A DNA stretch of 64,000 bases from an uncultured bacterium (lineage in GTDB: Bacteria; Chloroflexota; UBA5177; JANWHV01). The stretch lies in assembly GCA_963827235.1 (NCBI GenBank), contig CAWHAE010000012.1, positions 160,001 to 224,000 of the forward strand. Reading direction: 5' to 3'. A program made the position numbers and the translations under genes. Positions 1 through 64,000 of the stretch are shown here, one piece after another (the stretch's first letter is position 1; every line of letters begins with the position of its first letter). The notes under the pieces were generated by a model. The model was not told the DNA's origin. It searched no databases and saw nothing but the letters and a program-made list of their open reading frames with translations.

Positions 1-2
1 CA

Positions 3-689
3 CCGCTGCTGGCCCTCGAGGACGCCGGCGCGGTCGGCATCCGGCTGGACGGCGCCCCGGTGGAGTGCCGGATTACCGGCTGGTGGGTCGACGAGGCCAT
101 CGCTACGCGGGCGTTGCCCGACCTGGCGCCCGGGCTGCACGAGCTGGCACTCGAGGTGCCGTACGGCAGCCAGAGCAACCTGGAGTGGTGTTATCTGCTC
201 GGCAATTTCGGCGTGCGCGTGCACGGCCGGCACGCCCGCCTCGTTGAGCCTCCGCGCGAGCTTGCCTTCGGCGACTGGACGGGACAAGGCCTGCCGTTCT
301 TCGCCGGCAATGTCACGTACCGGTGCCGCTTCGATAGTCCAGGAGGTCGCCTGGCGGTGCGTGTGCCTGACTTCAAGGCGCCTGTACTGGCCGTGGAGCT
401 GGATGGTATTCGTGTCGGTCCCCTTGCCTTTGATCCGTTCCGCGTGGATCTCGGACTCGTGGCGCCCGGCTTGCACGAGGTCGGTCTGACCGCGTACGGC
501 AATCGGGTCAACGCCTTCGGACCCGTGCACAACGCCAATTTGGAGCTGACCTGGTTCGGGCCCAACGGGTGGCGCACCACAGGCGACGATTGGGCGTATG
601 AATATCAGCTGAAGCCCATGGGCATCTTGAGCGCGCCCCGCCTGGAGCAGTACGTCGCGGTGGGGGAGCCTGGACCGCGAATGGACTGA
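3..689 (+). CDS. C-terminal part of a large glycoside hydrolase-associated protein (5' truncated by window edge)
   Basis: Frame open from position 3; YLLGNFGV...GDWTGQGLPFFAGNVTY and C-terminal PMGIL typical of the beta-sandwich tail of GH2/GH106-like proteins. Confidence 0.6.
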   Translation, partial: PLLALEDAGAVGIRLDGAPVECRITGWWVDEAIATRALPDLAPGLHELALEVPYGSQSNLEWCYLLGNFGVRVHGRHARLVEPPRELAFGDWTGQGLPFFAGNVTYRCRFDSPGGRLAVRVPDFKAPVLAVELDGIRVGPLAFDPFRVDLGLVAPGLHEVGLTAYGNRVNAFGPVHNANLELTWFGPNGWRTTGDDWAYEYQLKPMGILSAPRLEQYVAVGEPGPRMD

Positions 690-776
690 CTCGAATCTCG
701 CAGAACTGAACCGGAGCCGCCGTTAAGCCGGCAAGCTTTACTCGCGCGCCGGTGCGCGCACAGGGGCGGGCAGGAT

Positions 777-876
777 GTGTCTGTTGATTTTCGCACTTCG
801 ACCACAAGGTGTAGCGCCATCTGCTGTGCCTGCTGCACAGCATGTCGTAGGCTCAAGGTCGATTTTCAACAGACAC
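777..876. mobile_element. 100-bp MITE-like element
   Basis: Perfect 11-bp terminal inverted repeats GTGTCTGTTGA (777-787) / TCAACAGACAC (866-876), flanked by direct repeat AGGAT (772-776, 877-881). Confidence 0.7.
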
Positions 877-1033
877 AGGATGCCCGCGGTCCCGGGCTGG
901 GGCAACGTATGAAGAATCCGGCGTGACCTGACTCTGGAGACCGCCTGCACCGGCCGGGCCCGTGTCGGCCACGGGCCCGGCCGGTGCAGCGTTCGCGCCG
1001 TGCTCTCACGTGTACAGTGCGGTGTGCCGGGCG

Positions 1034-1098
1034 TGATAGATGTCATGTCGCGGAGGTGAGATCTGCTACTACACCCGCCGCCTTTCCCCGCCTACACT
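1034..1098 (+). promoter_or_regulatory. Putative NarL/DesR-family binding boxes and -10 element upstream of the sensor kinase
   Basis: TGATAGATGTCA (1034-1045), TGAGATCTGCTACT (1057-1070), TACACT (1093-1098); resembles sites upstream of DesK/DesR-ABC operons. Confidence 0.35.
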
Positions 1099-1145
1099 TG
1101 ACGTGACGCGCGGACAGCGAAGCGTGCGGGAATGGCGGCGACGGC

Positions 1146-2417
1146 ATGGATGCGAGGCAGGGAGGCAGCGGCGGCAGGACCGCCCGCTCGCGTCGCTTTG
1201 CCGTCCGATTGCCCGGCGGGGCCGGCTCTCACGCATCTCTCAGGTACCTCCTGTGGCCGCTGTGGCTCATCTGGCTGCCCTACCTTGCCTACCCCCTGAC
1301 CACGCTGGCCGGCACGCACCCGCCTGCCGCCCGTCTGGCAATCTCCGCCGGCGCGGTCGTGCTGTTCGCGGCTCTGTACGCGTGGGCAGCGTGGCATCTC
1401 ACCGAGTGCCTGGGTGCCCAGGGGTACCACTGGCGGGCGCGCTATGCCCTCCCGCCCGCGGCGATGGCGCTGGTCAGCCTGGTGTTGAGCCTGGCCGATG
1501 GACGCGACTGGCTACTGCTGTTTGACTACGCGGCCGCGGTGGCCGGCGTATTCTTGCCGCTTCTCGCCGGGACCGGAGCCACGGCTGGTCTTTTTGCTGT
1601 GGCCTCTGCTACCAGCCTGTCTCTGCAAGGCGGCTGGACGAGCGTATTCCAGGCTCCCTACGACGTCGTGCTATCCGGCTTGTCGACCGTGGGCGTGGTC
1701 TGGCTCCTGGACATGAACAGGGCGCTCCGCGATGCGCGCCAGGAGATCGCGCGCCTGGCAGTGAGCGAAGAACGCCTGCGCTTCGCGCGCGACCTGCACG
1801 ATTTGCTGGGGCACAGCCTCTCGCTGATCGCGATCAAGAGCGAGCTGGCGGGCCGGCTGGTGCTCTCCTCGCCGGAGAGGGCGGCCACCGAGATCGGCGA
1901 CGTGGAGAGCGTCGCCCGTGCGGCACTCCAGGAGGTGCGCGCCGCCGTTGCCGGATACCGCGCGGCGACGCTCGCCGACGAGCTGGATTCCGCGCGGGAG
2001 ATCCTGGATGCGGCGGGTGTAGCCCTGACCTGTGATTGGGCGTGCGGGCCGCTCCCGCTCGACGTCGAGCGGGTCCTTGCCTGGATCGTGCGTGAGGGCA
2101 TGACGAACGTGATCAAGCACAGTCGCGCGCGCCACTGCCTGGTGCGGTTGGTGCTGGACGCGGACTCGGCATGCATTTCCGTCGAGAACGACGGCCCCGC
2201 AGCTGCCGATCCGCCCGCCTCGGGCGGCACCGGCCTGATCGGCCTGTCGGAGCGAGTGGATGAGGCGGGGGGACGATTCACGGCCGCCGCTCTGCCCACG
2301 GGAGGCTTCCGCATCGCTGCCGCTGTGCCACTTCACCGCTCGACGGGCCGGCAGCCCGTACCGGCAGCGTCCGGCGAACGCGGCCGCACGGAGATTGGGA
2401 CGGTGCAAGACGTATGA
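1146..2417 (+). CDS. Membrane sensor histidine kinase, DesK-like (HisKA_3 + HATPase)
   Basis: N-terminal TM helices, ERLRFARDLHDLLGHSLS H-box, EGMTNVIKHS N-box, GTGLIGL G-box. Confidence 0.93.
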   Translation: MDARQGGSGGRTARSRRFAVRLPGGAGSHASLRYLLWPLWLIWLPYLAYPLTTLAGTHPPAARLAISAGAVVLFAALYAWAAWHLTECLGAQGYHWRARYALPPAAMALVSLVLSLADGRDWLLLFDYAAAVAGVFLPLLAGTGATAGLFAVASATSLSLQGGWTSVFQAPYDVVLSGLSTVGVVWLLDMNRALRDARQEIARLAVSEERLRFARDLHDLLGHSLSLIAIKSELAGRLVLSSPERAATEIGDVESVARAALQEVRAAVAGYRAATLADELDSAREILDAAGVALTCDWACGPLPLDVERVLAWIVREGMTNVIKHSRARHCLVRLVLDADSACISVENDGPAAADPPASGGTGLIGLSERVDEAGGRFTAAALPTGGFRIAAAVPLHRSTGRQPVPAASGERGRTEIGTVQDV

Positions 2418-3019
2418 TTCGCGTGCTCCTGGCAGAGGACCAGGCGATGGTCCGCGGAGCGCTGGCCGCGCTCCTCACTCTCGAAGGCGACATCGAGATC
2501 GTGGCCGAGGTGGCGCGCGGCGACGAGGTGGTGGAGAGCGCCGCCGCGTGCAATCCCGACGTTGCCTTGCTCGACATCGAGATGCCCGGCTGCGACGGAC
2601 TGGCCGCGGCCGCCTCTCTGCGGGCGCGGCTGCCCGATTGCCGCGTGCTGATCCTCACCACGTTTGGAAGACCCGGCTATCTGCGGAGGGCGGTGGAGAA
2701 CGGCGTGGTCGGCTTTCTGCTCAAGGATGCGCCGGCGGCTCAGCTCGCGGTGGCGATCCGCAGAGTAATGGCCGGCGAGCGCGTTATCGACCCCGCACTT
2801 GCCGTCACTGCCTTGGCGGTGGGAGCCAATCCGCTCACGGAGCGGGAGCGCGCGGTGCTTCGCGCCGCGGCGCCCGGCGCGAGCGTGCCGGAGATCGCGC
2901 GCTCGCTTCATCTTTCGGAGGGCACCGTGCGCAACTACCTCTCGGAAGCGGGCCAGAAGCTAGGCGCGCGGAATCGCGCGGAAGCGGCGTCTATCGCGGC
3001 GCGAAATGGATGGCTCTGA
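2414..3019 (+). CDS. NarL/LuxR-family response regulator, DesR-like
   Basis: LLAEDQ, LLDIEMP receiver motifs, C-terminal LSEGTVRNYLS HTH; ATGA overlap with kinase. Confidence 0.95.
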   Translation: MIRVLLAEDQAMVRGALAALLTLEGDIEIVAEVARGDEVVESAAACNPDVALLDIEMPGCDGLAAAASLRARLPDCRVLILTTFGRPGYLRRAVENGVVGFLLKDAPAAQLAVAIRRVMAGERVIDPALAVTALAVGANPLTERERAVLRAAAPGASVPEIARSLHLSEGTVRNYLSEAGQKLGARNRAEAASIAARNGWL

Positions 3020-4011
3020 TGCAGCCGCCTGACGGCCGGCTAGGCGTGGAAGCGGCGGCGGGCGCCCCTGCCGTGGCCGTGCGCGTGGAAGGGCTGACCA
3101 AGCGATACCACGGCGTACCGGCGGTCAACGGTCTCAGCTTTGGGGTGCTTGCGGGCGAGATATTCGGCTTGCTGGGACCAAACGGTGCCGGCAAGACCAC
3201 CACCATGAACATGCTATGCGGGCTGCTCCAGCCCGACGCCGGCACCGTCAGTATTCACGGCCGCCCACTCTGCCGGGGCAACCGGGACGTTCGCCTCCAG
3301 GTGGGCGTCTGTCCCCAGGAGGCGGTACTGTGGGAGCGCCTGACCGGCTTGGAGCAGCTCCAGTTTGCCGGCCAGATGTATGGCATGGCGGGGCCGGCGG
3401 CACGCCGTTCCGGACGGCAGCTTCTCGCCGACCTGGATCTGGATGCCGCGCGCGACAAGCAGGCTCGCATGCTCTCGGGCGGTATGAAACGCCGTCTCAG
3501 CCTGGCGATGGCTCTGATCCACGATCCGCAGATCGTCGTCCTCGATGAGCCGGAAGCAGGGCTGGATCCGCAGAGCCGGGTGGCCGTGCGCGAGTACATC
3601 AGGGGTCTGGCCGGCAGGAAGACAGTGATCCTCACCACGCACGATATGGACGAAGCCGATCGCATGGTCGACCGCCTGGCGATCATCGACCGCGGAAACC
3701 TGCTCGTGCTCGACACGCCGCAGGCGCTCAAGCGCGCCGTGGGGGGCGGCGACATCGTCGAGATTGCGCTCGACGGCGGCCAAGAGACGTTGCGGTGCGT
3801 GGAGCCGGCGTTGGCCGCATTCGTGGATCGAAGTGCCATCCAGTACCTAGACGGCCGGTTGATCATCCGCTCGCTCGACGTCGTGAGCAAGCTCGCGGCC
3901 ATCCTGGGCGCGCTCGCCGGCTGCGGTCTTCGTCCCGGGGAGGTACACGTGCGCGCCAACTCGCTGGAAGACGTGTTCATTCAGCTCACGGGGCGGAGGC
4001 TGCGCCAATGA
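3019..4011 (+). CDS. ABC-2 type exporter ATP-binding protein
   Basis: GPNGAGKTT Walker A, LSGGMKRR signature, VVLDEP Walker B; ATG at 3019 overlaps the upstream TGA. Confidence 0.92.
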   Translation: MQPPDGRLGVEAAAGAPAVAVRVEGLTKRYHGVPAVNGLSFGVLAGEIFGLLGPNGAGKTTTMNMLCGLLQPDAGTVSIHGRPLCRGNRDVRLQVGVCPQEAVLWERLTGLEQLQFAGQMYGMAGPAARRSGRQLLADLDLDAARDKQARMLSGGMKRRLSLAMALIHDPQIVVLDEPEAGLDPQSRVAVREYIRGLAGRKTVILTTHDMDEADRMVDRLAIIDRGNLLVLDTPQALKRAVGGGDIVEIALDGGQETLRCVEPALAAFVDRSAIQYLDGRLIIRSLDVVSKLAAILGALAGCGLRPGEVHVRANSLEDVFIQLTGRRLRQ

Positions 4012-5171
4012 GGGCCTGTATCATCTGCCGGCGGATTCTGCGCGAGCAGCTTCGCGAGCCGCTCACGCTGATCCTGGCGCTCGTCTTCGCCCCGTTCTTC
4101 GTGTTCCTCTACTGGACCTTCTTTCCCAGCGGCTCGACGACCTACAGCGTGCTGGTACAGAACCGGGACGTCGTCGTCGGGGCGGGCGACGGCAGTTTGC
4201 AGGCAGGGGAACAGATCGTGGCCGCGCTCCGTTCCGTGAAGTATGCCAACGGCAATCCCTTGCTCACGGTCGGCATCGTCCGCGATCGCGCCGCGGCCGT
4301 CCGGAGCCTGCGCGACCGCGATGCCGCGGTGCTGGTGATCATTCCGCCCACATTCTCGCGTGACGTTGTCCGGCGGCGAGCGGGAACCGGGGCCGCGCTC
4401 ACGCTCGTGGGCGACGTCACGAATCCCCAATACGCCGTGGCTGCCGCGGTCACCGGCGCCGCGATCGACACACGCCTGCGCACGATGACGGGACTGCAGC
4501 TGCCGGTACGGATGGTGGAGTTGCCGCTGGGTGCTTCCGCCGCCCGCTCGGAATTCGAGACCTATGTTCCCGGTCTGCTGATCTTTGCCACCACGCTGCT
4601 CATGTTCCTTGCCGCGATGATCGTGGCGCGGGAGGTGGAAAGCGGTACGCTCCGCCGGCTGCGTCTGTCGTGCATGTCGGCCATCGACTACTTCGGCGGC
4701 ATCACACTGGCGCTGGCGATCGTCGGCATCGCCGCCCTCGGCCTGACGTTCCTCACGGCCCTGGCGCTGGGGTTCCGCAGCGCGGGACCGCTCTGGGTGG
4801 CGATGCTCGCCGGGACCATGAGCAGTCTCTCCGCCATCGGCGTGGGCCTGATCGTGGCCTGCTTTGCCCGTTCCGCCATCCAGGCGTTCCTGATCGCCAA
4901 CTTCCCCCTGGCCTGCTTCATGTTCTTCACGGGGGCGGTATTTCCCATGCCGCGAGTCTCCTGGATTACCCTGGGCGGCCATGCCCTTGGTCCTTACGAT
5001 ATCCTGCCTCCCACGCACGCGGTCGCAGCCCTGAACGACGTCTTCACCCTGGGTTCAGGCGCGGGCGACGTGATTTTCGAGCTGGCCGGCCTGACTGTTC
5101 TCTCCGTACTCTATCTGGTGGGCGGCATTGTGCTCTTCGAGCGCCGCCGCCTTGCCTCGCCGCTCTGGTAG
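4008..5171 (+). CDS. ABC-2 type exporter permease
   Basis: N-terminal TM helix, extracellular loop, AREVESGTLRRL motif, further TM helices; ATGA overlap with ATPase. Confidence 0.9.
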   Translation: MRACIICRRILREQLREPLTLILALVFAPFFVFLYWTFFPSGSTTYSVLVQNRDVVVGAGDGSLQAGEQIVAALRSVKYANGNPLLTVGIVRDRAAAVRSLRDRDAAVLVIIPPTFSRDVVRRRAGTGAALTLVGDVTNPQYAVAAAVTGAAIDTRLRTMTGLQLPVRMVELPLGASAARSEFETYVPGLLIFATTLLMFLAAMIVAREVESGTLRRLRLSCMSAIDYFGGITLALAIVGIAALGLTFLTALALGFRSAGPLWVAMLAGTMSSLSAIGVGLIVACFARSAIQAFLIANFPLACFMFFTGAVFPMPRVSWITLGGHALGPYDILPPTHAVAALNDVFTLGSGAGDVIFELAGLTVLSVLYLVGGIVLFERRRLASPLW

Positions 5172-5229
5172 CGGATGCGCATGCCGCCGCGGCCGGCGGC
5201 GGGAGCAGCACGGACATCCATGCCCCCCA

Positions 5230-5477
5230 CTTTTGGCCATCAGCTACGGCAGGCCGCGCAGCCGGGCAAGATCACCGTGGGCGGCGCAACCGGCTCCGAG
5301 CTGGGCGGAGACGTCGACGAAGAGGAAGCGGTAGCCACGGCTCTACAGGCTTTCGCCGACGGCATCTACTTCGTCTTTCTTGACGACGTACAGCAGGAGG
5401 ATCTGGATGCCGTCGTCGCACTGCAGCCCGAGAGCACGCTGACCTTCATTCGCCTCACCGCTCTCGCCGGCGGTTGA
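5230..5477 (+). pseudogene. C-terminal half of a ubiquitin-like (beta-grasp, ...LAGG end) protein of the type found beside DUF4132 genes
   Basis: AVATALQAFADGIYFVFLDD...TFIRLTALAGG*; N-terminal half appears missing; family recognised from memory. Confidence 0.55.
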
Positions 5478-5526
5478 GCCTCGCAGACATCCTGTTTGCC
5501 CACACCGTTCAGCTGGGGAGAAGCCG

Positions 5527-5660
5527 ATGCTCAGCCGCGAAGCCCACCCCGACGCCTTCGTGCGCATGGTTTTCCTGATGCTGGACCACGATCTGATACG
5601 CTTCTCGGCCGCCGTCCGCGCGATCGACGGGTGGTTCGGCTTCGCCCGGGAGGTGGACGG
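5527..5660 (+). pseudogene. Short internal fragment of a DUF4132/DUF5724-type large protein
   Basis: EAHPDAFVRMVFLMLDHDLIRFSAAVRAIDGWFGF resembles a conserved internal segment of these proteins; the rest of the gene is absent. Confidence 0.45.
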
Positions 5661-5903
5661 TACGCGGGAGCGGCGCGGCGATATCGACTTCGTCGTGGTC
5701 ACCGGCGTGCCCTTGGCTGCCGCAGATGGCGAGCACGAGGCCAGTGCGGGTTCCGCCCAGGCCTGCGTACAGCCTGAGATCTCAAGCGGGCCCGCGGCGC
5801 CCAGTCTCCTGAGTTGGTACGTTGGAGGAATTGAAACCTGAGCCACGCCCAGGCAGAGGAGCTCTGCGCCGCGACCGGCGCCGCCACGTAGGAGGCAAGT
5901 TAC

Positions 5904-7283
5904 GTGAGTCAGCTCGATCGAGACTTGTTGCGCGCCGGCATCGCCTACGCCGATCGGTGGGTGGCCTGCCAGCAGGATCGTCACGATATTCCCGGCGTTG
6001 TGGTCGCCGTTCGGCACGAGGATGAGCTGTTGCTCTCGAGAGGCTACGGCTATGCCGATCTCGATCGCCGGGTGGCGATGACTCCGGATCACATCTTCCG
6101 CATCGCCTCCCATTCCAAGACGTTCACTGCTACGGCGATCATGCAGCTCGTCGAGCAGGGCCGGGTCCGGCTCGACGACCCGCTTGCCACTCACGTGTCA
6201 TGGCTCCGGGATCAGGACGGGCTGGCCCGCGTGACCGTCCGGCAGGCCCTCAACCACACCACGGGCATAGTGCGGGACGGAGACGATGCGGACTACTGGC
6301 AGCTCGAGCACCCATTTCCCGACGCGGACGAGCTGCGCCGGTTGGTGGAGCAGGCCGGCGCCGTGCTGCCGGCCAACGATCGCTTCAAGTACTCCAATCT
6401 GGCCTATGCCCTGCTCGGCCAGGTCGTCGCACGCGCCGCCGGCCTGCCCTACGCCGACTACGTGCGGCAGCACATCATCGATCCTCTCGGCTTGACGGCT
6501 ACCGGGCCGGAAACCGACGAGCGAGCACGTGCCGGCCTGGCCACGGGCTACACCGTGCGCCGGTTCGGCAGGCCCAGGCGGCCCTTGCCCGACGCGTCTA
6601 CCGGTGCGCTGGCCCCTGCCACCGGCTTCTACGCCACCGCGGTCGATCTTTGCCGCTATGCGTCCGGGCACTTCTTCGGCAACGACGTGCTCATGAGCGA
6701 TGCCGCGAAGCGCGAAATGCAGCAGCCTTACTGGGAAGTCGTGCAGGCCGACGCGCAGTACGGGCTTGGCTTTGCCGTGCAGCGCGTTGGAGAGCGGCAG
6801 CTGATCGGGCACGGCGGCAGCTTCCCGGGCTTCAGCACGGTCACGCTGTTCGACCCACGCGATCGCCTGGCAGTCGTGGCGCTCACCAACGAAACAGGCG
6901 GGCCGGCAAGGGATCTCGCTTACGGCATCGTGAAGATCCTCGACTACGCGCAGCGACAGCCGCGAGACGTCGATCGACCCAACGATGCGTACAACGCGTT
7001 TACCGGCCGCTTCGTGAACCAGTGGGGCGTGCTCGACGTCGCCGCCTTTGGCGCCACCCTGGCGGCGCTCGACCCGGATGAGGCGGATCCGGCAAAGTCG
7101 GCCAGCCTCTTGAACGTCGTGGATGCCGACACCCTCCGTATCGACACGGCCAACGGCTATGGCTCGCCGGGCGAGTGGATCCGGTACCGGCGCGACGCCG
7201 CCGGCAAAACCACGGCCGTCGTCGCGGGAGGACTCACCATGTATCCGCTCGAGGAATATCTGCGACGCCCGGTCGCTGATTGA
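5904..7283 (+). CDS. Serine hydrolase, beta-lactamase class C / D-Ala-D-Ala carboxypeptidase family
   Basis: FRIASHSK (SxxK), FKYSN (YxN), GHGG motifs. Confidence 0.92.
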   Translation: MSQLDRDLLRAGIAYADRWVACQQDRHDIPGVVVAVRHEDELLLSRGYGYADLDRRVAMTPDHIFRIASHSKTFTATAIMQLVEQGRVRLDDPLATHVSWLRDQDGLARVTVRQALNHTTGIVRDGDDADYWQLEHPFPDADELRRLVEQAGAVLPANDRFKYSNLAYALLGQVVARAAGLPYADYVRQHIIDPLGLTATGPETDERARAGLATGYTVRRFGRPRRPLPDASTGALAPATGFYATAVDLCRYASGHFFGNDVLMSDAAKREMQQPYWEVVQADAQYGLGFAVQRVGERQLIGHGGSFPGFSTVTLFDPRDRLAVVALTNETGGPARDLAYGIVKILDYAQRQPRDVDRPNDAYNAFTGRFVNQWGVLDVAAFGATLAALDPDEADPAKSASLLNVVDADTLRIDTANGYGSPGEWIRYRRDAAGKTTAVVAGGLTMYPLEEYLRRPVAD

Positions 7284-7363
7284 TCATCTTGCCGGGCAAT
7301 CGCGGTTGCCGAATCCGGTGACGCCGCGCACCGCCGCCACGCCACGTCCAGAAAGATACCGAG

Positions 7364-8320
7364 TTGACTGTAGTTCACGATGACACCACCTGGTTATCGC
7401 CATATGTCACGCTAGACCGGGCAACGTGGGCGCGGCTTCGTGCTGCCACGCCGCTGACCCTGACCGAGGACGATGCCGCGGCCCTCTCGGGCATCAACGA
7501 GCGGATCTCGCTGGGCGAGGTCGCGGAGATCTATCTTCCCCTTTCACGACTGCTCAATCTTCACATCGAGGCACGGCAGCAGCTCTACACGGTAACCAGC
7601 ACGTTCCTGGGCAATCCTGCTGCCAAGGTGCCCTACGTGGTCGGCGTCGCCGGCAGCGTGGCGGCCGGCAAGAGCACGACCGCCCGTATCCTGCAAACAC
7701 TGCTGGCACGCTGGCCCAGCCACCGGCGCGTCGACCTCGTGGCGACCGATGGCTTTCTCTTCCCCAATCACGTGCTCGAAGCGCGCGGGCTCATGCACCG
7801 CAAAGGCTTTCCCGAGACCTACGATCTTCCGCATTTGGTGGAGTTCCTCGTTGAGCTGAAAGCGGGTAAGCCGGTCGTGGCGGCGCCCATGTACTCCCAC
7901 GTTGCCTACGACATCGTGCCGAGCCGGACCCAGGTCGTACGGGAGCCCGACATCGTCATCGTGGAAGGATTGAACGTCTTGCAGACCGGCGGGCGCGCCC
8001 ACCCGCGGTCGCGGATGTATGTCTCTGACTTCTTCGACTTCTCCATCTATGTGGACGCCGAGGAGGCGCAGCTGGAACGCTGGTACGTGGAACGCTTCCT
8101 GGCGCTCTGCGGAGGCATATTCCAGGACGCCTCCTCCTACTTCCATCGCTATGCGGATCTGTCGGCAGAGCAAGCGACGCGGGTGGCGGAACAGATCTGG
8201 TGTGACATCAATGCGCTCAACCTGCGCGAGAACATCGCGCCCACCCGCGAGCGCGCCGACCTGATCCTCAAGAAGGGACCGGATCACGCCGTCGAGTCGG
8301 TGCGCCTGCGCAAGCTGTAG
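7364..8320 (+). CDS. coaA: Type I pantothenate kinase
   Basis: [21 protein letters not shown]-loop, [28 protein letters not shown]. Confidence 0.97.
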
Positions 8321-8564
8321 ATGCCGCTCCCGGTTTCTCCAGCTTGCGCAGGCGGCCCCTGACAAACAATCGCCGGTGAAGGTGTCAAGCTCGCCAGGCC
8401 GGCGGCAATCGACTACCGGCGCTCAGCCGGCCACTCCTGGCTACTCCTGGTCACCATGCAGAACGCTTCGGGGCCACGAACGGTTGGCTTCTCCGGATGC
8501 CAACGCTACTCGAGATCAGCTGCAGCGCGACCCGCCACTGCCCGCGCATTCCGCCCGGCCTGCT

Positions 8565-9758
8565 TCAGGCGGCCAGCAGACCATGCGGATCAAGCACGAA
8601 CTTTCTGGCGGCACCTTTGTCGAAGTCCTTGTACCCTTGTGGCGCATCGTCCAGCCGGATCACGGTCGCGTTGACGGCCTTGGCGATGTGCACCTTGTCG
8701 TGGAGGATAGCCATCATCAGCTTCCGGTTGTAGCGCATGACAGGGCACTGGCCGGTGACGAACGAGAGCGATTTGGCCCAGCCCAGTCCGATGCGCACGC
8801 CCAATTGCCCGATCTTGGCAGGTCCGTCGATGCCGCCCGGGTCGCCGGTCACGTACAGGCCCGGAATGCCGACCAATCCGCCCGCACGAGTCACGGACAT
8901 CGCGTCATTGAGCACGGTTGCCGGCGCTTCTCCCGCGCCTATCCCATGGCCCCGTGCCTCGAAGCCCACGCAGTCGACCGCTGCATCGACCTCGGGTTCT
9001 CCTACGATTGCGGCTATCATCTCGGGCAGCGGCGCGTCGTTCGACAAATCGATGGTTTCGCAGCCAAAGCTGCGCGCCTGCGCGAGCCGCTCCTTGTTCA
9101 TGTCGCCCACGATCACCACGGCCGCGCCGAGCAATTGGGCCGACGCCGCGCACGCCAGGCCCACCGGACCAGCACCGGCGACATACACAGTCGATCCGGT
9201 CGTCACCCCCGCCGTGTAGGCGCCGTGATAGCCGGTCGGGAAAATATCCGACAGCATGGTGAGATCCAGCATCTTCTCCATGGCTTGGTGACGGTCGGGG
9301 AACTTGAGCAAGTTGAAGTCGGCGTAGGGCACCATAACGTATTCGGCCTGTCCGCCGCGCCAGCCCCCCATGTCGACATAGCCGTAGGCAGCGCCGGGCC
9401 GTGCCGGATTGACGTTCAGGCATACTCCCGTCTTCCCCTCCTTGCACATGCGGCAGCGTCCGCAGGCGATATTGAATGGGGTGGAGACCAGGTCACCTTT
9501 CTTGATGAACTCCACGTCGCGTCCAAGCTCGATCACTTCACCGGTGATCTCGTGGCCCAGAGTCTGCCCATGCGCGGCCGTGGTGCGGCCACGCACCATA
9601 TGCTGGTCGCTGCCGCAGATGTTTGTCGCCACGACCTTGAGGATCACGCCGTGATCGCACTTGCGATGCTGTTCCGGCAGGGCCAGCTCAGGATAACCGA
9701 TGTCCTGCACTTCAACATTCCCGGGTCCCATGTAGACGACACCGCGATTACCTGCCAT
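8565..9758 (-). CDS. fdhA: Glutathione-independent formaldehyde dehydrogenase
   Basis: NICGSDQHMVRGRT, GHE, CGRCRMC Zn site, LSDIFPTGYHG, VDCVGFEA, GIPGLYV; GGAGG RBS before ATG at 9758. Confidence 0.95.
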   Translation of the reverse strand: MAGNRGVVYMGPGNVEVQDIGYPELALPEQHRKCDHGVILKVVATNICGSDQHMVRGRTTAAHGQTLGHEITGEVIELGRDVEFIKKGDLVSTPFNIACGRCRMCKEGKTGVCLNVNPARPGAAYGYVDMGGWRGGQAEYVMVPYADFNLLKFPDRHQAMEKMLDLTMLSDIFPTGYHGAYTAGVTTGSTVYVAGAGPVGLACAASAQLLGAAVVIVGDMNKERLAQARSFGCETIDLSNDAPLPEMIAAIVGEPEVDAAVDCVGFEARGHGIGAGEAPATVLNDAMSVTRAGGLVGIPGLYVTGDPGGIDGPAKIGQLGVRIGLGWAKSLSFVTGQCPVMRYNRKLMMAILHDKVHIAKAVNATVIRLDDAPQGYKDFDKGAARKFVLDPHGLLAA

Positions 9759-9850
9759 AGCATCCTCCATTGCTGCGGCGGCGAGGTTTCCCCCTATTTC
9801 ACGAGACTTGCACGCGCATCACATACGCGCGATCGCATGACGGCTGCCAC

Positions 9851-10255
9851 CTAGCTCATGGCATGGGCGCCGGCCTCGGCGACGGCGTGGTCGTTCTCCA
9901 CCGTGCTACCGCTCACGCCGATTGCACCGATCACCTCGCCCTGGCTGTTCTTCAGCGGGATTCCGCCGGGGAACGTGATCAGGCCCCCGTTCGAATGTTC
10001 GATGTTGAACAGCGGACCACCCGGCTGCGACAGCGCCCCGATCTTGCCGGTCTCCATGTCGAAGAACCGCGCGGTGCGCGCCTTCTTGATGGCGATGTCT
10101 ATGCTGCCCAGCCAGGCGCCGTCCATGCGTGCGAAGGCCTTCAGGTTGGCACCTGCATCTACGACCGCAATGTCCATCAGCGTGTTGCTCTGTTTGGCCT
10201 TCTCGACCGCGGCATCGAGCACTCGCTCAGCCTGGGATAAGGTAATGTCGGCCAT
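9851..10255 (-). CDS. GlcG/HbpS-family heme-binding protein (DUF336)
   Basis: [35 protein letters not shown]. Confidence 0.92.
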
Positions 10256-10715
10256 CGTTGCCCTCCTTACAGCTCTCGTCTGTTCATCGACTTGAGGTAC
10301 AAACCCGTTGCTCGCGTGATTCCGACCACCACGCCCCTGCCGTCACGGTCCCTGAGGCCATGGAGGCGGCCGGTGTCCCGGCAGGCCGTCTGGACCGGGC
10401 TTCGAATTGCCGGCAAAGCAGGCCGGCAGAGGACCACCATCTGCGCCGCCTGCGCGAGGCGGTACCCCAGGCAGGCGTCTTCGGCGGCGAATTGGAGAAC
10501 GAAAGGTTGGTGATCGCAATTGCGGCATGCTCCGCGATCGTCTCGGTCGAGGGACGGTATGAGCTTGGGCGTGGGGTTGTACCTCTCAGCATACGCTCGG
10601 TCTGGTTCAAAGTCCATCCACGGCCAATCCGCGGGGCCTCTGCCCGAGTAGCTCGAGGTCAGCAATCGCTGTATGCTGTAACGGCATAATCCAGGAGAAG
10701 CGTGAGGGCAGATGC

Positions 10716-11690
10716 ATGCCACCGGTGATCCGCTACCAGGTCATAGAGGGTTGGGAGAAGCTACCGGATGGCTTCACCCACCAAGACTGCGTCGGAGTCG
10801 GCGTCGACACACAGGACAACGTGTACCTGTTCACGCGCGGCCAGTCACGCGTACTCGTGTATAGCCGTGAGGGAGAGTTCCTCCGTTCCTGGGGTGAGAC
10901 GCTCTTTACCCCGCGCACCCACGGCTTGACGCTCAGCCCAGACGATCGCGTGTACTGCGTGGACGAGGGCAGCCACTGCATCTATGTCTTTACTCTTGTG
11001 GGTGAGTTGATCATGACCCTCGGCTCCCCGGGCACGGCAGCCGAGACCGGCTACGATGGCCGTACGATGGAGAGTATCCGCGGCGGGCCGCCGTTCAACC
11101 GGCCAACCAATCTCGCCGTCGCACCGAATGGCGACCTCTATGTGACGGATGGCTATGGCAACTGCAAGGTCCACCACTTCTCGAGCACGGGCAATCTCGT
11201 CCAATCCTGGGGTGCGCCCGGCAGCGGCCCCGGTGAGTTTTACCTTCCGCATGGCATTCGCGTGGCAGCCGACGGACGCGTGTTTGTGGCCGACCGCGAG
11301 AACGACCGTTTGCAGATCTTCAGCTCCGATGGCCAGTTCTTGGAGCAGTGGACTGACGTCCAGCGACCGACGAACATCGCCATTGACGCGGCGGGGAATG
11401 TCTACGTCGCGGAACTCTGGTGGCGGGTCGGGGACCAGACTCGAGGCCATGGCACGATCCTCGAGGAGAGGCCGGGCCGAGTGAGCATCTTCGACGCCAC
11501 CGGCAAGCTCCTGGCCCGCTGGGGCGGTCCCGACCGCTGCGCGCCTGGCAACTTTGTTGCGCCCCACGACATCGCTGTGGACTCCCATGGCGACGTGTAT
11601 GTCGGCGAGGTGACGCATACCCATGGCGGGCCGACTGGGCTGGTGGGCGCCGAGTGTCACTCCTTCCAGAAGTTTCGTTGCATGGATTAG
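10716..11690 (+). CDS. NHL-repeat beta-propeller protein (PAL-like family)
   Basis: Repeated PTNLAV/PHGI/PHDIAVD blades, YVTDGYGN, VADRENDRLQIF. Confidence 0.9.
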   Translation: MPPVIRYQVIEGWEKLPDGFTHQDCVGVGVDTQDNVYLFTRGQSRVLVYSREGEFLRSWGETLFTPRTHGLTLSPDDRVYCVDEGSHCIYVFTLVGELIMTLGSPGTAAETGYDGRTMESIRGGPPFNRPTNLAVAPNGDLYVTDGYGNCKVHHFSSTGNLVQSWGAPGSGPGEFYLPHGIRVAADGRVFVADRENDRLQIFSSDGQFLEQWTDVQRPTNIAIDAAGNVYVAELWWRVGDQTRGHGTILEERPGRVSIFDATGKLLARWGGPDRCAPGNFVAPHDIAVDSHGDVYVGEVTHTHGGPTGLVGAECHSFQKFRCMD

Positions 11691-11852
11691 CGTTCTCGGT
11701 TCAGTGAGGGCAGTCGCCAAGAGTTGTTACGCCCCTTCCGGATGCTGCGCAGCCGCAGCTTGCTCCTCTCCTGACTGTACGCCGCAGGCCATGCGTGCGC
11801 TGCGTTCTGCCAGGGGATGCATGCTCGACACACCCCTGATCCGCTCTGGCTT

Positions 11853-12734
11853 CTACCGGGCATCCAGTGCAGGCTTGAGTACCTCTTCCGCCCACTGCCG
11901 GAAGCTGATGGGGGTCGTGTTCTCCGCCGTGCGCTCGAGCCCGTTGTCCAGCCCGTGGGCCTTGGCGATGTCCATGTCGATCATGCTTTGAGCCATCGCG
12001 TCCGAGTAGCCGAAGCGGATGTAGCCCTGCTTGTCCTGCTCGCGGCTGCCTTCCTCAAACCGGATCGGCGTGCCGAGCACGTCGGTAAGGATGGCGGCAA
12101 TTTCGTTGAGCGAGAGGTCCTCCGGCCCGAGGACGCCGAGGCTGTCCTGCCCGGTCCAGGTGTGGTCAAGTAAGAGCCGTGACGCTACGGCGGCGATGTC
12201 ACGGGTGTCAACCGTCGGCACCTTGAGATCGCCGGGAATCGTGCCGCGGATCACACCATCACGCTTGATCGACTGCACCTGGTGGAGGATGTTGTCCATG
12301 AACGAGGGCATCGTCAGCGCGCGGAGATGCACCCCGGTGCTGCGGAGCAAGTCTTCCATCGCCAGCGACGCCGATACGTGGCCGGCATAGCGCTGCTGGC
12401 CACGTCCGAGCGCCGAGACGGTCACGACGCGCGAGACACCATGCCGCACGATCGCGTCGGCGGCAGGGATGCTGAAACTGACATAGGCGTCGTAGACACT
12501 CTGCGCTGTACGGTCCGCCGGAACGAGCCAGAACACGGAATCCGCGTTCTCGAAGGCGTGATCTACCACATCGCGCTCCCTGTGGGAGCCGGCGACGACC
12601 TCCACCCGGTCCCGAACCTCCGGCGGAAGTCGATTTGGGTCGCGGACGATGACGCGGACGGGCTCAACGTGCCGCCGCAGATTCGAGAGAACCTGGCTGC
12701 CGATGTGACCGGTCGGGGCGGTGACTACTATCAT
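11853..12734 (-). CDS. NmrA-like NAD(P)H-binding protein
   Basis: MIVVTAPTGHIG Rossmann start, FMDN, VDTRDIA; AGGAG RBS. Confidence 0.88.
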   Translation of the reverse strand: MIVVTAPTGHIGSQVLSNLRRHVEPVRVIVRDPNRLPPEVRDRVEVVAGSHRERDVVDHAFENADSVFWLVPADRTAQSVYDAYVSFSIPAADAIVRHGVSRVVTVSALGRGQQRYAGHVSASLAMEDLLRSTGVHLRALTMPSFMDNILHQVQSIKRDGVIRGTIPGDLKVPTVDTRDIAAVASRLLLDHTWTGQDSLGVLGPEDLSLNEIAAILTDVLGTPIRFEEGSREQDKQGYIRFGYSDAMAQSMIDMDIAKAHGLDNGLERTAENTTPISFRQWAEEVLKPALDAR

Positions 12735-12761
12735 GGTTGTGTGCTCCTGTTCAGCTAGTAT

Positions 12762-12784
12762 GTATACTCTACTGTACCGTTTAC
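12762..12784. promoter_or_regulatory. Putative TetR operator between divergent nmrA-like and tetR genes
   Basis: AT-rich imperfect palindrome GTATACTCTACTGTACCGTTTAC in a 69-bp divergent gap. Confidence 0.5.
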
Positions 12785-12803
12785 TTGTCGAGAGGGCAAC
12801 CCT

Positions 12804-13439
12804 ATGGCCAGACGCGGCGATAGGCTTCGCGAACACATCCTCGAGGTGGCCAAGAATGCCTTCCTCGAGTCGGGGTTCGAGCGCACCTCGATGGACACCG
12901 TCGCCGCCCGCGCGGAGACGTCCAAGCGGTCGCTGTACGCCCACTTCCCCACGAAAGATGCGCTCTTCCTAGCGGTCATTGACCGCGTACATGATCTCTT
13001 CCGCGGTCGCCTGCGGACCCCGGACCAGTACGCAGGCGACCCCGCCGAGGCGGCCGCGCTGTTCTGCGGGCGATTCCTGCAGATGCTCGGCTGGGCACCA
13101 GTCGTGCAGATCTGCCGGCTGGGCATCACCGAGGCACAGCGCCTGCCGGAAGCTGCTGCCCAACTACACGAGGCCTTCTTTGGCACGACCACCGATCGAC
13201 TCGCGGCGCACCTCTGCGACCAGTTCGGCCTGGACGCCGCGGAAGGAGCAACACTCGCCGCCCAATTGCTTGGGATGACGGTCTACCCCACGTTCCCGCG
13301 AGCACTATTCGGCCTCGGCGAATTCCGCGACACCGTTCCCGACGAGGCCTGCATCGAAGCCGACGTCGACATGCGCGCCATTCGACGAGCAACCGAGTCC
13401 GCGCTTGTGCGCTGGCGCTCGAGGAACGCGGCTGGCTGA
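12804..13439 (+). CDS. TetR/AcrR family transcriptional regulator
   Basis: GFERTSMDTVAARAETSKRSLYAHFPTKDALF HTH. Confidence 0.93.
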   Translation: MARRGDRLREHILEVAKNAFLESGFERTSMDTVAARAETSKRSLYAHFPTKDALFLAVIDRVHDLFRGRLRTPDQYAGDPAEAAALFCGRFLQMLGWAPVVQICRLGITEAQRLPEAAAQLHEAFFGTTTDRLAAHLCDQFGLDAAEGATLAAQLLGMTVYPTFPRALFGLGEFRDTVPDEACIEADVDMRAIRRATESALVRWRSRNAAG

Positions 13440-13539
13440 TTCACCACCCAATCCATGGATTCTGGCGCATGGCCATCACGACTACAGCAAAGGCGGGACC
13501 CCAAGAGCCGAACTCGCTGCGAAAGCACCCTACGCAGGT

Positions 13540-14162
13540 GCACGCTGATCGTTCTGGATCAGCATAGCCATCCGCTCGTGCAGGTCAGCACCACGGCCAA
13601 GGCCGGCGCACCGGGCGCGCTGCTCAGCGCCGACATCGACGGCGGCAGCATCCTGGCAGTGCAGGCCCCTGGTGGAAACGGAGCGGCGCTCTACGATATG
13701 ACCCTGACCGGGCAGGCCACCCCTTACGACCGCATCTTCCCTCCCAGCGAGCCTCCGATCAGCACGCCGGGCGGCACCCTGGTGGATCCGCGCCTCTTCG
13801 CCCTCAATAACGCCCGCCTGGCGGACCAGGATGTGCTGCTCATCCACCAGGCGGCGCTCGAACAATGGTCGTTTATCGGCTGCGGTGGCTGCACCGCCAC
13901 GCTGAGCCTTGCTACGCTGCACGGGCCGCATCGGCACTTCAGCGCCCTCTTCGGTCTGGCGGTCGCAGACCAGCATCTTGGGCTCGGGCACCTGCACCTC
14001 GCGGTGCTCAGCGCGGCTGGGAAAGTGGTGCGAACGGCCAAGGGCTTCACCCGCGCCGGCCACGGTCCGCAACTCCTGTCGATCAGCCTGGATGGCGGCG
14101 CGAAGCTGCAGATCGCTTGGGACGATGTGCCGCTCACGGTTTTCGCGCTGACCGTCGCATAG
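13540..14162 (+). pseudogene. Probable C-terminal fragment of a secreted protein with an NPCBM/NEW2-like domain
   Basis: Coding-like frame with no convincing start; FSALFGLAVAD...LLSISLDGGAKLQI pattern resembles NPCBM. Confidence 0.35.
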
Positions 14163-14239
14163 AGCCATGCGAGCAAAGGGGGGCCAGGGCGCTTCACTAG
14201 CGGTAGTACGGAAGCGCTCTTCCAGTCTACCTGTGCGCC

Positions 14240-14552
14240 GCTGGCCTGATGCTGCCCGGCTACGGCACGTACGATGCGAGCAAACGGGGCAGTGGAGCAG
14301 TTGACGCGCGTGCTCTCGAAGGAGCTTGGCCCAAAGAACATCACGGTGAACGCCGTGTCCCCCGGGGCCACGGAGACGGAGCTGTTCCACGCGGGGAAGA
14401 GCGACGCGTTGATTGCCAGCTTCGAGCGCATGTCCGCCTTCGGGCGGCTCGGTCGGCCCGACGACATTGCCGAGGTGGTGACCTTTCTGGCCAGCGAGGA
14501 GGCCCGCTGGATCACCGGGCAGACCATCCGGGTCAACGGCGGCACGTGCTAA
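14240..14552 (+). pseudogene. C-terminal fragment of an SDR oxidoreductase, frameshifted
   Basis: YDASK (YxxxK), one extra base near 14285, then GAVEQLTRVLSKELG...VNAVSPG...WITGQTIRVNGG; N-terminal Rossmann half missing. Confidence 0.85.
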
Positions 14553-14869
14553 TAGCAGCTGAGGGTGCGTCCAGACGCAGGAGTGGTGCGTGAGCGGGCA
14601 GAGAGGTCGAAGTGCTCGCCCGCCTGCGGAGACGACCCGGCCCACATCGGAGAAGGGGGTGCGGCCGATGCCTGCGAGCGCATCCCGCATCGGCGGCAAC
14701 AACGCCGCCTGACGCCGGCCGGGACGTTGGTGAGCCGGTGCGGAGCCTGGCACGCCTCATCAGCACCTTCCGTGGAGAACGGTCGCCGGTGTGGCGGTGA
14801 AGGGCGGCTGATGCAGAGCGGAGCAGCGACGAACACCGCATCACGGGAAGGTGTCAACGTGTAGGGTGA

Positions 14870-15170
14870 CTATGTGGCACCGGGCTCTGCTTCTGGACCG
14901 CACAGGGGCAACCGTAGACAGAAGACGCTTCCACCAGGACCGGTCGCCTCCAGGTCGAGCGTGCCGCCCATAGCCTCGGCACAGACCCTACCTAGATACA
15001 AACCCAGTCCGGTGCCTACGTGGCCTGCACGCATGCGGCTCCCCGGCACGCGCCCGAAGCTCGAGAACAGGATGCTCCGGGCCTCCTCTGGAATACCGGA
15101 TCCGTGGTCGCGTACGCGCACGGTGGCCAAGTCGTTCTGCTCCAGCCAGCGCAGCTCGATCGCATCGCAT
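14870..15170 (-). pseudogene. Isolated HATPase_c C-terminus of a sensor histidine kinase
   Basis: VRDHGSGIP (G1), LFSSF (F), GTGLGL (G2), AMGG, GSVFCLRLP; no H-box upstream. Confidence 0.8.
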
Positions 15171-15345
15171 CCTATCGGTGCCGGGCCGTGGGATGGAGCA
15201 AGCCACCGACGGGGACACGATCAGCTTCGCCGGGCGGGGCCATGCGGCGTGGGCGGCGCGCAGTCTATGGCCGCATTGACTTGTCCTGCCGGCGCGGTAC
15301 CGTAGCAGCATGGTAGTGAGATGAGCGGCGGCGAGGAGAGCTAAC

Positions 15346-16326
15346 ATGCGCGCGATCGTGATTGAGCGTCCGGGCGGGCCCGACGTCCTGCGGCTGGGCG
15401 AGCTTCCCGATCCGGTCCCTGGCCCCGGCGAGCTCGTGGCGCGCGTGCGCGCCACGGCGCTGAACCGGCTGGATCTGGCCCAGCGCGAAGGCAGGTACCC
15501 TGTGCCGCCCGGCGCGCCGGCCACGCTGGGCGTCGAGATGGCCGGCGAGGTCATCGGCTGGGGCGACGGAGTGACCGGCTGGTCGCGCGGCGATCGCGTG
15601 TGTGCGCTGCTGCTCGGCGGCGGCTACGCAGAGCAGGTGGCCTTCCCGGCGGCGATGGCCGTGGCCTTACCGCCCAGCGTCACCTACGAAGAGGGCGCCG
15701 GGATCCCGGAGGTGTTTCTCACCGCCTTCCTCAACCTGTTCACAATCGGCAATCTTCCGCCCGGAGGATTCGCCCTCATCCATGCCGGGGCCAGCGGCGT
15801 GGGCACCGCGGCCATCCAGCTCGTGCGCGAGAGCGGCGCGCATGCCATCGTCACCGTCGGTTCGCGGGCGAAGGCCGAGCGATGCCGCTCCCTGGGCGCC
15901 GTCGAGGCGATCGACTATCACGAGGGGCCGTTCGAGCCCCGGGTGCGCGAGCTGACCGGCGGTCGCGGCGTGGACGTGATCCTGGATATGGTAGGGGCGC
16001 CCTATTGGGAGCAGAATCTGGCCTGTCTTGCTCTGGCCGGGCGCTTGATCCTGGTCAGCGCGCTGGGCGGAACCTCGACCAATCTCAATATCGGCGCTCT
16101 GCAGGCCAAGCGAGCGCGCGTGATCGGCACGATGCTTCGACCGCTCCCCCTGCCGGAGAAGATCGCGCTCACCGAACAGTTCAAGGCCTTTGCCATGCCG
16201 CGTTTTGCCGGCGGCCGGCTCAAATCCGTGATTGATCGCGTGTACGCGCTGGAGCAGGCGCCCGAGGCGCACCGGTACATGCAGTCCAATGCCAACATCG
16301 GCAAGATAGTGCTGCGCGTGCCGTAA
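15346..16326 (+). CDS. NAD(P)H-quinone oxidoreductase, PIG3/zeta-crystallin family
   Basis: LNRLDLAQREGRYP, IPEVFLTA, HAGASGVGTAAIQ, NIGKIVL. Confidence 0.93.
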   Translation: MRAIVIERPGGPDVLRLGELPDPVPGPGELVARVRATALNRLDLAQREGRYPVPPGAPATLGVEMAGEVIGWGDGVTGWSRGDRVCALLLGGGYAEQVAFPAAMAVALPPSVTYEEGAGIPEVFLTAFLNLFTIGNLPPGGFALIHAGASGVGTAAIQLVRESGAHAIVTVGSRAKAERCRSLGAVEAIDYHEGPFEPRVRELTGGRGVDVILDMVGAPYWEQNLACLALAGRLILVSALGGTSTNLNIGALQAKRARVIGTMLRPLPLPEKIALTEQFKAFAMPRFAGGRLKSVIDRVYALEQAPEAHRYMQSNANIGKIVLRVP

Positions 16327-16616
16327 CCCAGTCGCCCGGCGGCTTGCCATCGCGCCGGCTCTTGTCCCAGGCACAACCGGCTTGGCGCTGTGCACCGGCT
16401 GCCCTCGCTGAAAGCTGTGCCGTTCGCAGTGCGCCGCGCCCCGCAGGCTGCAGATTTCGCGGGCAGTGCGTGCCTTTGCCGTTCACGCAAAGGATGAGCC
16501 GGCGAGCAGCTTGTACAGGCATTTCGATTTCGTGCCCTCGCCAACCGATTTCCTGCATCTCTATTTGCTAGTCAAAGACCTGCGCACGCGCTGCCCGCAG
16601 GAGTAGCTGAGCGCGG

Positions 16617-17754
16617 TCAGCACGCCTCCGCGATCCGCACGTCGTGTTCTTTGCCCGGCGCGGCGAAAGCCAGCAGGCGCGCGGCTTCGCCGGCCACCGA
16701 GTCGCGGCTGTCGTCCGAGAGCGGGTCGAACAGCTCGACCTGCAGCGTGGCCACGGCGGGTTGCCGCCGGATGGTCCAGCACCCGTGGACGAAGCCGTCG
16801 ATCAGGAGAGCGCCGCGCGTGAACACGCGCGTTCTGTGCTCGTCCGCGATGATCCGCGTGCGGTCGGCGTGCGAGAGCAGCGCGTTGTCGTACTCCGGCA
16901 GGAAGCGCGGTGGGACCGGTGCCTCGGCGTCGGGTCGCGGGGCATCCGGCAGGTCGAACAGCTCCTGCCCGTGCTCGTCGCGGAATGTGCGCAGCGTGGG
17001 CCGCAGGCGCTCGACGGGCTCACGAAGCCCGGTGAGCCAGCACCATGCCTGGACATCTCGCACGCTTGCCGGGCCGAAGGCAGCGAGGTAGCGCAGGATC
17101 AAAGCGTCCACCACGCTCTCCCGTGCCGGCGGGTGGCCCAGCCACGTTTCTACCGGGCACCAGGTCGGTTGGCCACCGGCGCCCCAGATTCCGCGCGGCG
17201 GAATCTGTACCAGTGGCAGCAGGTAGCGCACGGCTTGGGCCAGGGCATCCGCGTCATAGCCGGGCCACTGCGCGCCCAGGAGCTTGCCGAGCGCCGCGGT
17301 CGTGCGTGGCTGCTCCTCCAGCAATGCCCTGCCGGATGCCAGCAGGGCAGGCATGTCGATGCCTGCTATCCGCTTGGCGAAGGGACTCCCGCTGTACAGT
17401 CCGCGCTCCAGTACCGGCTGAAGCACGGGCCGGAAGGCCAGGCAGTCCCGGGCGGTCACCAGGTGGAGCGTCGTGCGCATCAACGGCACCCTCACTGCGG
17501 CTCGATTCGGCGATCAGTCGCGCCAGCTCCCCCGGCTGGAAGCCGTCGATCCTTGACCACAGGCCCACATACGGCGCCAGCGGTGCCTGTGCCTGCATGC
17601 CGGCCAGATGCTCGATCATCTCCTTCGCCGGGAGCGACGAGCGGGCCAGCAGGTGCTGGCGCGCCAGCAGGGCGCGATTGAGCGCGCGCCGGCTGAGTGC
17701 TTCCCCGGGGTTGCCGGCGGGGCGGCGTGCCGGCATGAATGCTCTAGCGGCCAT
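16617..17754 (-). pseudogene. AlkZ/YcaQ-family (HTH_42) DNA glycosylase, split by a single +1 frameshift near 17506
   Basis: N-part [12 protein letters not shown]...GMQAQ...GLWSR; C-part MRTTLHL, RYLAAFGPAS, RFLPEYDN; removing one base restores IADRAAVRVP. Confidence 0.85.
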
Positions 17755-17944
17755 GCCGGCCCTTCAGTCGCGGGGTGTCTCTTTGCTCGCGCGCGCCAAG
17801 CCCCTGCCCGGCGAGCAGGCGGTAGCGGTCGAACACGGGACGGAAGGCGGGGACCAGCCGGGCGGTGAGTGCCGCGTCGCCGGAGTCAGTGCCGGAAGTG
17901 AGAGAATAGAGTCTGTAGAGCTCAAGACACCAGGGAGGTAGGCG

Positions 17945-18916
17945 ATGAGGGCGGTAGTGATCGGCGCGAGTGGCCACGTGGGTACGTATCTGATTCCGCG
18001 ACTGGTGGAGGCAGGCTACGACGTTCAAGCGCTCAGCCGCGGCCAGAGCAGTCCCTACCAGGAGCACGGCGCCTGGCGGCAAGTCCGCCGGATAACCGTC
18101 GACCGCGTGGCCGAGGATGCCGCGGGCTCCTTCGGCAGGCGCGTGCGCGACCTGCGTCCCGACGTGGTGATCGATATGATCTGTTTCGAGCCCGAGAGCG
18201 CGCGCCTGCTGGTGGAGGCGCTGCGCGGCCAGATCGCTCATCTGCTGATGTGCGGCACGGTGTGGGTCCACGGTCCCAGCACCGTCGTGCCGGCAACCGA
18301 AGAGCTGCCGCGCCGTCCATTTGGCGACTACGGGATCAAGAAAGCGGCGATCGAGGATCTCATTCTGGCCGAGGCGCGCCGAAGCGGTTTCCCGGCCACC
18401 GTCCTCCATCCGGGGCATATCGTCGGGCCGGGCTGGCTGCCCGTCAACCCGGCCGGCAACCTCAATCCGCAGGTCTTCGCGTTGCTGGCCCGCGGAGGGG
18501 AGCTGGCGCTGCCCAACTTCGGCCTGGAGACCGTGCATCACGTGCATGCCGACGACGTGGCGCAGGCCTTCATGCGCGCGCTGGCGCGTCGAAGCACGGC
18601 CCTCGGCGAGAGCTTCCACGTGGTGTCGCCTGCCGCGCTGACGCTGCGCGGCTATGCCGAAGCCGTGGCTGGCTGGTTCGGGCAGCAAGCACGTCTGCGG
18701 TACCTGCCCTGGGCAGAATGGCGCGCTACCGTGACGGAGGTAGAGGCAACGGCGACCTGGGATCACGTTGCCCACAGCCCCAACTGCAGCATTGCCAAGG
18801 CTGAGCGCCTGATAGACTACCATCCACGCTACTCCTCGCTGCAGGCAGTGTATGAAGCCGTGCACTCCCTGATCGCCAGGGGCGTGATCGGTGCGCCGCC
18901 CCTGCAGCCGCTGTGA
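17945..18916 (+). CDS. NAD-dependent epimerase/dehydratase family protein
   Basis: GASGHVG Rossmann, YGIKK (YxxxK). Confidence 0.9.
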   Translation: MRAVVIGASGHVGTYLIPRLVEAGYDVQALSRGQSSPYQEHGAWRQVRRITVDRVAEDAAGSFGRRVRDLRPDVVIDMICFEPESARLLVEALRGQIAHLLMCGTVWVHGPSTVVPATEELPRRPFGDYGIKKAAIEDLILAEARRSGFPATVLHPGHIVGPGWLPVNPAGNLNPQVFALLARGGELALPNFGLETVHHVHADDVAQAFMRALARRSTALGESFHVVSPAALTLRGYAEAVAGWFGQQARLRYLPWAEWRATVTEVEATATWDHVAHSPNCSIAKAERLIDYHPRYSSLQAVYEAVHSLIARGVIGAPPLQPL

Positions 18917-18950
18917 GAACGAAGGGGCCGCCAAGCCGGGACAAGGTGGG

Positions 18951-21224
18951 CTAGCGCCACCAGGGGATCCTGGCAGCTTCGATCGTCGTGTTCACCGGCT
19001 GATCGAGGGTCAATGCCAGCCGCCTGAGCAGTTGGATCCACTCCGCGAGTGTGACGGCAGCCACGGCGGCGTGCGCGTCGCCGGGGTCCGCGCGCCAGTC
19101 CTGTAGCAGGCGCACCATGACCTGGCGCAGCTTCTCGACGGAGACGCGGCCCTTCGCCTCGACGGGCCGCATGGTTCGCAGGCGCTCACCGAGCTGCTCG
19201 AACATGGCGACCAGCGCGTGCGCCTCGGCATGAAGCAGCGAGAGCGCCGCGGCATCCCCGGGCGCCTGATAGCCTCTCGCTGCCATAGCGCCGAGCACGT
19301 CTCCGGCTACCATGGCGTGCGAGCCCGCGGCGACGATGGCGGCAGTGGCCTGCGGCGCGGGCGCATGGGCCCCGCGCTCCCGCAGCAGGCGATCGAATGC
19401 CTCCTCGGCCCGAGCTCGAGCTCGTACGGCGCCGAGCCGGGCTCGCGCTACATTCTCTGGCGCGCCGTGCCGCATCGTCTGGTCGAATGCCTGCCCGACA
19501 AAGTCTCCCGTGTGTTCCAGAAGCTCTGCCGCGGCTCGCCGGAATTCAGCCCGTGCGCCCCGCGGCCAGAGCAGCAGTCCTACGGCCACGCTGATGCTGG
19601 CGCCTACGACCACGTCCTCGACCCGCACCAATCCCAACCGCCAGCCTGCCGGTGAGATCAGATTGAAGAGGATGACCACCGTCACCGTGAAGGCTGCTTG
19701 CCCTGCCACGAAGCCAAGCGCGGTCGCCGCGTAGGCCGCGAGGAAGATGGCTATCGGTAGGAAAAGCCAGAGCACGCTTGTGTGCTGCCCGGCAACAGCC
19801 ATGAACGCGGCGCTGATGGCGAACCCACCGGTCGTGCCGGCGATCGCCTGCAGCGTGGTGCGCCCCGTGGCGAGCGCGTTGGTGCGCAGCACCGAGAGCG
19901 TGGCCAGCACGACCCAGAAGCCATGGTCAATCCGCAGCTCCCGGCTGATCAGCACGGCCAGCGCCAAGCCGATGCCGACGCGCAGGCTGCCGTGCAACAC
20001 CGGCGATGAGGAGGCAAGATGGCTGCGCACCGTCGCGGCAATTCGCTGCACGAGCCCGACCGTCCCCGACCGGAGCGGCGTCTCGAAAGGGAGGTCAAGG
20101 TCGGGCTCCAGCCTGTGCCCGGCCACGATCATGGCACTCCCGCCGGCCGCCAGCACCAGGTAGGAGACGACGCGCAGCGCGTCGTCCGCCTGCATGGGGT
20201 CGAGGATCTCCTCCACCGGCGCGCCGCTCGCCAGCTCCTGCTCGGCCCATCGATCCAGAGCCTGCCGGTGTGCCGCGCGGGCATTCTGCAGCTCGTGCAG
20301 ATCCAGTCCCGTGTCACTGCCTGCCAGCAGATCGGCACATCCCTCGAGCGCCCGCACTACCGAGGCAGACAGTGCCCTTCCGGCCACGAGGCAAGGGTGC
20401 TCGGCCGACAGGAACGTATCCAGCGGGCCTCTGATCAGCGTTTCGATGCGCGACAGCTCCGCGATCAGTTCGGCGAATGCTCGAGCCCGCCGCACCGGCC
20501 CGGCGGGTCGTTTCGGCGTGGCTGCATAGGAGCGAAGCACGGTATCCACTGCTGCCCTTGCTTCCGCCCGCCGGGCAGGAGCGCTCCCGGTAGCGTGCCG
20601 GTCGGCGGTAACCAGTGCCGCGAGCGCCCTGCATGCCTGAGCTGCCTCGCGATACAGCGTATTCTGCTCGAAGCGCGGCCACAGGAACACGCCCGCGAGC
20701 GTAGCTAGGGCTCCGGCCAGACACCACCCGGCCACGCGAGGGCCAATCGACGATGCCGGGGCCGCGATGGAGGCGGCAAGCACGAACGATAACTGCACCG
20801 CTGGCTGGCAGGCTGCCGCGTAGCCGCCGAACACTCCGGCGAACTGCACGCAGAATCCCACCACGAGCATGGTGAGACCGGCCTGCCAGGGAACGGGAGA
20901 GACGAGACTGCCGAGCGTGACCAGCGCCGCGCCGACCAGCGTAGTGCCGACGTAGGCGCAGGCGCGCGGCCCGCGAAAGCCTCCGAAATCGGCCAGCACG
21001 AGCAGGGCAAAGCAGCCGAAGACCACGAAGGTGGTGAACTGGGGATCGCCGACCGCCAGCTTGGCAAACGCGAAAGCGCTCGGGGCAACCAGCGCGGTAC
21101 GCATACCGCGGCGCAGCCCGGCCAGACCAGGGTCGCGCGGCAGTCGTGGCCGCAGCCGCGAGATCGCCTGCCACGAGGTAGCAAGACGATCTCTCCGGAC
21201 CGGACTGCCGCTGACTGCATCCAT
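18951..21224 (-). CDS. FUSC (aromatic acid exporter) family membrane protein
   Basis: Two TM blocks; HGFWVVLATLSVLR, RVEDVVVG, LLWPRG motifs; RBS GGGAG before ATG 21224. Confidence 0.88.
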   Translation of the reverse strand: MDAVSGSPVRRDRLATSWQAISRLRPRLPRDPGLAGLRRGMRTALVAPSAFAFAKLAVGDPQFTTFVVFGCFALLVLADFGGFRGPRACAYVGTTLVGAALVTLGSLVSPVPWQAGLTMLVVGFCVQFAGVFGGYAAACQPAVQLSFVLAASIAAPASSIGPRVAGWCLAGALATLAGVFLWPRFEQNTLYREAAQACRALAALVTADRHATGSAPARRAEARAAVDTVLRSYAATPKRPAGPVRRARAFAELIAELSRIETLIRGPLDTFLSAEHPCLVAGRALSASVVRALEGCADLLAGSDTGLDLHELQNARAAHRQALDRWAEQELASGAPVEEILDPMQADDALRVVSYLVLAAGGSAMIVAGHRLEPDLDLPFETPLRSGTVGLVQRIAATVRSHLASSSPVLHGSLRVGIGLALAVLISRELRIDHGFWVVLATLSVLRTNALATGRTTLQAIAGTTGGFAISAAFMAVAGQHTSVLWLFLPIAIFLAAYAATALGFVAGQAAFTVTVVILFNLISPAGWRLGLVRVEDVVVGASISVAVGLLLWPRGARAEFRRAAAELLEHTGDFVGQAFDQTMRHGAPENVARARLGAVRARARAEEAFDRLLRERGAHAPAPQATAAIVAAGSHAMVAGDVLGAMAARGYQAPGDAAALSLLHAEAHALVAMFEQLGERLRTMRPVEAKGRVSVEKLRQVMVRLLQDWRADPGDAHAAVAAVTLAEWIQLLRRLALTLDQPVNTTIEAARIPWWR

Positions 21225-21508
21225 GTTCGCGCTCCCTGCCCCAGGTCTCGGCTCGGCCCGCGGACGATCTCTATCGCCTTGCCGGCACCTCACCCGGCCA
21301 CGCTGCCATCGTAGATCGCACGTGCATAAGGTGCCGCCGCAGGCACGACAGCGGACTGTACCGCAGTGCCGAGGCGGTGCCGGACATGCACTCTCCCGGC
21401 CGGGAAGCGGAGAATCAGGTCCGCCTGGCGGACACGGCAATGGGGAATCACGTGTTATGTTGGTGTTGGGGGATACGCACGTGCACGTGCCGGGAGGGGA
21501 CGGCGCTC

Positions 21509-21964
21509 ATGGCGGAGATTCGCATCGCGGCTGAACGGATGATATCGGCTCCTGCCGGCGACGTCTACCGCTACATTGCCGATTATCGCGAACACCATTT
21601 CCGCTTCCTTCCGCCCGCCTTCTCGGACTTTGCGGTCGATCAGGGCGGCGTGGGCAACGGCACCGTCGTCACCTTCCGCCTGCAAGCGGGCGGCCGCACG
21701 CGCCAGATGCAGATGCACGTCACAGAGCCCGCCCCCGGCCGGGTGCTGGTTGAGTCGAGCACGAGCTCCAGCGAGGTCACTAGCTTCACGGTGACTCCAG
21801 AGGGGTCCACGAGTCGCGTGCGAATCGAGACCAGCTTCATGGATAGCGGCGGCGTCAGGGGTGTGCTGGAGCGCGTGCTGGCACCGCGCATGCTCAAGCC
21901 ACTCTATCTGGACGAGCTCTCGCGCCTCGATGCTTATGCGCAGGAGCAGATTCGCGCCAACTGA
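21509..21964 (+). CDS. SRPBCC (polyketide cyclase/START-like) family protein
   Basis: ISAPAGDVYRYIADY, EPAPGRVLVE; RBS GGAGGG. Confidence 0.85.
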   Translation: MAEIRIAAERMISAPAGDVYRYIADYREHHFRFLPPAFSDFAVDQGGVGNGTVVTFRLQAGGRTRQMQMHVTEPAPGRVLVESSTSSSEVTSFTVTPEGSTSRVRIETSFMDSGGVRGVLERVLAPRMLKPLYLDELSRLDAYAQEQIRAN

Positions 21965-22119
21965 ACGACAGGCTGGCAGGGCTGTGCGGGGTTGGCAACC
22001 TTGCCCATCCGGCACCGCCGAGCTTGCGTCAGCGGCCCGGACCGCGGGACGACGAGCTTCTGCACACGAAAGCCGGACCTCGCCGGTCTGCGCTCGGCTG
22101 ACCTACTGCTGACGCCCCA

Positions 22120-22430
22120 TCTGCGCCTGAAGCGCGGCGCCGCAGGATTACCGCACCACCAGCCGGCATGGCAGCCACACGATCCCGCTCTCCCGCTCGC
22201 CGTTGATCATGGCCGGCATGCGACGTCCTGCCCGCAGACCCAGCTCGTAGATCTGCATGTCGACGGTGGTCAGCCGCGGCTGCGTATCTTCGGCGAACAG
22301 CTCCCAATTATCGAAGCCCACGATCGCGACGTCGTCAGGCACGCGCACGCCGCGCGCGGTCCTTCGATCAGCCCTGCCGCTATTTGGTCGTTGCCGCAGA
22401 ACACCCCGTCGACACGGGCGCGCTGCTCGA
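22120..22430 (-). pseudogene. C-terminal fragment of a LacI-family regulator
   Basis: DGVFCGNDQIA, frameshift near 22350, RVPDDVAIVGFDN, PRLTTV, RLVVR*SCG with in-frame stop; HTH absent. Confidence 0.85.
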
Positions 22431-22853
22431 ACGCCTTCTTTCCGCTGATCCTGCCCGCGTTCTTTGGCAACAGCTTCTACATCTTCCTGCTCCGCCAGAC
22501 CTTCCGCGGCATACCGAAGGAGCTGGAGGATGCCGCGCGTATCGACGGCGCGGGATTCCTGAGAGTGTTCCTGGTCATCATCCTGCCCCTGGCGAGGCCC
22601 GCGCTGGCCGTGGTCGCCACACTCACGTTTACGGGCGTCTGGAACGACTTTCTCAATCCGTTGATCTATTCTTAATAGCAACGACAAGTTCACGCTGGCG
22701 TTGGGCCTGCAGATGTTCTTGCAGGATCAGAGCGCGCCTTGGGCAGAGCTGATGGCCGCATGCACCATGGTGATCGTTCCCATGATCGTGGTGTTCCTCG
22801 TGTTCCAGCGCTCACTGATACAGGGCATTACGCTGGGTGGCTTGAAAGGATGA
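22430..22853 (+). pseudogene. C-terminal fragment of a carbohydrate ABC transporter permease
   Basis: IFLLRQTF, ELEDAARIDGAG (EAA loop), WNDFLNPLIY, extra base near 22670, then TLALGL...FQRSLIQGITLGGLKG*. Confidence 0.88.
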
Positions 22854-22908
22854 CTCTCGGATAAGCGCGGCGGACCCGGTCAGGCCGGCGGCGCCGCCGA
22901 CATGCACG

Positions 22909-24846
22909 ATGAATGGACAGGCGATGGTGCAGAACAGATGGCGTCCCGTACCGCTCGCGATGGTGAATCTCGACGATGACTTTTGGGCACCGCGCCAGCG
23001 GCTGAGCCGGGAAGTCACTCTCCCGTTCCAGTACAAGCAGCTACAGGAGGTTGGTCACCTTCGCGCGCTCGACCTGGCCTGGCAGCCCGGAGAGAAGCCG
23101 GTGCCCCACATCTTCTGGGAATCGGATATCGCGAAGTGGCTGGAGGCCGTGAGCTATAGCCTGGCCAAGACGCCGGACGCAGCCCTGGACGCGCTGGCGG
23201 ACCAAGTGATCGCCAAGCTGGCGGCTGCACAGCAACCCGATGGCTACCTGAACGTGTATTTCACGGTAGTCAAGCCGGGACGGCGATGGACGGATCTCCA
23301 TCACGCGCACGAGCTCTACTGCGCCGGCCACCTGATCGAGGCCGGCGTGGCCCACTTCGAGGCGACCGGCAAGCGCTCGCTGCTGGGCATCGTGTGCCGC
23401 TATGCGGACTGTATTGCCGCTGCCTTTGGCAGAGAGGAGGGCAAGATCCACGGCTATTGCGGTCACCCGGAGATCGAGCTCGCTCTGGTCCGGCTTTTCC
23501 ACGCCACCGGTGAACGGCGTTACCTCGACCTGAGCCGCTGTTTCGTCGACGAGCGCGGCCGGGAGCCGCACTACTTCGATCAGGAAGACCGGCAGCGCGG
23601 CGAGCCCGGCTACTTTGACGGCTGGCTGCGCCACAGCTCCGTTCAGGAGTCCCACGAGTACAACCAGTCGCACCTGCCGGTGCGCGAGCAGCGGCAGGCG
23701 GTCGGCCACGCGGTCCGAGCCATGTACCTGTACAGTGCCATGACCGATCTGGCCGGCGAGCTGGGCGACGAGGGCCTGTTGCAGGCCTGCCGCGGGCTGT
23801 GGGATCACCTGACCGGCCGGCGCATGTACGTGACGGGCGGTATCGGCACGGCGGCCCGGAACGAGGGCTTCACCACCGACTACGATCTGCCGAACCACAC
23901 CGCCTACGCGGAGACCTGCGCCGCCATCGGGCTGGTCTTCTGGTCGCAGCGCATGGCATTGCTCGAGCATGACGCCCGTTATGTCGACATCCTGGAGCGT
24001 GCGCTGTTCAATGGCGTGATCAGCGGCATATCGCTGGATGGGACGCGGTTCTTCTATACGAATCGCCTGGCAAGCGAGGGTGACGAGCACCGCAAGGAGT
24101 GGTTCGGCGTGGCCTGCTGCCCGCCGAACCTGGCGCGGTTGTTGTTGTCGCTGGGCCAGTACGTCTATGCCCACGGCGAGAATGAGCTGGCGGTCAACCT
24201 CTACATCGAGGGATCGATGCGCTGCACGGTGGCCGGCCGGCAGATCGAGATCCGGCAGGAGACCCAATATCCCTGGGGAGAGACAGTGGCGCTGCACGTC
24301 GACGTTCCGGAGCCCACGGAGCTGGACCTCTTGCTGCGCATACCCGGCTGGTGCCGGCAAGCCTTGGTAGAGGTGAACGGCCGCGCCGAGCCGCTCGACG
24401 GCGTGGTCGAGCGCGGTTACGCTCGGTTGCGGCGCACGTGGTCGTTCGGCGATGTCGTCATGCTCAAGCTGCCGATGCCGGTCGAGCGTCTGCGCGCACA
24501 TCCGGCCGTGCACTACGATGCCGGGTGCGTCGCCCTGCAGCGCGGTCCGCTCGTCTACTGCCTGGAGACGGCCGACAACCGGGTGCCGCTGCAGCGCGTG
24601 CTGATTCCGGAGCAAACCGGCTTCGAGGTCGGCTTCGAGCCCGGGCTGCTGGGCGGGGCCGCCGTGCTGCGGTGCGCGGCCTGGGCGGAAGAGACCGACG
24701 CCGCGGCGCCCCTCTACGGCGTCGACCCGCCGCGGCGCGTGCCCGTCTCGCTCACCGCGATTCCATACTACGCCTGGGACAACCGGGGGGGCGGCCAGAT
24801 GCGGGTGTGGCTGCGCGCGATGGACGGAAGCGCCGGCAATCGATAG
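22909..24846 (+). CDS. Glycoside hydrolase family 127 (beta-L-arabinofuranosidase-like)
   Basis: HELYCAGH, GHPEIELAL, GHAVRAMY, YAETCA, ACCPPN, PYYAWDNRG. Confidence 0.95.
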   Translation: MNGQAMVQNRWRPVPLAMVNLDDDFWAPRQRLSREVTLPFQYKQLQEVGHLRALDLAWQPGEKPVPHIFWESDIAKWLEAVSYSLAKTPDAALDALADQVIAKLAAAQQPDGYLNVYFTVVKPGRRWTDLHHAHELYCAGHLIEAGVAHFEATGKRSLLGIVCRYADCIAAAFGREEGKIHGYCGHPEIELALVRLFHATGERRYLDLSRCFVDERGREPHYFDQEDRQRGEPGYFDGWLRHSSVQESHEYNQSHLPVREQRQAVGHAVRAMYLYSAMTDLAGELGDEGLLQACRGLWDHLTGRRMYVTGGIGTAARNEGFTTDYDLPNHTAYAETCAAIGLVFWSQRMALLEHDARYVDILERALFNGVISGISLDGTRFFYTNRLASEGDEHRKEWFGVACCPPNLARLLLSLGQYVYAHGENELAVNLYIEGSMRCTVAGRQIEIRQETQYPWGETVALHVDVPEPTELDLLLRIPGWCRQALVEVNGRAEPLDGVVERGYARLRRTWSFGDVVMLKLPMPVERLRAHPAVHYDAGCVALQRGPLVYCLETADNRVPLQRVLIPEQTGFEVGFEPGLLGGAAVLRCAAWAEETDAAAPLYGVDPPRRVPVSLTAIPYYAWDNRGGGQMRVWLRAMDGSAGNR

Positions 24847-24899
24847 CGCCTCCGCGGGCGCACTTCGCTTGGGGCGGACTGGCCGGCTCGCTCAGCCGG

Positions 24900-25424
24900 T
24901 CACGCCCGCTCTGGGCAGGGGTGGGTAGGCCGCAACAGGACGCTGCCGATGGCGTCGAGATCGTGCAGGACCCGGCACAACTCCGCGCGCCGCTGCCCGT
25001 CCCAGCCAGCGAGCAGATCGCGGAGCGCTTGTCGCGCCTGGTTGTGCACTTCCCCCAGCACGGCGTGACCCTTCGGCGTCAGCCGGACCAATACTCGGCG
25101 TCGATCGATCTCGCTGTGGGACCGCTCGCAGTATCCTTCTGCCACCAGGTCATCCAGCGCGGCAGTGATTGCCGCGCCGGACAGCCAGGCCCGCCGGGCA
25201 AGCTCGCCCGGCTGGGCTCCGTCGCAATGCACCTGCTCGAGCTCGGCAACCATCATCAGCAGGAAAACATGCTGCGTGCCGAGATTGCTACTGCGCAGCT
25301 GCGACTTGAAGGCTCTGGTCACTCGCGGCAGGACGCGCACCAGGGCTTCGATGCACTCCTCGACCGAAGGGTCCTGGCCTGCCTCGCCGGCCACTCCTGC
25401 CGCTCTGTCTGTCTCAATTACCAT
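24900..25424 (-). CDS. MarR family transcriptional regulator
   Basis: PGELARR, AALDDLVAEGY, DRRRVLVRLTPKG wing motif. Confidence 0.88.
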   Translation of the reverse strand: MVIETDRAAGVAGEAGQDPSVEECIEALVRVLPRVTRAFKSQLRSSNLGTQHVFLLMMVAELEQVHCDGAQPGELARRAWLSGAAITAALDDLVAEGYCERSHSEIDRRRVLVRLTPKGHAVLGEVHNQARQALRDLLAGWDGQRRAELCRVLHDLDAIGSVLLRPTHPCPERA

Positions 25425-25432
25425 TGAATCAG

Positions 25433-26968
25433 TTAACCCGCCATCTCGAGGACGGGGGCCTCGACGGATGCAGTCGCGTGCTCGGTAGCCGTCGCCACCC
25501 CGCCGCTGCGGCGTATGGTCAGGCCCAGGAGCGCGCCGGCCAGGGAAATCACGGCCGTCAATAACAGTGTACCGCTGAACGCACTGGCGAACAGATTGGC
25601 TGCTTGGAGCTGCAGACCGGCGGCTTGTGTCGCGGTTGCGGCCGCGTGCCCATGCGGAGCGCTGAGCAGGGTGGTTGCCCGGTGAAAGCTAGGCCGGGAA
25701 GCCAGCACAGTCGAGAGGCTGGCAATGGCCAGCGAGTTGACCACACTCTGCAGGGCCGCCGTCAGCGACGTGACGCGGCTGACCAGCCTGCGCGGGGCCG
25801 AGTTCAGGATGTGCGTGCTGAGCGGCATCATCATCAGCGCCATGCCCGCGCCGCGCAGCATAAGGGGAAAGATGAGCGACGTCTCCACGGTGCCGCCGTT
25901 GATGCGGGTCAACAGGAATGTGCCGAGGGCGACCAGGCCAAGCCCACCCGCCACGAGCGGTCTGGCACCAACCCTATCGAAGAGCCGGCCGCCGATCGGC
26001 ATGAACGCGGCAGCGGTCAGGGCCTGGGCCATCATCACCAGTCCGGTGTCGAAGGGCCCGTAGTTGCGTACCTGCTGCAGGAAGAGCGGTACCAGGAAGA
26101 TGCCGCCAAACAGCGCCACCTGACCGATCCACTGCGCTACCACGGCAATCGAGAAGTCGATGGAGCGGAACACGCGCATCTCGATCAGGGGCTTGCTTGC
26201 CCTCAGCTCGACCAGTACGAACGCCACTACGGCCACGACACCGCCCAGCAGACCGCCGAGCGTGTTGGCCGAGGTCCAGCTCGTCGCGCCTTCGCTCACG
26301 CCGTAGGACAGCATGGCGAACGCGAGCGGGCCCAGGATCATGCCGGGAAGATCCAGGTCACCGGCGTCATGCGTCTCGACCAGGGGCAGCTTGCGCAGGC
26401 CCAGCCACAGGGCCATCAGGCCGATGGGCAGATTGATGGAGAAGATCCAGCGCCAGTTGGCATACTCCACCAGCCAGCCGGAGACGGTAGGACCGACCGC
26501 CGGCGCGAAGAGAATCGGGATGCCGATCGTACCCATCACCACGCCGCGCTTGTCGGGTGGGCTCAGCCTGTAGGTGTATGCCAGGCCGATCGGCATCAAG
26601 CAGCCGCCGCCCAGACCCTGCAGGATGCGGAACGCGATCAGCATCTCGTTGCTCTGGGCAAGCGCGCAGAGGCCGGAACCCAGCGTGAACAGCGCGATGG
26701 CCGTCAGGAATACCTGCTTGGCGCCGAAGCGATCGGACAGCCAGCCCGCCAGGGGAATCACCGCGGCCTGCGCAAGCATGTAGCCAGTGAGGACCCACTG
26801 CAGGGAAGACAGTGGGACGTGGAAGTCTTTGACCAACGTCGGCAGGGCCACGTTGACCGCGGTGGCGTCGAGGACCACCATGAACAGGCCGACCACGATG
26901 GTCAGCAAGGGCATCATAATCGAACGCAAGCGGAACGGCGCGGTAGTCGCCGTGGCCTGTGCTTCCAT
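25433..26968 (-). CDS. DHA2 (EmrB/QacA) MFS efflux transporter
   Basis: MVVLDATAVNVALP, GWLSDRFG, RILQGLGGG, WRWIFSINLPIG; RBS GGAG before ATG 26968. Confidence 0.93.
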   Translation of the reverse strand: MEAQATATTAPFRLRSIMMPLLTIVVGLFMVVLDATAVNVALPTLVKDFHVPLSSLQWVLTGYMLAQAAVIPLAGWLSDRFGAKQVFLTAIALFTLGSGLCALAQSNEMLIAFRILQGLGGGCLMPIGLAYTYRLSPPDKRGVVMGTIGIPILFAPAVGPTVSGWLVEYANWRWIFSINLPIGLMALWLGLRKLPLVETHDAGDLDLPGMILGPLAFAMLSYGVSEGATSWTSANTLGGLLGGVVAVVAFVLVELRASKPLIEMRVFRSIDFSIAVVAQWIGQVALFGGIFLVPLFLQQVRNYGPFDTGLVMMAQALTAAAFMPIGGRLFDRVGARPLVAGGLGLVALGTFLLTRINGGTVETSLIFPLMLRGAGMALMMMPLSTHILNSAPRRLVSRVTSLTAALQSVVNSLAIASLSTVLASRPSFHRATTLLSAPHGHAAATATQAAGLQLQAANLFASAFSGTLLLTAVISLAGALLGLTIRRSGGVATATEHATASVEAPVLEMAG

Positions 26969-27016
26969 AAGTTCGTCTCCAGTCGCACTCGCTTTGGAAC
27001 CCGTTGTCAACAGCCG

Positions 27017-27037
27017 GTGAACTATTCACTAAGTGAA
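27017..27037. promoter_or_regulatory. Putative MarR operator upstream of the MFS-marR operon
   Basis: Overlapping palindromes GTGAA-CTA-TTCAC and TTCACT-A-AGTGAA in an AT-rich patch. Confidence 0.55.
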
Positions 27038-27109
27038 ATATACTCCACGTGAAAGGTAATCGCAAGCAAGTGTTGCGAGGATTACAGAAGGTCGCCGCAA
27101 GCCCAGACA

Positions 27110-27438
27110 AGGTCCGCGGTTGGATCGGTCCTCGGTGCCGGCTCGCCGAACAGAACGGGGAAATCCTCGGCTTGTTGTCTGCGCGCGTCCGTGTCGGCGA
27201 AGGGCTGGCCGTGATCCCGGCAGACGAGCGGTATCTGCGAATCGACGAGCACTTCGTGGTGCCTGAGCAGCGCGATATGGGTCCGGGCGGCCGGTTACTC
27301 GACCGCGTGATCGCCGAAGCGGCGGAGCAAGGGGTCCATCGAGGCCCGGTCTACTCAGCAGCCGGGCAGTGGCAGCGCATCATCAGCTTCTATGAGCGCC
27401 ACAGTTGCAAGATGTGGTGCGTGAAGCCGCGCCGCTGA
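27110..27438 (+). pseudogene. N-terminally truncated, degenerate GNAT acetyltransferase
   Basis: LAEQNGEILG, FVVPEQRDMGPGGRLL (degenerate motif A), FYERH. Confidence 0.6.
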
Positions 27439-27520
27439 GGGCCGGGCAGCGGGCGAGACGGGGGCAACCCACGCGCCACGGCGACGAGCCCGGCTTCTGC
27501 CGGCAGCCCGTGGCGGCGTG

Positions 27521-28105
27521 CTACCGGGCGCCCGGATCGACCCAGCGAGGATTGTCCACGATCGCCGGCGCCCCCTCCCGCTCGACCACGAGCTTGCGGA
27601 AACCCTGCCGCTCAATGCTGCCGTAGTCGTGGCCGGCATCAGCCGGATAGGCAAAGAACATGACCAGATCGGCGTCGCCCACGTTGACGGACCGGTGGGC
27701 CCAACGAGGTGGAACGTAGAGAATGGTGCCTTCGCTCATCGGCTCGACCGCCCACTCCCCTTCCGGGGTTTCCATGACCATGAAGCCCCGGCCGCCCAGG
27801 CAATGGTAGACCTCGGCCGTCTCCAGCACGGCGTGAAAGTGTCCCTTGGTCATGAAGTACTCGGCGCCCACTTTGCCCGGGTGCACGATCGAGACGCCGT
27901 GCGGTAGCTCCCCGGCTACCGGCGGGCGCTCGAGCTCGAACACCTCGTAGAGCACCACGTCGGCCGCTTGCAGCATCGCCGCATAGGCACTCTGATCCGC
28001 GTACTGCCCCCGCATCGAGGACAGCCGGCGCTCGATGCGGCGCGCGGTCCGGCTTGGCCGGCCTTCGGGCAGCGCAATACTGAAGCCGTAGGGTCTGTCG
28101 ATCAT
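27521..28105 (-). CDS. Cupin-type (archaeal-like) glucose-6-phosphate isomerase family protein
   Basis: PGKVGAEYFMTKGHFH, AEVY, YVPPRWAHRSVN, AGHDYG. Confidence 0.9.
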   Translation of the reverse strand: MIDRPYGFSIALPEGRPSRTARRIERRLSSMRGQYADQSAYAAMLQAADVVLYEVFELERPPVAGELPHGVSIVHPGKVGAEYFMTKGHFHAVLETAEVYHCLGGRGFMVMETPEGEWAVEPMSEGTILYVPPRWAHRSVNVGDADLVMFFAYPADAGHDYGSIERQGFRKLVVEREGAPAIVDNPRWVDPGAR

Positions 28106-28127
28106 CGTTATCTCCCGGGTCTGCGAT

Positions 28128-28931
28128 TCAACCATCAGTATCGGCCTGCGCGGCGCGCGGCGCCGGCGCCGCGGGCACACCATCCAGGCCAGCCACCACT
28201 TCGATCTCGAACTTGCTGCGATCCCCGCGATGCCAGGCCACATAGTATTCGAGGGGCCTGCCGTCCTGCAGATAGCTCACGCTTTCCATGCGGAAGAGCG
28301 GAGCGCCCTTGTTGACGCCCAGCAACGCGCTGATCGGCCGCTGCGCGGCCACGGCCTCCAGCACTCGTACGCCGGAGAAGACGGCCAGGCCGTAGCGCGT
28401 GCGCAGCAGCTCGTAGAGCGATCCCGCCGTGAGGTCCGCCGCGGCGAGGTCCGGGCAAAGATCGCAGGGAATGTAGGTGGTGACGAGCTGCATCGGCTCG
28501 TCGTCCACGAAGCGCAGACGCTCGATCTTGATCGTGGGGCTGCGCTCGGCCAGCCGAAGATGGTCCCGAACGTTCGGCGGCGCTTCCACGACGCGCTGCT
28601 CCAGTACGGAGGATCGCACGGAAAAGCCCCGGCCCGTCATCTCGCGGTAGAAGCCGTCCGACCGCTGGATGAATCGCTCCTTCAGCTTGGCGGGCGTGAC
28701 GAACGTGCCTTTGCCCTTCACGCGGTAGAGCAGACCCTTGGTGACGAGCTCGCCGAGCGCCTGCCGCACCACGGTGCGGCTGACGCTGAACGTGCGGCAG
28801 AGCTCGTGCTCGGACGGAATGGCGGCGTTCGGCGGCCACGATCCTGCTTGGATCTCGCTTTGCAGCACCTGTATGAGCTGATAGTAGTAGGGTATGGGAA
28901 CGTCTCGGCGGATTGACACTTCGACCGGCAT
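28128..28931 (-). CDS. GntR (HutC/UTRA) family transcriptional regulator
   Basis: IPSEHEL, VSRTVVRQAL, GKGTFV HTH plus UTRA domain. Confidence 0.94.
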   Translation of the reverse strand: MPVEVSIRRDVPIPYYYQLIQVLQSEIQAGSWPPNAAIPSEHELCRTFSVSRTVVRQALGELVTKGLLYRVKGKGTFVTPAKLKERFIQRSDGFYREMTGRGFSVRSSVLEQRVVEAPPNVRDHLRLAERSPTIKIERLRFVDDEPMQLVTTYIPCDLCPDLAAADLTAGSLYELLRTRYGLAVFSGVRVLEAVAAQRPISALLGVNKGAPLFRMESVSYLQDGRPLEYYVAWHRGDRSKFEIEVVAGLDGVPAAPAPRAAQADTDG

Positions 28932-28948
28932 GGGATCGTGCCTCGCAA

Positions 28949-29014
28949 CCTGTAATGACAAGAGTGCAGAGCCTGTCTAGGCCAGATTATATGGACCTGC
29001 CGGTCGCGCGTCAA
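28949..29014 (-). promoter_or_regulatory. sigma70 promoter of gntR-pgi with downstream operator
   Basis: TTGACG (29014-29009), 17 bp, TATAAT (28991-28986); operator CCTGTAATGACAAG 28949-28962. Confidence 0.75.
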
Positions 29015-29145
29015 TCGGCGGACCCCGCGGATGGCCCGCGGCCCGCTATCTCCCACGAGTACCGGCCCAGTTATCGTTCGACAAGCCTTCCCCTGCTCGA
29101 GCAGCCGCGGGCCGGACACCGCCGCTCCCTGTTGCCGGCGAGCCT

Positions 29146-30108
29146 CTACACGGACGGCGCGGACGGCGTGTTTGTCGGCAAGGCGGGCCGGGCGAAGGTC
29201 GCGGCCCGCGACAGCTCGCTGAGCTCGTGAGCCGAGATCCGGCGGTCGAATACCTCTTCGATCACGCAGGTCCAGCCGTAGATGAAGTATTGCCAGCCAT
29301 CCTCCACGCGCACGCCGCGCGTTTGCCGCTGCGACCAGGCCTGGTAGAGGAAGGGCAGCTCGCCCCGATAGTTGAGCTCCCAAGCGATGCCCTGCTCGGG
29401 GAACCGCGAATCGTCGGTCACCGGCGAGCCGGGCGTATCTTTCCCCATGCCCGTGGCGTTGATCACCAGCGATCCGGGCGGCATCCTGTCGACCAGCCGA
29501 TCGTTGTCCCGAGGATCGGCGCTCTGCACGTACTCCACGGCGACGTCGGAGTCGATCTGCCCGTGCAAGGCCCCCAGCGTCGCCAACCGGCCCGCACTCC
29601 TGTTTGTGACGATGATCCTGGCCGGCCGATCGCCCGGCTGTGGGCGTGACATCAGGTGCAGTGTGATCGCCACCCCCGAGCCGCCGGCGCCAAAGCAGAG
29701 CACGTGGCCCCCCGTCCTGGCGAAATAACCGCTGCCGAGAATGTCTTCGAGTGAATGTCCGGCCGAGATGGGGTCCTTGGCCCAACCGAGCAGGCGCCCA
29801 TCGCGCTTGGCCAGGCACGAGACCTCGTTGCACAGCCGGGCGTAGTGATCCGCATCGTCGAACAGATCGCGGCTGGCCTGAAACAGGTCGAGCTTGTGCG
29901 TTGTCACCAGCGCGCCGAGCTTGTCGGGGTCATCCTTGAGCTGCCGCACCGCCTCCCGGTACTGCTCGGCCGGCGCGTGAATGGGAAAGTCCCAGCCGGC
30001 CAGCTCGACGTCGCCGCCCAGCCCCAGCAGGTCCCGCCAGCGAGGAAAGATCTGCATCATGGACGATTTGGTGGTGGTCACGCCGAAGAAGATGAACTGC
30101 CGGCTCAT
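29146..30108 (-). CDS. Shikimate dehydrogenase-like NAD(P)-dependent oxidoreductase
   Basis: LVTTHK, GAGGSG, TNRS, INATGMGK, DGWQYF. Confidence 0.8.
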   Translation of the reverse strand: MSRQFIFFGVTTTKSSMMQIFPRWRDLLGLGGDVELAGWDFPIHAPAEQYREAVRQLKDDPDKLGALVTTHKLDLFQASRDLFDDADHYARLCNEVSCLAKRDGRLLGWAKDPISAGHSLEDILGSGYFARTGGHVLCFGAGGSGVAITLHLMSRPQPGDRPARIIVTNRSAGRLATLGALHGQIDSDVAVEYVQSADPRDNDRLVDRMPPGSLVINATGMGKDTPGSPVTDDSRFPEQGIAWELNYRGELPFLYQAWSQRQTRGVRVEDGWQYFIYGWTCVIEEVFDRRISAHELSELSRAATFARPALPTNTPSAPSV

Positions 30109-31115
30109 GGTGCATTCTCCATTCGCAAAGCCACGGCATGCAGCGGCGGCCGGCCTGCCAGCACGGTCAGCAGATCCTGCAGAGCGCCTCGCCCCATCGC
30201 CGCCGTGGCCTCCGCCGTGTGGGCCCCTATGTGCGGGGTGACGATCACGTCCTCGCGATGCAGCAAGGGGTTGTCGGGCGACGGCGGCTCTTCGCGCCAT
30301 GCGTCGAGCGCGGCACCCCCCAGGCGTCCTGAATCGAGCGCCCACACCAGATCCGCTTCCACGACGAGCTCGCCGCGCGCCGTATTCACCAAGAAGGCCC
30401 CCTCGCGAGCCAGCGACAGCAGCTCGCGGTTCACGATCCCGCGCGTCTGATCGGTGAGCGGAGCGTGCAGGCTGAGTATGTGTGCTTCGGAGACGACCTC
30501 GTGCAACGAAGCCAGGCGGATGTGGTGCGACGCGGCGTAGGCACGGTCGGCAAACGGATCGTAGGCGATCACGGCGCAGCCCAGGGCCTCGGCCCTGCGA
30601 GCCACGGCCCGTCCGATACGGCCCAGCCCGATCAGGCCGACGGTCTTGCCGGCCACCTCGGTCCCCTTCGCGCCCTTCCAGCGTCCGGCGCGCGCGGCGC
30701 GATCTGCCTTGCTGATCGACCGCGTCAGATCGAACATCAGGCCGATCGCCAGCTCCGCCACCGACTCGGTGTTGGCGTCGGGCGTGTTGGTCACCACCAC
30801 GCCGTGCTCGGCAGCGGATCTGAGATCCACGTTGCTCGTCCCCGTACCGTAGCGGGCGACGACTCGCAGCCGGGGAGCGGCGGCGAACACGCCGGCGTCG
30901 ATCTCGTCGAGGCCGGCAAGAAGCCCGTCGACCTCCGCGATCTCGGCCTGCAGCTCCACGGCCTTCAGAGGCCGGCCTCGATCGTTGTACCGCACCTGCC
31001 CGACCGCGGCTTCCAGCTCCCGGCGCAGTGCCGGATCGTCCGCGCCGAAAGAGCGCGGCGTCACCAGCACGACACACTGCTCGAGCGCCCGGCTTGGCTG
31101 ATTGCTCATCTGCAT
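30105..31115 (-). CDS. D-isomer-specific 2-hydroxyacid dehydrogenase (phosphoglycerate dehydrogenase-like)
   Basis: RYGTGTSNVD, GLGRIG, NTARGELV, EP, TPHIG. Confidence 0.92.
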   Translation of the reverse strand: MQMSNQPSRALEQCVVLVTPRSFGADDPALRRELEAAVGQVRYNDRGRPLKAVELQAEIAEVDGLLAGLDEIDAGVFAAAPRLRVVARYGTGTSNVDLRSAAEHGVVVTNTPDANTESVAELAIGLMFDLTRSISKADRAARAGRWKGAKGTEVAGKTVGLIGLGRIGRAVARRAEALGCAVIAYDPFADRAYAASHHIRLASLHEVVSEAHILSLHAPLTDQTRGIVNRELLSLAREGAFLVNTARGELVVEADLVWALDSGRLGGAALDAWREEPPSPDNPLLHREDVIVTPHIGAHTAEATAAMGRGALQDLLTVLAGRPPLHAVALRMENAP

Positions 31116-31164
31116 ACATTCCCCGACTCAATGCGCGGCCGGAGCGTTCCCTCCCCGGCGGCGC

Positions 31165-32220
31165 TCATTCAACGTCTCCCTGCGGTTCGAACACGATCTT
31201 CAGACCTCGGCCCGACCCGGCCAGCTCCAGCGCCTCGCCGAACGCGGCGAGCGGGTAGCGGGCGCTGATCAAGGGGGCCAGGTCAATCTGGCCGCCGGCC
31301 ACCAGCGCGAGCGCCTGCCGGCAATCCTCCGTGGTGTTTGCCGTGGTGCCGGTGACGGTAAGCTCCCTGTAGTGGATGAGGTTCGCGTCGATGGTAATCC
31401 GCGACCGATCGCGAGGCAGCCCGCCGAAGAAGTTGACGTGCCCGCCCACCGCAGCCACTTCGAGCGCCTGTACCTGGGCCTGCGGCACCGGAGTAGCCAC
31501 GATGACGGCGTCTGCTCCGGCGCCGCCGGAAAGCTCTGCCACCAGCTCGGGCAGATCCTCGCTCGTGGGGTCGATCACGTGATCCGCGCCCCAGCTCGCG
31601 GCCTCCGCCCTGCGCCTGGCACTGGGCTCGCTCACCACGATCGCGCGCGGGCCGCGCAGCTTCGCAACCCGTAGGTGCAGCAATCCAATCGGCCCGGCGC
31701 CCGCGATGAGCACCACCTGGCCGGCTGTGATGTTGCATGCTCGCGACCCTCGCAACACGCAGGCCAGCGGCTCCACGAGCGCAAGCACGCCGAAATCCTG
31801 GCCGTCCGGGACGGCCAGCACGTTACCCTGTTCGATCAGGGCCGCGGGGAGCAGGACGTACTCGGCAAAGCCGCCGTCCAGCGTGATGCCGAGTGCCGTG
31901 GGCGTCGCGCAAAGGTTCACCCTGCCGGCCCGGCAGGCCGCGCAACGACCGCAGCCGATGTTCGGTGCCACGAACACCGGCGAGCCCTCGACAGGCTCCA
32001 CGCCGTCGCCGCGCGCCACGACCACCCCCGCGATCTCGTGCCCCGGCACGCGCCTGGTACCGGCTGGGTACGCCCTGTGCCCACCGGCGGCAATGCGCAG
32101 GTCCGTGCCGCAGATGCTGCAGGCCATGACGCGCAGTAGCGCTTCGCCCAGTCCCGGCCGCGGCACCGGCCGTTCCTCCAGGCGGATGTCGCCCGGCCCG
32201 TGATAGACCAGCGCCTTCAC
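31165..32220 (-). CDS. Zn-dependent polyol/sugar dehydrogenase (sorbitol dehydrogenase-like MDR)
   Basis: CSICGTD, GHE, CGRCAAC...C, EPLAC, GAGPIG; GTG start overlapping upstream stop. Confidence 0.9.
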   Translation of the reverse strand: MKALVYHGPGDIRLEERPVPRPGLGEALLRVMACSICGTDLRIAAGGHRAYPAGTRRVPGHEIAGVVVARGDGVEPVEGSPVFVAPNIGCGRCAACRAGRVNLCATPTALGITLDGGFAEYVLLPAALIEQGNVLAVPDGQDFGVLALVEPLACVLRGSRACNITAGQVVLIAGAGPIGLLHLRVAKLRGPRAIVVSEPSARRRAEAASWGADHVIDPTSEDLPELVAELSGGAGADAVIVATPVPQAQVQALEVAAVGGHVNFFGGLPRDRSRITIDANLIHYRELTVTGTTANTTEDCRQALALVAGGQIDLAPLISARYPLAAFGEALELAGSGRGLKIVFEPQGDVE

Positions 32221-33251
32221 CGCGTGCCCTCGGGCAGCAAGGTGATCGGCCGCTGCTCCTGCCAGGAGCGATTGGCGGCGAGCACGCCGCGCACGGCCTG
32301 GCGCCCGTCTTCGCCGCTTGCCAACGGCGGCGTACCATCGAGTACGGCCTTGACGAACGCCCGCATCTCGGCACGATAACCCTCGCGGAAGCGCTCCGGC
32401 CACGTACGGTAGCTCGGCTGCACTGCACCGGTCTCCCGGTCCCGTATCTCGAGCACGGCCTTCTCCAGCACGGAGCCGATGATCAGCAGTCCCCTGGTGC
32501 CGAGCACCTCCATGCGCGCATCATAGCCGTAGTCCGCCGGGCAGGTGCCGTCGATCGTGCCGATCGCGCCGCTGGCGAAGCGCAGGGTGACCACCGCGTT
32601 GTCGAAGAAGTCGGGATCGTCGATGCCGTGTGCCGCGCCCTTGCGATTCGCCACCTCGGCGTAGACGCGCGCGATGTCCGATCCGGCCAGCCAGCGCACG
32701 CTATCGAAATCGTGGCTGTTGACCTCGGCCAGCATGCCGTTGGAGCGGCGCAGGTCGCGGGCCCAGGGCGGGGGCAGTCCCGGCCCACGGGTCAGCGATT
32801 TCACGATCATCGGATCGCCGATCTCACCGTCGTCGATCCGCTTCTTGGCCTCCGCGAATTCCGGCTGGAAGCGCCGCATGAACCCGATCTGCAGCATCAC
32901 TTGCGCCTGCGCGGCGGCGCGGATCATGGCATCGCAGTCCTCGACGCTCAGGGCCATCGGCTTCTCGCAGAACACGTGCTTGTTCGCCGAGGCCGCCTGC
33001 TCCACCAGGCTCCGGTGAGTGTAGGTCGGCGTCGTGATCACCACGGCGTCGATCGCACAGTGCTGAAGGGCCGCCTCAAGCGAGGCGTACACGGCGCCGC
33101 AGCCGATTCGCGAGGCCATGCGATCTGCCGCTTCTCGACTCTCGTCCACCACGGCTGCCACGACGGCCCACCGCGTGGCCTCCGCCAGGTTCTCGGCATG
33201 AACGGTGCCGGCGCGCCCGGCCCCGACCATGGCAATTCTCAGCGATTCCAT
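32217..33251 (-). CDS. Gfo/Idh/MocA family oxidoreductase (inositol 2-dehydrogenase-like)
   Basis: GAGRAG, CEKPM, GFMRRF, SHDFD, YGYDARMEV. Confidence 0.92.
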   Translation of the reverse strand: MESLRIAMVGAGRAGTVHAENLAEATRWAVVAAVVDESREAADRMASRIGCGAVYASLEAALQHCAIDAVVITTPTYTHRSLVEQAASANKHVFCEKPMALSVEDCDAMIRAAAQAQVMLQIGFMRRFQPEFAEAKKRIDDGEIGDPMIVKSLTRGPGLPPPWARDLRRSNGMLAEVNSHDFDSVRWLAGSDIARVYAEVANRKGAAHGIDDPDFFDNAVVTLRFASGAIGTIDGTCPADYGYDARMEVLGTRGLLIIGSVLEKAVLEIRDRETGAVQPSYRTWPERFREGYRAEMRAFVKAVLDGTPPLASGEDGRQAVRGVLAANRSWQEQRPITLLPEGTR

Positions 33252-33366
33252 GTCTTCTCTCTACCGGATACTCACCCAACCGCGCTCAAACACCAGAAGC
33301 GGGACGCGGAAGTGCCTGCGTCCCGTCTTCTCGCTGCCCTCGGCACTCGAAGCGTCCGAGAGCCAT

Positions 33367-33433
33367 CCTGTAATTACAAGAATACTTAGTGCCATGCCGG
33401 CCGTATAGTAGCACGGCGCGGCGCGCGTGTCAA
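33367..33433 (-). promoter_or_regulatory. sigma70 promoter of the dehydrogenase operon with downstream operator
   Basis: TTGACA (33433-33428), 17 bp, TACTAT (33410-33405); operator CCTGTAATTACAAG 33367-33380. Confidence 0.78.
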
Positions 33434-33751
33434 CACGTTCCTGCCGTCCAAGCGTGCCCGCAAACCGCGATCCAAACGTCCGTCCGGCACCACCGGACAT
33501 CTCGGCCGCCTCCGCGCGTGTCCGTGTAGGCGCCATGGTCGCCAGACAACAGGCCACTTCGCCGCAAAGCCGACGCCGTCGGCGATTGCGCCGGCAGTGC
33601 GGGGGTTGGCGGCGCACCGGGATCGCCAGTGTCTCGCTCGCCTCGTGGCGACGGACACGGCGGACGCGATGCCCGATCGTTTCCAGCAACAGGCATGTCG
33701 CTGCTCTCTCCACGATTCGCCGGCCCGCTGGATCTGCCACGTTCCCCTTGG

Positions 33752-33812
33752 TTGACAGGCACACCACCCTGTGCTATGGTACCCGCGTCGAAGTCCGTGT
33801 TGTAATTACAGG
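33752..33812 (+). promoter_or_regulatory. sigma70 promoter of the isomerase-kinase operon with downstream operator
   Basis: TTGACA (33752-33757), 17 bp, TG-extended TATGGT (33775-33780); operator GTTGTAATTACAGG 33799-33812. Confidence 0.78.
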
Positions 33813-33821
33813 GTTACAGCA

Positions 33822-35147
33822 ATGAAAGCACGTCTTGTTCCGCTCTACTTCGCGTCAGACAGGGACGACGAATTCGTAGCCCAGGTTGGGCGCCTCAAGG
33901 ACCTCTTGCGCGACGAGGCCGACATCCTCGCTCCCGTGGCGCTGGGTGGGGTCGTGCCCGAGGCGGATGCCGTGGTATTCCCCCAGCTGCTCGGCGACGC
34001 CTACCGCCGCGCGGCCCAGATCGCGGCGCTTCAGCTCCCCATCCTCATCCTCACCTCCGAGTTCGGCACCATGGCCATGTGGGACTGGGAGATCGCCGGC
34101 TACCTCAGAGGCGAGGGCGTGGATACCATTGCCCCCTACAACCTGGATCAGACAAAGCTCGTGTGCCGCGCCCTCGTCGTCAAGCGCGAACTGCGGCAGA
34201 GCAAGTTCCTCGTCTTTCAGGACAACCCGGGCGAGGCGGGCTTCCAGCCCAGTATCTTCAAGCGGTTCTACTGGTGGGAGGACGAGTGTGCGCAGCGGAT
34301 GTTCGCCAAGTTCGGCCTCACTATCGTCAAGAAGAGCTTCAAGGAGCTCGGCGCGCGCGCCAAGGCGATCGAGGATCGGGATGCCGAAGAGGTGTGGTCG
34401 CGCTGGCAGTCCCGCCTGCTGCTCGGGGCCATGCCCAGGCGATCGCTGCTGAGCGCGCTCAAGCTCTACCTTGCCGTGCGCGAAGAGCTCGATCGGGACG
34501 CCGGCGTGCAGGGCGTCGGCATCAACTGCCTCAACGAATCCGGGTTCTCCGACACCACTCCCTGCCTGGCCTGGAACATGCTTTACGAGGAGCGCGGGCT
34601 GATCTGGGGCTGTGAAGGCGACACCGTCTCCATGCTGACCAAGCACATTCTGCATCGCTCGCTCGGCGTGCCGATCATGATGACCAACCTCTATCCGTTC
34701 CTGATGGGCCAGGCCGCGCTCAAGCACGAGCGCATCCCGAGCTTCCCCGAGGTCGAGGAGCCGGAGAATCATCTGCTCGCCGCCCACTGCGGCTACCTCG
34801 GCGTCGTGCCGCAGTCGTTCGCCGGCGAATGGCAGCTCAGACGGAAGGTGCTGGCCATCGTGGACGAGAATGCCACGGCGATCGACGCGCGTCTGCCCGT
34901 GGGCAAGCTGACCCTGGCCAAGCTGGACTCGGCGTTCGGGACCATGGCGGTGGCCGAGGGTGCCCTGACCGGCTACGCCCAGTATCCCGGCTCGGACTGC
35001 CTGAACGGCGCCGTGATCAGAGTATGCGACGGCCACAGGCTCATGGCCCGGCTTCCCTCGCACCATTCCCTGCTGCTCACCGGCCACAACCTGGTCGGCA
35101 TCAGACTGGTCGGCAAAGTGCTCGGTTTCGGCGTCGAAGAGCTCTAG
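33822..35147 (+). CDS. L-fucose/L-arabinose isomerase-like protein
   Basis: GINCLN, GCEGDT and AHCG motifs of the FucI/AraA superfamily; adjacent to a sugar kinase. Confidence 0.7.
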   Translation: MKARLVPLYFASDRDDEFVAQVGRLKDLLRDEADILAPVALGGVVPEADAVVFPQLLGDAYRRAAQIAALQLPILILTSEFGTMAMWDWEIAGYLRGEGVDTIAPYNLDQTKLVCRALVVKRELRQSKFLVFQDNPGEAGFQPSIFKRFYWWEDECAQRMFAKFGLTIVKKSFKELGARAKAIEDRDAEEVWSRWQSRLLLGAMPRRSLLSALKLYLAVREELDRDAGVQGVGINCLNESGFSDTTPCLAWNMLYEERGLIWGCEGDTVSMLTKHILHRSLGVPIMMTNLYPFLMGQAALKHERIPSFPEVEEPENHLLAAHCGYLGVVPQSFAGEWQLRRKVLAIVDENATAIDARLPVGKLTLAKLDSAFGTMAVAEGALTGYAQYPGSDCLNGAVIRVCDGHRLMARLPSHHSLLLTGHNLVGIRLVGKVLGFGVEEL

Positions 35148-35148
35148 C

Positions 35149-36687
35149 ATGGCCGCCCAACGATATCTCGCCGGCGTCGATCTCGGTACCAGCGCCACCA
35201 AGGCGGCGCTCTACCGGGTCGACGGCACGCTGGTGGCCGAGGCAGGCGCCGAGGTGCCAATCCACTACCCGCGGCCCGGCGTGGTGGAGCAGGACAGCGA
35301 GGACTTCTACCGCACGGCGGCCGTGACCGTGCGCCGCTGTGTCGAGGCAAGCGGGATCGACCCCCGCGACGTCAAGGCCATCGCCTGCGACAGCCAGATG
35401 GCGGGCCTGGGCTCCATCGACGAGCACTTTCAGCCCGCCGCTGGTTTCGACTCCTGGCTGGATATGCGCTGCCGGCCCTTCATCGAGTCGCTGGATCGCC
35501 TGCACGGCGATCTGGTCACACGGCTCACGGGCTGCCCGCCGACCTGCGACCATGGTCCGAAAATGCTCTGGTTGCAGCACGAGCAACCGGAGCAATACCG
35601 CAACGTGGCGAAGTTCCTTATGCCCTCGGCCTTCGTGGCAGGCAAGATGGCCGGCCTCACCGCCGATCGGGCATTCATCGATCACACGTTCCTGCATTTC
35701 TCGGCTCTGAGCGATGGCCGTGCCGGCACCTGGTCGGATGAGCTGGTCGCGTTGCTGGGCGTGGAGAGAGAGAAGCTGCCTCGCATCGTTCCACCCTGGC
35801 AGATCGTGGGCGAGGTGACGGAACGGTCGGCCCAGGACTTCGGGCTGGTGGCCGGTACGCCGATCGCGGCCGGCGCCGGAGACACGGCCGCCGGCGCTCT
35901 GGGGGCCGGCGTGGTCGCAGCCGGCATGCTGCTGGATACGGCGGGAACCGCCTCGGTGCTGGCCGGCTGCACGGACCGCTTCGTCGCCGACGTCGATCAC
36001 CGCACCCTGCTGTGCATGCGCTCGGTGGTGCCCGGTCTCTGGCATCCGCTAGCCTACGTGGGCGGGGGCGGCCTCGCTCTGCGCTGGTTCCGCGACCAGT
36101 TTTCCCCCGGCGGCGGCTCGGATTCCGGCGACGACCGCTACGACCGCATGCTCGCCGGAGCGTCGGCGATTCCACCCGGAGCGGACGGACTGCGCTTCTC
36201 GCCGCATCTGGGCGGCCGTATCTGCCCCTCAGAGCCGGCCATGCGCGGCGCGTGGGCCGGATTCTCCTGGGGGCACACCCGGGACCACTTCGCCCGGGCA
36301 CTGCTGGAGAGCGTGGCGTTCGAGTACGGCTACTATCTCCGCATCCTGCGCGAGCACATTGCGGACCTCAGCCTCGTCGAGGCCCGCGTGATCGGCGGCG
36401 GGGCACGCAGCCACGTCTGGAACCAGATCAAGGCCGACGTGCTCGGCGTGCCCTATCAGCGACTGAAGCGCGCCGAGTTCGCCACCTGGGGCAGCGCGCT
36501 GATTGCCGGCTACGCGGTTGGCCTGTTCGACGACCTGGCGACCGCGGCAAGCGCGACGTCGGAGCGTCAGGGCGAGGCGGCCTGTCCGCGGCCCGAGATC
36601 ACTGCCCTCTACGCGCCCCTTGCCCGAGAATACAGCGACTGGCAGGAGGAGCTGTCCGGCACGTTCCGGCGGTGGGCGGGGTCGTAG
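35149..36687 (+). CDS. FGGY-family carbohydrate kinase (xylulokinase-like)
   Basis: GVDLGTSATK, WLDMR, GAGDT, LRWFRD, GGGARS, WNQIKADV. Confidence 0.93.
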   Translation: MAAQRYLAGVDLGTSATKAALYRVDGTLVAEAGAEVPIHYPRPGVVEQDSEDFYRTAAVTVRRCVEASGIDPRDVKAIACDSQMAGLGSIDEHFQPAAGFDSWLDMRCRPFIESLDRLHGDLVTRLTGCPPTCDHGPKMLWLQHEQPEQYRNVAKFLMPSAFVAGKMAGLTADRAFIDHTFLHFSALSDGRAGTWSDELVALLGVEREKLPRIVPPWQIVGEVTERSAQDFGLVAGTPIAAGAGDTAAGALGAGVVAAGMLLDTAGTASVLAGCTDRFVADVDHRTLLCMRSVVPGLWHPLAYVGGGGLALRWFRDQFSPGGGSDSGDDRYDRMLAGASAIPPGADGLRFSPHLGGRICPSEPAMRGAWAGFSWGHTRDHFARALLESVAFEYGYYLRILREHIADLSLVEARVIGGGARSHVWNQIKADVLGVPYQRLKRAEFATWGSALIAGYAVGLFDDLATAASATSERQGEAACPRPEITALYAPLAREYSDWQEELSGTFRRWAGS

Positions 36688-36879
36688 GCGCCGTTCGCGG
36701 TACTCGCCCCGGCGCGATCGCGCCGCCGCGGGCCCTCCGCATGGGGCCGGCAAGGGCCGTCCCCTGCGCGGGTGACTGGCGAATCAAGGGACGGTACACC
36801 GGAGCCGATGCACCCGGCCTCTCAGACGCCTGAGAGACCGGGTGCGGTGGCGGTCCCCACCCCGGGAAAAGACTACCGG

Positions 36880-38103
36880 CTACCGGCCGGTCTGCTGCAC
36901 CACGATGCCTACTACGAGCGGCGTCGCGCCGGCGGCGCTTCGCAGGTAAATCTCCACGTGCATACCCGTGGTGACCGACGTGACGGTCCCGCGCGTGCCG
37001 TTTGCCAGCCTCACGCTCGCCTGTGGGGCAAGGGCGTAGGTGTGCGAGCCATCGCCGTTGGTGAGAGTGAGACTCGTCGAGTCGATCGCGCCGACCGTGC
37101 CCGTGAGCACGCTGTAGGTCGCTTTCTCCGGCGCTGCCGTCGGAGAGACCGCCGGCGTTGCCGTGGGCGCGGCCGTGGTTTCGCCGACTATCACGGCGAC
37201 CACTGCCGGCTCCGAGCCCGCCACCAGGCGAATGTAGACGCGTGCCTGCTGGGGCAGCATGAGCTGGGAGAGGGTTCCGGACTGCCCGTTGACGCGCACG
37301 CTCACCTGCGGGCCGAGGGCGTAGGTGTGCGACCCGTCCGCCGTGGTGATGGTCAGGCTCGTCGAGTCGATCGCCGTGACCGTGCCCGTGATCGCGCTGT
37401 AGCTTGTCCTGGCCTGCGTTGCCGTGGGTGAGACCGTAGCGGCCGTTCCCTCGCCGACCATGACGCCGATCACCACCGGGTACGAGCTTCCCGTCGCCGT
37501 CCTCATGTAGACGCGAGCATAGGCGGGCACCGTGATCTGCGAGATGGTACTGGTCTGGCCGTGGATGCGCACGCTGACCTGCTGGCCGAGCGCGTAAGTC
37601 CGCGTGCCGTCACCGGTGGACAGCGTGAGACTCGTCTGATCGATCGCCGTGATCGTCCCGTTCACCGCCGTCGTGACGGCGCTGGCCGTGGCCGTGGCAG
37701 CCGGCGTGCTTGTTGCCGCCGCCGTGGAGTGCCCTGCCTGGCCCAGCACCACGATCGCGGTCACCGTCGCCGCCGCGCTGTAGCCGTCGTGCACGTAGAT
37801 CAGTGCATACTGCCCTGGCTCAACCTGGGACACGGTGCCCAGCGTGCCGTCCATGAGCAGCACGACGACCTGCTGCGCCAGCGGCAGCGTTCTGACACCG
37901 CCGCTGAGTCGCACCGCCACGCTGGTCTGATCGATCGACACGATCGCCCCGGTAAACCGCGCGACCGACGCCGCGGCCGCGTTGTGCGTGCCGCCCGTGC
38001 CCGTCGAGTCACCGGCCATCGACCGGGATGGACTGAAACCAAATACCAGGCCAACCAATGCCGCGAGACAGCCGAGAGCGATCAGTGTGCGACGCAGTGC
38101 CAT
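36880..38103 (-). CDS. Secreted protein with four repeated beta-strand (DUF5666/OB-fold-like) domains
   Basis: Signal peptide; repeats G(A/T)(I/V)xxIDxTS(L/V)x(L/I/V) separated by Thr/Ala/Pro linkers. Confidence 0.7.
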   Translation of the reverse strand: MALRRTLIALGCLAALVGLVFGFSPSRSMAGDSTGTGGTHNAAAASVARFTGAIVSIDQTSVAVRLSGGVRTLPLAQQVVVLLMDGTLGTVSQVEPGQYALIYVHDGYSAAATVTAIVVLGQAGHSTAAATSTPAATATASAVTTAVNGTITAIDQTSLTLSTGDGTRTYALGQQVSVRIHGQTSTISQITVPAYARVYMRTATGSSYPVVIGVMVGEGTAATVSPTATQARTSYSAITGTVTAIDSTSLTITTADGSHTYALGPQVSVRVNGQSGTLSQLMLPQQARVYIRLVAGSEPAVVAVIVGETTAAPTATPAVSPTAAPEKATYSVLTGTVGAIDSTSLTLTNGDGSHTYALAPQASVRLANGTRGTVTSVTTGMHVEIYLRSAAGATPLVVGIVVQQTGR

Positions 38104-38399
38104 GTGCCTCTCCCTTACTCCACCGCGCGTGCCTCTCACTGCCGCTGCCCACGGCCATGCCGGACCCGGAGGAGTAGACCAATATTAGCCGATAGGATAC
38201 GTCGCGGCTATGACAAGAAAGAACCGCCCCAAATGGCCCAACCCGTACGCGCCAGCCCAAATGGCGCGGGCGCGCGTCTGCGGAGTTTCGCCTCTCGCGC
38301 AAGCCGTCGCGTGTATTGCGGATCTCGCGGCTCAAGATGACGCGGGTTCGAGGCCGTTGCTCAACGGCAACGGGAACGACCGCGGTCTCAACCGGTGCT

Positions 38400-39356
38400 T
38401 CAGCGCCGCGCCATGGCGGCCCACAGAGCGTGAGCCACGAACAGCGTGTTGCCGGGGTTCTCGCCGATGCGGCGTGCCGCGTACGGCCACCACTCAGTGC
38501 CGAACGGCAGGTAGAGCCGGACCGGGTGACCGTCTTCGACCAGCCTGTCCTGGAGATCCGGACGCACTCCGTAGAGCATCTCGAACTCGTAGCTGCCCGG
38601 CGGCCATCCTGCTGCCTGCACCCTGTCCGTCACCGCGGCGATGAGCTTTTCGTCATGCGTGGCGAAAACCGGATAGACGCCGCGCTCGCGCGCTTCGACG
38701 GAGAGGAGCCGGCCGGCGAAGCGCAGGTAGGCACGCAAAATCTCGGTCCTGGAGGTCCAGCTTCGCTCGTTCCCCTCGGCGAAGGCGCCCTTGACCAGAC
38801 GCACCGTGGCGCCCTGCTCGACAAGGCTCTGCAGATCGGCGGGGCTGCGGCGGAGATACGCCTGCAAGGTGACCGCGGCGGGAAGCCCCGCCCGTGCGAG
38901 GCGCGCGTGCAGGTCGAGCGTCGGCTGCACGTACGGGAAATCCTCCATGTCGAGCATGAGGATGCGCCGGCCTTCGCCGGCGGTGGCGGCCACGAGCTCG
39001 GCCACCCGCAGCACGTTGCGCTCGCCCAGCCCAGCCGAGAGCGCGTAGCCGACCTGAGTCGGATCGACGGAGACGTGCACGTCCAGGCCCGCGGCCGCCA
39101 GACCCTGCACGGCCGCGGCAAGCTGCGCCACGTTGGCCTCGATGCGCTCCTCGGCGGTGACGTATTCTCCCAGGTAGTAGAGCGAGGCGGCAAGCCCTCG
39201 CCGCTTGAGCTGCACCGCACGGGCGATCGCGGCAGCCGGGTCCGGTCCGCCCACGAACCGGCGGGCAATCTGTTGGGTGATCTGCTGTTCCTGTACCAGG
39301 CGGCGCATGGTGTTGCTGCGCGCCAGGCGGATCATAGTCGACTGCCAGCCCACCAC
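38400..39356 (-). CDS. Proline dehydrogenase family protein
   Basis: LDMED, TLQAYLRR, VRLVKGAFAE, FATHD, EFEMLYG, YLPFG, YAARRIGE. Confidence 0.92.
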   Translation of the reverse strand: MVGWQSTMIRLARSNTMRRLVQEQQITQQIARRFVGGPDPAAAIARAVQLKRRGLAASLYYLGEYVTAEERIEANVAQLAAAVQGLAAAGLDVHVSVDPTQVGYALSAGLGERNVLRVAELVAATAGEGRRILMLDMEDFPYVQPTLDLHARLARAGLPAAVTLQAYLRRSPADLQSLVEQGATVRLVKGAFAEGNERSWTSRTEILRAYLRFAGRLLSVEARERGVYPVFATHDEKLIAAVTDRVQAAGWPPGSYEFEMLYGVRPDLQDRLVEDGHPVRLYLPFGTEWWPYAARRIGENPGNTLFVAHALWAAMARR

Positions 39357-39764
39357 GCCGGCTTCTCCAATCGCCCGGAAGCTCGACAAACCAAACCGCG
39401 AGACGACCCGCGCGCTCCGCGCGGCGAGCCAGTTCTCGAAGCAATAGATATGGTAGCACGACCGATCAGGCGGCCCGCTTTCGTCACCGATCGGGCGGCC
39501 GGCCCGAGCCGCGATACTGTGGGCACGGCAACGCGCTCGCTCGCCAGAAGCTCAGCGGCCGGCGCTACCGCGCGTGCACGCCGTGGCAGTCGCTGTTGTG
39601 GCGCCACGGGCATCGCACGTCTGACGAACGTTGACCGTGCGATCCACTGCCGGCCGCCGGCGCTCACGCGTGCTGGCGAGCCAGCCGAGAATGCCGCGGC
39701 TTCGTCCATGACAGGCGGTGCGGTGCAGCAGCCAGGACTGGAGCTCGTGCAGGGCATGAACGGC

Positions 39765-40232
39765 TCAGCGGATGAGGCCGCCGTGATAGAGGAGCTCGTA
39801 TGCCAGCCCCTGGTCGGTGGAGATCCACTCCCTGCCGTGGAACCAGGTGAAGTCGCCCTCATTCGTGTCGTTGTACGTGTAGGGGTCGCTCACGTGGCGG
39901 TAGCCGCCCAGGAACCGTCCCTCGTGGTAAAGGGCCGAGAGGCTGGCCCGGATCACCCGCCCGGCCTCGGCCCCTGTGATGGCGGTCGGCTCCACGATCC
40001 GGCCGTAGTAGTTCATGGCCCACACGGCCTTCCGGCGCAGGTAGGCCACCTCCTGGCCCGAAAAGTCACTCTCGCCCACGTAGCTGTCGTGGTAGGCCCA
40101 GTCGCCCTCGGTGTACTGCACGTCGTGCGAATCCAACCGGTACGGCAGGAGCTGCTTGTTCTCTCCCACGTAGGACGACGCTTTCGCACGCACGATGAAG
40201 CGCTCGAGCTGCTCGAGATCGCTCGCGTCCAA
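39765..40232 (-). CDS. DUF5680-family protein
   Basis: AKASSY, YHDSYVG, GQEV, WAMNYYG, YHGGLI; TTG start with GGAGG RBS. Confidence 0.82.
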   Translation of the reverse strand: MDASDLEQLERFIVRAKASSYVGENKQLLPYRLDSHDVQYTEGDWAYHDSYVGESDFSGQEVAYLRRKAVWAMNYYGRIVEPTAITGAEAGRVIRASLSALYHEGRFLGGYRHVSDPYTYNDTNEGDFTWFHGREWISTDQGLAYELLYHGGLIR

Positions 40233-40420
40233 TCTGTCTCCCTCCCCTGTCGTGGCACGTCGCCCGCCGCTCTATTCACAGCACCGTGTGACCCTGCCAC
40301 GATCGTTCGCGTGGGCGGGCGCGCCGCCCGGTACCGGATGCGGTCTATGAGTTGACTGGAGGGTACACGCTCAGCCCAGCCGTGGCAAAGACGGAACGGC
40401 CGCCGCCGCTCCGTTGTCCG

Positions 40421-41623
40421 TCACATGCCGTCCGGCCGAGCGCGCTGCGGCTCGATGTAGCGGCGAATGGCCAGCGCCGCCGCGGCGCCTTCTCCGGCGG
40501 CCGAAGCGGCCTGCTTCGTGCTGCCGGCCCGGCAGTCCCCGGCTGCGAAGACGCCCGCAAGGCTCGACTGCAGCATGCCGTCGGTGGTGACGAAGCCCAT
40601 CTCGTCGAGCTCAACCACGTCCCGCACGATGGCGGTATTGGGAGTGAGACCGATGAACACGAAGACTCCGTCCGGGTGCGTCTCGCGCGTGGCGCCGGTG
40701 CGTGTGTCTTTCAGCACCACGCTGCGCAGCCGTGAATCGCCGCGAAACTCGGTGGCCGTCGTATCGGTCAGGATCTCGAGCTGCGGATTCTCCTGCACCT
40801 TCTCCACCACCACCCTGCTGGCGGAGAGAGCATCGCCGCGATTGACGATGGTCACCTTGCGGGCGAACTTGGTCAGGAACAGACCCTCCTCGCCCGCGGA
40901 GTTGCCGCCTCCGATCACGAAGACGTCTTTGTCTCGGTAGAATGGTCCGTCGCAGGTGGCGCAGAAGTGCACGCCGGCGCCGATGAAGTCCTCTTCGCCG
41001 GGAATGCCGAGCCTGCGGTAGGTCGAGCCCAGGGCCAGCAGCACCGCCCAGGCGCAATACTGTTGGCCGTCGGCAGTGTCGACCACGCGGTACATGTCGT
41101 CGGTGCCGACGCGGGTGACCTCCTGGGCGGACAGGATCTCCACGCCGAAGCGCTCGGCCTGCTGGCGCAGGCGGCCGGCGAACTCGGCGCCCGACACGCC
41201 TTCCGGAAAGCCCGGGAAGTTGTCGAGCCGCTCCGTGATCCCGGCCTGGCCGCCTACCCCGGCCCGCTCGATCACCAGCGTGTCAATGCCCTCGCGTGCC
41301 GCGTAGAGCGCCGCCGTCAGGCCGGCGGGACCGCTGCCGACCACGATCAGATCGTAGAAGCGATTCTTGGCTGTCGTCTGCAGTCCCAGCTTGGCGGCGA
41401 GCTGGGCGTTCGACGGCTCGACCAGGGTCGATCCGTCGGCGAACACGATCACGGGGATGATCTGCTTGCCCCCGTTGACGCGCTCGACCACCGCCATGCC
41501 GTCCGCATCGCTGTCGACGTCCACGAATCTGTAGTGGACGCGCTGCTCGCCGAAGAACGTCTTGGCGCGCCGGCAATCGTTGCACCAGTATGTCCCGTAC
41601 AGGGTTATCCCGGCTTCATCCAT
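40421..41623 (-). CDS. trxB: Thioredoxin reductase with fused N-terminal glutaredoxin/NrdH-like domain
   Basis: N-terminal WCNDC...IPVI; GSGPAG, CATCDG, GGGNSA, FAAGD. Confidence 0.9.
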   Translation of the reverse strand: MDEAGITLYGTYWCNDCRRAKTFFGEQRVHYRFVDVDSDADGMAVVERVNGGKQIIPVIVFADGSTLVEPSNAQLAAKLGLQTTAKNRFYDLIVVGSGPAGLTAALYAAREGIDTLVIERAGVGGQAGITERLDNFPGFPEGVSGAEFAGRLRQQAERFGVEILSAQEVTRVGTDDMYRVVDTADGQQYCAWAVLLALGSTYRRLGIPGEEDFIGAGVHFCATCDGPFYRDKDVFVIGGGNSAGEEGLFLTKFARKVTIVNRGDALSASRVVVEKVQENPQLEILTDTTATEFRGDSRLRSVVLKDTRTGATRETHPDGVFVFIGLTPNTAIVRDVVELDEMGFVTTDGMLQSSLAGVFAAGDCRAGSTKQAASAAGEGAAAALAIRRYIEPQRARPDGM

Positions 41624-41766
41624 GTTCTGCTCTCCCATTCCCCGCCGAGCCCCTAAACCGGGGCACTGCGATCATAGTGCCAGGAGCCGGCGAAACCCGC
41701 TACCTTCTCGCGTATGATCACTACGCTGTCTTCTCAAACCGTGTCGCGTTACAACGAGGATGTTCA

Positions 41767-42480
41767 ATGGCCAGTCGCTCCGCACAACCGGACGAGCATT
41801 GTCCGGCGCTCCCGCAGGCTGAATCGCAGGATTGGTGGCGGCATCCCGTGCCGCTCGACCCATCGTTTCTGGCGCGGCCGGTAGCCATCGTGGCGCGCGA
41901 TCTGCTGGGCAAGCTCTTCATAAGGCACGAGCCGTCCGGCGATCTGCTGGTCGGGCGCATCGTCGAGACCGAAGCTTATGACGGCGCCACCGACGCGGCC
42001 AGCCACTCGTTCCGGGGCTGCACCAGGCGAAACGGCTCCATGTTCCTGCCCGCGGGACACGCTTACGTCTACCAGATCTACGGGCTCCACGCCATGCTCA
42101 ACGTGGTGACCAGCGTGCCGGGTTCGCCATCGGCGGTATTGATCCGTGGCCTCGAACCGCTGCACGGCCTGGAGATCATGCAAAGGCGACGATCCGTGGC
42201 CGGTGCCGATGGGCTCCTGCGCAGCCCGGCAAGCGTGGCTCGAGGGCTGGCGATCGACCGCGCGCTCGACGGGCACGATCTTGCCAATCCGCCGCTCCAG
42301 CTCGTGGACGGTGCCGGGGACGAGCGGCCGATCGTCGTCACCACGCGCATCGGTCTCTCGCCATCCCTGGACCCGGCATCTGCCGGTCTAGCCTGGCGGT
42401 TCTATCTGCTCGGCAGCGCCGGGGTATCGCGCCGGGATCGCGCCGCGGAGCGATCGATCATACAGCGATCCGGGACCTAA
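41767..42480 (+). CDS. 3-methyladenine DNA glycosylase (MPG/AAG family)
   Basis: GRIVETEAY, HAYVYQIYG, AVLIRGLEP, TTRIGL. Confidence 0.92.
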   Translation: MASRSAQPDEHCPALPQAESQDWWRHPVPLDPSFLARPVAIVARDLLGKLFIRHEPSGDLLVGRIVETEAYDGATDAASHSFRGCTRRNGSMFLPAGHAYVYQIYGLHAMLNVVTSVPGSPSAVLIRGLEPLHGLEIMQRRRSVAGADGLLRSPASVARGLAIDRALDGHDLANPPLQLVDGAGDERPIVVTTRIGLSPSLDPASAGLAWRFYLLGSAGVSRRDRAAERSIIQRSGT

Positions 42481-42597
42481 TCCGCTCGCGTCGAATCCCT
42501 TGGTGCGCCGACGCTATCTCCAAAGTCAGTAACGTACAAGATAGTATCTGATCTGGTAGCAGAAACGGCAGGCGCCGGCCCGTCCGGCGTATTGCCG

Positions 42598-43689
42598 CTA
42601 CTGTACCATGCCGCGCGCCGCTATCTCCCAGGTCTCCACCACTTCCTCGCCGCGCACGGCAAACACCCGATCGTGCAGGTTGACACAGACGCAGCAATGG
42701 TTCGGCACCACGCGCAGGCGGCTGCCGATGGGCAGCCGGCTACCCTCGGGCATCGTGATCACGCCGTGCTCTTCGCTCAGCCTGGCGACCAGGTAGTCCT
42801 CGTGGCCGATCACGGCTCCGAAGCCGGGAGAGCGCACGGCGACGTCACTGCTCAACGTCTTGGAACCCGAGTCGATAACCGCGCGAGTCGTCGTGGGCCG
42901 GCTCACCACGGTGGTCAGCACGGTCAGGGCACATTGATCGAGGTTGCTCCAGCCGGCAGCCACCTGTGTGCGGTCGGAGAAGACATAGGTGCCCGGCCGG
43001 ATCTCCGTGATCCCGGGAACCTGGGCGGCCGCGGGGCCGGCGGGCGTGCCCGCCACGCTCAGCTCGGGCACGGCGAAACCCTGCTGCCGCATCGCTACGG
43101 CGACGCCCACGAGATGCCGGGCCTCCGCCACGCCGGCGGCTCTGATGCTCTCGACGTCCGGCTGGTCTTTGCTCTGCCCGGCGTACTCCATGAGCCCGAC
43201 CAGCTCGACGCCGGGTAACCGCTCCATCTGCCTTGCCAGCTCGATTACCTGCTCGGGCGACTGCAGGCCGCAGCGCTCCATGCCGCTTTCCACTTCCAGG
43301 CGCACGCCGATGCGCAATCCGTGGCTGGCCGCGGTGCGCGAGATACCCTCGACCACCTCGAAGGAGTCGGCCGCCACGCGTACTTTGGCGTGGGCGGCGA
43401 GCCGGCAGAGCCGCTCCCACTTCAGCTCGCCCCACAGGGGAAAGGCGATGAAGAGATCCTCGATCCCGTGCTGCGCGAATACCTCGGCCTCGCCGAGCTT
43501 CGCCACCGAGAGGCCCGAACTGCCCGCGGCAACCTGCATGCAGCCGATCGCGGGAATCTTGTGCGTCTTGGCATGCGGTCGTATGTCGGTACCCGTGGTC
43601 CGCCCGATCTCCGCCATGCGCCGGATGTTCGCGTGCATGCGATCGAGATCGACGATCAGGCTGGGTGTATCGAGCTCGGCAATGTTCAC
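42598..43689 (-). CDS. Fold-type III PLP enzyme (D-threonine aldolase / D-serine dehydratase, DSD1 family)
   Basis: RPHAKTHK, EIRPGTYVF, IDSGSK, SEEHG, PNHCC. Confidence 0.92.
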   Translation of the reverse strand: MNIAELDTPSLIVDLDRMHANIRRMAEIGRTTGTDIRPHAKTHKIPAIGCMQVAAGSSGLSVAKLGEAEVFAQHGIEDLFIAFPLWGELKWERLCRLAAHAKVRVAADSFEVVEGISRTAASHGLRIGVRLEVESGMERCGLQSPEQVIELARQMERLPGVELVGLMEYAGQSKDQPDVESIRAAGVAEARHLVGVAVAMRQQGFAVPELSVAGTPAGPAAAQVPGITEIRPGTYVFSDRTQVAAGWSNLDQCALTVLTTVVSRPTTTRAVIDSGSKTLSSDVAVRSPGFGAVIGHEDYLVARLSEEHGVITMPEGSRLPIGSRLRVVPNHCCVCVNLHDRVFAVRGEEVVETWEIAARGMVQ

Positions 43690-43935
43690 GTCATGTCTCC
43701 TCGTTAGGATTTACAGCCACCGTCCGAGATGGGATGGTAGCAGACGATACTCGCGGCCGTGACAAATTCTCAAGTCGGCCCAATTCATGGTCATGGTGAA
43801 GACCGCGGCCACCGCGGATGCCGCCTTCAATGCCAACAGCACTGGGATACTCGAGGAAGGTCCGCCGCTGGTTGGGAACGTGAAGTTCAGCCCGGCGCAG
43901 TTCAATGGCGACACCTATATCGTGGGGTCGGCGAC

Positions 43936-46479
43936 TCACGCGCCGGCCCGATCCTCGCCTCCTTGCTCGACCGGCGTCCGCTTCAACGGCCAGTAGTGAC
44001 CGCTTCCCGCGATGGTGGCGCAGGCCGGCACGAAGAACCCGAGCATGATCACCGTGTAGAGCAGCAGGCCGATGATGATGCCCGTACCGATCTCGAGCAG
44101 CGTCGTCATGCCGGAGGCTGTGAGCGAGCCGAAGGTGCCCGCCATGATCATCGCGGCCGAGAAGATCACGATGCCCATCGCTCGCAGGGTAGCGTTCATG
44201 GCTGCGCCGGCGTTCGACCGGCGGACGTACTCCTCGTCATAGCGAGACATCAGGAAGATGCTGTAGTCCACGCCCAGAGCGACGAGCAGGAAGAACATGA
44301 AGAACGGCACCGCCCAGCTCACGCCCGGCTTGCCCACGACGTCGACGAAGACCCATTGTATCGCCGTCATGGTGACGAAATAGGCTATCACCAGAGAGAA
44401 GATCACGTAGAGCGGTGCCACCACCGACCGGAGTAGCGCGATGAGCAGCACGAGCACGGTCACCAGCACCAGTACGGCCGTGCGCAGGAAATCGTCCTGC
44501 GAGACGTTGTTGAGATTCCACTGCTCCGGCGTCGTCTGCGCCGGGCGCACCGTCCCCGTGTTGATCGGGCTGGCCGAGAGCGCCACTTGGGCCGCGTCGA
44601 CCAGTCTGGGTACTGCGTCGATCGCGGTCTCCGCGTAGGGATTGCCCTTCAGGATCACCGTGATCTTGGCGATGTGCCCATCGGGAGAGATGTAGGCGTC
44701 GAGCGCCTGCCGGAGCGTCGCGTTCTGGTCGATCGCCGGCGCCGGCACGTAGAACCCCGGATCGCCCTGCGCCTCCGCGCCGGCGCCAGCCGCGAGCGCG
44801 TCGTGCAGCCGGACCGCGGTGGCGGCCAGGCGGGCGGCGCCCTGTGCCTCCTGCCGCAGGGCGATGTTCACTCTGCCCAGGGACTGCGCGAGCAACGTCG
44901 AAGTGCCGCCGCGCGCGGCAACGCTCTGTTGAATCTGCTGCAGCCCGCTGGCGCTCGCGCTCAGCCCGGAGGCGAGCTGCGTCGCTCCCGACTGCAGGGC
45001 CGCGATGCCCTGGGCAACCTGGGAGTCGCGCGTGGTGAGCCGGAAGGCAGCGATGGGACTTCCGGCCGGTTGCGAGGCGCTATCGATTTCCTGTACCACG
45101 CTCTGCGCGGCCAAGGTCTGCGAGATGCGATTGATCGTGGTCAACCCGGCGGGAGTGTGCAGGTTCGAGCTCGTCTGCAGCACGATCGACATGGGCAAGG
45201 CTCGACCGGTGCCGAAGCCCTGGGATACCGCGTGCAGGCCCTCGATAGAGGGCAGCGAGCTGCTATATTCCGCCAGCGGATCGAACGTGCGCTGGCCCTG
45301 AAAGAAGAGCGCGATCGGCGCCAGGATGACCAGGACCACGGCCACGGTTATCCAGGGCTTGGCCGTGGCAACGCGCGCGGTCCAACCCCAGATGCGGGAG
45401 TCGGGGTGCTCGGCGCCGGGCTTGGGGTGCCGCGGCCAGAACAACGCGGGGCCGAGCACGCCGAGCAGAGCCGGTACGAGCGTGAAGCAGGCGAGCAGCG
45501 TGATCGCCAGCCCGATACATACACCTGCGGCGCTCCTGTAGATGCCGAATCCGGCGAAGAAGAGCGTCGTGAACGATACGAGCACGGTAAGCCCGCTGAA
45601 CACTACCGTCTTGCCAACGCCGGCCAGCGTGCGGTCCAGCGCAGAGTGTCGATCGCCTTGTTTCAGGTACAGCTCCTCGCGGAAGCGCGACAGGAAGAGC
45701 AGGCAGTAGTCCGTGCCGGCACCGAAGAGCACGGCGATCAGGAAGGTCTGCGTGAACGACGAGACGGGCAGGCCGTGCTCGCCCAGGACCGCGACGATAC
45801 GGCTCGTGGTCAGAAAGCTCAAGCCGATGGCGACCAGGGGCACCAGCGCGGCCAGCGGCGCGCGGTAGACCACGAGCAGGATGAGGAGCACGAGCAGCAC
45901 GGTCACGCCGCCCGTCTTCTGCACGCCGTCCTGGCTCGCCTTGACCGTGTCTCGCCTGATCGCGGCATCGCCGGTCACGTACGTCCTGGTACCCGCGGGC
46001 GGATTAGCCAGGGCATCGCGCAGCGCCACCACGCCGTTCATGCTGGCGTCGCTCATGCTGTCGGTGGGAAACCCGGCCACCGCCAGCACGGTGCATCCGT
46101 CCTTGCTCACGAATTGGGACCTGAGCGCCGCGCCGACCACGTTTGCGTCGACGATGCTCGAGAGGTTGTACGTGGAGGCGTGCGAGCCGATGCGGCGCAC
46201 TGCCTGAGAGAAGTAGCTGAGCTGCGCCGGGGTCAATGTGCCGTCGCCCTGGAGCACTAGCACGGCAGAGCTCCGCGCGTGGTGCGTGGGATCGACGCGC
46301 TGCAGCAGGTTTTCGGCCTGGATCACCGTCGACGAATCGGGCAGATTGGGTACCGCGTGGTGTGTGACCACCGATCCGAGATCGGGCAGGGCGAGCGTGA
46401 CGACGGCAAGCAGTGCTAGCCACAAGACCAGCACCAGCCACCGTGCTCTGTACGCGGTACCCCCGATGAGTCGCAGCAT
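43936..46479 (-). CDS. MMPL family transporter
   Basis: GAGTDYCLLFLSRFREE and ALGVDYSIFLMSR in two TM halves. Confidence 0.93.
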   Translation of the reverse strand: MLRLIGGTAYRARWLVLVLWLALLAVVTLALPDLGSVVTHHAVPNLPDSSTVIQAENLLQRVDPTHHARSSAVLVLQGDGTLTPAQLSYFSQAVRRIGSHASTYNLSSIVDANVVGAALRSQFVSKDGCTVLAVAGFPTDSMSDASMNGVVALRDALANPPAGTRTYVTGDAAIRRDTVKASQDGVQKTGGVTVLLVLLILLVVYRAPLAALVPLVAIGLSFLTTSRIVAVLGEHGLPVSSFTQTFLIAVLFGAGTDYCLLFLSRFREELYLKQGDRHSALDRTLAGVGKTVVFSGLTVLVSFTTLFFAGFGIYRSAAGVCIGLAITLLACFTLVPALLGVLGPALFWPRHPKPGAEHPDSRIWGWTARVATAKPWITVAVVLVILAPIALFFQGQRTFDPLAEYSSSLPSIEGLHAVSQGFGTGRALPMSIVLQTSSNLHTPAGLTTINRISQTLAAQSVVQEIDSASQPAGSPIAAFRLTTRDSQVAQGIAALQSGATQLASGLSASASGLQQIQQSVAARGGTSTLLAQSLGRVNIALRQEAQGAARLAATAVRLHDALAAGAGAEAQGDPGFYVPAPAIDQNATLRQALDAYISPDGHIAKITVILKGNPYAETAIDAVPRLVDAAQVALSASPINTGTVRPAQTTPEQWNLNNVSQDDFLRTAVLVLVTVLVLLIALLRSVVAPLYVIFSLVIAYFVTMTAIQWVFVDVVGKPGVSWAVPFFMFFLLVALGVDYSIFLMSRYDEEYVRRSNAGAAMNATLRAMGIVIFSAAMIMAGTFGSLTASGMTTLLEIGTGIIIGLLLYTVIMLGFFVPACATIAGSGHYWPLKRTPVEQGGEDRAGA

Positions 46480-46508
46480 CGTGACGCTCCTTCGCAGCAG
46501 CAGGGAAT

Positions 46509-46557
46509 TGACACAGTGTCAGTTGTTGAGTATACGCAAGATTGACAATCTGTCAAT
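46509..46557. promoter_or_regulatory. Two TetR operators between mmpL and tetR
   Basis: TGACAC-A-GTGTCA (46509-46521) and ATTGACA-ATC-TGTCAAT (46541-46557), shared core TGACA-N3-TGTCA. Confidence 0.72.
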
Positions 46558-46651
46558 GGGAGATTACGATCTCTCAACGAGCCCGGGCGCACGTTGGGGC
46601 TCCGGCTGCGGCTGCGAACCCGCGGTTCCACGAGCGGGAGGGGAGAGACCT

Positions 46652-47248
46652 GTGCGTGCAAGCGACCGGCGGCAGCAGATTCTCGCTGCCGCTCAGGATC
46701 TGTTCATCGAGCGCGGATTCGAACAGGTCACCATGGGTGATATCGCTGCCCGCCTGGGTACGTCCCGCCCGACCATCTACACGTACTTCGCCACCACGTC
46801 CGCCATCCTGGGGGCGCTCTTCGAGAGCGGCCTCGAGCGCCTGTGGGCGCGGCTGGAACCGGTCGTGGCTGCTGCCCAGTCCGAGCCGACCTTGACAGCA
46901 GATCAGTCGGTGATTTCCATCGCCTTCGACGTGCTGATTGACGAGCCCGGCTTCCTAGCCGTTCTGCACAGCGGCGGCGCGCCGGACTTCCAGCGCCGGC
47001 GACGGCATCTGCTCAACGAGCGGATTGCATCCCTCGTCGAGCCGTATCTGCGGCCGGAGCACGGGCCGTATGACGTGCCGATGCTGGTGACGCTGCTCGA
47101 AGGCATGGCCCACTGGGCCCTCGCCGAAGGCGTGACCGACCCCGGCTCCTTGAAAGCCAGCCTGACCAACCTTTTGCGCCACGGCCTGACCCACCCGATA
47201 CGTCTTCCGCAGCCGGGTGCCCAGGACGATCCGAAGCGAGCGGAATAG
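46652..47248 (+). CDS. TetR/AcrR family transcriptional regulator
   Basis: GFEQVTMGDIAARLGTSRPTIYTYF HTH; GTG start after GGGGAG. Confidence 0.9.
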   Translation: MRASDRRQQILAAAQDLFIERGFEQVTMGDIAARLGTSRPTIYTYFATTSAILGALFESGLERLWARLEPVVAAAQSEPTLTADQSVISIAFDVLIDEPGFLAVLHSGGAPDFQRRRRHLLNERIASLVEPYLRPEHGPYDVPMLVTLLEGMAHWALAEGVTDPGSLKASLTNLLRHGLTHPIRLPQPGAQDDPKRAE

Positions 47249-47430
47249 CCTGATCTGCCCTGGCAGCCCGGTCTGAAGGCAAAGCCTACCCGCGCTACGG
47301 CGCCGTACGACAGGCCGGTGAGATCGAGCATCACAGAGCTGGTGCCGGCCGATGCGAAGCAGAACGCGGTGGGCCGGCGGGTGTCAATAGCGGAGCATCC
47401 AGCGCCCTATCGGCGAACGGCAGACCCGTT

Positions 47431-48219
47431 TCAGGCAGGAGTCGGCCGGTTGGGAGCGCCTGCGACGATCGGCCGCGACGCGAGGTCCTCGAGGCTGCGT
47501 AGGAAGCAGACCTCGCCGTGACGGTTGCACTCGCGCACCCAGTCGCGTAGGGCGCTGCTGGCGGCAAGCTGTGCCGAGACGTCGCCGATGACAGCCAGCT
47601 TGAGGCGATAGTTGGCCAGCTTCTGCACCATCTCGCCGGCCACGCCCGAGCGGAGCTGGAAGAAGTCCGCGACCAGTCGGCCGGCGGGCACGGCGATCGT
47701 GGTGGCGCTTGCGCTCAGCGCTTCGCCGATCAGGTCGACGACGCTTTGGCCGGTGGCGAGGGCGGGTCCCGCGGCTTCCAGGCAGAGCACGCGCTCGGCT
47801 CCCACCTCGATCGGCTGCGATGTATCGCCTTCGGTCCAGCCGGACAACCGGCATAGCTCCCTGGCATCCTCCTGCCCTATGGCTTGCAGTCCGAAGGCGA
47901 AGTTGCCGTGCCTCCGCCTGAACGTGCGAAACCACTCGGTCTGGGGAAGCGGCACCGGCGGCACAAACAGGCGACCCGTCGTGCCGCTCAGGTACAGCCT
48001 GAAATCGGGATCGTCGCACAACCCGAACTCGTCGGCCACGAAGACCAGACTGATGTGATAGGACGCTGGACTGCCCACGCCCTCCAGGAGCCACACCGTG
48101 TCGCCCAGGAGATTGGCTACGAACCTGTCCGGCTTCCTGGTATACACGCTCAGATCAGCCGGATCTCCTGCCAGTGTCCCCCTCTTGCCGGCATTGTGAT
48201 ACTGGACGAAGTGCCGCAT
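47431..48219 (-). CDS. Fusion of an unassigned (possibly PUA/EVE-like) N-terminal domain and a C-terminal DUF4180 domain
   Basis: C-term DFFQLRSGVAGEMVQKLANY...GDVS...ECNR (DUF4180); N-term HFVQYHN...GDTVWLLEG...WF...GNFAFGLQ. Confidence 0.7.
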   Translation of the reverse strand: MRHFVQYHNAGKRGTLAGDPADLSVYTRKPDRFVANLLGDTVWLLEGVGSPASYHISLVFVADEFGLCDDPDFRLYLSGTTGRLFVPPVPLPQTEWFRTFRRRHGNFAFGLQAIGQEDARELCRLSGWTEGDTSQPIEVGAERVLCLEAAGPALATGQSVVDLIGEALSASATTIAVPAGRLVADFFQLRSGVAGEMVQKLANYRLKLAVIGDVSAQLAASSALRDWVRECNRHGEVCFLRSLEDLASRPIVAGAPNRPTPA

Positions 48220-48761
48220 CGCGGACCTCAACTCCCGATTCCGGGCACCGGCATTGAATCGCCGGCACTCGGGCTTGACATACCACCCGAGCCGGGGGGC
48301 CGGCGCGCCTTCGTTGCTCGCGCCGGTGGCCGCCACGGGCTCGCGGAGCAGCTGAAAGGAAGTGCCCGTTCGCTGCATCACTGGTGACGGCATTGTACCA
48401 CCGAGGATCCCACGGGCAGCGTCGCTCCTCCTCCTGGGGCCGCTCAGGCAGCTTGCCGAGCCCGTTCGCGCCGCGAGGCAAGCGGGACGCTCGCCGTCCA
48501 GGCGCGCAGCGAATCCCGGCGCTCCCGGTGTGACCGCCATCAGTGTCGCAATCGTGACGAGGCCGTGTCCGGTTTCACAGCGATGGGAGACATGCTCGGC
48601 GATTCTCGGGCCGCAGGGACGACCGCGCTCCCTGCGATCGCCGGACCGAAGTTCTGGAGCACGGCGACGCTCCTGAGGGCGAATCCGCTAAGCACCGTGG
48701 CCTGCTCGCAGGTAGACTGAAGCAGAGCCCCCATCCCCTTTTCGCTGGCGGGAGTGCATCT

Positions 48762-49364
48762 GTGGTGCCGCAACTCGATTTCAGACCCGTGACGGCGACG
48801 CGCCATGCCCTCAAGGAGTGGGCCGTGGCGGTCGATGCCCTCCGCGACGGGGATAGCCTGCTCACCGTGAGAAAAGGGGGCATCCGCGAGGCAGGACGCG
48901 AGTTCCGCATGGAGCATCGCCTGTTCGTGCTCTTCCCCACCTTCGAGCATCAGAACGCCGCGCAGGTCGGTGCCCGCTATCAGGAGCGTCTCCAACGGGT
49001 GATCGCCGCGGCACCCGAGGCAGGCTTGGCCACCATTACGGCCTGGGCCGAGGTGACCGACGTCGTGGAGGTGACCGGCGACGAGGCCGTGCGCGCGGTC
49101 GCCGAGTTCTCCGTGTTCTCGCCGGCCTATGCCATCGAGCGCCTGCAGTGGCGGCCCAAGAAGCCGCTGTCCGTTCTGGTGCTGCGCGTGCACCGGCTGG
49201 CCGAGTCGGTCACGCTGGAGGTCTTGCCCACCTACGGCGGCTGCAAGTCCTGGATCGACCTCGAGCCCGAGATCGCCCTGGATCCATCCGTTGCGGCGCT
49301 GGACGACCGCGCGTTCGAGGATGCTCGTCGCCGCGCGCTGGCGCGTCTTCCCGCTTCCGAGTAA
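48762..49364 (+). CDS. DUF1802 family protein
   Basis: ALKEWA, RKGGIRE, LFPTFEHQ, YGGCKSWI. Confidence 0.88.
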   Translation: MVPQLDFRPVTATRHALKEWAVAVDALRDGDSLLTVRKGGIREAGREFRMEHRLFVLFPTFEHQNAAQVGARYQERLQRVIAAAPEAGLATITAWAEVTDVVEVTGDEAVRAVAEFSVFSPAYAIERLQWRPKKPLSVLVLRVHRLAESVTLEVLPTYGGCKSWIDLEPEIALDPSVAALDDRAFEDARRRALARLPASE

Positions 49365-49459
49365 AGACCTCATTAACCGCGCTGGGCGTTGCGGGGGCTG
49401 AGTCGTGGGCCGGCCGCCGCGCGGCAGGCCCGGCAGAGGGGACACACCGGAGAGAGAAC

Positions 49460-49493
49460 AAAAAAAGGGCTGCCCACTCAGGGTGGGCAGCCC
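49460..49493 (-). terminator. Intrinsic terminator for a minus-strand transcript
   Basis: 11-bp perfect stem GGGCTGCCCAC/GTGGGCAGCCC, 5-nt loop, followed by T7 on the minus strand. Confidence 0.85.
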
Positions 49494-49606
49494 GATCCGC
49501 GTCCGCTTGGGTCGACGGCCGGAAGTCTCCGGCTATTCCCTGGATCCGCGACCGCTTTCAGCGCCGTTCTCACCGCCGCCACCCTCCTCCGCTCGTCCTC
49601 AACTCT
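49460..49606 (-). ncRNA. Candidate ~147-nt small RNA (or 31-aa peptide mRNA) divergent from the WYL gene
   Basis: TACAAT -10 at 49618-49613, purine-rich 5' part, hairpin GCCGGA-GACT-TCCGGC, ends in a strong terminator; no long ORF. Confidence 0.5.
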
Positions 49607-49624
49607 GTTAGTATTGTACTCCTG

Positions 49625-49649
49625 CATTAGGGCATATCCGGTCCTAATG
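49625..49649. promoter_or_regulatory. Putative WYL (YafY) operator 1
   Basis: CATTAGG-GCATATCCGGT-CCTAATG palindrome; repeated at 49740. Confidence 0.7.
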
Positions 49650-49715
49650 GGGGACATAATCCACGAGATTTCGGCGGTCTGGTGCGGCGCCGCTTCCCCG
49701 TGCCGTGTCGTCGGT

Positions 49716-49763
49716 TGTGCGTATACTGAAGCGAGCCATATTAGGGCATCAATGGTCCTAATG
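49716..49763 (+). promoter_or_regulatory. -10 box of the WYL gene followed by putative WYL operator 2
   Basis: TATACT 49722-49727; ATTAGGGCATCAATGGTCCTAATG 49740-49763. Confidence 0.65.
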
Positions 49764-49934
49764 ATCGGGCGCGAGGTGGCTCTTGGGGCCTGGGAATAGC
49801 CGGCGGCCGGGCTGTTCCCCGCCGCGGCTCGTGTATGCCGGAATCGACGTCACCGCGGTCGCCGGGAAGGCGGCCGCTGGTTGCCGGCAGGCGCCTCATG
49901 CCTGCGTTCGATCGTCGAATGGAGCGGTTGTGCG

Positions 49935-50888
49935 ATGTACCACCCCACTACGCGGCTGCTGGCTATGCTCGAGATGCTGCAATCGCGCGGACGGCTTAGC
50001 GGCGCCGAGCTGGCCGAACGCCTCGAAGTGGACCGGCGCAGCGTGCGCCGCTACGTGGAGACGCTCCAGGACCTCGGCATCCCCATCGAGGGCACGCGCG
50101 GGCAGTATGGAGGCTACCGCCTCCTGCCGGGCTACAAGCTGCCTCCCCTGCTCTTCACGGAAGCCGAGGCGGTGGCGCTGACCCTGGGACTGGTCGGACT
50201 GCGGCGCTGGGGTCTGGCCATGACCTCGGTGACCGTGGAGGGCGCGTTGGCCAAGCTGGAGCGCGTGCTGCCGAATGCGGCCCGCGCCCGCGTCAAGGCG
50301 GTCCAGACCCACCTGGCGCTGGAGACCGCCACGAGGGACACGCCGGTGGAAAGCACCACAGTCATTCTGCTGAGCACGGCGGCCGCACAGGGCCACAGCG
50401 TCCTTCTGCGCTACCAGGCGCAGGGAGGCGAGGAGACGGAGCGCGTGGTCGATCCCTATGGCGTGGTCAACTGGACGCGTAGCTGGTACATGGTGGGCTT
50501 CTGCCACCTTCGCCAGGCTCCGCGCATGTTCCGGCTCGACCGCGTCAAGCGCCTTGTCGAGCACGAAGGGCGCTTCGATCCGCCGGCCGACTTCGATTAC
50601 CTGGGCTACGTGATCGAGCACGTGGTCGCCTGGGGCGACGCCCATGCGGTCGAAGTGTGGATCGGACTGGAGCTGAGCGAGGCGCGCAGGCAGGTGCCGC
50701 CGGGCTATGGCCTGCTCGAGGCGGAAGGTGACGGCGTGCGCCTGCGCTCGCAGACGGACAACCTGAGCTGGTTCGCAAGCTTCCTGCTCGGCCTGGATTG
50801 CCCGCTGGAAGTACGCAAGCCGGACGAGCTCAAGACGGCCTTGCGGCGAGTAGCGCGGCGGCATCTGCGAGTGGCCCAGCACGCCTGA
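49935..50888 (+). CDS. YafY-family HTH-WYL-WCX transcriptional regulator
   Basis: RLLAMLEMLQ, ELAERLEVDRRSVRRY, GGYRL..LPPL, RVVDPY, WYMVGFCHLR, FRLDR. Confidence 0.94.
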   Translation: MYHPTTRLLAMLEMLQSRGRLSGAELAERLEVDRRSVRRYVETLQDLGIPIEGTRGQYGGYRLLPGYKLPPLLFTEAEAVALTLGLVGLRRWGLAMTSVTVEGALAKLERVLPNAARARVKAVQTHLALETATRDTPVESTTVILLSTAAAQGHSVLLRYQAQGGEETERVVDPYGVVNWTRSWYMVGFCHLRQAPRMFRLDRVKRLVEHEGRFDPPADFDYLGYVIEHVVAWGDAHAVEVWIGLELSEARRQVPPGYGLLEAEGDGVRLRSQTDNLSWFASFLLGLDCPLEVRKPDELKTALRRVARRHLRVAQHA

Positions 50889-51045
50889 CGGGCAGCAACG
50901 CCGTGCGCCGGATACGACCTCGGCACGGTCAGGTTCGGCGTTCCCGGCGGCACACGCGCCACAACAGTGGGATTCTTGCAGAGAAAAGCCTGCCCAGCTG
51001 TTGCCAATGTGCGTATGCTGAGAGTAGTGACGAGGAGAGCATGCG

Positions 51046-51438
51046 ATGGCCCAACGCCCGCCGCCACTCTGGCAACCGGTTCGACAGCTGCCTTTCGTGG
51101 CAGCCTTGATCGACGACCTGTCGCAGACAGCGGAGAAGCAGTATCAGACCCTCCGGCGCGCCGGTGACGGCACACACGAGCTCGACGAGTATGCGCTCAG
51201 GCAGATTGTCGACCTGTTCTCGCGAGAGCGCGATGATCTGCCCGTGTTTGAGGAGCAGTTGCAGCGCTGGCTGGCGCTGGACCTGAGCGAGACTCAGGAG
51301 CACGAGATACGTCGTCTGCGGGGGCGTCTGGACCGCCTGGGCGAGCTGGTGCCCGCGATCCTGGCCATGGCCGAAGAGCTCAAGAGCAGCATCATCAGGG
51401 ACCTGTCGCTGCGACGACGGACTCACTACCCCTTGTGA
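51046..51438 (+). CDS. Helical hypothetical protein
   Basis: RBS GAGGAG, ATG, coding-like codon use, WQP...EEQLQRW pattern. Confidence 0.7.
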   Translation: MAQRPPPLWQPVRQLPFVAALIDDLSQTAEKQYQTLRRAGDGTHELDEYALRQIVDLFSRERDDLPVFEEQLQRWLALDLSETQEHEIRRLRGRLDRLGELVPAILAMAEELKSSIIRDLSLRRRTHYPL

Positions 51439-51468
51439 CCGGCTTTGCCCCGCCCGGCCTCCCTCGAA

Positions 51469-52938
51469 TCAGACGCCGGGTGAATCGCCGGCGAGCGGCG
51501 GCCACAACGATTGCACCTCGGGCATGGCCGAACACAGGGCGTGGGCGGCTCGCAGGACCAGCGACTCGCTCCAGGACGGCCCGGTGAGCTGCATGCCTAC
51601 CGGCACACCCTGCTCGTCGAAACCGGCGCGGAACGCGCAGGATGGCAGGCCGGCCAGGTCCTGAGGCGTGGTGTAGGGCAGCACGAGACTGCGGAACGGC
51701 ACGTTCCGGCCGTCGTGCAGGAGATCTTCGTCGCCGATCCGTACGGGCGATCCGGCGGCCACGGGGGTGAGCAGCAGATCGATCTCGCCGTCGAAGAGCT
51801 GCGCGAAGTCGGTCCGCACTTGCCGGCGAGCCTGCCGAGCCTCGATGTACTCGGCAAGCGTGATCCGGGCCGCCTGCTCCAGCCGCGACGCCACGTCCGC
51901 GCCGTACAGCGACTTCCGGGCAGGGTAAAGACCGTATTGCACGTGATGGACTCGGTACGCCTCGGCATCCCGGATCGCGCGGAAAGTGCTATCGATCAGC
52001 CCGGCTGAGAGCAGAGAGACGTCGATAAGCCTGGCGCCCAGGCCGGCAAGCAGGCGCGTGCTGGCCTCGAAGGCGCCGCGCACGCCGGCGCTCAGCGCCA
52101 CCGGATGCAAATCGGGGCAGATACCCACGCGCAGCGAGGCGATGCCCTGCCGCAGCGCGTCCGAGTAGCGCGGCACTGCCATCACCTCGGCCGAGCGGTC
52201 GCCGGGCTCGTGGCCCGCCAGCACCTCCAGCAGCAAGGCGGCGTCCTCTACGGTGCGAGCCATGGGACCGGGATGGTCCAGCGATTGGGCCAGCGGGAAG
52301 ACACCCCTCGCGCTGACGCGCCCGTAGGATGGCTTGAGACCCACCACGCCGCAGTACGCTGCCGGGATGCGAATCGATCCGGCCGTGTCGGTGCCCAGCG
52401 CCGCCGGAACCATGCGGGCGGCCAGTGCCACGGCGGAGCCTCCGCTCGATCCGCCCGCCACCACACCCGGGCTCCAGGGGTTGTGTGTCGGTCCAAAGTG
52501 CGGGCTCACGGTGGTGATGCCCCAGGCGAACTCGTGCGTGGCCGTCTTGCCGATCAGTATGGCTCCGGCGTCCCTGAGCCGGCGGACCGCCGTCGCGTCC
52601 TCGGCCGGCACGTGCTCGGCGAAGATCGGCGATCCGTACGTGGTCCGCAGTCCGGCCGAGTCGTACATGTCCTTGGCCGCGAAAGGAATGCCGTGGAGCG
52701 GGCCGCGGGAATGGCCGCGGGACAGCTCCTCGCCGCGCGATCGCGCCTCGGACAGCGCCTGCTCCGCGGCGACGGTGCTGAAGGCACGCAGGGCCGGGTT
52801 GCCGGCTTCGATGCGCTCCAGCAAGCGGCCGATCACTTCCAGCGGCGAGAATGCCCGCGACGCGTAACCCGCACGCAGCTCGGCGATGCTCATCATGGCC
52901 AGATCGGTATGCGTCACGTGGCGTTTCCCCACACTCAC
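51469..52938 (-). CDS. Amidase signature family enzyme (GatA-like)
   Basis: GIPFAAKD, GGSSGGSA, GTDTAGSIRIP, GLKPSYG; start may be a few codons downstream. Confidence 0.93.
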   Translation of the reverse strand: MSVGKRHVTHTDLAMMSIAELRAGYASRAFSPLEVIGRLLERIEAGNPALRAFSTVAAEQALSEARSRGEELSRGHSRGPLHGIPFAAKDMYDSAGLRTTYGSPIFAEHVPAEDATAVRRLRDAGAILIGKTATHEFAWGITTVSPHFGPTHNPWSPGVVAGGSSGGSAVALAARMVPAALGTDTAGSIRIPAAYCGVVGLKPSYGRVSARGVFPLAQSLDHPGPMARTVEDAALLLEVLAGHEPGDRSAEVMAVPRYSDALRQGIASLRVGICPDLHPVALSAGVRGAFEASTRLLAGLGARLIDVSLLSAGLIDSTFRAIRDAEAYRVHHVQYGLYPARKSLYGADVASRLEQAARITLAEYIEARQARRQVRTDFAQLFDGEIDLLLTPVAAGSPVRIGDEDLLHDGRNVPFRSLVLPYTTPQDLAGLPSCAFRAGFDEQGVPVGMQLTGPSWSESLVLRAAHALCSAMPEVQSLWPPLAGDSPGV

Positions 52939-53260
52939 CGCACGGCTGAAAAGCCGATCATCCGAATGTCAGCATATCGTACCCGTGCCACGCGTATGCG
53001 GGTGCGAGCCTCTCGCGGGCGTACCTGACATCTGTGATCTTGCGCTTCGGCTAGCCGCTCCTGGGACCGCGGCCGTCTCGGCCGCCTCCGGAGGTGTCGG
53101 CCATGGCTTCCATCGTCTCGCGTCAACACGCCTCTGCGTGACGATACCCAGGTGGCCCCGCCTCTAGCCCGATGAAGCGCCAGTGACGAACGTTGAGCAG
53201 TCTGCCGGTGCCATTACGGCAGCTCTCGGCCCGGCGAGCAGGCAGCCCGAGCGCTCACAG

Positions 53261-54037
53261 TCACCGGTCTGCCACGCCCACGGCCACCGCTCGATCCGAA
53301 GGGCCAGGTGCGGCCTCGGCGCGGCGCTGCAGCGCGTAGATGACCCACGGCGCTACCTTCGTCTCGCTCACCCACTCGTACGGCTCCGTGCCGGAGGCAA
53401 GGGGTCTGTACACGCCGACCGGCCGCAGGCCCGCCGCCTCGTACACGGCGCGATACGCCGCGTCCGTGCACAGGATGTCGTCGACCGGCCGCCGATCGCC
53501 GTGGTCGGTGACCACCGTGCGCACGCGGTCGCCGTCACGGGCCTGCCGGTTCTCCGGGAAGTCGCTGGTCGTAAATGACGCCCACTCGTGCGTGTAGATG
53601 TCCGGCGACGAGACGATGCTCACTATTGTCCCACCGGGGGCAAGCAGGCCGGCCAGGCTGGTGAAGATTCTCACCTTCTCGGCGGCCGGAATGTTGTCGA
53701 AGGTGAACGCGGAAAGCACCAGGTCGAAGGACTGCCCGGCGAAGATGCTCAGATCGTCGCCAGGTACCAGGCGATAGTCGCCTGCCGGGTCCGAGGCTCG
53801 GGCAATGCCAAGCATATCCTCCGAGATGTCCACGCCGGTGGAGGCGAAGCCGAGCCGCCGGAGCAAGCGTGTCGAGCGTCCGGTGCCGCAGCCGAAATCA
53901 AGGGCCCGCGTGCCGCCCGCGTGCGCGGAGATGATCTGAGGCAGGTCGCGACAGGCGAGGTGGTAAGTGTTGTCGAAGGCTAGCGTGGCGTAGGCGGCAG
54001 CGCGGCCGGCATCCTCGTAGCAGTTGGTGAATCCCAT
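53261..54037 (-). CDS. Class I SAM-dependent methyltransferase
   Basis: ALDFGCGTG, GVDIS, FDLV, LAPGG. Confidence 0.9.
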   Translation of the reverse strand: MGFTNCYEDAGRAAAYATLAFDNTYHLACRDLPQIISAHAGGTRALDFGCGTGRSTRLLRRLGFASTGVDISEDMLGIARASDPAGDYRLVPGDDLSIFAGQSFDLVLSAFTFDNIPAAEKVRIFTSLAGLLAPGGTIVSIVSSPDIYTHEWASFTTSDFPENRQARDGDRVRTVVTDHGDRRPVDDILCTDAAYRAVYEAAGLRPVGVYRPLASGTEPYEWVSETKVAPWVIYALQRRAEAAPGPSDRAVAVGVADR

Positions 54038-54329
54038 TGCTTCTCCCGCACAACAAATGCGACTTCAGGTCACGGCCCGATCGATCGCTTCGAGCCTTGG
54101 GCAGTCTTCAATCTATTCACTGGAAATCCCGCTCGCAAGCGCCAATTCACGGCAAACGGCCGGGCCATTTCGTGTTCTTGGCGAGGCAGGAGCCGCTTCG
54201 CGTTCCGGCGACGCGGCCGGCTTCATCATGCTCCTCGCATGCCCATCCCGCATGCCGCCGCCGTTGCCGGCTCGAGCGCGGGTACGGCCAGAGGTCGTTT
54301 GCCCTGTTCGTCGCGATCCCAGCTCACCC

Positions 54330-54627
54330 GTGGGGATTCCATCCTTATGCCGGGATCCGCGGCCGCGTCGAGCCGCTGCTCGGGCGTCATCCCGATCTGG
54401 CGGGTCAGAGAGCCGTCGAGTTTCGTATCATTCTGGATGACCGGGAGGTCTTCCGCAGCGGCAGGATGACCGGCGCGACAACGGCACGTCGAGTCGTAAT
54501 CCCGCCACGCCACGCGTCCGCCATGACGCTGCAGGCGGAGGATGCCTTAGTGCAGGGCAGGTGGTGGCACGGTCAAGCCATCTGCGGCCAGCCACGGCTG
54601 ATACGAACCACGCCGGCAGGATCCTGA
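54330..54627 (+). pseudogene. Fragment encoding an NPCBM/NEW2-like carbohydrate-binding domain
   Basis: VEFRIILDDREVFRSGRMTG...MTLQAED...CGQPRL; no credible start. Confidence 0.5.
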
Positions 54628-54750
54628 TCCCTTGACGCGGGCCTTGGTTGCCGCGCGCTCCATTCAAGCGCGGGACAGTCCGGCATGCCACGTGCAGCCT
54701 CGGATCTCGATCACCGGCCGTCGACGTGTAGAGAAAGGCGTCCTTTGCAC

Positions 54751-55398
54751 ATGCAATTGATCATTGTTCGTCACGGTCAATCAACAGGCAACATCACCAC
54801 GGACGACGTACCGGACGGCGACCTCACGCCAGCCGGCCTGCGGCAGGCGCGCGAAACCGCCCAGCGGTTGGCTGGTGAGGGCATCACCCACGTCATCGCC
54901 AGCCCGCTGGTGCGCGCCCTGCTCACCGCTACCGCGATTGCCGATGCGTCCGGCATCGATCAGGTCGCGGTGTGGCCCGCGTTGCAGGAGCATCGCGACA
55001 CCCTGCATCGCGGGCTGGGCAGGAAGGCACTGCTCAGCCGCTCGCCAAAAGCTCTTCTTCCGGACAGCGTGGAAGAGGACGGTTGGGACCACGGGGACGA
55101 GACGCACGAATCCGCTCGCCGGCGCGCGGTGGACGCGCTTGCCGCGTTGCGCGCACGCTATCATGCCGCCGAGAAGGTGGTAGTTGCCACGCACTGGACG
55201 TTTGGCTGCTACCTGCTGCGGGCCGTGTTCCACGTGCAAAGCCCGCTTCCCGTGTGGTTCAAGCTGAACAACTGCGGCGTCAGCAGGATCGACTTTGCCG
55301 ACCCGCCCTCGCACGATCCCGGGTTCGACTATGAGATGGCAGAGGTGAACGTCGTGAGCGTGAACGACGTCTCGCACCTGAGCGAGATATCGCAGTGA
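54751..55398 (+). CDS. Histidine phosphatase (phosphoglycerate mutase) family protein
   Basis: VRHGQS, LTPAGLRQA, ASPLVRA, VVATH, NDVSHL. Confidence 0.9.
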   Translation: MQLIIVRHGQSTGNITTDDVPDGDLTPAGLRQARETAQRLAGEGITHVIASPLVRALLTATAIADASGIDQVAVWPALQEHRDTLHRGLGRKALLSRSPKALLPDSVEEDGWDHGDETHESARRRAVDALAALRARYHAAEKVVVATHWTFGCYLLRAVFHVQSPLPVWFKLNNCGVSRIDFADPPSHDPGFDYEMAEVNVVSVNDVSHLSEISQ

Positions 55399-55549
55399 CA
55401 GCACGTGAGCCGGCGATCGGCCTGCACGTGTTCCCGGTGGGGTAGAATCCCGAGTGTAGACGCGGGCACTCCTGCGCGGCGGGACGCGCTCCGCGCGATG
55501 CGGCTGCCAGGCCGGCGCCGCGCATAAGGCCCAGGGAGGAGACCCCGTC

Positions 55550-56536
55550 GTGTCGAAGCTCACGATCGCGCTGTTGCAGATGACTTCGTGCGGCGCCGAC
55601 GTCGCGCTGAACCAGGCCAAGGGCGAGGACTACTGCCGGCGGGCCGCCGCCATGGGCGCGGATGTCGCTCTGTTCCCCGAGATGTGGAGCAACGGCTACG
55701 CGTCGTTCGCCGTCTCGAGCGGTGATGGGCCGGATCTCTACCGGGCACGGCAACGCTGGGTACAGGATCCGCGCCCGGCGCCGTCGATCGACCCCGAGGC
55801 CTACCAGAGCTGGGCGGAAGGCGCCCTTGAAGACACCGGCCCCTACGTGGCCACCTTTCGCGACCTAGCTCGCCGGCTCGACATGGCTATTGCCGTCACC
55901 TACTTGCAGCGTTGGCAGGGTGCGCCACGCAACGCCATGACCCTGATCGACCGGCATGGGGAACTCATGTTCACCTACGCCAAGGTGCACACCTGCGACT
56001 TTGACCTGCCGGAAGCGTGCCTGACTCCCGGCGATGAGTTCTACGTGTGCGACCTGGACACGGCGGCCGGGACCGTCAAGATCGGCGCCATGATCTGCTA
56101 TGATCGCGAGTTCCCGGAGAGCGCGCGCATTCTGATGCTCAAAGGCGCCGAGATCATCCTCACACCCAATTCCTGCGATCTCGAAGCGCATCGTATCGCC
56201 CAGTTCCGTGTGCGTGCCTTCGAGAACATGGTGGGCGCAGCGATGACCAACTACGCGGCGCCGCAAGAAAACGGCCACTCCGTGGCCTTCGATCCGATCG
56301 CCTTTGGCGAGCACGGCGTCTCGCGCGACACCTGCGTGGTCGAGGCCGGCGAGGAGGAAGGCATCTACCTGGCAAGGTTCGACCTCGGCAACCTGCGGGA
56401 CTGGCGGTTGCGGGAGACCTGGGGCAACTCCTTCCGCAAGCCGCATCGCTACGGCCTGCTCACGTCGCTCGGGGTCGCCGAGCCCTTTGTCCGCCTCGAC
56501 TCGACCGGCCGCCCCTACGACAGGACGCGCCGGTAA
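55550..56536 (+). CDS. Carbon-nitrogen hydrolase (nitrilase superfamily)
   Basis: LFPE, YAKVH, MICYDREFPE catalytic E-K-C triad. Confidence 0.93.
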   Translation: MSKLTIALLQMTSCGADVALNQAKGEDYCRRAAAMGADVALFPEMWSNGYASFAVSSGDGPDLYRARQRWVQDPRPAPSIDPEAYQSWAEGALEDTGPYVATFRDLARRLDMAIAVTYLQRWQGAPRNAMTLIDRHGELMFTYAKVHTCDFDLPEACLTPGDEFYVCDLDTAAGTVKIGAMICYDREFPESARILMLKGAEIILTPNSCDLEAHRIAQFRVRAFENMVGAAMTNYAAPQENGHSVAFDPIAFGEHGVSRDTCVVEAGEEEGIYLARFDLGNLRDWRLRETWGNSFRKPHRYGLLTSLGVAEPFVRLDSTGRPYDRTRR

Positions 56537-56644
56537 GCACGCGGCGCACCTGGACCGCAGTCCCTCATGAGCTGCCATGCGTTCGCAATCGCGGGCTGCC
56601 GCGGCCCCACCTGCCCTGCCGCGGCCGGAGGCCGGTCCGGCCAA

Positions 56645-59305
56645 TCACAAGGTCTTGAAGATCGTGATGCTCCCGCCCCGGTCGGTCTCCGCGATGCCGC
56701 CGTTGAGCACCACCACCAGGCCTCGATGCTCGTCGACGGCCACTGCAATCGGCTGCGTGCCGACGCGCACGGTGCGCACGACCTGGCCGGTGGCGGTGCT
56801 GAGTACGCTGACCGTGCCGCTGCCCTGGTTGGTCACGTAGACGCGCCCATGCGTGCCGTCCAGCGCGGCCGCGCTGGGTGAAGCGCCCACTTTGACGATG
56901 CGTACGAGCTTGCCCTGCGCGGTATCCAGGACGGCGACGGCGTCGTCGGCGGGGTCCAGCACGAAGGCGTGCCTGCTGCTCGGATCGACCAGAATCGACC
57001 GCGGTGTCACACCAATGTTTACCGGTGCCTGCAGCCGGTTCCCCACTACCAGACCGACGCCGCCTCCCAGCGATATGAGGGCGCTGCCTTTGGCGGGCGC
57101 CGCCGCGACGGCCCAGGGAAGGGCACTGCCCAGGCGAACGGATGTGATCAGCTTCCCGCTTCGACCGTCCAGCACCAGCAGGCTGCTGGGCGTCATTTGG
57201 TCCACGACGTAGACCCGGCTGCCGTCGCTGCTCACCGACAACGCGTACGGGTCGCCGGAGACCACGCAGCCGGCTATCGCCGCGGTGGCCGCGTCGATGG
57301 CACAGGTGCGCCTACCGGCAATCACAAACAGGCGATTCGTGGGCACGTCGACCGCCAGCGCGTACGGCGCGCCGCCGTTCGCCAGGCCGCCTAGTGAGAT
57401 GCCTTTGCCGCTAGCTCGTCCGCTCCGGCTGTCGTACACCCCGACCGATTCGCCGGTTCCGTTGGCTACGAACAGGCGGTGGATGGCCGGGTCGACCGCT
57501 ATCCGCCAGGGTGCCGATCCCGTTGCCTGGTCGGGCAGCAGGTGCCCCGTGGTCTGGTCGATGGTCAGAAGCAGGTTGTCGTTGCTCATGGCGACAAAGA
57601 CGCGCCCGGCGGCGGCGTCGACGGCCAACAGCCCGGCATTCCCATAGGGCGCGTGCGTGCCGGCAAGCGGGGCGTGGGACAGCGGCACGGTACACGGCGA
57701 CGCGCAGGATGCCGCGGCCGCGGTTCTTGTAGCCCTCGGCCTCGCCGTGGCAGTCGGTCGTTGCGTGCTGGTCGGCCGGCGCGTGCTGGTCGGTCGTGGC
57801 GTGCTGGTCGGTCGTGGCGTGCTGGTCGGCTTTCTGGTCGCCGTGGCGCTGGCGGTCGGTCTCTTGGTCGCCGTGGCGCTGGCGGTCGGTCTCCTGGTTG
57901 CCGTGGCCCTGGGCGTCGCCGTGGGTCTTGCCGTGGGCGTGCGGGTGGGAATGACCGGCGTGGCCGTGCTGGTTCGGGTGGCGGTCGGCGCAGCGGGCTT
58001 GCCTTCGACGTAGAGGCGGACAGTGGCTACGAGGCCGCTGTGCGTCCCCGATACCGAGATCGTGTTCCAGCCGTATGGCGCCGAGTTGGGCACCTGGAAC
58101 CGGAGACTGCCGAACCTGCCCTGGCCATCGGCGACCACCGCTAGCATGAAGGCGCCGTCAAACCGGCCCAGCACGATCTCGTTGGCGGCATATTGCGTGC
58201 CGCTGACCACGATCCAGTCGCCGCGGTGCGCGGTCGACGGATGCACCGACAGCACCGGCTTGACCAGCGGCTCGATCACCAGCGTCGTGGTGGCGGCTCG
58301 GCGACTGCGGCTGCCGGTAGCCGTCACGGTATGCCGTCCGGCGCCGAAGGCGGCGCGGAAGCTGATCGAGAACTTGCCGGTCTGGTCGCTGGTCGCGCCG
58401 GCAATCCGCTTGCCGTCGACGCCGATCGCTACCGGCTCCTTCGGCGCAAAGCCGGTGCCGGCCAGGGTCGTCACTCCGCCCGCCGCTAGGGAGCCGGGGT
58501 TCAGCGTCACCACAGCCGGCGATGCCGCGATGGACAGCGCTGCCGCGGCCGTGTCCCCGCCCGGTCGCCCGGTCGCCGATACCACGTGCAGTCCCGGCGA
58601 GAGCGTGGCTGGTACCTGCAGCGCACCGCTCGTGAAGCTTCCGCTATTGTCGGCGGTCGCCGTCCCGGCGGCGGTGCCGTCCAGCTCCAGGCTGACGGTC
58701 TCTCCCGGGGTGAAGCCGGCGGCCGATACGACGAAGGTCGAGCCGGCGACACATATCAGGGGCGTGAGGTCGATTGCCGGCGGCGGCGCGATCCGCGCCA
58801 CGACCGTCGCTATGCCCGCTACGGTGCGGCCGCTGGACACTCCCCTCATGGTAATCGTGTACGTGCCGAGGGCGGTGCCGCTCGGCACCGTGTAGGCGTA
58901 CCCCTCGAGCTTGCCGGCCGTGTCGGCCAGGCCGTAGCCGCTGGATCCATCCGCGTAGGTGACCAGGATTTGCTCGCCCGGACTGAAGCCGGTCGCCGTC
59001 ACCAGCGTGACGCCGCCGGCGACCACGACGGGCGGGGTCAAGGTAACCATGGTGACATAGGGCGTGGTTGCCGCCACAATCGGCACCGGCGAGGCGGCCG
59101 CGTCGCGCACCGCCTGGCCTTGCGCGCCCAGCATGCCATAATGCCCTCGAGTGGGCGATTGCGCTCCCGGTAAATCCGTGGCAGTCTGAGCACGTACTAT
59201 TGATGAGCTCAAGAATGGTAGGGGACCGGCGCTCGTGACGGCGATGCTCAAACCAAGAGCCATTGGCACTGTTGCCTTGAGCAGCATTCTTGCTGGAATC
59301 GCCAT
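56645..59305 (-). CDS. Secreted protein: Ig-like repeats, Thr/Pro/Arg linker, YVTN beta-propeller
   Basis: Signal-like N-terminus, four G(F/Y)xxxE(x)(V/I) Ig-like modules, RVYVTNQGSGTVSV repeats. Confidence 0.85.
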   Translation of the reverse strand: MAIPARMLLKATVPMALGLSIAVTSAGPLPFLSSSIVRAQTATDLPGAQSPTRGHYGMLGAQGQAVRDAAASPVPIVAATTPYVTMVTLTPPVVVAGGVTLVTATGFSPGEQILVTYADGSSGYGLADTAGKLEGYAYTVPSGTALGTYTITMRGVSSGRTVAGIATVVARIAPPPAIDLTPLICVAGSTFVVSAAGFTPGETVSLELDGTAAGTATADNSGSFTSGALQVPATLSPGLHVVSATGRPGGDTAAAALSIAASPAVVTLNPGSLAAGGVTTLAGTGFAPKEPVAIGVDGKRIAGATSDQTGKFSISFRAAFGAGRHTVTATGSRSRRAATTTLVIEPLVKPVLSVHPSTAHRGDWIVVSGTQYAANEIVLGRFDGAFMLAVVADGQGRFGSLRFQVPNSAPYGWNTISVSGTHSGLVATVRLYVEGKPAAPTATRTSTATPVIPTRTPTARPTATPRATATRRPTASATATKRPTASATATRKPTSTPRPTSTPRPTSTRRPTSTQRPTATARPRATRTAAAASCASPCTVPLSHAPLAGTHAPYGNAGLLAVDAAAGRVFVAMSNDNLLLTIDQTTGHLLPDQATGSAPWRIAVDPAIHRLFVANGTGESVGVYDSRSGRASGKGISLGGLANGGAPYALAVDVPTNRLFVIAGRRTCAIDAATAAIAGCVVSGDPYALSVSSDGSRVYVVDQMTPSSLLVLDGRSGKLITSVRLGSALPWAVAAAPAKGSALISLGGGVGLVVGNRLQAPVNIGVTPRSILVDPSSRHAFVLDPADDAVAVLDTAQGKLVRIVKVGASPSAAALDGTHGRVYVTNQGSGTVSVLSTATGQVVRTVRVGTQPIAVAVDEHRGLVVVLNGGIAETDRGGSITIFKTL
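57770..57905 (-). repeat. Tandem 18-bp and 30-bp coding repeats (PTSTPR, PTASATATRK-like)
   Basis: GTGCTGGTCGGTCGTGGC units and GCCGTGGCGCTGGCGGTCGGTCTC units. Confidence 0.85.
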
Positions 59306-59521
59306 CCTGCCGCGCACCCTCGGCTTTCTTCTGTACGGAGGAGCGCCGATCCGCGCCCACCTGTTCAACGAGCCAAACGCATCATACCCCGACCCCGGCG
59401 CCGGCTTCTATAGTCATTCGGGCGCGAGTTATTCGGGCGTCACTCCGTGGCGCGGCCGGGTAGCCGGCCGCGCGTGTCTCGACGGGCCGGCACTCGCCGG
59501 CTGCTCGCTTGGAGAGTGCGA

Positions 59522-62500
59522 GTGAATCTGCGTGTTGGATCCGAGGTCGGGCCTTACAAGATCGAGAGCGTCGTCGGCGCGGGCAGCATTGCCACCGTAT
59601 ACCAGGCACGCCACAGGCTCCACCAGCGGCTCGACGCGCTGAAGGTATTCCACGATACGCTGGCAGCGGATCCGAGCTTTCAGGCGCGCTTCTACTCCGC
59701 GGCAGAGGATCTGGCTCGGCTCAAGCATCCCAACATCGTGCAGCTCTTCGACGTGCAGGCCGTGGACTCCTACTCGCTGGCCCTGGAGTTTGTCTCTGGG
59801 GGAACGCTACACGGCCTCCTCGAGCAATACCCGCAGGGCACGGTCCCCTTGCCGGTCGTGCTCAAGCTGATGACCGAGGCTGCCGAGGCGCTCGAGCACG
59901 CGCACAGGAACGGCGTGGTTCATGGCGAGCTCGATCCAGGGAATATTCTGCTGAGCGCATCCGGAGCCGGTAACGGCAATGCCTACACCGCGAAGCTTGG
60001 CGACTTTGGACTAGCACAGCTCGCGTCGGGAAGCAAAGTGCTGCCAAAGCTGCCTTCACAGGGATCGCTCGCCTATATGGCGCCGGAGCAGTTGGCCGGC
60101 GAGGCGGGTGACTGGCGCGGCGACCTGTTTTCGCTTGGTGCGGTCCTCTATCACCTGATCGTCGGCGAGCCGCTCTTCACGGCGCCCACATGGCGTGCCG
60201 CCAGGGAGGAGCGCCTGCACGCCGAAATCAGGCCACCATCCGATCGACGCGACGGCGTGCCGCCGGCGCTGGATGCCATTACTCTGCGCCTGCTGGCGAA
60301 GCAACCCGACGAGAGATACGCCTCGGCGGATCAGGTCGCCGTGGCACTTCGACGCGCGAGGCTGGAACTGACCAAGCAGAACCGGAGCGCGGCCACGGCC
60401 GAGACCGTGTCGCCCGCGGAGGAGCCGGCGCCGGCAGAGGTCCCGGCAGAGCCCGAACAGGATCTGTTTGCGTCCATGACCGCGAATGGAAGCTGGGAAA
60501 GCAGCATCCCGGTGAGCGCTCCTGAGTGGCAGGCACTGCTGGACGACACGGATGGCGCGGAAGCCCCGGTGCCCGATGGCACGGCGGTGGGTGCAGCATC
60601 CTCCGCGGAGGCGCGCCCGGTTGAGCCGAGCGTCCCTGAGTCGGCGTCCGCACATCCCGGCGACGCCGTCCCTGCCGTGCTGCTTGGCAGGTCGGCGCCC
60701 AGCACTCCGGCTCAGATGTATGCGGGTCTCCATGCGGCCGCTCGCCGGCAGGGCGCGCGTGGCGCGCCGCCGGAAGCGGCCGCGCTCAGGCCGACCCGGC
60801 CGGTCATGCCGGCAAGGCGCCGATCGCGATTCCCCGTCTGGCCCAAGGTGGCGCTGCCCCTAGCGCTCGTGACGGTCGTGCTCCTGCTCATACGGCAGCA
60901 ATTGATGCCCGGCGGTCCGTCCCTCAGCCGGCCGCCGGACGTGTCCTTCGGCGCGCGCCTGATCGGGGCTGCTCCGGTCGCTGAGCGGCAGATTACCTTC
61001 AGCAACAGCGGCGGCGGCTATCTCACCTTCCATCTGAGTACCGCGCCCGCGGGGCAGCGCAGCTTTGCCGTCAAACCACTGGATCGGCAGCAATGCGGCA
61101 TGGCTGCCGGGCAGCAGGCCGGCCGGCTCGCGGCTCACGGCGACTGTACCCTCGTGGTGACCTTCTCTCCTCGTTCCGCCGGCCAGGCCACGGCGAGTCT
61201 GCAGGTGCAAAGCGACGCGGGAAACCGCCTGGTCCACCTGAGCGGCTCCGGCGTCGACGCATCGCCGGCCCGCTACAAAGCTGCGGACCTGGTCGCGCCG
61301 GCGCGCGCGCTGAAGGCCGGCGCCGGCCTCCAGGTTGCCCTGGTCAACACGAGCGTCGCCGATTTGAGCATCGCGGCGTCAATAGCCGGGTCACCCGACT
61401 TCCGCTTGACGTCCGGACACGATCGCTGTGCGATCCTCCGGCAAGGCACGTCGTGCACCCTGGGCGTCGTCTTTGCTCCAAGCGCCAGCGGTTCGCGAAG
61501 CGGGACGCTCGTGCTGGCGGAGGTCTTCTCGCTCAGCGGCCAGCGCACGAGCACGACCGAGCGGCTGGATCTGCGGGGCGAGGGCGTGAGGCTGGAGCCG
61601 GCGACAGGTGCCGGCACCCCGGCGGGCGGTCTCCTCTTTGGCCGCGGTGGCGTGGGCACGAGCAGCACGCGGGCACTCACTCTGACCGTGGCCGGCACTA
61701 CTCGCCTGCCCCGGCTCACCGGCAGCATCACCGGCACCAAGGACTTCACTGTCGGCGCCGTGGCCTGCACCTGGATCGGGGCGCGGAAGGCCGCCTGTAT
61801 CGTGCCTGTGCGCTTCGCTCCCACCTACGATGCGCGTGCCGCCTCTTCCCAGGTCAAGCAGACCGGAATGCTGCGGTTGGCGGATCGCGCGCTGGGATGG
61901 CAGTACGCCGTGGCCCTGGCAGGAGGCGCGGCCTGGCCGGCTGCCACTTACAGTGGATCGCCGGCCATATCCTTTGCGGCGCTTCGCGTGGGCACTGCCT
62001 CGTCTCCGTCGACCATTACCGTTGCCAACTCCGGATCGGCGCCTCTGCGGGTTACCGGCATCACGCCCTCCATTCCGCCCGGCTTCTCGCTGAAGAGCGA
62101 CTGCCTGGGGCGCGACGTGTCGCCGGGCGGGTCGTGCCGCATCTCCGTTGCCTTTGCTCCCCTTCGGGCCGGGCCTGCACGGCTCAGTCTGGTGGTCGAG
62201 ACCAACGATCCCAGTCCTTCCCGGCGTAGCCGAGCATTCACGCTGGGAGGCACCGGCGTGAACGTGCTCGCCGCGCTACCGGCGCTGATCGATCTCGGCA
62301 ACGTGCACCGCAACGCCACTGCCGGACGGGCAGTGAGCTTTACAGTCGCCGGGATTTCCGGCGACGTCGCTCTCGCCCGACAGGCCGGCGGTGATGGCTC
62401 CGACTACCGTGCGGGCGTCAAATGCGGCAAGGCCGACCAGGCGCTCATCCGCCGCTGCGTGCTCACGATTGCCTTCCACTCGCTCTCGCTCGAGCGTGAG

Positions 62501-63532
62501 GGCAAGCAGCAGATTGCCTACTCGCTCTCTGCCCAGGGACTCGTCCTGGTGCGGACTCTCGTGACAGCCACCGCGCTGATGCCGCGCATGGCGGTGGCGC
62601 CGGCCCAGCTACAGTTCTCTCCGGTCTCGGTAGGCCGGCAAGGCACGCCCTACAGCTTGACGGTCAAGAACACGGGCACGGATACGCTGGATGCTCCCAT
62701 GCTGAGCGCCAGCGGCCAGACCGGCCAGTTCGTCGTGAGCAGCACGGCCTGCCGTCATCCGCTTGCGCCGGAGGCATCGTGCTCCATCACGGTGGCGTTC
62801 GCGCCCAAGACACAGGGCACGCACCGGGCGACGCTTACGCTCAAGAGCACGGCGGGCACCGCGCCGGTGGAGGTCGGCCTGGTCGCCGATGCGGTGCTGC
62901 CGACGGCGACGCCGACCCAAACGCGGACTCCGACCATGACGAGCACCCCGACCCAAACGCGGACGCCGACCGTGACGAGCACCCCGACCCAGACGCGGGC
63001 GCCGACCGTCACGCCGACGGCGACGCGGACTGCCACGCGCATCGCCACTGCCGTGCCTTCGCTCACCAGCACTCCGACGCTTACGCCGCGGCTCACCGCG
63101 ACGGCCGTACCGCCGGCAACCCCTCGATCCGTCTCTGCGACGCCATCGGCAACGCGGGGCACCGGCATCGCCCTCCGGCCCACCGCTACGCCGCCACCGC
63201 TCGTCGTGCGCGTGGACCCCAATCCGGCCACGTTTGGGCAGCAGCGCGTCGGCACCGGCAGCGTGCCCATGCTGCTGCAGATCGATAACACGGGCATGTC
63301 GCCGGTCTACCTGGGGCAGGTGACGATCGCCGGCGCCGACGCCGCGGACTTCCGCATCCAGCGCGATCTCTGCAGCTCGAGCACCGTGGCGCTCGCCCAC
63401 AACGTGCCCTGCAGCCTGTACGTCGTGTTCAAGCCCACCGCGATCGGTCGGCGCAGCGCCACGCTCTACGTGCCCGGAGCGCAGCAGCTCATGGGGACCG
63501 TTGTTCTCGAGGGAACGGCAACGGCGCCCTAA
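59522..63532 (+). CDS. Membrane Hanks-type Ser/Thr kinase-like protein (probable pseudokinase) with extracellular ASH/choice-of-anchor-D Ig domains
   Basis: ALK, HPNIV, DFG, YMAPE present but catalytic loop is HGELDPGN; TM helix; repeated ITxxNxG...C...F.P modules. Confidence 0.85.
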   Translation: MNLRVGSEVGPYKIESVVGAGSIATVYQARHRLHQRLDALKVFHDTLAADPSFQARFYSAAEDLARLKHPNIVQLFDVQAVDSYSLALEFVSGGTLHGLLEQYPQGTVPLPVVLKLMTEAAEALEHAHRNGVVHGELDPGNILLSASGAGNGNAYTAKLGDFGLAQLASGSKVLPKLPSQGSLAYMAPEQLAGEAGDWRGDLFSLGAVLYHLIVGEPLFTAPTWRAAREERLHAEIRPPSDRRDGVPPALDAITLRLLAKQPDERYASADQVAVALRRARLELTKQNRSAATAETVSPAEEPAPAEVPAEPEQDLFASMTANGSWESSIPVSAPEWQALLDDTDGAEAPVPDGTAVGAASSAEARPVEPSVPESASAHPGDAVPAVLLGRSAPSTPAQMYAGLHAAARRQGARGAPPEAAALRPTRPVMPARRRSRFPVWPKVALPLALVTVVLLLIRQQLMPGGPSLSRPPDVSFGARLIGAAPVAERQITFSNSGGGYLTFHLSTAPAGQRSFAVKPLDRQQCGMAAGQQAGRLAAHGDCTLVVTFSPRSAGQATASLQVQSDAGNRLVHLSGSGVDASPARYKAADLVAPARALKAGAGLQVALVNTSVADLSIAASIAGSPDFRLTSGHDRCAILRQGTSCTLGVVFAPSASGSRSGTLVLAEVFSLSGQRTSTTERLDLRGEGVRLEPATGAGTPAGGLLFGRGGVGTSSTRALTLTVAGTTRLPRLTGSITGTKDFTVGAVACTWIGARKAACIVPVRFAPTYDARAASSQVKQTGMLRLADRALGWQYAVALAGGAAWPAATYSGSPAISFAALRVGTASSPSTITVANSGSAPLRVTGITPSIPPGFSLKSDCLGRDVSPGGSCRISVAFAPLRAGPARLSLVVETNDPSPSRRSRAFTLGGTGVNVLAALPALIDLGNVHRNATAGRAVSFTVAGISGDVALARQAGGDGSDYRAGVKCGKADQALIRRCVLTIAFHSLSLEREGKQQIAYSLSAQGLVLVRTLVTATALMPRMAVAPAQLQFSPVSVGRQGTPYSLTVKNTGTDTLDAPMLSASGQTGQFVVSSTACRHPLAPEASCSITVAFAPKTQGTHRATLTLKSTAGTAPVEVGLVADAVLPTATPTQTRTPTMTSTPTQTRTPTVTSTPTQTRAPTVTPTATRTATRIATAVPSLTSTPTLTPRLTATAVPPATPRSVSATPSATRGTGIALRPTATPPPLVVRVDPNPATFGQQRVGTGSVPMLLQIDNTGMSPVYLGQVTIAGADAADFRIQRDLCSSSTVALAHNVPCSLYVVFKPTAIGRRSATLYVPGAQQLMGTVVLEGTATAP
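62910..63010 (+). repeat. Tandem 36-bp coding repeat (TPTQTRTPTxTS)
   Basis: CCGACCCA(A/G)ACGCGG recurs three times at 36-bp spacing. Confidence 0.8.
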
Positions 63533-63658
63533 ACCGATTTTGCGCCGGCAGCCACGCGCTTCCTCACCGGTGTGCGTTTCGTGTCAACGGCCCGACATAA
63601 CTGACCGGTAACGCGCTTCGTCGCCATGTCGATGCGCCTGAAGCCCCGCGCTGAAGGG

Positions 63659-64000
63659 CTTAAGATTGCCCACAAATCGGCAGGTACGGCATGGGGTGGT
63701 AGGGTAGAGAGAAAGCGGGAGGTACCGAGCACGGGGAGGCAAGGGACGATGCGGGCGGCGGAGTGGGCGATCGAGGAGTTTGGCGGCGCAGCGCTGGGGG
63801 ATTTGCGGCGGACGGACCGGTTGGTCGAGCTGGCCAGTGTGCTCGGGGAGCGGCCGGCGGCCTCGCTGCCCGAGGCCGGCGGGGATGGGGCACAACTCAA
63901 GGCGGCGTACCGGCTGCTGGAGAACGAGGCGGTGCAGCCAGCGGCGATGCTGGCCAGCCACGTCCAGCAGACGCTGGAGCGTCTGGAGGGGGTCCCGCGG
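63659..64000 (+). mobile_element. IS4-family (IS50/Tn5-like) insertion sequence, left end
   Basis: Putative end CTTAAGATTGCCCACAAAT (63659-63677) aligns with the IS50-type end CTGACTCTTATACACAAGT; transposase follows. Confidence 0.75.
63749..64000 (+). CDS. IS4-family transposase, N-terminal DNA-binding domain (runs off window)
   Basis: WAIEEFGGAALGDLRRTDRLV...SLP...KAAYRLLEN...H; not in the supplied ORF track because it has no stop. Confidence 0.92.
   Translation, partial: MRAAEWAIEEFGGAALGDLRRTDRLVELASVLGERPAASLPEAGGDGAQLKAAYRLLENEAVQPAAMLASHVQQTLERLEGVPR

Follow-up and report, generated by a model that had tools for sequence, protein, structure and literature searches.

A WYL-domain regulator of an uncultured Chloroflexota bacterium with two operators and a possible short non-coding RNA as its divergent target

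WYL-domain regulators switch on protein-coding damage-response or defense genes. Among those described is SiwR of Mycobacterium smegmatis, a homodimer-type HTH-WYL protein that is encoded divergently from its target and acts locally; it activates on sensing single-stranded DNA (ssDNA), and a 19-bp palindrome lies between the -10 and -35 positions of the divergent target, a two-gene dinB-like operon across a spacer of ~60 bp (PMC10693628). According to the same paper, PafBC, the mycobacterial DNA-damage activator, acts from the -26 region of its promoters and is a heterodimer or fused protein with a regulon of more than 150 genes (PMC10693628). The BrxR and CapW regulators of defense islands have the HTH-WYL-WCX build and palindromic operators in their own upstream regions, but they repress downstream operons and do not pair with a divergent short unit (PMC9122601, PMC9122589). 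A literature search, judged by titles and the openings of abstracts, found no WYL-controlled small RNA. Here we describe a WYL regulator locus at which the only divergent feature is a short unit that may code for such an RNA.

The analysis covered a window of 64,000 nucleotides (contig positions 160001-224000) from an uncultured Chloroflexota bacterium, in which a plus-strand gene at 49935..50888 codes for a 317-aa regulator of the YafY/PafBC type. An N-terminal winged helix-turn-helix (HTH_11, 8.6e-18; HTH_PafC, 9e-10) is followed by a central WYL domain (5.1e-22) and a C-terminal WCX domain (6.2e-08), in agreement with the original prediction of a YafY/WYL regulator. The PADLOC WYL model matches as well (7.9e-61), and the best solved relative is PafBC (6sj9, 9.7e-20), which has the same HTH-WYL-WCX build; chains of 7p5x and 9fnd follow at ~8e-12. 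The ATG at 49935 is the likely start codon, and the alignments of relatives begin at residue 1 of the protein. The gene is intact and its codon usage is host-like (codon score 0.42, GC3 0.86), which argues that the WYL system is in use. Its closest relatives in the collections searched do not exceed ~53% identity, and no relative was found on viral contigs. The build is also that of BrxR and CapW as described, but none of the four other neighboring proteins tested in the window matches a defense model.

The spacer 5' of the regulator gene is 570 nt long and is bounded upstream by a DUF1802 gene (48762-49364; 1.9e-53) that is co-directional with the WYL gene. The sole thing divergent from the WYL gene is a candidate minus-strand unit within this spacer, with a predicted transcript of ~147 nt (49460..49606) whose start is placed 7 nt after a -10 box and whose end falls in a run of T residues. 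We tentatively favor the reading that its product is a WYL-controlled non-coding RNA, to which we give somewhat less than an even chance. None of the eight spacer ORFs tested has a Pfam family, and no target operon of the DinB superfamily or of any other protein family was found in the slot. The only long minus-strand ORF upstream of the unit (49896-50882) is an antisense frame of the WYL gene without a Pfam match, as expected from the earlier observation that no minus-strand protein gene accounts for the terminator of the unit. No tRNA, tmRNA, or tandem repeat was found, and there was no Rfam match at gathering score over 40000-60000.

Two copies of a palindrome lie in the spacer. The first, O1 (ATTAGGGCATATCCGGTCCTAAT, 49626..49648), sits between back-to-back -10 boxes and 7 nt upstream of the minus-strand one; the second, O2 (49740..49762), is 114 bp from O1 and immediately downstream of a plus-strand TATACT box. 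Both were located by a pattern search for ATTAGGGC-N7-GTCCTAAT. The original prediction placed a palindrome where a -35 element would be, which holds for O1, but it missed the second copy. The window has two matches to the pattern where 0.04 are expected, and O1 and O2 are the only perfect copies in the whole 8-Mb genome, which favors the non-coding RNA reading. With up to two mismatches (<=2) allowed there are five sites genome-wide, as many as for the reversed control pattern, and the regulon therefore looks local. This sets the system apart from PafBC, as does the presence of a single regulator gene here. The full palindrome was not found in relatives of the regulator; common to them is the core alone, AGGNC-N7-GNCCT, 17 bp, with which O1 and O2 agree, and the palindrome is predicted to be the operator of this WYL subfamily. 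An origin of O1 and O2 by duplication together with their flanks was considered and rejected, as the flanks are dissimilar (shuffled sequences do as well in 79 of 500 and 330 of 500 cases). The start codon of the regulator is 184 to 298 nt from the two operators, and in both this distance and the number of operators the locus differs from SiwR.

The divergent promoter has a TACAAT -10 box on the minus strand (49613..49618), where it was originally placed, with neither a -35 element nor a TG extension, and a scan of 48500-51500 found no full sigma-70 consensus promoter. It is conceivable, if unlikely, that there is no unit here at all and that a -10-like box, a palindrome, and a hairpin are juxtaposed without a discrete RNA; the failure of the scan to find a consensus promoter fits such a view, but the -10 box stands at the operator distance that is fixed in the family, and the terminator described below is far above chance. 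The distance of TACAAT from the 17-bp operator core is 10 nt. In 16 of 22 related loci, a TAnnnT box stands at precisely this distance on the divergent side; the 16 form about seven sequence groups from three phyla as given in their records, and the six without such a box include some with a co-directional upstream gene. This fixed spacing supports the minus-strand promoter and counts in favor of the non-coding RNA. The O1 core would then span about -39 to -23. The placement of O1 and the divergent promoter geometry match the SiwR layout, the published parallel for the favored reading, in which an imperfect palindrome likewise lies between the -10 and -35 positions of a divergent target promoter without a usable -35 (PMC10693628). 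On the WYL side of O1, CATAAT (49654..49659, plus strand) is 9 nt from the operator core and is probably the upstream promoter of the WYL gene; a WYL-side TAnnnT at 10 nt from the operator is present in 8 of the 22 relatives. The TATACT box (49722..49727, plus strand) may be a second WYL promoter, which would place O2 at about +6 to +28, and the next gene is preceded by the near-identical TGTGCGTATGCTGA (51008-51021). Neither side of O2 has a -10 box at the distance typical of the family.

The terminator of the unit (49460..49493, minus strand) was found by a terminator scan and has a perfect 11-bp stem, a 5-nt loop, and T7, just as originally described; nine of the 11 pairs are G-C and the tail reads TTTTTTTGTT. 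Terminator-like sites number two in 48500-51500, compared with a mean of 0.8 in shuffles. Under a strict definition (a perfectly paired stem of 8 bp or more, directly followed by 6 or more T), the genome holds only three terminators; runs of this many T number just 96, and a perfect stem precedes 3 of them. The other two strict terminators close T-box leaders (84.4 and 69.1 bits), and top-grade terminators in this genome thus appear to mark the ends of regulatory RNAs and not those of ordinary genes. A terminator is also rare behind the target genes of relatives, with a weak one in 1 of 9 loci, and both observations favor the non-coding RNA reading. In the 650 nt upstream of the WYL gene, a terminator-like site on the minus strand is present in only 1 of 69 related loci, so no recurring class of such units is evident, and this speaks against the non-coding RNA. 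The terminator does not appear to belong to the DUF1802 gene: three same-genus homologues of that gene (58-66% identity) have different downstream DNA, and the hairpin is absent from it.

The T-box leaders also raise the prospect that the unit is an orphaned cis-acting leader, consisting of a promoter, a leader of ~110 nt, and a conditional terminator, whose downstream minus-strand gene was lost or displaced by DUF1802. A minus-strand ORF (48540-49445) does begin 15 nt past the T run, but it is antisense to DUF1802 and has neither a Pfam family nor a ribosome-binding site. No riboswitch or leader family of Rfam matches, the one predicted fold shows by eye no anti-terminator alternative, and the target genes of relatives begin 7-50 nt after the -10 box without long leaders. 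We regard this origin as quite improbable.

In 10 related loci the slot taken here by the short unit holds a divergent protein gene identified by Pfam (32 ORFs submitted), namely three alpha/beta hydrolases, two GST and two LysE genes, and one each of glyoxalase, MFS, and isochorismatase. That relatives face glyoxalase-type and other small detoxification-type genes is again reminiscent of SiwR, whose description also notes glyoxalase-like neighbors (PMC10693628), whereas a 147-nt terminated unit in the target position is unlike the dinB-like operon described there. The slot genes count against a non-coding RNA and point to another origin of the unit, as an inert stub of the regulator's former protein-coding target that was left by internal deletion or rearrangement and is maybe still transcribed; a terminator would now follow the promoter, leader, ribosome-binding site, start codon, and some codons of that gene. 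The 5' part of the unit is indeed mRNA-like: GGAGGAGG (49590-49583), a strong Shine-Dalgarno-like run, is followed after 9 nt by GTG 49573, which comes 39 nt after the -10 box as in a normal mRNA start. In addition, the four same-genus genomes have no counterpart of a 3.7-kb segment that includes the locus (47205-50992), and in one of them the sequences that flank it here are separated by ~293 kb, which is consistent with rearrangement and gene loss. Both this and the mRNA-like 5' end weigh against the non-coding RNA reading, and the structure and conservation signals that are absent from the unit (see below) are what a stub would predict. However, a regulator without a target should decay, but here neither operator departs from the pattern, the regulator gene is intact, its codons are host-like, and the perfect terminator is of a grade present three times in the genome, while the targets of relatives mostly have none. 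The shell of a deleted gene, listed originally as one alternative, has thus gained from the slot genes and the mRNA-like 5' end; we consider it a serious rival, although on the unlikely side.

A weak lead to a parent gene comes from the first codons after GTG 49573 (ALKAVADPGN), which resemble motif 1 of SpoU methylases; a 31-nt stretch has a 90% match at SpoU motif 1 in L123, and three of five SpoU proteins align there. The PGN codons, however, belong to a motif of which the non-coding leader of the WYL gene has a copy as well. A SpoU/TrmH parent was rejected, with no PF00588 match at E <=10 in the four frames or pieces tested and no SpoU gene near any of 93 related loci, and the lead is statistically unsupported.

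The unit could alternatively be an mRNA for a small protein, of 31 aa from GTG 49573 or of 34 aa from GTG 49582. The 31-codon ORF has the coordinates given originally and, with the Shine-Dalgarno-like run, spans 49478..49590 on the minus strand, open from GTG 49573 to TGA 49478. It has neither host-like codons nor protein relatives: its codon score of -0.21 is off-frame-like and falls among the lowest 3.9% of those of real 31-codon pieces, its GC3 reaches 0.65 where the median is 0.80, it has no Pfam family, and the enclosing 59-aa frame has no relatives among 1.84 billion representatives. The final codons fall within the terminator hairpin, with the stop in its loop, and the peptide is by eye without hydrophobic or other recognizable character. 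All of this disfavors the coding alternative, which we judge improbable, and argues for a non-coding product.

The absence of a credible ORF, together with an intrinsic terminator and a promoter of its own as judged from geometry, is what would be expected of a small RNA gene, but no conservation with structure-preserving changes was found. Searches of 60 relatives, of 400 genomes from the phylum, of plasmids and phages, and of the rest of the genome itself found no DNA homologous to the unit, and the Rfam scan of the unit returned no family and nothing above noise (best match 13.8 bits, E 3.1). Fold energy is ordinary for the composition (z -0.96; 39 of 200 shuffles fold equally well). These results count against the non-coding RNA, as does the ~53% ceiling on the identity of the regulator's relatives. 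Of the original proposal of a divergent small-RNA target, then, the operator-, promoter-, and terminator-bearing unit in target position stands, and the homologues, Rfam family, and fold signal that might have accompanied it were not found.

Several sequence features of the unit are nevertheless where the original prediction had them. Its 147 nt hold GGA eight times, a GCCGGA-GACU-UCCGGC hairpin at 49533-49518, and CGCGGAUC twice, inside a 15-nt repeat with 14/15 identity, AAGCGG(A/T)CGCGGATC, whose two minus-strand copies (49508-49494 and 49557-49543; span 49494..49557) flank this central hairpin. The GGA triplets had suggested a sponge that titrates CsrA, and it is true that just 0.27% of the window's 147-nt tiles have at least eight and that the genome has one CsrA gene (74.2 bits). 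The count follows composition, however, with 438 of 2,000 dinucleotide shuffles reaching eight, and the fold ensemble is diffuse (frequency of the minimum free energy structure, MFE, 0.0086), so that presentation of GGA in loops is not claimable. The CsrA gene sits in a flagellin-FliW-CsrA cluster, and in Bacillus subtilis the antagonist of CsrA of this type is the protein FliW and not an RNA. A sponge is thus very doubtful.

The unit also has a sequence in common with the leader of the WYL gene. A 15-nt motif, CCAGGGAATAGCCGG (49529..49543, minus strand), matches 14 of 15 positions of its twin CCTGGGAATAGCCGG (49789..49803, plus strand), which lies in the 5' arm of a predicted leader hairpin, and each copy is in the sense of its own predicted transcript. 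The 12-mer core occurs twice in 8 Mb, both times at this locus, and this counts in favor of the non-coding RNA reading. By local alignment the 15-bp inverted repeat has a p of ~0.01 (3 of 300 shuffles), and the alignment is limited to the 15-mer, so that the unit as a whole is not an inverted duplicate of the leader; as a structured element, the leader has a z of -1.10. Both operators and all three -10-like boxes lie between the two arms of this repeat, and a variant of the view that there is no discrete unit takes the bracketed stretch for an invertible promoter segment. The repeat's p value is no strong basis for this, and the variant was rejected, with no resolvase or integrase gene in the window and the nearest matches on the contig at 1.38-1.39 Mb. 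In pairing tests of the unit against five neighboring gene starts, three leader pieces, and the 3' region of DUF1802, leader 49800-49870 alone stood out, at -83.2 kcal/mol, a value reached by 1 of 1,500 genomic 71-mers and 0 of 500 shuffles. When intramolecular folding is allowed, the gain for the leader is -16.7 against -11.3 +/- 4.1, a value matched by 13 of 150 shuffles. The pairing of the unit with the WYL leader is thus not robust, a point against the favored reading.

The sequence supports a self-contained unit, apparently operator-controlled and closed by a terminator, at the divergent-target position of this WYL subfamily, and the favored non-coding RNA would be made as follows. The protein would be a local regulator of the SiwR and PafBC kind that binds as a dimer to O1 and O2. 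O1 would stand in for the -35 of a leftward promoter whose only element is the -10 box TACAAT, and firing of this promoter would require that the regulator assist RNA polymerase. By analogy, the WYL domain would first bind a nucleic-acid signal such as ssDNA; binding of such ligands is assumed from SiwR and PafBC, and both ssDNA sensing and activation rather than repression are assumed for this regulator. The RNA would start near 49606, end after ~147 nt at one of the strongest terminators of the genome, and most likely remain untranslated. As O1 and O2 are also on the path to the regulator's own gene, autoregulation is plausible, and the only visible target besides the regulator itself would be a short, lineage-specific non-coding RNA.

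Such an RNA would resemble stand-alone bacterial small RNAs in its regulated promoter, its length of ~150 nt, its predicted single-stranded, purine-rich 5' part, its central hairpin, and its strong U-tailed terminator, but differs from them in that no conservation or covariation was found and no Hfq gene was found in the 8-Mb genome (95.9% complete). The best lead to a function is the shared 12-15-nt motif, through which the RNA may pair with the 3' arm of the leader hairpin or, alternatively, bind the same partner as the leader. A more specific proposal is that of a stress-induced RNA that is made only when the regulator is on and feeds back on it, either by pairing with that 3' arm via GGGAAUAGCCGG, a motif unique in the genome and common to the unit and the 5' arm, or through binding of RNA by the Sm-like WYL domain; this is a long shot.

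If the unit is a working RNA, it would add an RNA output to the WYL regulator class and provide a compact model with one regulator, two operators, and one RNA, and if the feedback proposal is also true, this would be the first WYL regulator with a dedicated RNA target. If it is instead a stub, the locus would offer a clean snapshot of a local regulator being orphaned. Either way, the locus and its relatives yield a rule for this WYL subfamily, a 17-bp AGGNC-N7-GNCCT operator with the -10 box of the target exactly 10 nt away, which should aid the prediction of targets for many unstudied YafY-type regulators.

The 147-nt stretch on the minus strand (49606-49460), divergent from the WYL regulator gene, is preceded by a TACAAT -10 box (49618-49613, minus strand) and, 7 nt further upstream, by a palindrome (O1, 49626-49648), as originally predicted. 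A second copy, O2 (49740-49762), absent from that prediction, lies 114 bp from O1 in the same orientation. The window would be expected to have 0.04 occurrences of the pattern ATTAGGNC-N7-GNCCTAAT and has two, and O1 and O2 are the only perfect sites across the genome (8 Mb). Allowing as many as two mismatches gives five sites genome-wide, the same count as for a reversed control pattern, so the regulator looks to be strictly local in its action.

Among 30 loci screened near the WYL start, with regulators sharing 34 to 53% identity with this one, 22 have the palindrome (A/C)GGNC-N7-GNCC(T/G); eight without it by pattern (L036, L077, L078, L079, L086, L088, L018, and L019) were left out, and L016 took the place of L075, whose sequence is identical to that of L039, in the operator-centered comparison. 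On the side of the operator that faces away from the WYL gene, 16 of the 22 have a TAnnnT hexamer (TATACT, TATTGT, TACAGT, TACATT, TAGCGT, or TACAAT) at a distance of exactly 10 nt from its 17-bp core, and no other offset recurs. These 16 loci form about seven sequence groups and are therefore not 16 independent cases; across the groups the spacer sequence varies, whereas the 10-nt distance is constant, and the TACAAT at O1 lies at this same distance. Of the six loci lacking a box, the gene upstream is co-directional in three (L080, L082, and L017), and two (L016 and L081) are truncated by a contig end, which lies ∼200 and 256 nt before the gene. On the WYL side, TAnnnT is found at 10 nt in 8 of the 22 loci, with CATAAT at 9 nt in the window; such a box is missing from both sides of O2, which follows a plus-strand TATACT at a distance of 15 nt. 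The operator center is 25 to 89 nt from the WYL start in 20 loci and ∼64 nt in L016, compared with 298 nt (O1) and 184 nt (O2) in the window and 523 nt in L074. We note that L074 (1970-2500), the closest metagenome relative (49%), has the only other long gap seen, which holds a 100-codon open reading frame (ORF) with a hydrophobic middle; its operator and TACAAT box face an isochorismatase gene.

This layout is that of SiwR, a WYL-domain activator of Mycobacterium smegmatis. In the SiwR report (PMC10693628), the site is a 19-bp imperfect palindrome that covers the interval from -10 to -35 of a divergent operon, binding is through the helix-turn-helix, the system depends on the -26 region, and sensing of single-stranded DNA by the WYL domain leads to activation. 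Given this match and the geometry among relatives, the minus-strand promoter is probably real and controlled by the WYL regulator, and we regard it as improbable that the locus contains no discrete unit. Activation rather than repression would be expected from the SiwR precedent and from the lack of both a -35 element and a TG extension; throughout, we infer transcription, activation, and signal. Two near-identical promoter-like strings, TGTGCGTATACTGA (49716-49729, before the WYL leader) and TGTGCGTATGCTGA (51008-51021, before an unannotated 130-aa ORF at 51046-51438), may reflect the preferred -10 context of this organism. The 10-mer CGGTTGTGCG is present at 49712-49721, abutting TATACT, and 213 nt away at 49925-49934, abutting the WYL start codon; it could be due to chance or be a trace of an insertion that added O2 and made the leader longer.

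The ORF at 49881-50888 (plus strand) matches HTH_11 (8.6e-18), WYL (5.1e-22), WCX (6.2e-08), and HTH_PafC (9e-10), and we place the gene at 49935-50888 (317 aa, ATG at 49935) because the alignments of relatives begin there. The window is G+C rich, in a genome averaging 65%. A DUF1802 gene (48762-49364; Pfam, 1.9e-53) precedes the WYL gene on the same strand with a 570-nt spacer, and none of eight ORFs within or across the spacer, including one of 328 aa that runs antisense to the WYL gene, has a Pfam family. None of the four same-genus genomes has a DNA match to the segment 47205-50992, in which a DUF4180-containing ORF and DUF1802 lie together with the short unit and the WYL gene; both flanks do match, and in one genome (G001) these matches stand ∼293 kb apart. 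Two long minus-strand ORFs, 47431-48540 and 48540-49445, overlap by ATGA like coupled genes; the latter (301 aa) has no Pfam family and runs antisense to DUF1802, a well-supported gene, and the DUF4180 match in the former is confined to its last third, thus leaving ∼47800-48760 without an assigned gene. Elsewhere in the window, a ∼140-nt intergenic element (53018-53161) has more than 25 further copies dispersed over the contigs of the genome (66 to 97% identity) and a shorter repeat (56550-56606) is present in about eight copies; neither matches an Rfam family at gathering score.

The regulator lacks a close relative: its best matches are three paralogues in one genome of the phylum (50, 47, and 40% identity), two metagenome-assembled genome records (49 and 48%), and metagenome contigs (49 to 53%); the four same-genus genomes have no match above 38%. 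Two genomes marked as unpublished (G018, in the DNA search, and G055, in the protein search) enter the counts of relatives, and no specific claim depends on either. Running 32 upstream ORFs against Pfam shows that relatives have protein genes in the divergent target position: GST (L037 and L039), LysE (L038 and L076), alpha/beta hydrolase (L043, L044, and L084), glyoxalase (L072), MFS (L073), and isochorismatase (L074). Of 69 related loci whose upstream DNA extends for 150 nt or more, only one (L108, a 26% relative) shows any terminator-like site on the minus strand in the 650 nt before the WYL start, and the window arrangement is thus a singleton among the loci examined. Two more distant relatives (L017 and L018, 34 to 35% identity) adjoin genes for a Y-family DNA polymerase and a UvrA-like protein, which fits a DNA damage theme in the wider family.

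The predicted terminator is also borne out (49493-49460), with an 11-pair stem (9 G-C), a 5-nt loop, and TTTTTTTGTT. Runs of at least six T are very rare in this genome, with only 96 on both strands in 8 Mb, and just three of these come immediately after a perfect stem of 8 bp or more, this terminator being one of them. The other two follow T-box leaders by Rfam (84.4 bits, E 1.9e-18, contig C9 ∼476250-476530, minus strand; 69.1 bits, E 1.7e-14, contig C8 ∼56870-57150, plus strand; the L128/L129 pair), with both scores below the gathering score of 93. Looser rules give 329 sites, and a terminator-like site at the end of the target gene is seen in one of nine relatives, and is weak. A terminator of this grade in this genome is therefore the mark of a regulatory RNA end and not of an ordinary gene end.

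The 5′ end of the unit is mRNA-like, with GGAGGAGG at 49590-49583, then 9 nt and a GTG, 39 nt after the -10 box. However, the 31-codon ORF that was proposed as an alternative product scores -0.21 on the codon usage of the genome, which is close to the off-frame means (-0.29 and -0.31) and ranks in the bottom 3.9% of 5,000 real pieces of 31 codons, and its GC3 is 0.65 versus a median of 0.80. The enclosing 59-aa frame has no match at E ≤0.001 among 1.84 billion representatives, and no Pfam family is found; the product is probably not a protein, and a small protein is an unlikely reading.

The small RNA originally proposed matches no known Rfam family (best, Atu_C7, 13.8 bits, E 3.1), and its fold is ordinary (-62.2 kcal/mol versus -58.4 ± 4.0 for shuffles, z -0.96). 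Searches of 60 relatives, the genome itself, and 400 genomes of the phylum return only chance-level matches of 17 to 31 nt, and plasmids and phages have no homologous DNA; these analyses thus give no sign of a structured or known RNA. An orphaned leader seems quite improbable. The eight GGA triplets, the hairpin (49533-49518), and the two copies of CGCGGATC are all present, the last within a 15-nt repeat (14/15 identical). The unit has 59 G and 28 A, and the GGA count, once taken to suggest a CsrA sponge, is accounted for by dinucleotide content. The single CsrA gene is within a flagellin-FliW-CsrA cluster, and CsrA of this type in Bacillus subtilis is controlled by FliW and is not known to be controlled by RNAs. 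A sponge is very improbable. No Hfq gene is found in the genome (95.9% complete), and no WYL-controlled small RNA was found in a literature search, as judged by titles or the opening of abstracts.

An alternative, only somewhat less likely than the reading we prefer below, is that the unit is an inert relic of a former target gene, as protein targets are customary in the family, the 5′ end is mRNA-like, the neighborhood is rearranged, and there is neither structure nor conservation signal. One weak lead is a 31-nt match, from the search of the 400 genomes, to motif 1 of a SpoU methylase in L123 (Pfam, 9.3e-33): the first codons of the unit read ALKAVADPGN, compared with ALNSVADPGN in L123, and two of the four SpoU proteins of the genome align at the same spot. 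However, Pfam detects no SpoU in the unit, no SpoU gene is near any of 93 related loci, and the PGN codons fall in a motif that is also present in the noncoding WYL leader.

That motif, the 12-mer GGGAATAGCCGG, is present just twice genome-wide, on the minus strand at 49540-49529 and on the plus strand at 49792-49803; both copies have the sense of their own predicted transcripts and are 14/15 identical as 15-mers. As DNA, they form an inverted repeat enclosing O1 and O2, and there is no recombinase gene in the window. The leader copy makes up the 5′ arm of a hairpin seen in the centroid fold, and the short RNA copy could therefore pair with the 3′ arm. A simple duplex calculation picks out leader positions 49800-49870, but the signal fades when intramolecular folding is allowed, with 13 of 150 shuffles equally good. 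A working unit is favored by a promoter geometry fixed across the family, by two operators that are both perfect, by a regulator that is intact and adapted to its host, and by a terminator grade otherwise kept for RNA elements, and we tentatively prefer to read it as a noncoding RNA that would be controlled by the WYL regulator.
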